Positions 1 to 64,000 of a DNA stretch of 64,000 nt are shown here, piece after piece. The stretch spans positions 16,368,001-16,432,000 of the forward strand of contig CP075492.1 of NCBI GenBank assembly GCA_021613535.1. Direction: 5' to 3'. Positions within the stretch are counted from its first letter, which is position 1, and every line of letters starts with the position of its first letter. This stretch comes from Adineta vaga. Lineage: Eukaryota > Animalia > Rotifera. Position numbers and translations under genes: made by a program. The notes beneath the pieces were generated by a model. It worked only from the letters and a program-made list of their open reading frames with translations, did not search any database and was not told where the DNA came from.

Positions 1-1664
1 GAAGCATAGCTAATGTTCGGAAACGGCGTAAATTAGAAACGAGCGATCCAATCACCTATTTAAAATAAAAGAATATTCTTTTGAATCTTTTGGAATTTCT
101 TCTGCACTGACCTGTACTTGAATATTTGAATTAGTAATCAACGGTAAATATTTCAAAGCAATATAGATTGTCAGTTCCTTACACATGATTTCTGCTGGTT
201 TAGTGTGCAAGCGAGCATCGAAAACTATATGACAATTTATCAGAAATCGATCTTAAATATCTACACATGCTTACCTAAGCGTGGATAAATGAATTTATGA
301 TTAAAAATACATATTTTCTTTTGTTGTAAACCAAAAAACTGCTGATTATGCGAAACCGTGATAAGTAGAAGATCATCGGATTTTGGTTGCATCGGATCAT
401 CAATTTTAAAAAGACCTGCATAATAAATCATGATTTATATCTATGAAAATCCATTAAAATTCTTACATTGACAATGTAATTCCATCAAACCAACCTTTAA
501 TTTCTCTTCTGTTCGAATTATATATAAGTTAAATATCATTGATGGTTTACTATCATTTTCTTGCAAACGTTCTTGATTATCTTGTTTTATCTAGACACAA
601 TAATAGCAGTTAACTTTGTCTAGGATCAATGTTTACATACATTTTCCCATGTTTCTGCAAGAAGCCAAGGTAAATGTGCTGATTCGTAATCACTAAACGA
701 TGCATATTGGTCTTTTACTGGAGTCGGTGAACGACCACAGAGACAATAATCTTTGTACAAAATAACCGGTCTCAGATCTTCAAAAAGAAGAATGTTATAT
801 TAAATTTAAAAACAATTGTTTTTTCTTACTGAAGGATTCATCAAACCAAATGGGATCCCATAGAAGAATATAGGATAAATATGTTTCATACGATAATACC
901 CCTTCTGATTGTTTTAGTCTGTTGGAAAAAGAGACTCTTGGTACTGTTCTTTTATAACGGTTGGATAATGTATCAGATGTAGATACCTTGTATGTAATAA
1001 AAATATTTTCTGTTGTATTTTGGGCATTATTGGAATGATAATTTGATACTTCGGAAACAGATAATGATTCTGAATTGTTAGTGATTACTTCAGGTGCTTC
1101 ATATTCTGAATTGTTAGTGATTACTTCAGGTGCTTCATATTCTGAATTGTTAGTGATTACTTCAGGTGCTTCATATTCTGAATTGTTAGTGATTACTTCA
1201 GGTGCTTCATATTCTGAATTGTTAGTGATTACTTCAGGTGCTTCATATTCTGAATTGTTAGTGATTACTTCAGGTCCTTCATATTCTGAATTGTTAGTGA
1301 TTACTTCAGGTCCTTCATATTCTTCATATCCGAATTTTTGAAGAGTTAAAAACGAACTCTGAGGAAATTCAATCTCATCTTTAAGTGGAACGCTATCAAC
1401 ACTAGTAGAAATTACTGATGATTCTAATGACATATCAAATGGTATAGTTGGTTTGCATGGTTCTTCTATCACAGCGCAAGTAGATAACTCGCACAATGAG
1501 TCAGAAGCAATTGATTTCGATGTTTTTGAGTGCACAGAATTCTTAGAGTCGACTATATAAGAAAAAACCTGGAGATATGCATCTTTCAATATCGTATAAT
1601 TACTTTGACTACAACACACCAAACCAATAAAAATAATAATACCGATACAAAACAATAGAAACAT
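1..1664 (-). CDS. Sen1/senataxin-like SF1 helicase, N-terminal exons (runs off the window); hydrophobic N-terminus and 12-aa tandem repeat
   Basis: Manual splicing of the 795-1664 ORF to downstream GT-AG exons stays in frame: ...YLSYILLWDPIWF...PVKDQYASFSDYESAHLPWLLAETWEN...PKSDDLLLI...VIGSLVSNLRRFRTLAML. These resemble the Sen1/SETX pre-helicase motifs (ILxWD; F.S..DY...xPLLLxExW; SDLIVL; SLxTxxRExxAL). The helicase core motifs lie outside the window. Confidence 0.55.
1068..1328 (-). repeat. 36-bp coding tandem repeat (~7 copies, EYEAPEVITNNS)
   Basis: The unit TCTGAATTGTTAGTGATTACTTCAGGTGCTTCATAT repeats almost perfectly, with two GGTCCT variants. Confidence 0.95.
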
Positions 1665-3215
1665 AAGTGTAGATCTGAAATTAATAACTATTGTGGGTAC
1701 GCATCTTCTTTTTATTTAATAAAAAGGCCGACGAAAATAAGAGTAAAGTGTTTCGACGAGAAAATAAAACTTCAGCTAACTGTGTCTCATTAATACTGAT
1801 CTTCGAATTAAAGATAAATAGCGAATAAAAGAATGGTAGATATCTATCGTGAAACCTAATATACATGCAAAGCAAGAAAAATGAAAGAAAAAACAAAATA
1901 AAGCTTCGACTGGTGCTGATAGTGCGTAAACATATTCATCACATCCACATCCAGACTATATATGGATATGAAAATTTAGACTTAGAGATCATTTCTGTTC
2001 GCATATTAAAGAAAACACACTGTTTGTGAGATCTAATGAATTGCTCTGAAGGAAAACCAAAAAGCATTGTCACAAATGTTTTTCTTACTTTTTCATTATA
2101 AAAACATATTTTGTATCCACAACATTAAAAAAAAGCTTATCTTTATTTACAGACAAAACTATTTTTACTGATAAGAATATGAATATTGTGGTTAGTTTGC
2201 TTTCATATTCATATATTTTATTATAAGAACATTAACGATTATTTACGCAGGACAGTAGCAGAAAAATCAAACTTCATCTATACACGTAGATTTGATATTT
2301 TTCTATTTTCATAAAGAGTAGAACTTTTAAATCAATGAGTAATGAATCTTGAATACATTGAAATATTTGTTCAAATTGAAAAAATGAACAACCATTTCTC
2401 TCATATGTCCTTTTCCAGACAGAAAGAATAAATGATGCGAAAAAAAAGGAAATGCTTTTGTCTGTCTGTCGGAAGTCAAAGCTCATTAATAAAAATAATT
2501 TTTTCAAAGAAAACTACTTTATAGAGAGACATTTGTATCTTCAGGTCTTATACGAAGACCCTCATTCACCCACAGCCTCAAGAAACTAACACACTGTAGG
2601 AAAAAGCGGCAGATCATAAACCATCAGCACTTGTTTACAGCTGCGTTAAAACATTTGAGTGTAATCAGCTCGGTTATAAACTAGTTTTTGTATTAAATCT
2701 CTCATGAATTTATATGTCCTTGTAATATTTGCCTTGGTCACGATCGTTTTTTCCTTAATTGAAACGAATCAGATCTGAAATGGAGCGTATGTTTCATACG
2801 ATGATAAGCTCAGCACTTTAGAGTTGATTTAATGTAAAAAAATTAGGTAAGTAAAGGGCTAATTACGCTCATAAATGGTTTTACACAGGCATAAACGAAC
2901 GTTGAGGGTTTATCATTCCTCAGTTCTTTTTACGGTGCAGTTAATTTGATTCCTATCTAAAAAAAAGAAAATTTCTCAGAATAACTCTACAGAGCACTCT
3001 AAACTGTATATATAAAGACTTTTATAATTCCATTTCTTTATGGGTAACAATTTGAGTAAAAATTTAATTAGACTAACAGCAGCTTTAAATTTGTTCATTA
3101 GTATTAATATTTATAAAAATATTAATTCAAAATCAAACTATTGATTTTTTAATATAATTTATTAAATTTAATAAATTAAATGAACAAGAAAATATGAACA
3201 GAAAAACAAAATTCA

Positions 3216-3253
3216 GTCGACGTTTCGAGGGCTAACATCCCTATTATCAAGAC
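3216..3253 (-). ncRNA. Minimal hammerhead ribozyme motif (U3/A8 variant) in the Penelope pLTR
   Basis: The minus strand reads GTC-TTGATAA-T-AGGG-atgttag-CCCT-C-GAAAC-GTC-GAC. Stem I is GTC/GAC, the core is UUGAUAA (C3U/G8A compensatory form of CUGANGA), stem II is AGGG/CCCT, followed by GAAA and a loopless stem III with a GUC cleavage triplet. Confidence 0.7.
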
Positions 3254-3399
3254 AAGTTGTTGTAGTGAGAGAGGAAGAAAAAGCAACAGATAAGAGAAAA
3301 AAAGAAAAAATGAGCAATCTATATGTATTTTTTTTATATGGGGAACATCATAGATGACTGACCAAGAGTAAGGATAGAGGTATAGATAACCATACGAAT

Positions 3400-4226
3400 A
3401 AACTCCGACCATTGGTATTCCATCTAACGTTGATTTTATCTTGACCTGAGGTTTGATTTTTGATCCTTCTGGAAAGATTATTAACGGTACTGAACTAGTT
3501 GTTTTGTTTAGAGACGGTTTATGACTATTAATTAGTAATGTTTATTATCTCTAGCTATGATGTTGAAATTAGTCCAATCTATTATATGATTATTATTATT
3601 TTCATGTTGTTTAACTGCCGAAAGTGTAAATTTATTTTGTTCCGGTGAAATTTCATCAATTACTATTTCTGGATAATATTGTACTGTTTTATTTTTATTT
3701 CGATCTGAACGTCGAAGATTTACTGAATTACCAATTCCAACTTTGCTATTGGGCTTGGTTATATTCATTGTTTTAAGATCTGCACCGTGTTCTTGTAATT
3801 TCTTACTAGCATGTCGTACTGTTTTACCTATGTAAGTATCATCACAATTAGAACAATCTCATTTATATACAATTTCTGATTTAAGTAGTTTAGGTACCTG
3901 ATCTTTTATTGAAAAGAAACTTGATAATGTTACTGGTGGTCTTTCAATTGGTTGAATATTTATTAATAGGTCTACGGTTTTAGTAATTTTGACTATTTGT
4001 TTTTTGAAAATTTCAGTTGGTTTACCAAAGAATGGTATGTCAAAGAATGATATCCCATTACTTTTATCAATATATCTATCTAAAGTTTTACGAATTTGTG
4101 ACTTTATAAAGGCAACTGGATAACCATTTAATTTATTTATAAATTCAAATTCTTCATTCATTAATTCATACGATGAACAAATTCTGATCGCTCGATATAC
4201 CATGCTACTTAATGTACTAATTTTAT
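3400..4226 (-). pseudogene. Penelope ORF 3' part: RT thumb/linker plus GIY-YIG endonuclease
   Basis: KISTLSSMVYRAIRICSS...NGYP...FFDIPFFGK...KSEIVYK*DCSNCDDTYIGKTVRH...QEHG...SAVKQHE...HIIDWTNFNIIARD. It contains stops and deletions. Confidence 0.88.
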
Positions 4227-4271
4227 GATTTGATGCGTTATAGCGTTTTCCGGGAAACTCAATTTCTAGTA

Positions 4272-5449
4272 GGGAAATTAGGTTCATTAGGGACTTTTGT
4301 TTATGTCTGCCATAATGGACATAATGGACATAATCGAGGATTTCCCAATTTCCATCATGGAAATTAGGTTCATTAGGGACTTTTGTTTATGTCTGCCATA
4401 ATGGACATAATGGACATAATCGAGGATTTCCCAATTTCCATCATGGAAATTAGGTTCATTAGGGACTTTTGTTTATGTCTGCCATAATGGACATAATGGA
4501 CATAATCGAGGATTTCCCAATTTCCATCATGGAAATTAGGTTCATTAGGGACTTTTGTTTATGTCTGCCATAATGGACATAATGGACATAATCGAGGATT
4601 TCCCAATTTCCATCATGGAAATTAGGTTCATTATGGACTTTGTTTATGTCTGCCATAATGGACATAATGGACATAATCGAGGATTTCCCAATTTCCATCA
4701 TGGAAATTAGGTTCCTTAGGGACTTTTGTTTATGTCTGCCATAATGGACATAATCGAGGATTTCCCAATTTCCATCATGGAAATTAGGTTCATTAGGGAC
4801 TTTTGTTTATGTCTGCCATAATGGACATAATGGACATAATGGACATAATCGAGGATTTCCCAATTTCCATCATGGAAATTAGGTTCATTATGGACTTTTG
4901 TTTATGTCTGCCATAATGGACATAATGGACATAATCGAGGATTTCCCAATTTCCATCATGGAAATTAGGTTCATTAGGGACTTTTGTTTATGTCTGCCAT
5001 AATGGACATAATGGACATAATGGACATAATCGAGGATTTCCCAATTTCCATCATGGAAATTAGGTTCCTTAGGGACTTTTGTTTATGTCTGCCATAATGG
5101 ACATAATGGACATAATCGAGGATTTCCCAATTTCCATCATGGAAATTAGGTTCCTTAGGGACTTTTGTTTATGTCTGCCATAATGGACATAATGGACATA
5201 ATGGACATAATCGAGGATTTCCCAATTTCCATCATGGAAATTAGGTTCATTAGGGACTTTTGTTTATGTCTGCCATAATGGACATAATGGACATAATGGA
5301 CATAATCGAGGATTTCCCAATTTCCATCATGGAAATTAGGTTCATTATGGACTTTTGTTTATGTCTGCCATAATGGACATAATGGACATAATGGACATAA
5401 TCGAGAATTTCCCAATTTCCATCATGGAAATTAGGTTCATTAGGGACTT
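4272..5449 (+). repeat. Left subterminal tandem array (~13 units of 84-102 bp)
   Basis: Each unit contains the palindrome AATTTCCAT-C-ATGGAAATT and a variable number of nested 9-bp CATAATGGA repeats. Confidence 0.95.
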
Positions 5450-8400
5450 CGTATAGGGCTGAGGAGATACGTGATATACGATTGAGTGGAAACAATAAAT
5501 TAAGCTGAATGGCACGGTTACGTCTATATTTATCGTCCAAGATTGAAGTGCTGTGTGAGAAAACCTATATTCGATGTCTAAGTGTTTGATTATATACAGA
5601 GAGAGAGGATGTTATTATCGGACATTTCTTTCACCTATGTGTTTTCGTTGTCAATATAGTGTCATTATGGTCGTGATTATGTTTATTTGTTTTTTATTAT
5701 ATGTCGTCTACAATTATCATTTTTTTATTAAGTTTGTTACAGTTTAGCGTTGTATCTTATGGGCTACCTCAAGCGATTGTTGTAGCAAATTATGGAATTA
5801 AAACAGTTTTATTTACATGGAAGTGTTTTGTCAAGGTACATCTTTTTTCATAGAAGCCTTGTATTGTAAGCATTAGTAGTTTTCGAATTGGATCTGAAGC
5901 TCGATCATTGTTGACGGCGTTATCACTTTCGTATCGATGAATGGCTGGCAAAAATTTGGTCAGAGAACTTTGTGGTGTATAGGTTTCTTTTGCTGTTTCA
6001 ACTGAATATAGTGAGGTGGAGAATAGCAATGTAGTTTATCGTTTTTGAATACAAGTTTGTTTTTGTGTACCATGTCGATACTTCAAAAATTATCTAACTA
6101 TATTCAGACTCGTTAATAAAGCATAATATCTTATGTACGTTATACTGACAAATAGATTTTTTATTTTGACATGCATTTGTTGTTGTTAGTGATGAATTAC
6201 AAGCGGAACTATTCCATACTTATAGAAATAATTAGAATCAAATTACATAATGTAGTAAGTTAGTATTATCATTTGATTATAATCTGTGCTTATAGAATTA
6301 TTTCTTTTGAATTCAATTCAATACGCTTTTAAATTAGAGAAAAATTCAAATATTTAAATAGAATACTGCTAAAACTTGTTTAATGATGGTTATTAATGGT
6401 CGAACTAGACACTAACGTCTTCATATTTCATATATTTGCCAATTTATCAATCAAACCCATCTTTCTGGCAAGGTTCAGAATATTTTCAAACGAAAATATT
6501 TCGTTATTTTTGTTCATTCATTTACAGAAGATCGACATTATCAATCATGTCCTTCTTTAATATCTCTACATAATTCGGAATACTATTTTTTGATTGATGT
6601 GCATTGAGAAGTGTTTTTCATTTATGAAAAATATTACAAATTATCTCATCGGATGGTACGTCTTTATTACAAACTGACAATAACGTTGTCTGTAATTTAA
6701 ATATATTTTTGGAACATTGTCTATGGAACTTTCTTCCTCGTCTCCATATCATTCTTCCAGATTTATCATCATCGATGTTTGTAAATACATTCGCTTATGA
6801 ATTTTATCAACGTCAAAAAAAATGCAATACGTCTTGTTAAATATCACAAACAAATTCTTCAACAATCAATGCATTTAAAAATATATGTTGCATATCTATG
6901 ATCAATGTTTATCAAAAAGCAAAATCCACCGCAAAAACTTATTATTTAATTTATCCGATTTCAAATGAAATTTTATGTATGAGAAGTGTTTTAGTGTTTT
7001 GATCGATTCAATTGAATCACAAACACGACATTCATTTATAAATTTTGTTTCTAACATATCAAAATTTATTATTAGTGATTGTGGATCAGAAACAGTAACA
7101 AAATTGTTAAGTGAAAATCGATATTTGTGGTTTGTGATTAACTCTAATAGATTATCAGTCGCATTTGCAATTGACGATATAAAGATGAATTTAAAGAAGG
7201 AATACTTCAACTTATAATTTTCTATATATGTGTACCACAAATACTTTTATATCATTTATTTCAGTAATGCACTGAAACAATTGCTGATGTTGTTAAATTC
7301 TATATGATACTCGAATAGACAGAACCACAACGTTTGTAAAAATCTATTAAATTATATTAATGAAAATTGTTTTTGTTATTTAGAAAATGGAGATAGTCGA
7401 CACCGACATTATTATATAATTCTATCAACAATTACTGAAAATAATATTTTTGAAAATCGATTCAAACTAATGACATCAATGAAGAATGATAAAATTTTAA
7501 TTGATACCATCGATGAACATATTCCGTTATTGCTGAACCAAATTCTGATACTGATCATATTCAATAACAAGAAAAATATTGAATTTGTTGAAAATTATAG
7601 CTATTACTTACTGATGAAAATTATCAATGACCATTAGACAATTCTTTGAACAAGCACGCTCTGTATCAGTATTATATGAATAGAAGTTTTCAAAAAATTC
7701 TTCTTATTTTATTTTATAACAAAATATTTTTTTGTTACAAGCGTGCATTGGCGAATACATTACCGATGGCGTTGTTGAGGACGTAATTCGGCGTTTTTTT
7801 CTTTTTTGGGTGCACTAATCGAGCAAAAGCTAGAAAAAAATGGTTTTAAAGTTATTCTGTTTTATGAAAAGAGAGAAGATTATTCTATTTCTTCTCGTAG
7901 AGAAGAGTCTTTTGAACATAAATTGTTTGCTGAGGGTGAGGGTGTTCGCAGTCGTTATGTAGATGCGGTTGAAGATTATATGTATATATATATATGTTAA
8001 TGAAAGATAACTATTTTGAGTAATACATACATGATAAATTCAAGATGAATTTATACAAAATTTCTCAGGCATGTCTTTATGTACTATTTGTTTAAATCCT
8101 CTTCTTACTATCTAATTAAACATTCGATCGTGTTCAATACTTCATCATAAATCTTGTACTTTTCATCATCAAATGTCAATGTAGGTTTCTGAAAATATTA
8201 TCTAATAAGTTCTTGCAAACAGACCGAAACAAGTCGTAGTAAACTAATACTTATCAACTGAAATGACTAACGTAAATGAAAAAACACACCCAGCTCTTTT
8301 ACCTAGAAACCACGATCTACAGAGTTCACCTAATCTTCTAGTTTATCCGATTTTAAAAATCTGATCTCAAATTCCCGCTCTTCAATTCCGATTACTCTTT

Positions 8401-8599
8401 GATCAATCCTTATGAAATTCTTTAGTTTTCCAAAAACCTGATCTATTTCTTGAAAAACCGATCATCAAAGGAATTCTAAAAGATCAACATCAGATCCATG
8501 ATCCTCAACCTCGACTAACGGTTGATGAAATTTTATAGAAAATATTAATTGATACGTCGTTAATAATTAATTAGTAAAAAGTTTGTATATTAATTAAAA

Positions 8600-9009
8600 C
8601 CGTCATCTGATTTCATCTCACTAACCTCGATTAGTCTTTGCTCAAGTTCTATGAAGAGAAGTTATCTTTGTTTTTAACTTATTCTTCAAGCTTTCAATAA
8701 AATGCGGACATACAAGCAAGCAAATAATTTATTCTTGTAAGACTCTTCTCTACGAACGAGAGAAAATACTTACAACGAATCGCCTGAATTTTAATCGGGC
8801 ATACTGATGAAACACGTTTTCTCGCCCGTTGATTACGTGATGGATATATTTCTTTAATGACCTGGCGGCATGTTGTTGTTATTCTTCCCTTTTTACATCT
8901 TTTTAATTGAATAAAAGATAAACCTAAAATGCTAGCCAGCTTTTTAATTTTCTTTCTTTTTCTTTGTTCTTTTTTCGTTTCTTCATCTTGTTGATGTTCC
9001 TGCTGCTGC

Positions 9010-9052
<43 letters not shown>

Positions 9053-10250
9053 CTGTTGTTGTTGTTGTTCTTCTTCTTCTTCTTCTTCTTCTCCTTCTTC
9101 ATTTCCTTCTAGAAAAGTTGAAAATTTTTTTTAAATATTTGCAGAAAAATTATCGAAAATCACAATGAAAAAACATTTCGATCAATTATAATGTCAAAAG
9201 ACTCGAAATGCATTTTAATCGATTTTTTCTGATAAATTATCAATATGATTCCCATTCTCAGGTATCTAATCTTCATCAACTTTTTTACCAAAAAACATCA
9301 ATTTCAAATCGATTAAAATTTGTTTTGAAATATAATTTTTTTGATATTTCAACTGACTTGAACGAGTTTGATAAATTTCATACTGAATAAGCTAATAAAA
9401 CCATATTCTCATCATTTAATCGATGAAAATCGTTATAAAATTTAGGAAATCGATTAAAATTGATTTCCATTTAAAAAATTAGCTTATATATGTTTATCCT
9501 AGAGTTTAATCGATTGAAACGCATTCTCATTCAAAATATCTATAAATATCAATTACAACTTTGAAATTCAATTATTGTTAATTTTAAAACGTTTGATTAA
9601 TGAAAATAGATTCTGCTATAAAAGTAAATTAATACTTGCTATATAGTAGACTTTAATTCATAAAAATCGATTATTTGATAGTTTAGTTGATGAAGATCTA
9701 TTTTTTAACTTTTTCAATTGGATTCAAATGGATCCAAATCAAGATATTGTCTGTTTTTATTAGATTTATTTTTGGTATCTTAAACACCAGTTATTATTCA
9801 TTATCTTTTGTTATCGCAACAATTCGTCTTTTTAAATTTTTTTGACTTTTGTTCAAACATACCGTTCGATTGATTTACATCAACTCGATGTACACGAAGG
9901 AAAAAATTCCCTGCATCAACTGTTGCCCTATTTTAAAATCATATTGAAAAACGGAAAATAAATATTTTATCTTTAAATAATCTACTTTTCTATCAATTTT
10001 TCTTTGAGATTTTCAATTTCTTCTTTTAAACGTTGATTTTCATCTCTTGACATTTGGAACTGATCTAATAATGTTTCAAATGCTAAGTTTGTGCTTGGCA
10101 ATGATGTTGAATTAATATTATTATTATCATCCTCAATATCTGATGATATCATTATTGATGGTGGTGTATTTGTTTTTTCTTAAGATTTTCTAGAAAATTT
10201 CTTATTATTTATTTTAGATGGTATTTCGAAAGGATTAAAATTCTATTTTA
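8600..10250 (-). pseudogene. Decayed coiled-coil plus BEN-like domain gene (transposon cargo, paralog of 15752-17234)
   Basis: The remnant has a coiled coil (FQMSRDENQRLKEEIENLKEKL), an E/Q tract, then KIKKLASILGLSFIQLKRCKREE/ITTTCRQVIKEIYPSRNQRARKRVSSVCPIKIQAIR. This aligns with the 15.9-16.1 kb exon, with an intron donor at the same position. Frameshifts are present. Confidence 0.55.
9001..9100 (+). repeat. (TTG)n/(TTC)n microsatellite (polyE/polyQ tract of the minus-strand pseudogene)
   Basis: Directly visible trinucleotide runs. Confidence 0.9.
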
Positions 10251-10868
10251 TTTTCTAATAGAAATTAGTTCCCATAATGTCAAATATAGGATGGGAAATG
10301 AAAAATCTGAACTAAATAATATTTATTGCTTTACTTATTCTCAAATGAGATGATAGTACTATTTAAGAAATTAGTTTTCATGATTATATTTTTTCTTGTG
10401 CTAAAATTTGTTACTAATTGTTCAATTAATTACTTATTTTCTTCACGATCGAATATGGCTTCTATGTGTAATGATCTATTTTAATGTCATTTTTTGACAC
10501 AACAAAGCACATTTATATTGTATGTTCATATATTCCTTTTAAAAATACGAAAATATTATCAAATATCAAAATATATAATCAATGAAGCATGTGAGAATCG
10601 TGTTAGTCAATGCAAAAATATAAAAAAATGATCCATAGTTAACATGAGAACATTTCTTATTGATAATGCATTACAATGCATTAAACAAATTCATCAACCA
10701 TCTAATAATTCAGTTCAAACCAGTTATTTATTTTCAATTTCTAGATAACAAATATAGAATCAAACCAAGAAGAAAACAAATGTTCACATGAGATTTTAGT
10801 TATAACAAGAATACAATCTTTAGATTGTTCAATAGGACATTATTAATCACAAATTAATGTAAATAAAA

Positions 10869-13483
10869 CTATGACATATCTTCAGATGTAACATTATGAT
10901 CAAGATCTGATTGATCATCATCCTCATCTTTCTTCAATTCTTCACCATTTAACGTACCAAAGCGTTCGTAAACACATGGTGTCAAGAAAAATTCCTTGAT
11001 TATATCACCAAAACATAGACATCCTAAACCAATTGTTTCTGAATTGATGCCAGTCATTTTGCAGTTCAAAAGATGCAGCATCACCAATAACATTATTGTC
11101 GAATGTGGAAATGAGAAATTTCGTAATGCAAATTTCGCTCGGGATATATATTGAAATGCTTGTTCAGCTGCTTGACTGTTTAAACCAATAAAACGTCCTT
11201 CATGTGATGGGTGATCAGATTTCATAATGGTTTGACACATTGCTCTCGAATGTGTTTTTTGATGGAAGTTATCGAGAGCAAGATGAATTGGAAGCTGTTG
11301 TGTTAATGTCGACGACTTAAGCATATCTGTACCTAGCCATTTATTCCAGTGAAGCTTCAATGTACAGGCGCAGTCATACATGAGCGCATCTGGCATAAAG
11401 CAACCACCAATGATCATGAGTAAAAGATGACGGGTCACTGATCGCATTCCTAGTAAAACATGATAAACGAGACTTTTTCGCATCATTTCAAGATTTGTTT
11501 TAATGAACATACCCTCAGCTTTAATTGCTTCTGTGAAGCCGACAGCAACTCCACATGGATGATATGATGCTAATATGCCATACGTTTTATTTTTTTTAAT
11601 CTCTTCACTATCATTACGATAATTCTGGCATTGAACTTTATGTTCTGAAAGAAAATCTGCATCCCATTTCTAAAATAACAAAAAAAAACATCTTTATATT
11701 AGTAGATGGAACAAAAATCAAGTCTCGTTTTATGTGAGATAAAAAATGTGTGTTAAACTTTTGAGTGCATCAAACTATTGGGCAAGTAGTATTCACATAG
11801 TTGTTTGTATGAAACTCATTTGAGTGAGTTTTTAAGAGTTATTCTACCTTTGAGTGTGAATAATCGAAAGAACTATAATTTATCATATTAATTATTCTTC
11901 TTTATACAACTGTTAAGTTTTGTTTGTCTTAGATGATTTCGATCATAGACTATTTTCAAAAATTAAACGAGAAAAAAAAACTTCGGAGCAACAGAATTTA
12001 TCAGTCTTTAATTAACTGCAGTTGTGTTTATTCATATGTGTATATTTCTACGTTACCTTTAAAGATATCATTTCAAATTTATCCAGTAAACAATGAATGT
12101 AAATTTATGAAAGGTGTAATAAATAGTATTTACGTTATAATCATACTTCGATAGCATATTGGTCGAATGTTTATATGTTGAATACCCTCTGATGCTCACC
12201 TTCTGAAAATGACTTAGTTAACATAATAACGTTACCGAGAATTCAGCAGCCATATCACTAGCTTTTTGTAAATTAAGAGAAGGTGACAAAAGAATTGAAG
12301 GTTGATGATATCGACAATAAATTGCATTAACTAAAATAAAATAATAAAAATACCAGTAACGAATAATTCTATAATTTAAAAATAAATCTTAAATTCTATA
12401 TTTACCTAAATTGGATGATTGTATTCTTCGACAAGGTGTATACGGACAACCAATTTCAATTGCAGTCATTTCTTCAATGGAAGTGTCGACAACGTTTTTA
12501 AAACTACATACTAATCGTCGACATTTTTGATGACCATCCACAATAATACATCGGCTACAGTCTGATGGACAACATTTTATATTTGGAATTGACCTGTGTC
12601 TCGACCAAAATGTAGTGAATAAATGGTACCACCAACCAGAATAGCATTCAAAATGATAATTAAGTTCACTTCGATTAAGTGAAACTGGTAAATTAACTAT
12701 TTGAGTTCGTCCTAACATGAATTCAAAACGTACAATTTGATAAAATAACCAATGACATTGAAATAATTTTGCTAATGGAATAGGTTCAAGAACAATGTTA
12801 CTGTTTTGACGTTCATAATTATATCTATCAATAAGTATTCGACAAAAAGATTGAAATGGACATTGATCATGTAGAAGTTGACATGTATAATCGAAGAAAA
12901 CTGAATATGTAAATGCAAACGAATCACATAAATAAAATACTTTGAGCGTACTATTCAATGATGAATTATTAATCTTTCGCCATCGATTCTTTAATGAATA
13001 CCAAGATGAATGATTATAAATTAGTGTACATGTTTTACACTCAGCAGTTACAGCAACTGCTCGAATGATTTTAAAACAATCAATAATATGAATTAATCTG
13101 TATCGATACGAAGTAAGAGATTTTGTACAATTAATACAAATGTTGGTGAATGGAAATAAGATCATGTCATTTAAAACATTCATTGTAATATGATTTATGT
13201 CAAGTTTGATAACATTTCTGTCAAAATCTGACAGTAATAGTACTCGATTGATCAAATCTTTATTTATTTCAATCATATTTGTCACCATCATAATATTTTC
13301 AGTTGTATGACTGCTGTCATACCGTTCGTTTACTGCTTGTTTTATCAGTTGGGTTCGAGCAGTTGATGATAAAATTGTTGACGGAAAAGTTGACAATTTC
13401 ATATATAGTCGACAAATGTAAACTAGAGATATTAAACCAATGGAACAACGAAGTGCTTCAAGAATATCTTCACCATTTGGCAT
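10869..13483 (-). CDS. KDZ (Kyakuja-Dileera-Zisupton) DDE transposase with CxC5/CxC6-like Cys clusters, multi-exon
   Basis: Motifs in order: CINC...ECKTC..IYNHS (CxC5-like); H..C...C.RCIIVDGHQKCRRLVC...CPYTP...YCRYH (CxC6-like, first D); YGILASYHPCGVAVGFTEAIKAEG; LMYDCACTL; LDNFHQKTH; LNSQAAEQAF. Exons at ~12406-13483, 12236-12330, ~12134-12202, ~11512-11669 and 10869-11450 splice in frame at GT-AG sites. Confidence 0.85.
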
Positions 13484-14387
13484 CTAAAATAATAAACAAC
13501 CTTTAATAAGTGTCCACAATTCACTAGACAAAAAGAATGTATATTTTAATGAGTATCATAAACTTTTCAAAAATATGTCAGTGACTCTTATTGTCTCTCA
13601 GATGAAAAAGGTTGATGGTCTGTGACGCATTGATTTTTAAGATATTTCCATATTTAAGTTCTAAATACACGCTTGCCCTGTGGTTATATAAACTATCAAA
13701 ATTCTATATTGTACACTTGGCAGATGTTCGTTTATTCTATATAACATGTTCAAAAAATAACAATCATATTCATTACAGTATTATTAAACGACTGAGTCGA
13801 CTGACAAAATTATCCCTGCTTTACATCTATATTTACCTTAATTGTAGTATGGAAAATGAAGGTAATGTAGTTGATCAGCCGATTTGTTTTATGTGCACGT
13901 GTTACGATTTGATATTATCAATATGAGAAAAATGTATCTTTCCACGTTCTTAATAAGTTTCAATTTGATGTTTAATTTAAATTATTCATTGTATAATACG
14001 ATAGGCTAAAATACAATTTTTTTCTTTCTGTCCTCCTCCGTCCGTTTGTTTCTTTCTCCGTCCGATTGTTTCTTTTTCTGCCCGTTTCTTTCCTTTCGAA
14101 ATAAGAAATATATTTTTATACAAAACTGATCGATATATTTCCTTTCTTGAACAATATTTTCATGTGCTATAAAATTAATTTTTTATACGAGAAACAAACT
14201 GCAATGACACACAGATCATTTTTTGTAGAACAATTTCTTTTCATGTCAGTGGATGGATATTCACGGCATAATAAACTCTAACGTTTTTTTTCCTTTAAAA
14301 TAAAAATGTATACAAATAGTAATACATCATTAATGAAGATCAATGCATCCTTCACATTGTTTAATTAAAAAAAGTCTTTTTGATGCA

Positions 14388-14965
14388 AAAATCTTGAGTT
14401 TTACTTTTCTGAAATGAAGACTGCTAAAGTAATTCAAAACAATATATATATATATATATATACATATAAATGCAACAAAATTTTCCTCAAACAAATTTTA
14501 TTAACACATTATAATGCATTAATACATTATCGCTGCCTTATTGAAATTTTTTCAAATAATGCATTATAATGCATTAATATGAAATATATTCATGGATAAA
14601 TATATTAGTAAGTAATACTTAATAATAATATACTTGCAATAAATCCATACTGAATCTGACTAGTATGATATTTGAAGGAATAAAGTAATTTTTGTAAGTG
14701 GAAAATTTATTCCAATGTAGGCTAACATTCACAGTAAGATAATTATACACGAACGAAATTTTTTGTACCTAATTAACAGTTGATTATCAGTGTATTCTGT
14801 CATCCGTGAATTTAGTTTACTTCACATGAACGATATTTTTTTTCTGAATGAACAATAAAAATTATTCTTTTATCTTTGTACAGTTCCTAGTGAAATCCTC
14901 TTTGAAAATATATGTCAAGAAAGTTTGAAACTTTATAAATGGTGTCATTTTCTATTTATTCTTTT
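14388..14965 (+). repeat. Diverged internal duplication, copy 1 (copy 2 at ~19098-19725)
   Basis: Collinear shared blocks, e.g. AAAATCTyGAGTTTyACTTT, TATTTGAArGAATAAAGTAATTT, CGAAATTT..TGTACC.AATT.ACAGT and TTTTATCTTTGTACA.TTC. Confidence 0.75.
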
Positions 14966-15751
14966 TTGTCTCAATATATCATTATTAAAATAGATTTGCC
15001 ATCTTTTTAATTTTATTTGATGAAGTCGATGGTGTTCTAATCGTTTCCGGTCACTTTTTGTTTTATTTTTAAATACTATCACCACAATACGTTTCACTAA
15101 TTCAACAGCTTCTTTCATATCAGTTTATCAAATAATGAATAAAGTATATTTTCTTTTTATCACGTGATGTTCTGTATTGACTCTCCAGAAAAAGTGGATG
15201 ACTATTTATCATTCCAAATATGCATCTCACTTTTTTGTGTTTAAATGAATATTGCAATTTAATAAGACTAATAGAACACATGATATGGTTTGCTTTCTGT
15301 TGTTATGCTGTATTCTTTCGTTTAGCTGATGAGAATCACTTACTAATTTTCTTATCGTATCTCTTATCACTAAAATTATTATGGATGTTTCATTGAAAGG
15401 TTACGCAATAAATTGATTTACACATCAAGATTTAAATTAATAGGTAAGATAGATTTGTACTCACAGATAATTGTCAATTCTATTCTTTTTTGAAAATATT
15501 GTTTACTTTTATTAAACTTATGTATCGACGAATCATGTGTATGTTAAATATAACTATTCAATAATAAGTACGTACCATTTGATGTTATTAAAATATTAAA
15601 GGAAAACACTTTCAAGATTCAAAAATACAATAGTGTCTATCTTTTATTTGAGAAAATTTCAAAGTAAGCAAAAACCTATTTCATAGTTATAACAACATAA
15701 ACGATAATGGATATTTTCATAACAAATACTATAGTTTTCCTAAATAGTGTT

Positions 15752-17234
15752 CTATTCTTTATGTTTTTCTGAAGCAAAAACGTTGCCTATGGCATTATTT
15801 AAAAGAAATGTTTTGATATGGCGTTGATCGGGATGTAATAGCTTACTACATTCTAAATCAGTAAAATAATTCTTTTTTTTTACAACAATTATTAGTGAAA
15901 TTACCTCGAATATCAGACTTCTGGTCTTCTGACATTTTCGATAGTTTCATGCTAGCTTGTACATGAAGATCCGGATAGAGACATTTAGTAATCGATCTAC
16001 ATGTTTTTGTAATATCTGTAGTATGTTTACATTTTTTTATTTGACTGATATTTCGTTTTAAACGGCGACAAATTTGTTTCATCTTTTGTTTTCGTTTAGA
16101 TTCTTTTTTGATTGATTTTGTTGGACTAATAGCGTCTGTTTGAGTAAACTGACAAAAAACTTGTGCTGCTAAACCAGTAGGTCTATTTAAAAAAATTTAT
16201 ATTTATTAGATTGATTCAATTAATAAGCTACTTCGGCATCCATTCTGATTTGTAATATTCAATTTCTTTTTTTTGTCGATCATTTTCCTTCAGAATTTCT
16301 TGAACCGTTAGATTAGAAAAATTGATATGGTCGTTTTCGTTCGAACAATCTATAAAATAATAAGTCCATTAAATTCATCTAGGTCAGATTGTTCAAATAA
16401 CAAGAAATGATAAGATATATTAATAAATATCAAGTTTTACACATTAGTTGAATATGTTTGAACGATAAATTTTCTTACTTTCACTGTTATAGTTATTAAG
16501 ACATAGAATTATGAAATACAAACATCTTCAAATGAATTAAATAATATCCTTCTCAATATTTTCGATGAACTATTTGTATTCCAAATAGAATCGACTTCTC
16601 ATGCCTTTTCCAATAACGAAAATGATATAAAAATTTTATTTTTATTTCATTCTGAAAAAAACTCTGTTAATAACGATCAACTTTTATCAATACCTGACGA
16701 CAAAATTATTGTTGAAGAATCTTCATTGTTGAAACTTGGTAATGGTGAAAAGGATGATGATTTATCTGGTGCACGAATAATTTCAATCGATGAGTAGGTT
16801 ACACCTGGCAGAACAGCTAAAATATCAAATGATACTGGATCGATCAGAAAAGTACTGAATCAAGCACATTGTCACTTACTTTGATTTGAACATGGTGATT
16901 GATTTTGATCGTCATCAAAATGCAAAACTTCACACGTAGAGTCAGAATTCGTCGAATTATTCTTCTGATAAATTTTATCAAATTTTGTTGGTTCAATATT
17001 TTTATCCATTGACGATTCATCTTCTTAAAGATAAAAATAAATGACTCTTTCAGTTTTATTCATTTATCGAAAGTAAAAATTTTTGGATGTTTAGTTAGAG
17101 AAAGTTGACTAACCGGATGAATCTAAATAATGATTTCTAACAAAAATCAATCGATGATGGACCTTTTTACATGAATGAGCAGCTTTACGGTCGATCGATT
17201 TTTTCATTTTATTAGATGTTGTTTTTCTTGTCAT
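15752..17234 (-). CDS. Multi-exon coiled-coil plus C-terminal BEN-like domain protein (transposon cargo)
   Basis: Spliced translation: MTRKTTSNK... low-complexity ...QEILKENDRQKKEIEYYKSEWMP-RP...TDITKTCRSITKCLYPD...SEDQKSDIRECSKLLHP...LNNAIGNVFASEKHKE*. The helical pattern matches BEN domains. One internal exon is unresolved. Confidence 0.5.
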
Positions 17235-19097
17235 AATTTTTAAGGAAAAAAATTAATCTTTTAAAATCTAAAATTACAGGAAAATATTATCAAAATCGAA
17301 ATGAATATCTGAAATATAATATTTTGACTACAGATTTGAAGGAAAATACTAATGAACATTCAACAGCAATATCATGTAATTTACTTTCAAAAGTTATGCA
17401 TTTTGTATTGGCACAAAAAAATGGAGGTTATTATATTAATAGATGTCGTGAGAATATGTATTATATCAATTCGTGATTTAATTATTTTGATTTCAACATG
17501 TAATAATACTCAAATAAAATCATATTAACTTGCTAATTTAATTCATTGTTTTTTGTTACATAGAAAGAATATCGATTCTCACATAGTTTAAATATAAAAT
17601 CTTATACTCAGTGAGTCCATAAACGAAACCATAAACATGTTGTAAAAAGAAATGAATATATTCGATAATTATGATCAATGGATTTGATATAATTTCACAG
17701 AACATTTAATTGTCGATTTTTTTCAATGATCCAATGTATCATAGCGTAGAAGTTTAATGAATAATTGCAGCTTCATCATTTCTTAATACCAATGATCTAA
17801 AAACAAAAATTAAAAGAAATGTATGAACAAGAATAATAATGCATGATCATCCATTAAAAAAGAAACACACTGATGCTGAATGACAAGAGACTATTCAATA
17901 TTAAATCATGATGCTTATATTCATTCTAAAAGAATTCTACCACTTAATTCATTTTTTTTCTCATATATAACTAGTGATGAAGAAAAACGTTCAATTCGTA
18001 GCAAAGTATTAGAACGCAAGAATAATAAATAATAAAATAGTTTTTATAATTTTTTGGTTTTTACACTTCTTGTATTATCTTTTTTGTAGTCTAATGATAA
18101 TACATTTTATTGTTGTAAAATGTAAATAAAGAATGCCATTTGAGTCTTTGAATGAAATAAAGAACTATTTTCAGATATATAATCTGCAGTAAATGTTTGA
18201 AGTCTTTTAATATTAAGGTATTCTACAAGGATAAACACTTATGTCAAGAAAATAGCTAATACAGTACCATAAACTATACTAACGAAAAAATAACTAAATA
18301 AATAATTCAAATATTATGATAATCTATAGATAGAAAACAGATTTGTTTACATGCATCTATACACACTCAGTTGGCTCGAGAAATTCGAGAGGCTTTGTGT
18401 TAAGTAATGTTCATCATTTCCTTTTTCCTTTCGTGACTATCTATTTGTTTTTGTTTCTCTTCGCTTCATATTAACATTTTGCTCTTTTTTTTCTTTCTTT
18501 ATCCGAAAAAGCAAAAGGAAAGAAGATATAATTTAACTCGAATGTATTGACAAGAGCATTTTCTTAATGCATCTTTTAATTTCAAATAAGATCAAGTAAT
18601 TTGAAGAATAACTATAAAAACAATAGAGGAATCAAAGGAAATATCACGCATCCATTGTTCAATCACCTAAACATAAATAACTTTCTTTTTCGATCTTATC
18701 AATTCTATAAATTTTATCTTGAATAATTGCTTGTTTCTTTTCACATAATATCAATTTATCTTTAACTATCCATTTTTAATTCAATTTTATCGTTATCATC
18801 ATTAAATCGTTTTTTTTCTTTTTCATCTTCTATGTATCGATCTTTCGTGAACAATCATATACGTGAAGCACGTGTATATTGTTTATAAAGAGAAAACGAG
18901 GAAAAAAGACCTATTTATGCTTGATACCGAATAATTCGTTTTTTTCTTTATAATCAATTTTATACTCAACCTCATATTGACTTTCGAAAAGTGACCTCTT
19001 GGATGAATTTTAGAACCGATCAACATGAGAAAAAAGAAAGAGAAATAAAGATTAATGTATATTCTTGGACGATATTTAATAAATAACTTTTTAATAC

Positions 19098-19725
19098 AAA
19101 ATCTCGAGTTTCACTTTCCTTAAACGATCGCTAAAGTTATTTAAAGTAATAGATATAAGTACATGCAAGATACTCTTCTCAATTAAACGTTGTCAATGCA
19201 TTATAACGCATATTAATGCATTCACATGAAATAATGATTCCATTCAAAGAAGCTTTTTGAGTAATGCATTAAAATCAAATTTGTTCATGAATAAACATAT
19301 TATCCAGTATCAATTAAAAAATAATATGCTTCCATCAAATTCATACTAAGTATGAAAGATAAAAAATAACAATGAACTTTTTGAAACGTGACTGTTTTCA
19401 AAGATAAAATATGACCTGCAAATTATTTGAAAGAATAAAGTAATTTACGTAGATAGAATATTGATTCCAATATTGGTAAATATCCATAGGACAACAAATA
19501 TATAAACGTACGAAATTTCTGTACCAAATTGACAGTCAACTAGTAGTTTATTTTATTATTTATCAGTCTTTTTCAATTCATATGATAAATAGAGTATTTT
19601 CGAATCAAATTAGAAATTCTATTTTTTTATCTTTGTACAATTCTTATAGAATTTTTGTATTGGACTATAAGTCAAAACAAGTTAAATTTTATCAATTGTG
19701 TCACTTTATTTTCATCTATTTTTTT
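19098..19725 (+). repeat. Diverged internal duplication, copy 2
   Basis: Collinear similarity to 14388-14965. Confidence 0.75.
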
Positions 19726-20678
19726 TATATTAAATATAAAATAAAAACGAAAAAAATATAAACTTGTTTCCATTCAATACTATTTCCTTCAGACTTTCTT
19801 AATTCATACAACTATACTGATTATTGAAAATAATGCATTAAATCACATTAAACTACGTTAAAATGCATTAGATCACATTACAGAAAAAAATTAGAACGGT
19901 AATTATTTTTTCTTGACATTCCGTTCTCTTAATTACAAACGATGAACAACTAGTATGTGTAAGGACATGTTTTTGTTTTCTTTCCTTTTCGTTCTTCTCT
20001 CGTTCAATCCTTACACATACGATATAGACGTTCATTTTCTTTTCATTCTGTTCGTTTCATATACACGACGGACGTTCATTATGTATATATGTATATAAAT
20101 GACTATCACGATTCTATAAGTGTGAAGACAGTCATTTTTAATTAATTCAATCATCCATAGGAGGAAGATTTCTGTAAAAAATTTTTCAAGATAAAGTGCT
20201 AAGACAAGTAGTATATTTATTTGCGTTCAAAGAATAGCTTACATATATGATAAAAACGAAAAGGATATATATTCTTTTTATTTCTTTTTTAGATTTCAAA
20301 GATTGTGATCTTAAAAAAAACTAAATCCATATTGAAATTCAACATTGCAAACGTACAATTTATCTATTGGCCTTAAGTTAAAAACAGCAAGTAAGTAATG
20401 CGAAATTTTAATAACAAATTTTACCATATGTATGCTTTTTAGATTTTCTCTTGGGTGAATCAGTTCTCCGATTATTACGTTCTATTTGCTGATATTTTTG
20501 CAGTGTTTTATCAATTACATTTTTGTTAACAGTGAGTATTGAAATTTTGATTATCTTTATGATAACGTTTTTTAAGTCACTTTGATATGAACAACTAGTA
20601 GTGGTGTATAAAGTTTGATTCAAATCTATGCTGTCAGATTTTTTTATGAATGATGAATTTATATTTGTTTTTTTAGAT

Positions 20679-23600
20679 ATGCCGCCTATTAAACCTGATC
20701 CATATGCAGCACAAATCAGTTCCAATATTTTCAAACTAACCAATGCAGCACCAATTCCATTTGAAATGACATCAATTTTTGGTTTATTCAATCAAGTAGC
20801 ATTACTTCGGTTTTTTGAACAACATCAAACATTAGGAGTTGATATTGCTCCATTTGTATATGGTATGCTAGCACATGCAGCTATGATGCTTGATGAAGTG
20901 GAACTTTTGAATCCTGATGGTACTGGCAGTATTACATCAATGAATTTATTTATTCATTTGATTGGTGAACCTGGTGAGTTTCTTTCATTTCTTTCATGTG
21001 TTATTTAATTAATATTGATTTATTTAGGTACCAATAAATCTGGATTATTTCGAGTCTTCAACAATAGCATTAATGCATTGCAAAAAATATTTCCTTCATT
21101 TTTTTCGAAACCGCTTGTGGAGGTTATAAATGGAAAAGAAATATCAACTACAATTGATTTAATGGCAAACAATGAAACAGAATTATCATTATTTCAACGA
21201 CTTTCAAAACGAGTAAGTTATAAGCAGCAAAATTCTTTTGCTATATAATTGGAAAGGATGTTCTTTGGATTTATTTTTTTACAATTATTTCTCTATACGA
21301 TCTAGATATTAACTTCGTAGAGGATGCATATTTTAATTTTTTAAATTATACTTTTAGGAGAATGTATTTATTTCCAGTGATGAACTCGATGTTATTAATA
21401 CTCGATTTGGAGTTTATCAAGCTGGTTCAACAGACAATGATATGAAAACATTTGGCTCGAAACTTTTATGCCAAGGTTATGATATTATGAAGAATGTTTC
21501 TCGTACAACTGGATCTTCATCATTTTTTATTAAACGTGGCTCTATCAATATTTTTGGAGCATCAACAGGCAACATGTTATCATCTGTATGTCGACAATAT
21601 AACAGTAATATTCAATCCGATGGTACCATCAGTCGATATTTATTTATCACAACATCTGTCCACAAAGCTTCAAATAATATACCATCTGAAATTTTATCTG
21701 TACAACCAAATATTGTACATGTTTTAATCGTACTTCGTCTTTTGGCACAATACAAGCCAATTTTTGTATTTGGTGAACATCAATCACCACCTAATTTACC
21801 AAAATTAAGTAAGTTTCTTTATTGGTCGTAAATTATTGAAAGAGCAACATACGAGAGTTTAGTCTAAAACGATCAACAGTTTCAAGAAAATAACTTTGTC
21901 TCTTTCTGATGCTATGATGATGACTTGTAAATTAAGATCGTATAATGACGGTTGAGCATCGACCTGTGAAATCGTTTTGTATCATCGAATCTGTATAACA
22001 TAGTTAATGTTTCAACTATATTTTAAAGAGTTGCAGTTTGATATCGTTTTTGATTAATTTTTTATTCCACATCTATATTTATATCTTTGTCTTTTTGTAG
22101 TTATTGTTCCACCGGACATAGAAGAAGCAAGAAAAAACATCGTGAATCCAATTCCACCAACTGAACCAATATCCAATCTAAAACCATGTGTGGTTGTTGA
22201 CATTAAAGATGCTGATATAGAACAAGATGGATCAATAATATCTGCATACAATGCTATTCGTCGTGTTATTGAAGCTGAACATCAAAAATCATTACAATGT
22301 GATGCCAAAGGAGAACCAATTTATACACCTTTACAACGAGCATTCCAACGGAAGAGTAGCAACAAATTAGCTCGTTTAGCTGGATTATGTCAAGCAATAT
22401 CGTATGCCATTCAATTATGTTCTGAATGTATTAATATCGTTCGATTTGGTGATGGTCTTTATCTTAAAGAGTATATTGATGATGAACAAATTATTTGGTT
22501 AATGAAATTTCATGATAATGTCAAAGTACTTATTGAACGAGATATTACGATAGCTCCGAAATATGGAAGTGATCAACGCCCATTATTTGTTATCGAAAAA
22601 TCAGCTGTACATGCTTCAAACATGTTATATCAATATAATGCATCTACTATTTCGGCTCTTTTCGATGGTACAGCAGTAGATAACAATGAAACAACGAAAA
22701 ATGAAGATAACATTTCGATTAATAATGCATTATCAAACGAGTAAGTCGTATGTTTTTTTTTGAATACTGCTCTCTATTTTATGCCAGAGTTTCTTTCGTA
22801 AAGAACACATAGTTGAATTTCAAACTTTATTTCAGCCTTTTTTATGAACATCAATCCATCTTACTCAAAATGACATCACCAATTGTTATTAAAGCTTGGT
22901 TTAGTAATGAAATTACTGGTCTTCCATTCACCAAAATATTCATCAATTATCGAAGATCGAAAAATAAAATGTCAAAACTTATTCAAGCTGTCGATGAATT
23001 AGTTCAAAATGGTATCCTTAAAAAAGGTGCTAAAGATAATCGACATATTGTTACTGCACGAAAGGAAACTTATTTAAAAGCATCACCGGCTACTATTCGT
23101 GGTGATAACGACATGGTTAATTATCTTCTATCAATTGGCATCGATATTGATACTTATGAACATGTATATCTTTCATCACCATTACCAATGAACATGGAAT
23201 TAACTACATTTGCAGTTAATTCAATTCTATTCGATGATAATTATATTGAATACTGCCACTTATTTAATGACGTTCGTATACAAAAAGAAATGGAAGAACG
23301 ATTATCAAAACATATGGTCGAATATCGTATGTCATTTGGTCAAAAGCAATATTATATGCCATCATTATCTCAAACCGTTGAACAAGGTAAAATTAAACTT
23401 TTTCGAAACGAATAAAACTGTTATTTAATTAAATTATTTTTCACAAATAGATAATTTAGATATTGAAAACAGTCAACAGTATGGCAGTGATCAAACTCCA
23501 ACTAATAATACTGATAATAGTGATAATAATGATAATCTATTATCGACTTTCAGTTTTATTTCACACCGATCAATTGATAACCTATCACCAAACACGGTAT

Positions 23601-25118
23601 CATCTCGTTCCGAAAACGCTTCTCTTTTATCTGAAATATTGAATACAAATTATACTACTGAACCACAAAACAACAACTTTATCGATGAAACAACTGAATC
23701 TATTAATCACCTTCGAAACGAATTGTTACCATCAGTTGATGATATTATGAACCAACTGATAAACATGCTTGATTATGATCCATTAAATATTGAACAATCA
23801 GGTAAGTCTACTTTATAAACTTTAATATTTTATTTAGACAGCATATTGCCACATACTTTTTAGGTTCAATATCGAATACGACAGAAGCTATTCTTGGCAA
23901 TTCAACGTCTTCTTATCGAAATGAATCAACAACAAATGATCAAAAACAAAATCAAAGTCAGAGTCAGATAACAGTTTTATTTTTAAGTATATGAAAAACT
24001 TTTTCGTTATGTTTAGATTGGTCAGTGTTGACTAATATTGAATTATTATCAATTGATAATAATAACAATAATAATATCAACAACAACAACAACAACAACA
24101 ACAACACTGTTTCATCTACTGAACCAACGTCAAATGATACGGCAACATTTTTAGAAAATATGAGTTCTCAACAAACGATGGAACTAATTTCTAACTTGTT
24201 TCAAAATAAAAAACATTTATTAAAACGAATATTGAACGAAGATAATAATGATGTTACACCAAAACGATCAAGAAATAGTGAAAATGAAGAAACAACATCA
24301 TCACTTGTCGACATGAATTTGAGTGGATCACTTTCAGCAACACCTGCTGCAATAGAATCGAATAATATAGTCGGTAAGTTTTGATTCGTTAAATTTCAAG
24401 AAATACTGAAACAAATAATTCTGCATAATAATAAATGCCATTATTTTTTAATTAATATCATTTCTGAATTACAGGTATTTTTTATTTTATGAATTGTTTT
24501 TAATATTTTAGGTGATAATCAAATTGATGATGAAGATCTTCAAGAAGCATACCAGAAAATAATTTTAAACAATGCTATTATTATGTCACGGTCGGATATT
24601 TGTAACAAACTTAAACATATCAAAAACATATCAAAATCACGTGATAATATAATTTCAAAATTAGTTACCGATGAATTATTAATTAAAGGTAATTGGTTTG
24701 CATCGAAAAAAGTAAATGGTAGTATCGATCTTCTACCGGGATTTTTAAAAGCATTTCCGAAAAATAATTCAAAAGATCAACTTGATTTTGCTCGTTTATT
24801 AGCAAAATATAACGTACATTATAATGATTACGAAGAATCATTTAAAAAAAATAAGACCGATACATTTCCTCGTACACTTACTGCTGCTGATGTCAAACAC
24901 AAAACATGGTTATTTTCAAATATGTTATCTGTTTATATTCAAAAAAATGATTTTCTTAATGAACGAATAGTACTTGATCTATCGGCAATCATTCAAGAAA
25001 ATAACAGTGAGTCATATTTTTATTTCATTCATTAATCTTTAGAATTTCTCTTTCATATATAGCTCCACCGATGGCTGTAAAACGTGATCGAAAACCAAAA
25101 CAACGTTATTCACCATAG
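20679..25118 (+). CDS. DUF3987-like P-loop ATPase/helicase with C-terminal winged-helix-like segments, ~10 exons (transposon cargo)
   Basis: The Walker A-like LFIHLIGEPG|TNKS is split by intron 20974-21027. Further motifs are Walker B VFISSDELD, LLCQGYD..KNVSRTT, SINIFGASTG and the Arg-finger-like DGTISRYLF. The exons I checked join in frame up to TAG at 25116-25118. There may be upstream exons. Confidence 0.7.
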
Positions 25119-27407
25119 GACAACAAAAAATGAATTTATTATTGATTGATATCATGTACATATGTAGTCTGCCTTTTTTTATTGTTATTAAAACGATTGT
25201 ACATGTTTGTTTTTCATTTCGTGTGATTTATAACACGTGTGTGCCAATTATGAAGAACTTTTTCTGTGAATCCGGTGTATTTTAACTGTTTTTCTTTATT
25301 ATCGATAATATTTGTATAACGAAACTAATAGTTATTGTTCATTGTATCTTCTATTTTTGTTTTTTTCTAATTTTTCTCTCATATATGGGTGTGATTATTT
25401 TGTAATCATTTATTTTATGTACCTGACTACTTTTTTTCTTACTTGATGGAACTTCGAAAAATACGTGATAAATTCATGTTTGAACATTAAAGTGCTGCAC
25501 AAATAAATTAGATTAAAATAATCTTTTTTCGAAAGTTTTTTTAACATTAACCTGCATATGACTCATTTTGATAGAAAGATACGCGTCAGCGTAGGAGTCA
25601 AGTCAATGTGGATAATGATTATAATGAAAATGTTGATTCTTCTTGACTAATATAACCTTCAGGGCGCAAATGAAAAGAAAAACTTAATTAAAATTTATTT
25701 TCATGTTGATATATAAGAAATTGAGCAGATGTTGCATTATTTAATTTAGATATTCTAGGATCAAGATTTAGAAAAAATATTGGTTAGCTTTAATCGATAT
25801 TGTTTCATAGGATCTACATGCCTCGTGTTGATTCATCTGTGAATTACAGATAGATAAATCTTCTATAAACGAATATTTTTGTTTAATTCTTGTGCATCAT
25901 CTATCATCGCTGTTGATCGTATTGAATGCATTATAATGCGTTATAATGCATTATTATTACATGATAAATAACAAAATCTATATAGCTAAGTATTACATTA
26001 TCATCAAATTACCATCATTAGAATGCATTATAATGCATTCTAAGGAAGATCAATGCATATTAACGTAACAGTTCGCTACTTGATAGCTATTATTTAAGAA
26101 AATTCACAAACTCATGAGGAATTGAATAAATATAGTTTTGTATTGTGATCATACATGAGATTGAAAGAAATTTTGACGATCAACTAGATGCATAAGTGGC
26201 AGATAATAGTATTAATTATAGAGCAACGTTATACAAAGAATCAACTACACAATTTCATAAAATACGTAGTTATTTATCAAATTCAACAAATATAATCAGG
26301 ACCATTTCGTACACTACCTCATCAATAGCAAGAATAATGTTTACATACAGATGATCCTTATAATCTATGAGATTCAAATAACATATTAAAAAATGTACAC
26401 AAATATGAATGTAACAACAGACCGGTAGCTTTGTAATTATCTAGCAGCAAACTATCTTTTAACATATTCTTATCCAAAGTATATGAAAAGTATAGACATC
26501 CATTATTTCATGAATAGTGGAAGAAAAGTATTTGAAAAATAAAACAGTATTTTCGTGATGGATCGTTGAAGTCGTATAGATAAAGACGAGGATAATCTCT
26601 AATTTACAAAATATCATTTTTATATTTATCATAGTAATAAAACAAAGAGAAGCATTGTTATCTGTGAAACCGAAATACAAACTTTGAATATTCGACATTT
26701 CAGACACGTAAATATTGCACTGTCCAGCTTCTCGTACTTCAAGCACTCAATATCATAACATTTAAATCAGATAATCATCGAACTGAGGCATATGCTATAT
26801 ATTAGAGTCGCCTTCACCGTGTCTTTCAAGTGTCAGCTTCATTTTAATGTTTCTTTGTATACCTGACTCTCTCGAAAACGAAAATAACCAGAATTTTGAA
26901 CTTATATTCTCCTTTCAACTACATATCGCTGAGATATTGTTTATAACTATGTATAATTCATCTGTGTATTTCATGCAACTATCGAATAAGTATCAAAAAA
27001 ACTTAATCCTTTACATATGATACATCAGACGGATAACTGACCACAATCAATGTTTGTATTTGATAATAATTTATATTTTGACCTAAATCAAGTATCCTAG
27101 TGATTATGAATTTGATCTCAACATTTTCCGTTCAACTAGTGCGCACGTACCATATGATTTTCGATTTCATCTTCAATTGACGCTATTAATTAATTATTTA
27201 TTTAAATTAGAAGTCGAATGATATCAGTCTTCTATCGGCATGACTCACTCGGCAATTATGACAACGCTGATCTGAATTTAAACCTATGTCTTTCGTCCGT
27301 TAGAAACGACTTTGTAAATATAAACCTTGGACAAAAATTAATAAAATGTGTAGAATATTTAACAAAATATCCACGAGCACAATATTATATCTATTATGGC
27401 AGTCACG

Positions 27408-27834
27408 AACAAAAGTCCCTAATGAACCTAATTTCCATGATGGAAATTGGGAAATTCTCGATTATGTCCATTATGTCCATTATGTCCATTATGGCAGACA
27501 TAAACAAAAGTCCCTAAGGAACCTAATTTCCATGATGGAAATTGGGAAATTCTCGATTATGCCCATTATGTCCATTATGTCCATTATGGCAGACATAAAC
27601 AAAAGTCCCTAATGAACCTAATTTCCATGATGGAAATTGGGAAATTCTCGATTATGTCCATTATGTCCATTATGGCAGACATAAACAAAAGTCCCTAAGG
27701 AACCTAATTTCCATGATGGAAATTGGGAAATTCTCGATTATGCCCATTATGTCCATTATGTCCATTATGGCAGACATAAACAAAAGTCCATAATGAACAT
27801 AATTTCCATGATGGAAATTGGGAAATTCTCGATT
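27408..27834 (-). repeat. Right subterminal tandem array (5 units), inverted relative to 4272-5449
   Basis: Reverse complement of the left array unit, with the same palindrome and 9-bp subrepeats. Confidence 0.95.
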
Positions 27835-27965
27835 AGGTCTAAAATTGCTACTTAGACTATTAGAACTGTTTGGAATAGAATTTTTTGAATTTCCGGAAAT
27901 TCACCTGATACCCGAAATACATGCAATTTCCAGGCAATCGCTATAACGCATCATATGAATTTTAT

Positions 27966-28076
27966 AAGAATGTGGAACAAAAGATTTCCATTTAGTTATT
28001 AAACCTGTATATTTTGGCTTTCGATATATCGTCGTAGAAAATGAATTAGTGAACTCAGTTGTATTAATAATGGCTA
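27966..28076 (-). pseudogene. Penelope RT C-terminal fragment, upstream continuation of 3400-4226
   Basis: Translates as ...FSTTIYRKPKYTGLITKWKSFVPHSYK, the typical PLE YRKPxxTG motif. Confidence 0.88.
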
Positions 28077-28351
28077 TGTTAGATGGAATACCTTTGGTCG
28101 GGGTTTAATCGTATGGTTATCTATACCTCTATCCTTACCCTTGGTGAGTCATCTATGATGTTTCCCATATGAAATACACACAGATTGCTCATTTTTTCTT
28201 TTTTTGTCTTTCGGTTCATATTTTCTTGTTCATTCAGTTTTTTAAATTTAACAAATTATATTTGAAAATCAATAATCGATTTTGAATTAATATTTTTGTA
28301 AATATTAATACCAATGAACAACTTTAAAGCTGCTGTTAATCTAATTGAATT
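28077..28351 (+). repeat. Inverted Penelope pLTR copy lacking the hammerhead segment
   Basis: GTTAGATGGAATACC...GTATGGTTATCTATACCTCTATCCTTAC...TTTAAAGCTGCTGTTA.TCTAATT matches the reverse complement of ~3062-3430, with an internal deletion spanning ~3205-3295. Confidence 0.88.
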
Positions 28352-28915
28352 TATAAAGACTTTTCCACTGCAGTTTCGATGAACTCGATAGAAAGTTGTT
28401 AGCTATCGAAGTTTTTGTTTCAACATCAAAGTCTGTTTTGCAGAAACAGAGATAAACAACAATTTTAGCAATATATAATTGGTTTAAAAGACTCCGAATG
28501 AGCAACATAATACAGAATTGATATTTGTAATTAGACAAAAGAAGTTGAAAATGTTCTTAATAAGAATGATTTCTTGTTTCTGCTTTTTATTTCTTTTTTC
28601 TTCACTACATTGAATAGGAGGTAGAAAAACGTTCAAACTCATCTACGATCCACATAATAATCAGGAAACAGTATAGCGCTTCTCGAAGCGTGAACCATTT
28701 CAAAATGTGTAAAACAAAACTAGCGGACCGAGTTCAGCATGGCGTTTCACTTAGTAACTGCTTGAGAGAAAAATATAACTTTTTTTCTCAAATATTACTG
28801 GATGAAAAAGGTACTACTTAAATCAGGAGAAAGAAAAAAACAAGAGACATAAAAAGGCACTTACTAGAAGGAAACACATTGCATTTCATCTGGAGGTGAA
28901 TTCTCATAGTTAGTC

Positions 28916-30858
28916 ATGACTTGGGTAAGAGTTTCACTTTTGCTTTTGTTTGTGCTATCCAAACAATTAATCGCACAAGATACACGATCATTTCGAATGT
29001 CTGTCAAGAATGGATGGGAATTTTCATGTGCTGCAAGCACCTTCCCCCGTTTGCGACGGTTTCTGCATTGAATATCCGACAGTGTCAAATTGAATGTTTA
29101 CGACAAGTTCAATGCAAAGCAGCCACCTTTCAACAATCAAATTCGACTTGTCAACTCTTTGCCAGCATACCAAATCAAAATAACTATTCACAGGCAAATC
29201 CGGAGACTACTACCATGATGGTCAGCTCTGAAACTCGCATACCACCGGGTTTGTACAGATATAGTTTATTTTAGAAAGGCAAAAACTCATTTAGAGTATA
29301 GAGATCACACATAAGATCCACAACGGTAACCTACCGTTTCAGATTGATCTCGTATCGACTTCAAGAGGGTCTGATAGAGGTCGTCAAAGTAACTCTAGAT
29401 TTACTCTCACTGTAATGAGACATGTTGTGGGAAGTATTTGAAACAGGTCTGTCGAGTGGCGGTAAATTGTCATAGTCTATGCTGTTTTTTAGGTATAAGT
29501 CTGCAGCTTGATCACAGGAGCTTTAGGGAACAACTACGTTTTCCTAGAATCATCAGAACAAGACATCATACCCTTCGAGAGTCAAATGAAAATCGTAACA
29601 GTGTGGAAGCAATATCTGAAATTAAACGAATGTTGCCTCGGTGTTCTTCGTACTTTCCCTCAGAAATCTACCCAGAATTATTAAAGCGAAAGAACTTCTA
29701 CACTGTTCAATCGGAGTGTAAAGATGCGGATGTGGTTATCGGTGACCGTAGCACCTCTATCTGATAATGACATCTACATGCGCATCGATACCTATATTCT
29801 CACCTACAATCCTTATGACTTTTTAAGACTTAGAGAGATTTGCAGTGAGTAGATGAAAAAAAGCTTTTCATCTTAATTCGTCCAACTCTTATCTTTCATT
29901 CTGATATCTAATATATTTTCACAAAAAAAGAACCGACCACAACCACAACGACAACCACAACCTCAACCTCAACCTCAACCTCAACCACAACCTCAACCAC
30001 AACCTCAACCTCAACCAGGACATCATCAACAACAACAACTAATGGTATGTAGTAGATAAATAATTTATTGCGTTTCGTGCACTGAAAAACAAGCGATGAC
30101 ACTAGACTAAAAAGGTTTTACAAAACAAAAAAAGAAAAAGCGTTCGATACTGGCAACAAACTCGACAGTGTATTTGAATTTTGCAAAAAAATCTATAAAA
30201 GTGTTCGTTTTATGAGATATTAGATTCTTGAACTAAATAAAATGTATTTGAATGTTTTCGGAACATAAAAGAAGTTCGATAACCTAGTATCTCGCAAAAG
30301 GGTGTGGGTATGGTACCTTTCGAGATAGCTGTAATACTTATATAGCAGGTCTTTCACGCACGTGAACATTTCATTTGTCATTTATACTTTTCTAACACTT
30401 TTCTGTGTTTCTCTTGTACTTTCATAATAACTCAAAAAAATTTTCTAAACTGATAATGTCTTGTTTTCTTTTTCATTATATCAACAACTGCAGCGAACCA
30501 GACAATTATTACTAAAGAACTTAGTCCACTAATAGTCGAAGTGCACTATCCAAATGGAAGTTGGTTTCAAGGTACAGTATGTGACGATGGTTTCGCCATG
30601 AACGCTGCTCTAGTCGCTTGCCGATCATATAATAGCGCTGTGACTTCAGCTGCATTCTCTAGTATCACGTGGCAGCCAACTACCTCTTGCAAGTATGGAT
30701 TCGGTAGTGCATTCTCTTTATATCAATGCTCTTTTATATTGGATGACGTTGCATGTAACTCAAGTTCATATTTATCTCTCGAATCTTGTACCTTCCTGCC
30801 TTTTTTCAATCATAATTGTGGCAACAGTGAGTATCTTAGCTTGACTTGCTACAATTGA
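28916..30858 (+). CDS. Secreted PAN/Apple-like + Thr/Ser stalk + SRCR-like domain protein (3 exons; one frameshift near 29043)
   Basis: Signal peptide MTWVRVSLLLLFVLSKQLIA; PAN-like CQIECLRQVQCKAATF...CQLF; Thr-rich exon 29931-30044; SRCR motifs GTVCDDGF...ACR...FILDDVAC...LESC...HNC. Confidence 0.7.
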
Positions 30859-32310
30859 AGATTATTTCTAAAACATTTATCATATGGCTATGTTTATCTA
30901 TTTCTCCTTTTTTCAATATTCCTTTCAAAATAAATTTGTTGAATAAAAACACATCTTAACGGTGTGGGTGTGGGTGTGAGTGTGGGTCAGGGTTTGGAGA
31001 GGTTGGCAGATATAAATAATATACATACACTCTCCGACACTCATGTACTATCTCACTTTTTTCTCTATCACTGTATGTTGGAAGAAACAACGCATGATTG
31101 TTGATCATACGATGGTTGCTAATGTTACAAGTAAATCTTTTTGTCGATACAGAATGAGTCAGAAAAGGAAGAAAAACATAACGAAATATTCAGTTGCCTG
31201 TGTTTTTATTAAATATATTCTCAAAGTAAACGACGAAACCAATAGTGAAAAGATCGAAAGTAGGTATTTATTAACATTTTTTTCTGGATTTAATCAGCGT
31301 GGTCCAGCTCTATGTATGTAGCTATGCATGAGAATATTGTTGCTTTAAGTTTGTTTTCAGCTCCTTTTCATTTAATTAGAATCACCAGAGAAACTGTTTT
31401 TCATTAGAAGGAAGGTCGAGAGAATGCGAAAGTTTATTTCTACAAAATCATTTGTGATATACTTTGATACTTAGATCAGAGAAAATTCTAAAATATTTTC
31501 TCTATTCTTCTGTACAAGTTTACAGAGTATTCTATCAAGCTCTATTTGAAACTAAACTCTTCTGGAAACTGCTGTTTTGCTTTAGATTGTTTTCAGAGAA
31601 TGAAAACGATTCCGAAAAGTTTTAACATTCGGACATTCGCATCCAGTCGGAGCTATTCGAATGCCTGCAAATGAGATTTTAATCTCTAGCCATGAAATAA
31701 ATTTCAGGAGACTACTACATAAGTGACTTTTCGATATAAATATCGCTGAAAATTAAATATTTAATAAACCATTTCTGATCATGAGAAGGAAACTATAGAG
31801 ATAAATCCTTTTAATCTCATTTAAGCTACACAAATATATATGTACGTGTCTGAAAATGGCAAATCACATGTTGAAGATCTTTTTTATGAACTAATTCTCA
31901 AAGAAAAAAATACCTTTTTCAACTGACATTGCACATAATCATTGCTGAACAATCATCCTCCTTGAATAGAATTATAGTTTCACTTTTGCCTGTATCAGTA
32001 TGAGAAACAATAGTTTATCTTGTAGTTTTTCAAGTTCTATCGGAATTGGATTTTAAGTGTTTTCAAGAATTATACAATTCCTTACACTTCCTCTTTGATA
32101 GATGTGCTTTATTTATTATTACTTATTTACTTTTTCTTTCCTGATATCGATTTAAGTCGAAATAGTGTTCCTTATTTACACAAGAACAGAAAAATTTCAT
32201 TGATCAAACAAATCATTTCAGCGATTTTTTTGAAACGAATTAAAAATATTGTTATAGATCATTTATATTTTTCTAACAAATTCGCACAATTTGTGTCCAG
32301 TATAATTACT

Positions 32311-32958
32311 ATGGCCTATTCATCTGTAACCACCATTCTGTTTGCTCGTATGTATCATATGATATGTACAACTAATAATATCTATTAATAATATTGTTTC
32401 TGAATAGTATTCTTTCCTGCTACGATAGTTACTTCGCAAATACTTTACAGATGTATTCTATGCGACGAATGTTCTGCATCTCTGAATAGCACAAATAATG
32501 TTACTACACGTGCCACATCAAAATATGCAGGAACATTTACCTCTTGGTTTGGACTTTCGCAATGTAATACAAATCAAACGATCTGTTGTGCAGATATACC
32601 GTGCCCATCGTGAGACATAGCATCGGTTGAATCTAAGCAGCTTCCAGCGTTGCCCATAAAAAACAGTCGTTTCTATGAGAATGGTTATTATGTTGAGGTT
32701 TTATACCAAACGTCATGTTATTGTTGTGTGGGTCCTTCATGTCAACCTCAATACCAAGGATCATTTAATCTATCATCTCCGACATCAATATTCGATTGTA
32801 AGGATCGTTATCGTCAATGTGCCCAATTGCCTCTATCCGTCTGGTGTAACTCAACAGAATTGCATCTCAAAAGTAATAACACAGTCTCGATGATAATAAC
32901 GGTAATTCCACTGAAATTGATATTGTTTTTATTTCTCGTCCTTCGATCAACTATATGA
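32311..32958 (+). pseudogene. Small secreted Cys-rich protein with hydrophobic C-tail; in-frame TGA at 32611
   Basis: A signal peptide spans one intron, followed by ...CILCDEC...ICCADIPCPS*DIASVES...SCYCCVGPSC...DCKDRYRQC...WCN... and a GPI-like tail. Confidence 0.55.
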
Positions 32959-33848
32959 AAAATCGAACTTTTCTCTCAAAATAATTTCTCAACTGTCAGT
33001 TTATTTTTTGCTCAAACATATATCCCAAGTGAAACGAACAATTCTTTTAAATAAATCATATTCTTTGTTTTTTAAAATAGCGTTGCGATGGCAAGTAAAC
33101 TGTCAAAGCTGCTGTTTATCTACTCTACAGAAATGCTTGCTTGTAGTCTAATGGTGTGATGGGGGAAGAATGTAGACCTTGGTATCGATAAGAAACAGAT
33201 TGTTACATGCATTCGCACTTCCATCCACACCCGCTTTTGAATATAAGAGCGAAATTCTTTGTAAGAGTGCTGATCGAGAGTGTGAATTCTGAAGTTGGAA
33301 ATAATGTATGTAAGTGGAAGAAGTGAGTAATACAAAGAAAAACAGAAGAGAACGAAAAAAAATGAATTTTTATGTAAAGAACAAGAAAACAAACATCGGC
33401 GCAATTTTTCATAGTTGTAAACGAATGATTTATCAATGGTACCATTCTTTTTGTAAATTTACCAGTTGTGTCAAACTTAAAAGTTGAATTCAACTATTCA
33501 ACTGTAACACTAAAATGCTTCCCCTCCCCGCACCATCACCCACACCCTCAATACATTTAAATAAGTATATATAAGTAGAAAAAGAACGCCATATCTACAT
33601 CTGCACCCATTCAAAGTCGAGTGTCGCTGTATGAAAATAAACCAGCAAGGATTAAAATTAGCATCGTGAGAATGTGAATATCATGTTCATCAAATATTTT
33701 CATCTACCCATCCATATCCTTTATAACTTCAATGTTTATCAGTGAAATAAAAAAAGTGATATTCTTATCTCTAATTTTGTATTCTGTGCATCATCATTAC
33801 TACTATCAGCAGTAAACAAAAAAGAGATCACGAATAGTATACGATACA

Positions 33849-35555
33849 ATGCAAGACACACTATTAAATGATGATCGTATCATTTTACGAACAAGTAAAC
33901 GAGTTCGAAATATTCTTTTGTTTATCATTATTAGTCTAATCTTTACAATTGCCAATATTGTTCTTATATCATTGACATTGAATGTTGTTAATAATCGACT
34001 TAAATCTATTATTAATGATAATAAATTGTCACTCGATTCCACATATGCTGAATCAATACGTATTGATGAAGTTATGATACATCTGAATCAATTCCAAAAT
34101 TTAGCTGCGATCAATAATCGAACACGATCAGTTAAAACAAGTGGTTTCAATCAAACAATTGATTATATAACAGATTGTTTATCGACAAATACAAATTTTA
34201 AAGTCAATAAGAAATTTTTTTCAATAAAAAATTTCTTACTCGTTCAAAATCCCATTTTACTTTCATCGATCGATGATTCTATTAAAAATCATACATATTC
34301 AACTAATTTATCCATTGCTGAATTTGTTCATGTTCCATATTCAGGATCAATCAATATTTCTAACTTTATTTCACTTACTACAATTCCCAATTATGGTTGT
34401 ACAGATAATGATTGGTTAACAGCTAATCCAGCACCTCTTGGTCATGTAGCACTCGTTCAAGGAGGCGGTGATTGTAACTTTGTTGATAACAGTATTCTTG
34501 CTACAAAATATAATGCCAGTGCAATCTTATTTTACAACGATGCTACATTTCCACAACCAACTATTTTTAGTCTTGCTCAGACAAATGAAATACCTGCATT
34601 ATTTCTTTCTTTTTATCTCGGTAAAAATCTTGCTGATGCAGCTAGAAATCCATCGATGAATGCAAGTGTTTTTATATCTATTAATGTTATGACTAATGAT
34701 ACATTTCCTGTTGCTAATATTTGTGCTGATACAGCAACTGGAAATGTCACTCAGACAATTGTAATCGGAAGTCATAGTGATAGTGTTACAGCTGGACCAG
34801 GAATTAATGATAATGGTACTAAATACATTGTTGTGAACTTTATTTCATTTCTATTCTGAATAGGTAGTGGCAGTGCAGCCAATCTTGCTTTAGCAGTAAC
34901 ACTTGCTCGTCTTTTTCAAACAAAAACTTATGTTAAATATAAATATCGTATACGTTTTTGTTGGTGGGGCGCTGAAGAACTTGGTCTTCTTGGTTCGGCA
35001 TATCATGTTGGACAAGCTCAAAATTCGACAATTATTGGAGAACGTATCACTGACTATTTGATTAATCTCAATTTTGACATGCTCGGATCTCCTAATTACA
35101 TGTTTGGTATTTACGATGGACATACAATCAAGAATGATACAACTTTAAATTCAGTTATTCCAGGTAGCAACAGAGTTTCTGCATTGTTTCGTGATTGGTT
35201 CATTCGACAAAAGTTGCCGTGGGATTACACAGCGCTCGATGGTCTCAGTGACTATGCACCATTTTTAGCAGCAGGTGTAGTTGCAGGTGGTCTCTTTTCA
35301 GGTGCAGATAATTTAAAAAATCAAGAACAACGTGATCGCTATGATAAACTTCTTGGACAAGGTTTAGGTGGTACTGCAGATGCTAGTCAAGATCCTTGTT
35401 ATCATAAAGCATGTGATTCCATTCAAAATATCAATATTATTGCTTACGAAAAGATGGTACAAGCAGCTGCATATGTTATCGAAACCTTAGCTCAAAAAGA
35501 TAACTTACAAGCATGGCTCTATTCATCGAATACGATTGAAAATGAAAACCATTGA
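33849..35555 (+). CDS. M28 family aminopeptidase with PA domain and N-terminal membrane anchor (aminopeptidase Y / bacterial-fungal type)
   Basis: GSHSDSVTAGPGINDNG|SGSAA (intron ~34817-34863), WWGAEELGLLGS, NFDMLGSPNY, SDYAPF, DPCYHKACD. Confidence 0.92.
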
Positions 35556-35699
35556 CTTATACAATAACTTTCGAACGATCTTTTCGCATAAATGATTAGA
35601 CATTTTTTCTGGAAATACATTTTTTTCTTCTGAGAAAAACTCCTGAAACACTATTGAAGTAAGTAGTAATAACTCAATATAAAGCGTGTGATTGTGGGT

Positions 35700-36000
35700 G
35701 CGTGAGTGGTACATTTTTTGATCAACCTCATTCACAACCACACCCTTTTTGTTAAGCCAGAATGGTGTTCGAAATTCATCAATGAGTAATTCAAGATTAT
35801 TGAAATCCTCTTCGAGATCGAGATGTGAAGAATAGTTGTGGGAGAAGAAGAAATCAAATCGATCGAGGTGAGGTAAGTTAGTACCAATAAATCGCTCCCA
35901 ATAGGATCCATGAAAGATAAGATTGAGTTTGCTTCTTCTATAGATTAGTTTCAGATGCTGAAGTGACGATATCGGTGCAATTAGTTTTTCCAATTTTTCA
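35700..36000 (-). pseudogene. Fragment of an F-box/LRR-type protein
   Basis: LQHLKL...GSYWERFIGTNLPHLDRFDFFF...FRTPFWL is similar to the matching segment of the 50-51.8 kb gene. No N-terminus is seen. Confidence 0.55.
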
Positions 36001-37450
36001 GAAGTAAGTACACAGTCTGTTACATAGTCAACGATTTCAATCTATGTTGTAATGTTGATTCCGATGAAATAATAGGTATATTCTTTTCATTTGTAGTGCA
36101 TTTTTGCATGACTAGTGTAATTATATACTTGATTATTTTTAGATAATAATTCAGTTAATCATGTATTATTTAAAAGCTTCTATCAAATTCATATTTTCAC
36201 ATTTCAAATGATACAAATTCGTTATTGATTTTCTCTTAAGGAAACTTGAACCAAGGATGATTGAAATCTTGTTTACTTTATGTTAATTACCTTAAAAAGA
36301 ATATTCTCTAATCTTGAAATCATTAATCGAAAGTTAAAATTACGAATGTGAATATGAATCTCCTTATTTTCCCACTTTCACGATAGTTGTTCGGTAGTAT
36401 TCAGTAACAGTAATATGTAAACTTTGTACAAAAATCCTAGAATAAATAATTACAAAACATCATGAAGTTACGTATCTGCGCATGTCTTAATCCAACAGAA
36501 CACAGAAAATATGTATTATAATGCACTCATTCAACCATAACTCAGGATAGTTTCAGTGATCAGATGCATGAAACACGCTTGTTTTCATTTGATAAACAAA
36601 CATCGAAGAAAGTTAATAGACATTTTTCACATATTGAATTTTAAAATGGAAGGCAAGCCGACAATGCCTCTGAGCCTTCTAATAAAATACAGAGTAGGTG
36701 ATACAATGTATAGATGACTCAATATTAGAGTTATACAGGAGAAAACTCTCCTATTTTAGCATCTGATAGAGATAAATTCGAAGTAATATTTGTTATCGTT
36801 TAAACAAAGGGACAAGCTATAGATCTGTTCATTGTCTGAAGAAAGAAGATAAAGAAACATCGATTATTATTTGATTTGACAAAAAAACACTATAGCAAAT
36901 ATTCGTTATACTTATCACTTGTTCAAAAATAATAACAATTCTAACAAAAATCAAAGAAAAGCGTGTAATTTAACTCCATTATAATTCAACAACAGTTACA
37001 AATCACTTTTGTAGTGCAAATATGTTTTCAAAAGTATTAATATTTCATCAGAGCATCAAAGTATCTATTTCTATCACTTATTTATAATAAACTCATGAAC
37101 GAATTATCAATGACTTCAAAATTTATAGATAATGATTGATGCAGAGACGTGTAGCAAGTAAATTGACTAGGTTCCTTTCTTTTCATTTCGTAAAGGGCAA
37201 AAAGTGTTCATGCTAGATCATGATTTGAATTGGCAACAGCTTATTCTTCGCAAATAATTATAAACAACACGATGTTCTGGTTGAATAGCTAGCGTAATTT
37301 AATCGATCATTTTTTTCTTTCCTTCAAAACAACACCGTGTTCTAGCTGAATGAACCACTTTCACTATCCGATTGTATAAATTCTAACCTATTTTCTATCA
37401 TTCAACGGGTAATTTCATATTCTCACTCAATAACCAATCGCAACAAGCAA

Positions 37451-39459
37451 ATGCATTCATCTACAATTATTTCATTGATTATAGTTCTCGTTGCAATTGC
37501 TACGAAACATTCGTCAGTTGCAATACACGACTCTTACATCCAAGCTTTGCGTCGACGAAGTGATAGTTACAATTATGATGAAAATAAACGGTACAATATG
37601 TTATTACGAAGTGTCCTAGAACAAATAAATGACAATGAAGACAGTGACGATGACCTTCAAGCGGTGATGCAGGAGCGTGCTGATACAGGTAAAGGTTTTT
37701 CTTACATTTATATGCCGATTCATTTTCTCTAGACAAAAGTATGAGAAGTATATAAACTAGTTCGTTTTCAGATGAGACGCAGAGTGAATGGAAAAACCGT
37801 TCTGTGAAAAAAGTGTATAACTAATATTTCAAATGTAGAAGGTTCATGAAATAGTTTAGAAATATAGAAGAAGATGATGATGATGATGAATTGAATGTGT
37901 TTGCTGTGATAAGCAAGTTTTTGATCGAAAATTTTATAAAGCCGTTTGCTTTGTAAATGTTATATTTCGATCACAATAGATTGTAAAACGAATCAGTTGC
38001 AGATTGAATTAGTCAAGTGAGTCTCATCAATCTTTGATATTTCTAAGAACAAAACGACTTGATTCTGAGATATTTCACATAATAGTTACAAGTTATTTTC
38101 TTAACGAGGGTTAGACTTCATTCTCAAAAGATATGGTTTTATCCACAAAAGCGATGGGAATTATGTAAAGTCAACCATTTAATATCTTCATTTATCTATC
38201 GGCAGTGTAACGTTCAAGTCAGGAAATATGGACCAAAAAAGTTTAAAATTTTTATTGTGATAATAGTTCTATAGCACTCTATTATCTCTTTACAATGATT
38301 CTGATATCCTCATAATTTCTTTCTTTATTCGAAACTTTCGCAGGTTGTTTCCACTTTACTGTTTATGTTCAAAATGTTTGAAAAAAGTCTCTTGTTTGAT
38401 ATTAGTAATAGTCATAATTCACGATTTATTCATTGTTCTACAGTTTCTTAAACTTTTTTCTATTATAAAACTTTGAGAAGATTCTTCTCTTGAATCTCAA
38501 CAGTTTTGAAAAGGTCAATAATGAACATGTATTCTGAACTCTTGTCTTTTTTTCTATTTAGCAAAACCTGAAATCAAAGCAGGAATACAACGAGCAAGCA
38601 CTGGAGGAACTTTCTACAACGCTTTAAATTCTCTTGGTACTACTAAGACATATTTTCCTGTGTCAATTCGTATGTCAACATCAGTTGTGTGGGGATCCAC
38701 AATAGTGAGTAAGTAAAAATGCTTTTTTTCGATATTGATGACTGTGAGTTAAATTGATCTGCATAACAGGTTTGTTACTATAAAATTATAAATTGTATTG
38801 TTCTGAATATAAATATGTCATAAGTGTAGTCTTATGATAGAACAAAGCTGAAAATTTGAACAAAACACAAAAGAATACGACACTGAGAGCTACATTTTAG
38901 TCAATAGCTTCTTCAAAACTTTACACTCTTGTGGAAAATTATATATATATTTATATATATTCGGAAAGGAAAAAATTCATTTATCTTTCTATGATAAAAA
39001 CATCTGATCAGGACATATTCATTCACAACAATGGAATTTATAATTTCAATAATAAATCTGTTATTCGCATTGGCCTGAACCATTATGATTGATAATGGAA
39101 AAATAATTATGATTGTTTGTCTAGAATCGATTCAAGTCACCTATGAAGCAACTGATGGAACGCAAATCACTGCACCATCAATTGGTATCAATGATCCTGC
39201 CACCGCATGTCCTGTTTTCAATTTAGCTCGTGACGAGAGAATCATTAAAGTTACGGGTGGCGCTGGCTCTTTTATTGATTGGTTACAGTTTACTACCAAC
39301 AAAGGTAGAACGAGTAATAAATGTGGTGGTAATGGTGGCGGACAATTTACAGAAGAATATTCAGGCTATGCTCTTTCGTATATAAATGGTAATGCACAAA
39401 CCGGATTAGAGGGAATCCGTTTTTATTGGTACAAAATTCCAGGTAGGATACATCAGTAA
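37451..39459 (+). CDS. Secreted pre-pro protein with a C-terminal jacalin-like lectin domain (multi-exon)
   Basis: Exon 37451-37688 has a signal peptide and an acidic region with RRR/KR sites. It is phase-compatible with exons 38562-~38708 and 39125-39459, giving TGGTF...VKSIQVTY...FNLARDERIIKVTGGAGSFIDWLQFTTNKGR...GGNGG...GIRFYW. Confidence 0.65.
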
Positions 39460-40300
39460 AGCTTATGCTCGTTGTATGCTTTTGTGTACGAGATGGAAAA
39501 AAATCTCGGTAAATTTTATTGACTATCACTGTTAAATATATAGAAATATATAATTTTCTAGAATTATGTTGCATCTTCAAAAGTATAGATAGAGGGTATG
39601 GATATATTTGTTTATTCTCACTCATATCCACAATCACACACGATGCAAAGTAGACTGACACTATATTCAATATCCTCAGACCTGTAGATGTTATTAAGCA
39701 GCGTTTACAATTGATTTTTTAGTTATTTTACAATACGAATCTTGTATGATGATATAAAAAGCATAGTTTCGGATCTTAGCAGATCTTGTTGTCAGTCTTG
39801 CTACAAGAAATCACAGAGACGATGATTTTTTATATGATCAGTCAAGAATCAGTGACCTATCTTAACGTATGATTTTACGTCCTGGCAAATAGACTTATCA
39901 AAGCTGTTATTTGACTGTTTCATATCATTAAGTTAATTCACCGGTACAGAGTTCATCATAATTACTATATCAAGACTTTTAGATCCATTATTTTGATAGT
40001 AAACTTTAAAACGTTATTAAATTTCTTAATATTTATACATGCTTCATTCCAAAAAATGAGAAAATTCTATCTTAATACAGTATCTGGACAAAATACTACA
40101 ATCGAACTCGATAGAACACAAAAAGAAATATGATGCGCCATGAGAATGACTATCAAATTCGCATAAAATCTAGAAATTTTTGGAACTATTTAGCTATACG
40201 AGAGTATCGTAATGAAGATGGTAGGTCAATTATTTTTTGTTATCTATTTTTAAACAATTAAAACTTATTGATCAGGATATATATGTTTACTTTATATAAG

Positions 40301-40707
40301 TATGTTCTTCTCAATGTCAAAATGGTGGTCAGTGTACTGGTCCAAATAACTGCACATGTACCTCAAAATGGACTGGTCCTACATGCGAACAACGTATGTT
40401 GAATACTGAGTTTGTTGATTATGTTTATTGTTTTCATTCTATTACTCTAGCTAAATGTTTTGGATGTGGATGTCAAAATGGTGGTCAATGTACTGGCCCA
40501 GATATGCACATGTACCTACAATGGACTGGTCCAGCATGTACACAACGTGAGTTGTATATTGAGTTTTCATTACTTTTTTCTGATTCTTTTTCTTTCGTTT
40601 CAGCCATATGTTCATCTGAATGTAAAAATGGTGGTTTATGTACTGCTCCAAATACTTGCACTTGCGCACTTGAATGGAATGGTCCTACATGTGAAACACG
40701 CAAATAA
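40301..40707 (+). pseudogene. Three tandem EGF-like exons (second is frameshifted)
   Basis: CQNGGQCTGPNNCTCTSKWTGPTCEQ; CQNGGQCTGPD/..WTGPACTQ; CKNGGLCTAPNTCTCALEWNGPTCET. One EGF repeat per exon. Confidence 0.7.
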
Positions 40708-41031
40708 TTGTTTCCACTTGAAAGACTCTTTCCTTCAAAATAGACATTCACCCAAAAATTCTCTGCACTTATTCTCTATTTAGTTATTAATAAGAATTTG
40801 TATCTGCATGATTAACTATAACATACAATAAGCATGTAGGCGGATGAGAACGGGTTTAATCATTTCTTCTTTGAATTTCACCCATATTCACATTCACTTT
40901 GATACTAATATTTTAGTTTTTAGTTTTATACTTACAACCATCTTTATATCATGTCTCTACTAATCACTAACAATCTTCTACTTATCGCAAAACATTCAAA
41001 ATAATCCAGCTTAAATTTTACTTTTTTCATA

Positions 41032-41090
41032 TCTTGAGGGTGTGGGTGTTGCTCAAGATATCTCTTCTTTACTCACACCCACCTTCAAGA
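41032..41090. repeat. Short inverted repeat with telomere-like TGAGGG/TGTGGG arms (family also at 42493, 45629, 48366, 52324)
   Basis: TCTTGAGGGTGTGGGTG...CACACCCACCTTCAAGA. Confidence 0.7.
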
Positions 41091-41222
41091 TTGTTCGTTC
41101 TCTTAAAATTTTATTACCATTTCAATAAAACATCATTTTAAAAACCGAATTACTAGTTAAGAATTAGTTTAAAAATAAGGACACATATATTCTAGAATTA
41201 ATGAGGCATCTAGTTCGTTTAA

Positions 41223-42074
41223 TTAATGAGTATTATCGATTGTTTTTTTCATTAAATGTAAATGTATTATCCATTTAACAATGATCATTTGATTTTCAAT
41301 AGTATTGTTAATATCATTTGTTGATTCGTTATAACATTGGACCAAATTATTCATAAATATTTTTAATAATTCTTTTAATTTATCTTCTCCATAAATTTCC
41401 CGATATTTTTGACATGGACTCCATGTTTCAATAAAATTGACAAATTGAAGAATAGACATTTCTCGTTGATATTCAATAATATGTTTGATTCTTGTTTGTT
41501 GGTATGGAAATTTATCAAGTATAGATTCATATTGATTTATTACTAAATATGCTCGATCACTCCAACAATTATTAAGATCATTTTGACAAAAATTATTTAT
41601 TATTTCATTAGCCTTCAAATTATTTAATGATGGCATACCAGTACCCCAAATACTTAAAACACCACCGTTTGGTTTTAGAATACGATTAACTTGTTGAAAA
41701 AATGTTTCAATATCAAACCAATGTAATGCTGTTGCTACTGTTACAAGATCAATAGAATTTGATGGTAGAAATGTTAAATTTTCTGCATTTGAACAATGAT
41801 ATTCGATATTATCTTTGAATGAAGCTTGTTTTAATTGATTCTCACTACCATCAATACCAATTACATGATGACAATAAGAACTTAAATCAATTGTAGCTTG
41901 TCCACTACCACAAGCAATATCGACAGCTAATGGAATTTTTTGATTAATTTCATCAGTATCGGTTTTATTGAAATAAAATTCCAATATTCGATGATAAAGT
42001 TCTTTTGGATACCCCGGACGACATGCTTTATAAATTGTTGTATGATTTGATTCAACAAATAATGGATAATTCAT
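41223..42074 (-). CDS. Class I SAM-dependent methyltransferase (Methyltransf_11 type), intronless
   Basis: Y..CRPGYP, AVDIACGSGQAT (motif I), IGIDGSENQL, DLVTVATALHWFD, RILKPNGG. Confidence 0.9.
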   Translation of the reverse strand: MNYPLFVESNHTTIYKACRPGYPKELYHRILEFYFNKTDTDEINQKIPLAVDIACGSGQATIDLSSYCHHVIGIDGSENQLKQASFKDNIEYHCSNAENLTFLPSNSIDLVTVATALHWFDIETFFQQVNRILKPNGGVLSIWGTGMPSLNNLKANEIINNFCQNDLNNCWSDRAYLVINQYESILDKFPYQQTRIKHIIEYQREMSILQFVNFIETWSPCQKYREIYGEDKLKELLKIFMNNLVQCYNESTNDINNTIENQMIIVKWIIHLHLMKKTIDNTH

Positions 42075-43076
42075 ATTTATTCAATAGTTTTGTTTGATGT
42101 ACCAGATCTATTATGAAAAGTTATTTCGAACAAGATAAGACGAAAAACATGAGAGAAGCTATTCTTTAAAGGTTATCTCGCGTACGGTAAAATGCATACT
42201 TTTTTTACACGTCCAAATAATGAAATAATGACTTAGAGATATTTTATGGACGCGCCAATAATAAGAAAATACTAGAAATTATTCTTTTTATCTTTAAAAA
42301 GAAAAGATTATTTCACTAAATAACTGAAATATCTACTAATATAAAAATAACTAGCTGCTTTTGTTTTTCGTAGATCGACAGTAGAGTTCGCCACAAGATA
42401 GGATTCATTTTAATTAGATTACTATATGATATAAATCTATTGATCAGATTAGATATCTTTATACAAAAATCATTTGAATTCGAGTAAATGTAGGTGTGGG
42501 TGTGGGAGTTTTGATTGAACGTGTATCCTCAACCACACCCACACCCACCCTATATAGAATATATATATATATATATATATAGAGGGAGAGAAAACAAAAA
42601 AAAGGAAGAAATATATTCCATTTATCATATTATTTTCATCGATATATAAAAATGATTATAGAATGTTAATATCGTCAATATTTTTTAATTTAAAGACTTT
42701 AAAACTCAAAATAAAAGTAAGTTTTACGTTTCATCTCGAAAATATCTTAATTTATATTAAACTTATAGTATGTTTTTACCAATAGTGCCAAACTCAAAAA
42801 TTGAATTCAACTATTCAAGTTTTCCAACGTTGAACTGTATATCCATCACATCCTTTCCATGAGATTCATTTTCGAGTCTAGTCTTTGATATTTCAAATTG
42901 AATTTGCAACATATTTTACCATAAAAACAAAAAATCACTATATTAAAGAGATCAAGACAATACTATCCAATGACTTCGTGCTCATTATTTGTAGTTATTA
43001 TATATTTTCATTTCTTTTTGAGAAACTTTGAAAGTTTAATTTGTATATGTTTTAGATTTACTTCCTTTTGCATAAA

Positions 43077-43513
43077 ATGATATTTTCAAAAAAATCAATC
43101 ATTTTCTATTTGTTAATGATTATAATAATGGTAAAAAGACATACAATCAGATTTACCACCTGGTTGTAGTTGTTATAATGGCACTGATGGTATTTTTCCT
43201 CGTAACTGTAACTTTCCTGGCTGTAGTCGTGGTAATAATGATGATTGTAATTCTATGACTGTCCATAATAGTAACAATTACCGTATCAAATTTCGTAGCA
43301 GTAGCTATGATGTTCATGACTGTAATTGTCCCGGTTTTAGTTACAATAGTGGTACTAGTACTGCGGTAATAATGCTGTTTCTACTGTTACAAGTGATACT
43401 CCTATAAGTACTTATTATCATTACACAAATTGCAGTAAGATTGATGTTAGTCCTCGTGCTGTTGCTTGTTACACATTATCATGAACTGATAGTAATAGCA
43501 CACTCTCAAGATG
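43077..43513 (+). pseudogene. Degenerate small secreted Cys/Asn/Ser-rich protein
   Basis: Signal-like MIFSKKSIIFYLLMIIIMV, a frameshift in an A-run at ~43135, then DLPPGCSCYNG...CNFPGCSRG...CNCPG, with further disruptions. Confidence 0.4.
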
Positions 43514-43575
43514 AAGTTTTCACATTTATTCTTTATTATTTAATTGAAACAAATGAAAATGAAATGGAAAATAAT

Positions 43576-45461
43576 TCATTTTTGTCCGTGTTCTTCAACC
43601 TTTCGTTTGTTCTCAAACATAATTTTATTTAATAATAAAATTTCTTCAATCTTTTTCGATTTATTTTGATGTTCATATAAAAATTGTATGACTTGATTGT
43701 CTAATGTATCATTTTCATTAATAATTTGTTGAAGTTGATTGAAATATTGTTCTTGTAATGTACAAATATAAAGTACAGCAAGACAACAATGATGAATTGT
43801 TTCATTTTGAATTCCTTTAATTAAAAATTCTTTTACTTTTTCATCATGATCTAAAATATAAATCGATTTAAAAAAACAAATATTTTCAATATAAAGAGAA
43901 CATATTTTATCTTACGATAAAAAGATGCCAATGTTAAACAAGATTGTTTAATTAATCTTGATATTTGTATTGATGAGAATAATTCACCATCAGATGAATC
44001 AAGATCATCATTTTTATATTTAATTGGTTTTTCAATAAATTCAATTAAAACAGGTATAGCTCTTGGATCTTCTAATTTACCAAAAAGAAATGGAATATTC
44101 ATTGGATAATGAAAATTTGTCTAAGAAAACAATGAAAAATAAAACGAATTTTAACAAAATGTTTTAAATAAAACTTACATCTTTATATAATAATTTTGTT
44201 AAAATTTCAAATATTTTTGGATGTTTCATTGAAACTAATACATTAGCTGTACCTTTTATTGTACAAGTACTTGAACAATTTTCAATAAGATATAATAAAA
44301 TGAATTGAAGAAAATCTTTTTGTTCATTAATTAATTGAATTCCACGTAATTCAAGTTGATTAAATGCTTCATCATCGATTTGACCATGATAATGATGATA
44401 ACAAATTGAAGCTAAAAATTCCGTTGATCTTCTTGAAAAATCATTACCTAATTTTGTTTTAATACATTCAACTCCTTGATTTGATTGAATTTCATTTAAA
44501 ATTGTTAAATTTTCGTCATTTAATTGAATATTTTGACAAAAATTTGGTATCCAAGAATAAAATTTATATTTTTGATTATATTCTAACGCTTTTTCTTTCT
44601 CATTTTTTTCTTCAAAATAATCTGCCATCATTTTATAAGCTTGAACACATTTCTGATCAGTTCCAATTGCTTGTTCTAATCGTTTATAAGCCAAATCTTT
44701 CTTTCCTTGTTTCCACAAACATACAGCAGCATTGTAAATCCATTCAACTTTACCATAATTCTATATTATATATAGAAAATGAAAAGTAATTTTAATATTA
44801 ATATATTTGATGATACTTTACATGAAATCCTTCTTCATAAATTTCAATAGCTTCATCAAAATGTTCTTGCTGAGAAAGAACAGAAGCGAATTCAGTTTGA
44901 ATTTTCATTTTAGTTTGAGAAAGATGTTCAGGAAGTTTTTCTAAAACTTGTCGATAATATTTGAGAGATTTTTCAAATTGATTTTTGATCCATTCTTGTT
45001 TTTCATTTTCATTCATTTTCGTTGGAATAAAACAAACATTTCGATATGTACGAGAAAATCCTGGTCCATCTTTATCTATAGTCAAATTAAATTATATTAA
45101 AATATTAAATTAATAAAAAAAAACCTTGTTGAAATAAACTTCTTGCTATTTTAATCGAAAGATTAAGCCAATAAACCAATTCTTCATCATTCATTCCATC
45201 AATTTTATTTTCTAAATTTTCTAAACTATTTTCCCATGCTTGAACACCTTTAACATGTTCTCCGAGATAATTTAAATTGTTTCCGAGAAGATCGTAGGCT
45301 TTATAAATAGCATCATCATTTGGATAACTATCGATTAATACTTCCAGATCATTTATTGATTGTTTATACTTTCCTAATTGAGAATTTGCTTCAATTTCAT
45401 TTAATTTATTTTCCATTCGATTCAAAAACACTGTTTTTATCTCAATGGGCAAAGTTGACAA
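43576..45461 (-). CDS. TPR-repeat plus HEAT-like repeat protein, ~5 exons
   Basis: TPR-like helices (AYDLLGNNLNYLGEHVKGVQAWENSL; AYKMMADYFEEKNEKEKALEY) and HEAT-like LFGKLEDPRAIPVLIEF. The start codon is unclear. Confidence 0.7.
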
Positions 45462-46080
45462 TATGCATTAGAATTTGAGAGCTGTTCTTTTATATATGAG
45501 TTTTCAAGTGTCAATAAAGAAAAACTCTTTTCGACGAAATATGTTATCAACGTATGTTGGACTTTTTCAAATTATTTTATTCGTTGATATGAGAACATAA
45601 ATAATGTCATAAGGTTTTATTCTCGAACTTGAGGGTGTGGGTGTGGGTGCGTGTGAAGAAGATGTACCCTCACCCATCCTCAGAAGATAAAAAAAAATGT
45701 GATTAAGAAATCAAACTCAAATTAGAAATATTAATTTAGGTGTTAGTTTTTGAATATTTGTTTTGTTTTGTTTTTAATTGATGAAATAAATTTTTTATTG
45801 AAATAAATAAAACATAATCTGATTTCTGAGAAGAGAAAACGTATCAAAAGATTGAGAGAAAAAATGAAATATTCAAGTGTTCAATTTTTTTATCCAACAT
45901 CCATTATGATCTAGAATCTTCATCACTACTTTTGAACTATTCTAAGGAATTAAGAAAAAAAACAACAACCAGTTCTGTTGCTCTGTAAGAAAAAGACATA
46001 TTTAAGGACTTCAATGATTTTATTTTTGCTCGATATTAAAACATAATCATCAAAAAGTATTTAATCACATAAGACTTATT

Positions 46081-47582
46081 TTAATCAACATCAACAGAGA
46101 ATTTCTGTACTCGATGATTATCTTTATCAACAACATAAATATTATTTTCTCGATCGAATACCATATCTTTTGGACCATTAAGTTGATTTTCTAGAATTCC
46201 GAATCCATTTCCACCAATAACTTTTTCACCTTTTTCACATTCTTTGCACCAACGCATTATTCGACTATTATCTCCATCAACTACATAAACATTATCTAAA
46301 TCATCAACAAATATTCCTTGAGGATATATCAACTGTTTAGAATCATTTCCAAAACCATGTCCGCCAGCAACAATACTATTGTATGACATATCTTTCATTT
46401 GCTTTATAACTTGATGATTACCCCAATCTGAGAGGTAAATTGAATCATTTTTATCAATAAAAATATAAGAAGGTTGATTAAATCGATCTGTATTATTGTA
46501 TCCATTTGTAATCAATGTTCCATCTGTATCATTTTCACTATATCGTCTTATTTCTGACATGCCGTAGTTAACAACATAAAGATTTCGTTGGCTATCTATG
46601 GCTAAAGACCAACAATCAATATACGAAATAATAATTTGTGGTGTTGTATGCTTTTGACGAAACCATCGTACTATTCGTCTGTTTCCTTTGTCACAAATGA
46701 TAAGAGAATCATCCTTTTCATCAAAGACTACATCTGTTGGTTGATTTAATTGATATATACTCGATCCAATGTAGTTTCCGCCTGCAATAACTCGGCCTTC
46801 GATTGCGTTGGATCTCCATTCCATAATTCGATGATTATCATAATCCGTAACATAAATCAATTGATCATTATCCTCTTGAAGAATATCAATACCATATGGA
46901 TTCGCCAACTGCTTTAATTCATCACCTCGACCATGTCCTCCTGCAACAGTCATCGCATTTTGCATCCATTTGACATTGATATCATTGTGAACAGAAGTGA
47001 CCATTTGTTCTGCAATAAAAATATTATATGGTAAAATTGATTAACTACATATTTCGAAACGTTTTTAAATCGGATTTATATCATTCTTTTATGGTCCTCT
47101 GTTATCTTTCCAGATCAATATGTGTACATAGGATCCTATCGAACACACTATCTCGAGATGTCTTTATTAAGAAATCATTTTCAACTAACAATTCGTTTCA
47201 TTTCATTTCATTTTATAAAACCATACCTTTTGTTAATGTTGTTATTGTTAATCTTGATGATGTTTGTATCACTGATGGCATGGAATCTGTTGATACCTCA
47301 TCTATTGTTGATGTTGGTATTACGAATGACGTGGAATCTGTTGATATCGTATATGTTGTTGATGTTTTTGTAGTACTTTCATTCTTTACTAAAACGATAA
47401 CTGTTGGAATAGTAATGATTAATATAATAGTTATGCAAAACAACATAATGCATGTAATTCTTTTTCTTCGAAAACGTTCTCGCCTAAAATAATACTTCAA
47501 TTTTATCAATAAATCCTATTCATGATTATACATACAATGTTCGAATTGGAATAACTGATGATTCTGTTGTGTTATGATTCAT
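46081..47582 (-). CDS. Membrane-anchored NHL-repeat (beta-propeller) protein with Thr-rich stalk, 3 exons
   Basis: TM segment CIMLFCITIILIITIPTVIVLV; repeated VAGG.G.G...QL..P.GI.VD..NIYVVD..NHRI motifs. Confidence 0.9.
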
Positions 47583-48777
47583 AGGCAAGATATTGTTTTA
47601 TGAAACCAAAAATCGACAAAAAAAAAAGATTCAGTGTTAATAACTTTATATAAGCCTTACATAATAGTTTTATGGTCGGTAAATGAATAGTATCTCGTTC
47701 TATTTTAACTCTACACAGTTATTAAACGTTTTTTTCAAAATAATTTTCCTTGTTCTTTACTAATACCTCCATATGCTACTAAAAACTAATTAGTAAGTTT
47801 GCGCATTTGTCTCAATCAAACAGAATTTAAATTTACTTCCATATGGTATTGTTGAAATTTGCTTGAAATTATTATCTACGCCACATATATTAACACCATC
47901 AGCCCAAAAAAATACAAAAAAAAGTAAAGAGACATGCAAGAGAAACGTAAATATTACATAAGTAAATAATTATTTCAATCGAAATATCAAACAATTAAAT
48001 CTATATTCAGATTCAAATAATATTCTATTCACAAATGATAAAATAACAAGAAAATTTTGTGAAATCTTTTCAAATCTTGAACAACTTTCATGTGCGATGA
48101 AAGAACAACGTTACCTCGGTAGTTTCATTAAATCAATTATCGAAATTATCCATGGGACAAGTTTCTTTCTGTAGTTCGAATTTCGCGGCTTACTCGAAAA
48201 TTCCCGTAGATTTACAATAATTTCAAAAGGAAGTAGAAAAACTAAATATGTTACTTCGTATTAGTCATCATGAATCCATAGATAATACGGAATATATTTC
48301 TTCGGTTTCGCACACAATTATTTTAACTATTTGGATTGATAATAGTTTAAAATCATATTGAGTTTTGAGTGTGGGTATGGTTTAAAAGAAAGAATCTTTA
48401 CCCACATCCACACCCTAGTGAAAGGAAAGAACTATAGTATGAATTTATTTATTGAATTCGATAAACCTTTTGATGTTTTTTATTCATAAAATATTTTGAA
48501 AATAGAATCTCGTTCTATTGCAACTAATCTATGTGTTAAATAAATTCTGAATCATGACAAAATGATAATCCTCTTTTAAATATCTAATCTTTTCTAGTAA
48601 TCACAAACTTCTATTTGATCAACATATTGCGATGAAAAGTATCACTATGTCAAGTTTTTTTATGACAAATATTGTTAAGCTATCATTATCATTCTCATTG
48701 GAGATTATCGTAAGTTATCTCTTGTAAGCATTTTATCTATCTACACAATACTAACGATGGTATTGACATTGAAGCGT

Positions 48778-49649
48778 ATGATTGTATTCTTCTTTACTCT
48801 CTGTTTTACTGTCGTCGTCCAAAAGAACCGAATAATTTGACCCGAGATAATAGCCCAATAGAATGTGAAGAGAATGGTGGACGACTACATCAGTTTAGTG
48901 AAATAATGTCAAAGAATATTTCTGTCAGTACAATTCTACATCAATGGAAATCTGGTCTCGAAGGAGTCGAACAGTACTTACATTATCTCAGAAATTCCTC
49001 TGAATCAGATGGATATCTTTGAGAATGTCTTTATTCATCAAGTTGTTTCCATTAGTAATATTGCTTTACCTTTGTTAATTAATCTCTGTTCAACATTAAC
49101 CATTATGAGTATTGTTATCAAAAACAAAATGAACATTCGCATGACTATGAACTGTAAGTTTCGGTTTTTTTTCCTGGCGTCTTAAATGAATCACAAGTTT
49201 TTCTTCTGCTTATAGTAAACAACAATGAGATTCGTACTCGTAAAACTGTTCTTCACAATGTATTGATTGAAAATCGAGAAATGATTAGCCGACCTGCAGT
49301 CACACTTGTTCCATCCATTTTTTCGCTTTTTTCTTTGCCATTATTTATCATTTCTTTATCCTTGGGTTGTCAAAATTTAGAAAATGATTCTCTTCGACAT
49401 ATTTTAATAGTATTCTATTTCCTTACTTTTATTCCTCAAATTGTCATGTTTCATATTTACATTTATCCATCATCCTATTATTGGAAACAATGGCAATCTA
49501 CTAAAATCAATCAACAAATGATTGCTTTTCGACAAAATTTATGTTTTAAGAAGAACACCAAGTCTCTTTCGATGATCTACGATCAAAAAACAGAAAATAT
49601 CATTTCCGCAGTTCAGAGTAAAGATGTAAGAGAACTCACATCTAACTGA
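48778..49649 (+). pseudogene. Internally deleted remnant of a large-ectodomain rhodopsin-type GPCR
   Basis: An N-terminal fragment with stops is joined directly to TM5-TM7-like segments (LPLLINLCSTL...FSLPLFIISLSLGC...FIPQIVMFHIYIYPSSYY). Confidence 0.55.
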
Positions 49650-50016
49650 TCAATATGGGCGTAGGAGCGATTGATCAGGTTAGAGAAATACTCACTTCAT
49701 TTTGTTTTTCACAACGATACATGTTTTTAATTTAATTTTTTTTTGTTAAAAAGGAAAATAAAGATAAAAATCTTTCGGATAAGTCTAGTCTTTAAAGTTG
49801 TCTACAATTGGGTGAGGATGTTATTGAAGAACGATTAGTTAACAAGTGAGAGAAAAAAATCGATTGAAGTTGAACTTAGTCAATTTTTATTTTTTAGTTC
49901 AATGTCACCTCATTGTTCAAATAGATATCTTTCCAATTGTCAACGATACACATTTTCTTTTTTTAACTGATAATACTTTATAACGTATTTTAGTTTAGTA
50001 CTTTCTTATATGTTCA

Positions 50017-51822
50017 TCAATCTTCATCACTTGCAGAGGAAATAGCATTTCGTTTAAAATGCCAGACGAATCTATTAATATCACCATCCAAACGAGGTGG
50101 TTCAACATCCTCACTAGTACACCGAAAATCTTGGTTAACTATATGTGAATAGTCACGAAACCACGATCTTTCAAAATCACGTGAAACATAATATTGTGTA
50201 AAGCATACTGCAATGTTTGATAACTTTGATAAGGAGCGAATTAACGTTATAAACTCGGATCCCTGCTTCAAATCGCATTCTAATTCTTCCAGTTCGGAAA
50301 ACGTTTCATAAAACTGTTCAAATGAATAATGTTGAGAGAATAAAACATCATACCCATTGCTCAATAAAAATAAACCTTTAATCTTGTTTTTTAAACTTCA
50401 ACACACTTGAGCATCAGTACACAAGAATCGAAACATACATAGATCGATTGTCAACGATGAAATATTCGGAGTTTCATTTAATAATCTTATCATTACTGAC
50501 GATGATTCCAATGAATAATTTCTACCAATCCAAAGATCAGTGACATTACATAAACAAACCATTGATGTCAAAGATTCAATATGTTTATGACGTAAAACGT
50601 AATTTAATCTAGAACGCGACGTTGTATCTTCGTTCAATTTCAAAAGCGTAATATTCGAGAAATTGTGAGAACTTGGTTTTTCCAATACTTCATATGGAAC
50701 CGATATTTGAGTAACAGAATTGAATATAGATGTTGTATCATTTGATTGTAAAGAATAGTGTTAAGTTGAAAAAGATAACTTGTGATGATTACATGGATAA
50801 GGAATTGTATGGACAAGAATTGATGATGTCGAATATTCACATCGAACTATCCGTTGATGTTCTTTTATCCAGAAATCATCTTGAAATCGTTGGAATTTGG
50901 GAAGATAATTTGCTTTGATAGAGTTAGATGTTGTGTCAGAAATCGAACATTGAAACTGAAAATTAGTTAAATAAATCAATGAGGAACGAATCAATCTCTT
51001 CCATTGATCAGCATCGAGCATTTCACTTGCTCTTTCCGCAATAATAGTGAGAACTTTCAGATTAGGAGTACATTGAAGAAGGTATTCAATCAAACAAAAA
51101 CGCATAGCATAGCCTTGCATACATAATCGTTTAAGTTGTATTGTGGAACATTTTTGCAAATCTTCTAGTTCTTTCTCAATGTAAAATGAGTGTTTCACTT
51201 GAAGAGAATTGATGTGAAAATCTCTTAGTTCTGTTGCACATTGAAAAATTACCATTATTTGATGAATTGTAGTCGAAGAAAGTGTTAAACTTGTTGTAAA
51301 CCATTGTTCAGCGAACATAGGATGATCATCACGAAAGTAAGGGATCGATAATCGTTTTATATTTGACAAACAGACATCATTTGGTATATCGAAGTTAAAA
51401 TTTTCACATGTGTCCAATACGAAGCAATTAAGATTGGGGGAAAGTGACTCAAGAATATCTCTGATGTCATTTGCGCCATATTGACTACAATCGATTCCTC
51501 TTAAAATCAATGATTTAAGAGAAGAAAATTCATTAAATGAAAAATAAGATACAAATATTTCTACTTGTTGTAATTTTTTTTCATCAGATAAATGTAACGA
51601 ATGAACTTTTTGTTTGATTAACGGATTTTCCTTCATCATGAGACAAAACTGATCAATATTGAAGTTTGAAACATTTGTAAAATTTTAATTTAATTTAATC
51701 GATCCAAGTAATGACGAAAATCGAATATTGAGATGATCGAATGCGTGAAATAAATCCCAAGCATTTAAATATTTGAAACATTCGATGAGAATTTCATTGG
51801 GAAGAGTTTCCAATGTACACAT
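50017..51822 (-). pseudogene. F-box/LRR protein, disrupted by stops and frameshifts
   Basis: F-box MCTLETLPNEILIECFKYLNAWDLFHAFDHLNIRF, followed by LRR-like segments split over ORFs 50761-51639, 50398-50685 and 50017-50364. Confidence 0.8.
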
Positions 51823-52563
51823 TGTAGGAAATATTTTATATCAATATAAAGAAAAATTACAACTAACGATATTGAATTTAACCACTGAGATATAGATATT
51901 CAGTGGGTTTCTTTTGTTTCGCTGGACGACATTACGATTACATATTTTTGTATATAAAAGCCATGTGCGATTGAAATAAAACGTAAGATTAATTATAAAA
52001 CAGAAGGGAAAAAAAACCAAACAGCGCACTATTTTATTCTTTTATGACTTCAATCTTGTGTGTTTCATACCGAAATATCTTATCAGTATTTAATGTTATC
52101 TCATAAAAATTTTAGTAATAAAGCGATGTTTTATATAAAATAAATGAAGTATCATTTGAATTCTATATGAGTCCCTTATGGTTTGATTTTCAGCTCCAAG
52201 TGAATATGAAATTAGTCCTCCACTCAAATGGACATTAGAAAAATGTCGATATCTATTTTGCGCATTTGAACTGCAAGAAACGCCTTTTTGATATAATAAA
52301 GATAAAACTATGAATTTAGAAAAGAGGGTGTGGGTGAGGACTAGCTAATCATCTGCACTCAACCACACCCTCAAGATTCTCCTAAATGCAGGCCATAATT
52401 GTACACATGAAACTCCTTAAACAAGTATCATAATTGTTAATTAAAGATATTTATTCTTTTATCTTTCAATAAAATTTACAAGTAGAAAAGTATAGGATAA
52501 AGATGAGAATTTAAATATGAGTGTTTCCCAAGCAGGTTCTCACACACATTCTCGCACTTAAAA

Positions 52564-55500
52564 TCATTGAGATTTTTCAGTATTCATCCATAAGTGATAA
52601 TAATCATGTTTTTGTTCCAGTAAACTTTCATGAGATCCTTGTTCTGACATGCGACCACGATTAAATACAAAAATTTGATCACAATGCTGAATAGTTGTTA
52701 AACGATGTGCAATAGTCAATGATGTTTGATTTGGAACAGATTTTTGGACATTATCAAGTGCTTGTTGAACGAACTAAGAAAAACAAGTAAATAAAAACAT
52801 CTTCTTTTCATTTAGATCTCTTACTTTTTCGGATATATTATCAAGAGCAGAAGTAGCTTCATCACATAGAAAGAGAATTGGTTTACGAAGAAGAGCTCGT
52901 GCAATTGCAACACGTTGTCGTTCACCTCCACTCAATTGTGAACCTTTTGAGCCACATATTGTTTCATAACCCTATATAATAATAAACAAAGTTAGAATTA
53001 TTCAGACGTAACAACTTACCTTTGGCATATTAACAATAACATCATGTATATTCGCAAGTTTTGAAACATGATAAATTTCTTCATCAGTCACTTTTCTTTC
53101 CAATTGACCATAAGCAATATTATCTCGTATACTTAGATTAAACAGAATAGGTTCTTGTTGAACAACACTAATAATAGATCGCAACCATTGAAGATTGTAA
53201 TCACGTAAATCATGACCATCGAGTAAGATAGAACCTTTCTGAGGATCATAATATCGAAGAAGAAGACTAATAGCAGTTGATTTACTATATAAGTATATAC
53301 GTATATATAGAGATAAACATATTTCTTTCATTCGAAATATTTACCCATAACCAGATTTGCCAACCAATGCAGATGACGTATGTGGTAAACAAGTATAGGA
53401 ACAATCTCGTAATACTAACTTTTTCTGACGCATTGGATACGAAAAATACACATTCTTGAATTCAATTTTACCTTTAATCTGATCAGCTGGCTATTAGTAA
53501 TAACAAAACTAAGAAAAACTATCTTATAAACAAGGATATCTTACCAATATGATACCTTTATTCATACTAATAGAAGGATCAATAGATGATTGTCGTTTAA
53601 TCAATGAAAATATTCGTATAGCTGCTGTTCGAGCTTTTGAATATTGAGGCATCATTGAAAGACTTTGACCAACTGCGGTAACAGCAAAAGTAATAACAAT
53701 AAATATTCTAAAGCAAAACAAATAGTATTCAAAATTTCTGTGTAATTTCATTTCTACCGAAAAACTTGATCGACATTCATTTCACCATTTTCAACCAATT
53801 TTGAACCGTATGTAAATGTTGTAATATGTAAAAAGAAAATTAAAGAATTCGATATACCATAACCAATAGCTCGCAGATGAATTTTTGAAAGAATAGCACT
53901 AAATTACGATGAATTAAAACAACATTCTACATCAAAAAAAGTACTTACGAAAAATTATTATTAAATGCATTTTCAAACTTTTCAATAAAATAATCTTCAC
54001 ATCCAAGTGTCACAACTGTACGTATTTTATTGAACACTTCGGCAGCACACTATATTATATTAAACCAATAACAAATATGTGTAGCAAAGAAAATTATATG
54101 AACCTGTGCTCCTTGATCAGCCCAATTATTTGCTGATTTTGTTTTACCCGATTTTGACTGACTTTGTCCTTGTAGAAGACCAGAAAGAACCATTAACGGA
54201 GCAAAACAAAACATAACAAATGATAATTTCCATCCTGCTTGAAATGAGATAATAATAGCTGTCAATAGAGAACCAAATGCTTGTAAGGTTACTCCTATTC
54301 GAATGCCTGATAGACCCTATATAAAGAAGCATTTGTATCTAATCGATCATGTATAGTATTTTTACTTTCAATGCTGATGCATCTGCCGAAAGTCGCGTAG
54401 TTAAAGCACTAACGGAATTTTGTCCCATATCAAAAAAGCCGATTTCTTGTCGAAGTATTGCTGAAAAACACATTAGACGCATACGTTTAGTCAATCGTTC
54501 TCCTGAGACAGCAAATGCCCATATCATAGTCCATATAAACACTCCATCGATTAGATGTAAGAAGAAAATGATTAAAGCAAGATTACGTGTTTGTCGAGTT
54601 TGATTCTCAAGATCAGTATTTGCATATTGATGATAAACAGATGAAAATACGATACCAACTACGGGTTCAGTTGCACCAACTAGCATAGCAGCAATTATAC
54701 CAATGACAATATATATCCATTCTGGTCGATTGAAGTTAAGTAAACGAATAACTAAAGATCGATGATTACAAAAATATCTTCTAATCGTTTTCTGTTTGTC
54801 AATGGATTGTTTATTGATATCTTCCATCAATTGAAGTTCATCGATATGTATTGAACTTGATGATGACGTTGTTCTCACTAAGAATAAAGAAGTTTTATTA
54901 GGAATTATCAATTTCATATAGATTGATACTTACAATTATTATTATTATTATTTGGTTCATGTTCAGTAGGAATTTCTGTATGTAAAGTCAGTTCCTGTGC
55001 TTTGACCAATTCGAAATAGTGATTTTTATTATCCATAAGTTGATTATGTGTACCAATTTCAACAATGCCTAGATTTTGTTTCATAGTGAAGATTAAATCA
55101 GCATTACGAATAGTGGAAAGACGATGAGCTATAATAATTGTCGTACGACCTAGTTTAGCTTGATTTAGAGCTTGTTGAACAATTCGTTCACTAGTATTAT
55201 CTATAATAACATACAAAAAACATCTGTAATCAACAGAAATCTATTTTAGTATATACCTAATGCTGAAGTTGCTTCGTCCAGAAGAAGAATTTTTGGATTG
55301 GCAATAAGTGCTCGTGCAATAGCTAGACGTTGTCGTTCACCACCAGACAATTTTTCATCAACGATGGTATTGTAGTTCTATTTATTCATGAGAAAAGAAA
55401 GCATAATCGTTATCAAATATTATAGAAATATACAAGGATTATACTTGATCAAGTTTATTCATTATAAATTCATGAATATTTGCCATTTGACAAGCTTGAA

Positions 55501-57680
55501 TTATTTCTTCTAATGTTGCATCTGCTTTGCCAAGACGAATATTATCTTCGATGGAAATAGGAAATAACACTGGCTCTTGATTAACAGTACCAATTTTTGA
55601 ACGAAGCCATGCAAGATTTAATGATTCAATCGGATGATTATCGATAAGAATCTTTATTATTGTGTATGAAAAAAATATAAATGTATTTCTATTCGAATCT
55701 AAATATATAGTTTTTATAATTACCTGTCCCGATTTCGTATTATAGAATCTGAGAATCAATTGAACGATGGTACTTTCTATAATAGGATACAATACAAGAT
55801 AAAAATTGACACGCATATCATTAGTAGGAATATATTACTTCCACATCCTGTATCTCCTACAACAGCAACTGTTTGTCCCGCAGCTATTTTAAAGTTTAAG
55901 TCTTTAAAAATCTAAAAATTAAATATTTATATAAATGTATATATAAGGACAACAATCAAGAGACCAACTTCAATATTTCGAGTTGGAAATTGAAATTGTA
56001 CATGCTTAAATTCAATTGAGCCAACAAACGTATTCAAAGTCTGGCCAGTATTGGACGCTGAATCAATCGTAGATTTCTAAAATTTCATACCAATGACATT
56101 ATATGTGATATTTTTTCAATAGAATTGTATCTATTACAATACCTGTTCAAGTAACTGTATAATAACGTCGGCTGTTCCAGTTGCTTCAGCAATGTATTCA
56201 ATATTTGGAATAAGTGTTGCTACACACATGATTGATGTTAAACTAGCCATAAAAATCTAATATGAAAGAATAAGAGAAAACATTGAATAAGAAAACATTC
56301 TCACCACAATCAAATTTCCAGCAGAATACGCTGAAAATAAAAAAAGATATGTAAGACATGATTGACTTTAATATATGGTTATACCTGTGCATTCCGATCG
56401 TAATAAATATGGACCATACCATGCAGCTAATGCAAAAATAATTCCAACGGTTGTATTGGTTACTGCTTGACAAAGACCAATAATTACACCTTTACGAATT
56501 CCCATCTTGTATACTTTATTTAAACCATTTTCATATCTATAATAAATATTTGAAGAAATCTATATGTATTTCAATGACTTACCTATTTTCTTCATTTTTT
56601 TGACCACCAAAAGCTGTTACCGTACGTATTGCTCCCAGTACTTCATGGACAATTGTATTTGTGTCTGCACAGACTTTTGCTTCTTTAGTAGCAAATTTGA
56701 CAATACTCTAGGTATAAAAGAAACAAAATACTTTCGTATAATATATATATATATAATATAACATACCTTAATAGTGATATTGAATGCAATGATGATAAGA
56801 GGAGCAATACTGATAAAAACAAGCGTTAATTTCCAACCTTTGATTAAAGAAAAGACTAGACAACCAACAGCTTTTGTCACTGATGAAATGAATTCAATCA
56901 TTTTATCTGACATGCCCTCTTTCATTTTATCTAAATCTTCAATAAGTTGATTACTGAAAGAACCTGTACTCTGTTGATCAAACCATCCAATATTTTGATG
57001 TAAAATATGACGAAATAAAAGAAATCTAATATGAAGATATAGGTCATAAATTCGGATATGTATATATAACTATTCTCACCGTATGCGTCGAATTTGACGT
57101 TCAGCTGATGTCAACCAACAAGAAAAACAGAGCCAATAGAAAAAAATATTTAAAAAACCGAGTAACAAATACCACTTGAGAACGGCGACAATTTCTGCAT
57201 GTAGTCGTACATTCATATTTAAAATATGAATACTATATATAGACATGTTCGTTACGTATAAATAAGATCAACTAATACAAAAATCTTACCATCCAGAAGA
57301 CCCTTGCTGAAAAAGGCTACTGTTTGAGAAATTTCCACCATTTTGTGTGCGTATACTGTGGATTTTAGTATAATCTATCATAATATTGGCAATTTTTTGA
57401 TAGACTTGAAGCATTAGCGGAAATATAACTGCTATTACCAAAGCAGCTAGGAAACCAATAAATAAAAGAATAATATCAAATTTATCAGCGAATCTAAACT
57501 GTAATAAACAATATCATATGAAATTTCAGCAATCCATTTTTAATTAGGTTTATACCAATTCATGAACTCTCTGTGATCTTCTTGATGGTGCTTTTGATAT
57601 TGTAAGTTTCTTTCTTTTAAATAACCTACATATATACATATAAATTACATCTACATTCATATTCACTCTTACCCGTTCAT
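52564..57680 (-). CDS. ABCB1: ABCB1/MDR (P-glycoprotein)-type full ABC exporter, intron-rich
   Basis: TMD-NBD-TMD-NBD layout. Motifs include GDTGCG(K), [23 protein letters not shown]...[28 protein letters not shown](Y)[26 protein letters not shown] and IAHRLTTIQ. The gene symbol is a family-level call. Confidence 0.9.
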
Positions 57681-58272
57681 TATACTATATAAACGCATAT
57701 TGTTACTGAAAATATCTCAGTTATATTTTCGTGTGTGTCGTAGAGAGAGAGAAAACAAGATTAAAAAGAACAAGGTGAACGTTTTTTTCTTTCCTTCTGA
57801 TCATATATATATATATACACCTGACGTCACCATTGACCTTCCTTCGTTCTGCTCATGCATATGTATACATATACACATGATGTCATGTATTATATGTTCA
57901 TCCATGACGCCGGGTGTTAATGATCATACTATATTTTTTCCCTGGGATAAATGTTTTATTTTCGACAACTTTTCTTTACTCCTATATATACCTAATGTTT
58001 ATTAACAATACAACTTTATCTGTACAAACACGTATTGATATACTCCGACTTTCTCTCACTGTTCTACTTTACTGATCAAAAAGCAGTATTATTATAAGTA
58101 AGTGCACTAAATAGTTCTATAGACAATATATTTTTGGAGGCACAGAATGCCAAATTTATGAAAATATTTGAACAATTTTTCGGATGTTTAGAACTTCATC
58201 AGATGTATAAATATATAGTAGTAGAATAATTATTTAAAGGGTTCGTTTTTTTCTTTTTAGTATTCAATAACA
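57681..58272. promoter_or_regulatory. Probable bidirectional promoter region between ABCB1-like and NRPS; includes a likely 5'-UTR intron (~58098-58260)
   Basis: Divergent ATGs are 592 bp apart. A GTAAGT donor and a polypyrimidine-TAG acceptor lie just before the NRPS ATG. A TGACGTCA palindrome occurs at ~57822. Confidence 0.5.
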
Positions 58273-61200
58273 ATGAATCCTAAGCTCATGTTAACCAATG
58301 AAAATATCGCCGATGAAGATTTTGCTGAACGTTTCTATCAAGTCGCATGTAATAATCCGACAGCGACTTGTATCATTCTTGATGAAACTTTTGAAGGTCC
58401 ATCAGAATATACTTATGCAAACATATACAAAATGGTTTGTCAAGTTCAACAAGAATTACAGGTTATACTTGTTGAACCGAAAGGACTGATTGCTATTTGT
58501 ATGGAACGAAGTGTTGATACAATTGTAAGTGTATTGGCTTGTCTTCTTCGTCGGTCACCATTCTTACTCATCGAACCATCTACACCGATGGCACGTATCA
58601 ACATTTTACTCAATGATGCAAAACCTCTATTATTAATTACTGATGAACAATTTTCAATAGCTCGTACTGAATTACCTGCTTCCTTGATTATTCGTTTTTA
58701 CAAAGATATACAAAATCAGAAACATGAATTAGATGTTATTAAACCATTCGAAACACATTCATGCAATGATATAATGTATATTATATATACATCAGGTTCA
58801 ACTGGACAACCTAAAGGGGTCACAGTACCTTATAGGGCAATGTATAACCGGTTTCGATGGATGTGGAAAGCTTATCCTTGGAATTCAAATGACGTACAAT
58901 TATGGAAAACATCATCAGTATTCTGTGATTGTATATGGGAAATTCTGGGTGCTCTACTTACTGGTGTACCAACTGTTGTAGCATCTTCGACTACTGTTCG
59001 TGATCCTTGTTTACTATTACAATTAATTAAACGAAAAGCTATTACACGCATTACACTCATTCCAACGATGCTTTCTTCTTTACTCAAACTATTACCTGCA
59101 ATGTCAAAATCTTGTATTCAATCATTGCGTTATGTTATTGTCAGTGGTGAAGCATTACCAAAAGCTGTATGTAAGCAATTTTTAGCATTATCATCAAATG
59201 CAATTCTACTTAATTTGTATGGTTCAACTGAAATTGGTAATGATGCAATATACTATGAAGTACGTCATGTAAATGATGAATATGATACGATTCCTATTGG
59301 AAAACCAATTACTAATATCTATTATAAGATTGTTAATGATGAATTATGGATAGCTGGCGATGGACTTTGTCATAGTTATTTAAATGATGTCGAAAAAACG
59401 GCAGCTAAATTTGTATGTGACGCTGATGGATATCGTTATTTTAAGACAGGTGATTGTGTACGCGAATGTATTCACACAGGTTATTTATTATTTTGCGGTC
59501 GAATTGATAATGCACAAGTCAAAATTCGTGGAGCACGTATTGAATTGGAAGAAGTTGAAGCTATTTGTATGCAACATCCTTTAGTACAAGAATGTGCTTG
59601 TTTTGTTCATGAAAACAAAGCTCAATTAATTGCAATCATATATAGTACATCATCCGAGTTGTTCACAAATGAACTTCGACAATGGCTTTCCAATCAATTA
59701 CCTGAATTTGAAGTACCATCTGTATTGGTTTTCGTATGTATGCCATTGAATCGTACAGCTAGTGGAAAAATTGATCGTAAACATTTGATTATTACATATG
59801 AAGATTGGAAAGAGAAGAATTCGACAATTCCTGCAATAGATATCTTAAATAATCAAGGTACGCAACGAATCATGAATATATGGTGTAAAACATTAGAAAT
59901 TTCAAAAATCAATCGATTAACATTTACAGAACTTGGTGGTCATTCACTTCTTGCTATTCAACTTCAATGTGAAATTCAACTTGAATTTAATATTCATGTA
60001 CCGATCGAACAATTCTTTTGTCATACAACTATTGATAATTTAATTGAATTTATCAACCAATCAACACCAAAACAATCAATTTCTTTGCCAAGTGAAAATT
60101 ACTGTGAAAAAGCTCCATTAACACTTACTCAGAAAAGTATCTGGATTGCCGATGAACTTCAGAATAATTTGACAACTCCAGTTTATACTGTAACCTGTGC
60201 TTTCGAAATTTTATCCAATGATATTTCAAATGAACGAATCAAAGAAGCGATTTCTATTCTAATACAACGACACGACAGTCTACGTACATTTGTTTCACGC
60301 GACCTATCAGGTGAAATGTATCAGATAGTTAAAACATTCGATAGTGAACATTTCACTATATCTAGTAAAAACATATATCAAGAAATTACATTCGAAGATA
60401 TCGATGAAATTGATCAAATCTTAAATCAATTATCGAAACAAAAATTTTATCTCGATCAACCTCAACCACTTTGTCGATTTTATCTTTATTCAAATACAAA
60501 ATGTCGAATACTTGCAATTGTATTTCATCATCTCATTATTGATGGTTGGTCAATTGATATTCTAACACATGATTTAGAAACTATCTTAACTGGACAAAAT
60601 CTTCCACCAATTATAATGCAATTTTGTCAATATGCTACAATCGAACATGAATTATGTGCTTCAGCATATGATAATGATTTAATTTATTGGAAAAAACAAT
60701 TAAGTAATGGAGCTTTAACAGCAACACGTCTTCCTCATGATCATGAACCATTATCCGTCGATAATTCATCAATAGGACGTGTTCAAATCATATTTCCATC
60801 TGATATAACGAATTTAATTTATAATATATGCAAAGAGAAAGATGTAACACCGTTTATGGTTCTATTAACTACATTTAGTTCATTATTGGCCATTATACTC
60901 AAGAAACGGATATGATTATTGGTACTCCTGTTGCAAATCGTACTCGATCAGAAATCGAACATACTATTGGCATGTTTACAAATATATTAGTATTACGAAT
61001 GGACTTATCAACAAATCCTAACTTTAATGATCTATTATCTCAAACAAAAAAGACCGTACTCGAAGCATTTGCTCATCAATCATTGCCATTTGTTAGTTTG
61101 TTAAGTGCACTTGAACATAAACAACGAGATCAATATCAAAATACATTTTTTCAAATTATACTAGCCTATCAGAATGTAGGTAATAAATCCAGAGATATCT

Positions 61201-64000
61201 TACGAAAAATGACAATACATGAACAAACAGCTAAATTTGAACTTGATATTCAAATATGGCCAGAAGCAGATGGTATGTTAATTGAAGCATATTTTCGATT
61301 GGATCTTTTTAATACGAATACAATTGAACGATTTCTTGAACATTGGCTTCAACTTACACGTGCAGCATTATCTAAACCAATCACAATGACGAATGAAATA
61401 TTATCGATTTCATCTCAAGAATCTAATAGAAATTTTATCAATAAAAATCTTTGTCAACTCTTTTTCGAACAAGTTCAACGTACACCAAATGCAATTGCTA
61501 TTGAAGATAAATTGATTCAATTGACATACATAGACGTTTGGCGAAATGCTTTACATTTCAGTCATATTATTCAACAACATTTAAAATCATCATTCAAACA
61601 ATGTATTGCTATTCGTATGAAACGAGGAGCTGATTTAATTCAAGCTATATTAAGTGTACTTCTTAGTGCTAATCATTTCGTATATATTGATCATGCATTA
61701 CCTAGAGCACGACAACATTTTATCATAGAAGATACACATGCTCATCTAATGATTACTGATTCATTAGAATGTCAAGAATCTATAATAACAATACGATATG
61801 AAGTTCAACAAACGACATCAATTCCATGTGCAATGGAACTTATGATTGATCCAACTGATCTTGCCTATATTTTATATACATCAGGTTCAACTGGAACTCC
61901 AAAAGGTGTTTGTATATCACATTATGCTATCGCAGGCCGTATGATTAATGTTAATTATCATTCAATTAAATTACAGACACGTGTTGGACAATTATCAACG
62001 TTTAGTTTTGATATGTCAATATTTGAAATGTTTGGTACTTTATTAAATGGAGGAATATTAGTGATTGTTTCTCCAGAATCAACTTGTTCGATTCGAGCTC
62101 TTATGGAATTACAACTTGATATTATTGGTCCTTCGACCGCTGTTTTTAATATTCTTGTACAACAAGAATCATCAGAAGCACTCTTTGCTTCTTTACAAAA
62201 GATTTACATCGGTGGTGAAAAAGCCAATGTTAAATATTTACGTCGTGCAATGAAGGATCAAACTTTAGGAAAGTTTGTAAATATGTATGGTCCAACGGAA
62301 ACAACGGTATTTGCCTTATTTTATGAATTATCAAACTCAATTCCGATAGATGCATCAACTATTCCTATTGGCCAATCATTAACAAATACATTGATTTATA
62401 TTGTTGATGAATCATTAAATTTAGTACCACATGGTATTCCTGGAGAATTGTTAATTGGAGGAATTGGTTTAAGTAACGGTTATCATAATCGTTCTGATCT
62501 TACAAAACAAAAATTCATCGATAATCCATTTGGCGAAGGTCTTGTTTATTGTACTGGTGATATTTGTCGTATGCTTAATGATGGTAATATTGAATTTCTT
62601 CGACGTCTTGATACTCAAGTAAAACTTCGTTCACAACGTCTTGAATTAGGAGAAATAGAATTTCATCTTCTTCAACATGAATATATCGCCGATGCTGTTG
62701 TTCTCTTACGTGACGATATAGTTGAAGACGAGAAACATCTTGTTGCTTATATTCAACCAATATCTTCAATCGATTCTGAACAAATACGTCACTATCTTAC
62801 AAAGCGTCTTCCAGATTATATGATACCCACGTATATTGTCATCATGTCTCAATTTTCACTTAATCTTGTTGGTAAAATCGATAAAAAATCACTTCCAAAA
62901 CCACAACGACAAATAAATACTTTAGACATAATTCGTCAAATATGTTCTCATGTATTAAAACAAAATGATATTGATATGAATGAGAATTTCTTTAAATTAG
63001 GAGGTCATTCTCTTTCAGCAATGGAAATAATTGCGAAAATTTATGAAAAACTTAACATTCAAATTACTATTCCTAATCTTTTTCAAACACAATCAATCGC
63101 TGAATTAGCTCGATATATAGAAAAACAATTGAAAACTGAAAATACTTCACAAAAATTAGAACATCCAAAAGTAAATAATCCTTCTCGTGCACCATTAACA
63201 GCTACTCAAAAACAATTTTGGTTTTTTTGGAAATTAAAACCAGAAAGTTCATTTTATAATGTACCAATAGCTTTCAAAATCAACGGAAAATTAAATATGG
63301 CAAAATTAAATCGTTCTTTACATTATCTTGTGTCAAAATATGTTTTATTACGAACTGAATTTAAAGAAGAAAATGATGGTACAGTTTGGCAAGAAAAAAA
63401 CCATCAGTGGAATTTACCTTTGATTGAAGAAACAATAGAAGGAACAATGCAAACACCAGAAGTTATTCAACGTTTACAATTTTATTCATTTAAACCATTC
63501 AAATTAACTGAAGGACAAGTTTGTCGATTTGTTGTCTTTCATTTGTCAAATAATCAGCATATTTTCTTGATTTGTTATCATCACATCATATGTGATGGAC
63601 AATCTGCTAGTCAATTTGTAAATGAATTATTCGAATTATATGATTCAAATGATACAATTTTACCAATGATTTCAAATAAAGACACATCATTTTTTAATTA
63701 TGCAATACATATGGCAGAAAATTCATCTTCAAAACATAATTTAGATCAAGTTATTAATTATTTACGAGATTTTCAATCATTAACGTTCAATCCACATTTT
63801 ATTAATGAACAAAAACAAGATATCGACTATAAATCACATATATCAACATTTGTTATTCCGACTAATATTGCTGAAAAATTAAGAAAATTAGCAATAAATC
63901 ATTCATGTACTTTGCATACTATTTTATTGGCACTATTTAATTGTATATTAAGTGTATATTGTTCGGATACATCGGATATTATACTTGGTTCAATTATATC
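58273..64000 (+). CDS. Multimodular non-ribosomal peptide synthetase, A-T-C-A-T-C..., runs off the window; single frameshift near 60888
   Basis: A1: YTSGSTGQPKG, YGSTE, FKTGD, QVKIRGARIELEEVE, SGKIDR. T1: FTELGGHSLL. C1: HHLIIDGWS. After the shift: HYTQETDMIIGTPVANR; A2 YTSGSTGTPKG, YGPTE; T2 FFKLGGHSLS; C2 HHIICDGQS. No coding introns seen. Confidence 0.95.

Follow-up and report, generated by a model that had tools for sequence, protein, structure and literature searches.

The window analysed here, a 64,000-nucleotide stretch of Adineta vaga DNA, contains an element of 23,731 bp (positions 4227-27957) that interrupts the remnant of a Penelope-like retroelement and carries two genes, one for a KDZ-type DDE transposase and one for a DUF3987-type P-loop/AAA+ ATPase. 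The ends of the element are exact. It is flanked by a perfect 8-bp target-site duplication (TSD), AATTTTAT, at positions 4219-4226 on the left and 27958-27965 on the right. Directly inside lie the terminal inverted repeats (TIRs). The left TIR (GATTTGATGCGTTATAGCGTTTTCCGGGAAA; 4227-4257, plus strand) starts with GATTTGATGCGTTATAGCG, and the right TIR (27927-27957, minus strand; reverse complement CATATGATGCGTTATAGCGATTGCCTGGAAA) starts with CATATGATGCGTTATAGCG when reverse-complemented. The pair is imperfect, with 26 of 31 bases identical and an exact core of 15 bases. A genome search found 17 matches to the left end, all of which begin at its base 1, and 20 to the right end. The similarity of the other copies ends exactly at the termini, and the read contigs of other copies pass into different sequence directly after 27957. 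Next to the TIRs are subterminal tandem arrays. The left array (4273-5449, plus strand) consists of about 13 units of 86/95 bp, each with CATAATGGA 9-mers and one TTTCCATCATGGAAA palindrome, while the right array (27384-27839, minus strand) has about 5 units and is inverted with respect to the left one; the arms extend up to 456 nt with a complementarity of 96%. The array repeats are candidate binding sites for the transposase. An earlier note, made from the letters of the window, had described the exact 8-bp TSD, imperfect TIRs of about 30 bp and inverted subterminal arrays, and its account of a TIR-bounded, KDZ-type DNA transposon with exact ends and 8-bp TSDs stands.

Where did the element insert? 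The interrupted retroelement lies on the minus strand. Its downstream part (3535-4218) contains a GIY-YIG-like motif (CSNC...YIGKT...EH) at 3535-3858, which has no Pfam match; a sequence-neighbour search with it included a eukaryotic cluster with PF01541. The upstream part (27966-28104) provides 49 open codons that share the reading frame of the downstream part. Beyond these codons the frame is disrupted, and nothing of a reverse transcriptase survives upstream. Without the element and one copy of the TSD, the right flank (...SFVPHSYKI) continues in frame into the left flank (STLSSMVYRA...), as the earlier note had pointed out. The paralogues of the host provide a stronger argument for the insertion than this restored frame: the retroelement has at least six paralogous copies in the genome, and in six uninterrupted ones the two flanks directly adjoin, sharing exactly the 8-bp target, of which there is a single copy.

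Could the junctions nevertheless be misjoined repeats of the assembly? The repetitive arrays that follow both ends are hard to assemble, and no single read contig crosses a junction with at least 31 bases on each side. However, the perfect TSD, the complementary TIRs, the in-frame host and the six base-exact paralogous empty sites all argue against such an artefact, as do a 209-nt contig from an independent run, which is identical to the window over the junction at 27930-28138, and the presence of the element interior in the runs of five studies. We regard this explanation as extremely improbable. The junction contig has diploid-level depth; thus, the laboratory clone seems to be fixed for the insertion, and the full copy is apparently homozygous. 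The earlier note had also suggested looking for an empty site on the homologous haplotype. None was seen when the reads were searched for contigs with a loose end before 27958, although contigs cannot prove the absence of such an allele.

The transposase gene (10869-13483, minus strand) has four exons, at 13483-12406, 12330-12236, 11669 to about 11509, and about 11445 to 10872, which encode about 636 aa. The exon model is in frame, and the three introns (75, 566 and 63 nt) are of the GT-AG type. The earlier note had taken the element for a KDZ transposon, a group whose transposases carry CxC clusters. The family assignment is supported through homologues, whereas the window exons have neither a KDZ nor a CxC match in Pfam: searched one by one, they do not match PF18758 at E ≤0.1, nor at E ≤1 with the in-frame intron removed, and none of the CxC models matches them. 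A paralogue at C3:18357592-18358137, 41% identical to the transposase (E 7e-36), matches PF18758 with 32.1 bits (cut-off 26.6). This model is matched by 14 of the 27 aligned transposase homologues, with a best E of 2e-11. In addition, the distant relative P0088 scores 41.4 bits against PF18758 and 22.3 bits against CxC5, the latter below its cut-off of 26.9.

In the alignment, D99, D133, H136 and H140 are invariant and C102, C145 and E169 almost invariant, and the window transposase has all of these residues. The first aspartate, in the “VDG” motif of exon 1, is conserved, and so are the cysteine clusters (CxxC...CxxC and C-x2-C). The transposase is apparently intact and has every conserved catalytic position. 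In an exhaustive structural alignment with a model of the transposase core, 27 of the 29 best matches are DDE integrases or transposases, including TnsB, IstA and MuA, with modest Z scores of 4.1-6.5; a Foldseek search of the PDB with this core found nothing significant. Taken through these intermediates, the transposase belongs to a divergent, bdelloid-restricted branch of KDZ, an assignment that is transitive.

The second gene (20679-25118, plus strand) is intact, has ten exons separated by nine GT-AG introns and encodes a DUF3987-type P-loop/AAA+ ATPase of 1084 aa, a putative helicase, annotated as P0151 (I4U23_016134). Spliceosomal introns, which the earlier note had proposed, are thus present in both genes. 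The spliced product matches PF13148 with 32.9 bits (cut-off 27), and its orthologues score 30.4-36.2 bits, while single exons remain sub-threshold at 16-25 bits. Its Walker A motif is GEPGTNKS and its Walker B motif FISSDELD; the equivalents in a second lineage are AGSDKS and IMHEAD. The C-terminal segments of the window protein and its orthologues have no Pfam match, PDB sequence searches with the ATPase found no relative, and PHROGs searches with the exons and P0151 gave nothing useful. The AlphaFold model, with a pLDDT of 48, is unusable.

How is the ATPase related to the transposase? The two genes lie together at at least eight loci in Adineta vaga, A. ricciae, Rotaria magnacalcarata and two further assemblies, and they are linked in every lineage examined. 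In A. vaga, the pair occurs at C3:15.25 Mb, C2:16.21 Mb and C6:13.84 Mb, the first two of which were viewed as 3.3-kb pieces; it is likewise linked in R. magnacalcarata (L041) and in A. ricciae (L040), where a search for the precise termini of the element did not pin them down. Two of the eight or more loci are complete elements, L046 (19,630 bp, TSD CAAAAAGT) and L047 (11,419 bp, TSD AGAAAGCG), which carry inverted arrays and both genes. There are also at least six short derivatives with both ends; four have exact TSDs (TGTCAAAC, ATTGAATT, CAAAGTGT and GAATAGAA) and two have TSDs matching at 7 of 8 bases. Duplications of 8 bp thus accompany the window element, the six short derivatives (two of them at 7/8) and both complete elements. 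The clade is seen in bdelloid rotifers only. As the earlier note had anticipated, further copies with different 8-bp TSDs exist (the short derivatives, L046 and L047), and the same gene set recurs in other complete elements and other bdelloid genera.

The ATPase could instead be an accidental passenger, if an element of about 10 kb, consisting of the ends and the transposase, had been inflated by unrelated insertions or host DNA. The two closest transposase copies, on C2, share only 6103-14447 with the element and lack the ATPase; their right end was looked for and not found. Segments of the interior have diverged paralogues of their own elsewhere, and intron 2 and other spacers vary in length among the copies. 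This composite origin is nevertheless quite unlikely in the face of the recurrent linkage, at no fewer than eight loci in at least four genomes, of two genes that diverge in parallel and that lie together inside complete elements bearing their own TSDs. Moreover, no extra family termini are found within the element, and in a relative on contig 6 that has lost the transposase, the interior segment 16585-19517 directly adjoins 7668-9924 (78-84% identity); this marks the segment as family sequence and not a foreign nested insertion. The ATPase is a conserved core partner that diverges along with the transposase, and is thus not cargo.

The rest of the element contains no conserved gene. The AT-rich interior at 6103-10868 has no protein-level conservation; at the DNA level it is 66-84% identical in the two C2 copies, an Adineta steineri contig and a C6 derivative. 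In 16585-19517, no gene was recognised, the coding potential being a weak periodicity with no long frames. The right-hand 3.1 kb (24842-27957) recurs as a 98-99% identical fragment with the same terminus at C1:16073176-16075836, where the left end was searched for and not found. When all open frames were compared by tblastn with the other complete elements, the two genes alone proved to be conserved. The remaining ~13 kb is non-coding filler that differs between copies, which accounts for the size range of 11-24 kb. A BEN domain was considered and rejected, as open frames of at least 75 aa and the orthologous C-terminal segments gave no match at E ≤0.1; a sequence-neighbour search for 8697-8957, made for the BEN question, yielded nothing usable. 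A weak DUF4806 match (18.7 bits) is lacking in the orthologues. The earlier note had presented a giant, cargo-carrying family that combines a transposase, an ATPase and BEN-like proteins. The first two proteins do recur, but BEN drops out and this assembly contains the 23.7-kb version in full only once. As no coding segment beyond the two genes is conserved between the complete elements, “cargo-carrying, multi-gene” overstates the case.

Is the element still a transposon, or does the host retain the two genes for a cellular function, with the termini as fossils? Both genes are under purifying selection, judging from substitution ratios of 0.09-0.23 (dN/dS 0.14-0.23 for the transposase, compared with the C2 copy, and 0.09-0.20 for the ATPase), and the second lineage is 60-79% identical across genera. 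There are few copies, the insertion appears homozygous and is found in runs from 2013 to 2022, and neither expression nor polymorphism was seen. The expression check covered four runs, one of them guessed to be RNA and three of unspecified kind, in which 0-3% of the words of 16500-25100 were present; none of the runs listed as containing the sequence is recorded as RNA. All of this would suit a domesticated or immobile relic. However, the loci are not orthologous, differing in flanking genes and TSDs, and inverted arrays always flank the gene pair. The short derivatives have intact ends and clean TSDs, a 98-99% identical fragment occupies a second site, and the insertion disrupts another transposon and not a conserved host locus. 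We therefore consider domestication unlikely. The element is very probably an autonomous-type KDZ (Kyakuja-Dileera-Zisupton) DDE cut-and-paste transposon of a bdelloid clade, inserted as one 23.7-kb unit into the Penelope-like retroelement.

Transposition: The N-terminal cysteine clusters of the transposase may bind the TTTCC...GGAAA palindromes, which are repeated in the TIRs and the subterminal arrays. The transposase would then pair the ends, excise the element and integrate it over an 8-bp staggered cut. The short derivatives would be mobilised in trans.

ATPase function: The ATPase may serve as an accessory factor encoded by the element, and by analogy it could be an AAA+ regulator or target selector like MuB, TnsC and IstB. 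Alternatively, and likewise as a hypothesis, the protein could be a helicase for unwinding or replicating the element DNA. Tentatively, we go one step further and suggest as possible, though short of probable, that the element is a eukaryotic two-component DDE transposon, in which a DUF3987/MCM-like ATPase derived from a phage or a bacterial mobile element is required for transposition, as the counterpart of MuB, TnsC and IstB or as a helicase. If true, this would explain the continued mobility of elements of 11-24 kb.

The bacterial partner proteins MuB, TnsC and IstB govern target choice and immunity. To our knowledge, a requirement for a dedicated ATPase has never been demonstrated for a eukaryotic cut-and-paste transposon. 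A pair that is co-inherited across bdelloid genera under purifying selection makes it possible to ask, in a concrete system, whether the bacterial logic extends to animals. We found no paper describing the two-gene design of transposase plus ATPase for animal transposons, in line with the earlier note, which knew of no such architecture in animals. The family, for which we found no name in the bdelloid literature searched, now has exact ends, a TSD length, gene models and non-autonomous derivatives. Furthermore, an animal mobile element that encodes a helicase-like protein of the DUF3987 family is relevant to the question of horizontal gene transfer in bdelloids. One survey places DUF3987 in bacteriophages and remarks that divergent SF6 helicases are “curiously” undetected in eukaryotic viruses (PMC4889955).

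How does the rotifer element compare with known systems? Zisupton and Dileera of fish, nematodes and fungi also produce 8-bp TSDs (PMC12730594), are bounded by TIRs and encode a PF18758-related DDE transposase behind N-terminal cysteine clusters, from multi-exon genes in animals (PMC12730594, PMC9297572). In contrast, the rotifer transposase is shorter (about 636 aa versus up to 1,400), lacks a direct Pfam match and is always accompanied by a separate ATPase gene of the DUF3987 type, and the elements, 11-24 kb long and seen in bdelloids alone, have long inverted subterminal tandem arrays. The fungal TET/JBP KDZ transposons likewise enclose a second, functionally distinct gene within their TIRs, and TET/JBP genes are reported to pass between transposon superfamilies (PMC12730594). 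The rotifer partner, however, is an ATPase/helicase instead of a DNA-base dioxygenase, and it is found in all lineages of the clade examined, co-diverging with the transposase. Giant transposons such as Teratorn, Polinton/Maverick and Helitron (PMC6431247) resemble the rotifer element in exceeding 10-20 kb and in having a helicase/ATPase gene besides the integration enzyme, but the rotifer element belongs to another transposase superfamily, has no viral structural genes, polymerase or HUH nuclease, and owes its size mostly to filler.

The phage DUF3987 proteins are SF6/MCM-like putative replicative helicases with a C-terminal winged helix (PMC4889955, PMC5862659). Like them, the rotifer protein matches PF13148 above the cut-off and has both Walker motifs, and it is extended at the C-terminus where they have the winged helix. 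It differs in being much longer (1,084-1,164 aa), in its nine introns and in its location in an animal genome, where no primase was found next to the gene, which is linked to a transposase instead of a replication module. In the MuA/MuB pair of Mu, TnsB/TnsC of Tn7 and IstA/IstB of IS21, an RNase-H-fold DDE transposase likewise stands next to a dedicated P-loop/AAA+ ATPase. These ATPases have no sequence relationship to the rotifer protein, whose host is eukaryotic and whose genes contain introns; the regulatory role suggested for it is no more than an analogy.

The transposon occupies 4227-27957 (23,731 bp) between two identical copies of an 8-bp target-site duplication (TSD), AATTTTAT, at 4219-4226 and 27958-27965. 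The left end is GATTTGATGCGTTATAGCG and the right end is the reverse complement of CATATGATGCGTTATAGCG; these termini are identical at 26 of 31 positions, with an exact 15-base core. The left subterminal tandem array (4273-5449) consists of ~13 copies of an 86/95-bp unit, and the right array (27384-27839) contains ~5 copies in the inverted orientation, the two forming arms of at most 456 nt (96% complementary). When the minus strand is read, the right flank (...SFVPHSYKI) continues into the left flank (STLSSMVYRA) with the frame kept across the element. Moreover, in each of six other genomic copies of the interrupted repeat, the flank matches overlap by exactly eight bases, and the target site is therefore single in these host paralogues. 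These six paralogous empty sites pin both boundaries to a single base. A 209-nt Logan contig from an independent run is identical across 27930-28138, which includes the right junction. The TSD, terminal inverted repeats, subterminal arrays and in-frame host restoration described in the earlier note are thus confirmed, with the empty sites and the junction contig as additional evidence. Several Logan contigs track the right terminus and then switch to different DNA directly past 27957, as expected from other family copies.

The copy in the window appears to be homozygous and to have reached fixation in the laboratory lineage, since the junction contig has a depth of 52, as compared to ~51 in nearby homozygous contigs and ~31-33 per allele in a heterozygous stretch, and none of the run contigs has the loose end before 27958 that would mark an empty allele. 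About 90% of the sequence words of 16500-25100 are present in DNA runs of five studies from 2013-2022, and 0-3% in four added runs (one guessed to be RNA and three of unknown kind). This copy gave no sign of current activity in these data. In the flanks, 28078-28355 is an inverted copy (87-89% identity) of 3057-3428, which lies ~0.8 kb beyond the left flank of the insertion; the Penelope-like host remnant is therefore built as an inverted repeat with the insertion site inside it. Just outside the element, 46 bases within 29973-30020 are swapped for 13 others in contigs of two sequencing runs (X1 and X9), and a 2013 run (X4) has an extra CAACAACAA at 30026; these differences distinguish alleles or strains and fall in a repeat.

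We searched the chromosome-level A. vaga assembly (six contigs, including C1, C2, C3 and C6; 100.8 Mb), in which the window occupies C3:16368001-16432000, for further copies. The left 64 bases of the element have 17 matches, each beginning at query base 1, and the right 78 bases have 20. Both family ends occur together in at least six short elements (~0.33-3.6 kb), with the exact 8-bp TSDs TGTCAAAC, ATTGAATT, CAAAGTGT and GAATAGAA and two more whose copies agree at 7 of 8 positions. These are non-autonomous derivatives, and the comparison of the termini with the assembly, which the earlier note had proposed, thus yielded other copies with different TSDs of their own. Three copies of a ~330-bp derivative at C1:17607455-17637644 are spaced by exactly 14.93 kb, indicating that it resides within a ~14.9-kb tandem repeat of at least three units. 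A fragment at C1:16073176-16075836 corresponds to 24842-27957 at 98-99% identity, with the same terminus and a different flank.

Two close transposase copies (92-95% amino-acid identity) lie near the start of C2 in opposite orientations, at C2:256-7989 and C2:245860-257050, and share only 6103-14447 with the window. Neither the right terminus nor the ATPase was detected in either copy, one of which is truncated by the contig end; they may represent a subtelomeric inverted duplication. In a relative on C6, the equivalents of 7668-9924 and 16585-19517 are directly joined, without the transposase. The interior segment 16585-19517 therefore belongs to the family and is no nested insertion of foreign origin. 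At C6:13835742-13852438, a transposase-deleted relative with its left end near 13852438 (66-84% identity to the window element) adjoins an ATPase and transposase pair that is far more divergent; the locus is a mosaic element, or else two elements of which one inserted beside the other. Within the left interior of the window element, which is conserved but apparently non-coding, 8988-9110 contains long TTG/TTC triplet runs that on the minus strand would encode poly-Q or poly-N.

The transposase is represented by two large frames on the minus strand (12392-13483 and 10872-11669). By reading the sequence, we modeled the gene as four in-frame exons (~636 codons) with GT-AG introns of 75, 566 and 63 nt. 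Only 88 relatives turned up when 1.84 billion representative proteins were searched exhaustively, and those named by organism all belong to bdelloids (A. steineri, A. vaga, Rotaria and Didymodactylos). The KDZ and cysteine-cluster (CxC) assignment of the earlier note holds for KDZ through homologues: the Pfam KDZ transposase model PF18758 matches 14 of the 27 aligned relatives, whereas the window's two frames have no Pfam match themselves. In a genome scan with PF18758, the cut-off was passed by a paralogue that shares 41% identity with the window transposase; the protein P0088 reaches 41.4 bits and also matches CxC5 weakly. Judged from sequence, the window transposase can be assigned to KDZ by a link that is transitive but solid. 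In the alignment, D99, D133, H136 and H140 are invariant and C102, C145 and E169 nearly so, and all are present in the window. Conserved CxxC...CxxC clusters lie upstream, together with the block C-x2-C-(3)-DG-x-K-x-R-x-VC, which contains the probable first aspartate, and the YCRYHQP motif on a small exon. The AlphaFold model of the core has a pLDDT of 74 (>85 across residues 70-210). Foldseek with this model returned nothing significant; in an exhaustive structural comparison, 27 of the 29 best matches were DDE integrases or transposases (Z 4.1-6.5), including the ASV, PFV and HIV integrases, ISCth4, TnsB, IstA, Hermes, Tn5, Mu and Mos1. Although the Z-scores are modest, these matches form a coherent set.

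Plus-strand frames within 20619-25032 contain a Walker A motif, GEPG|TNKS, with an intron at the bar, and a Walker B motif, FISSDELD. The single frames match DUF3987 (PF13148) below threshold, while the annotated spliced product P0151 (I4U23_016134, 1084 aa; ten plus-strand exons, 20679-25115) scores 32.9 bits against a cut-off of 27, and its orthologues score 30-36 bits. DUF3987 proteins are putative replicative helicases of SF6 (MCM-like) from phages and mobile elements, which often adjoin primases and have a C-terminal winged helix (PMC4889955, PMC5862659). The BEN-like proteins of the earlier note were dropped, because the BEN domain was found nowhere in the element. Two Adineta steineri loci (L024:10054-10952 and L025) contain ATPase gene fragments with no transposase nearby, in which only 13 bases take the place of the window's ~295-nt intron (~21808-22102). 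The fragments may reflect loss of the intron, or they may be copies that were processed or have decayed.

How is the ATPase related to the transposase? In distant A. vaga paralogues (C3:15.25 Mb, C2:16.21 Mb and C6:13.84 Mb), an ATPase (24-29% identity) lies 1-6 kb upstream of a transposase (23-37%) on the same strand. The same order occurs in R. magnacalcarata (L041) and in A. ricciae (L040), where the pair lies between inverted arrays of ~83-bp units with ordinary host genes all around. In the window's own lineage, two ENA assembly contigs contain complete elements, both with inverted subterminal arrays. One (L046:405-20034; 19,630 bp; TSD CAAAAAGT) has the order transposase then ATPase, and the other (L047:7213-18631; 11,419 bp; TSD AGAAAGCG) has the reverse; identity to the window is 51-56% and 37-39%, respectively, for the transposase and 44-67% for both ATPases. 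A TCCnnGGAAA motif is common to the termini, and the 9-mer CATAATGGA of the window element also occurs in L047. On an R. magnacalcarata contig, a complete ATPase gene is followed by a left-type terminus. When all open frames of the window element were compared by tblastn with the complete elements, only the transposase and ATPase genes matched, and these two show dN/dS values of 0.14-0.23 and 0.09-0.20, respectively, between copies. The linkage in all these loci, the restriction of the matches to two genes and the dN/dS values together identify the ATPase as a core, co-inherited component. Accordingly, the cargo-carrying, multi-gene element of the earlier note is an overstatement: the two genes recur in complete elements, but the ATPase, co-inherited with the transposase across loci and genera, is not cargo. 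The differences in element size stem from non-coding interior DNA. We infer the mode of action of the ATPase within the element. Inside the 11.4-kb element, L047:7336-8539 and 16750-17953 form a 1,204-bp inverted repeat with 100% complementarity, which, unless it is an assembly artefact, represents a very long inverted duplication of the termini.

The window element is a genuine transposon, and its superfamily is a known one. In the literature on Zisupton/KDZ in rotifers and on DUF3987 in transposons, we found no account of such an architecture, and KDZ is unmentioned in a review of giant eukaryotic transposons (PMC6431247). In fungi, KDZ elements include TET/JBP genes (PMC12730594), and animal Zisuptons are multi-exonic (PMC9297572). 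The TSDs of Zisupton and Dileera are 8 bp long, a length shared by the window element, while those of Kyakuja are 7 bp (PMC12730594). What is new is the bdelloid clade to which the window element belongs, with elements of up to 24 kb, that is marked by the pairing of the transposase with a DUF3987-type ATPase, by long inverted subterminal arrays and by 8-bp TSDs.
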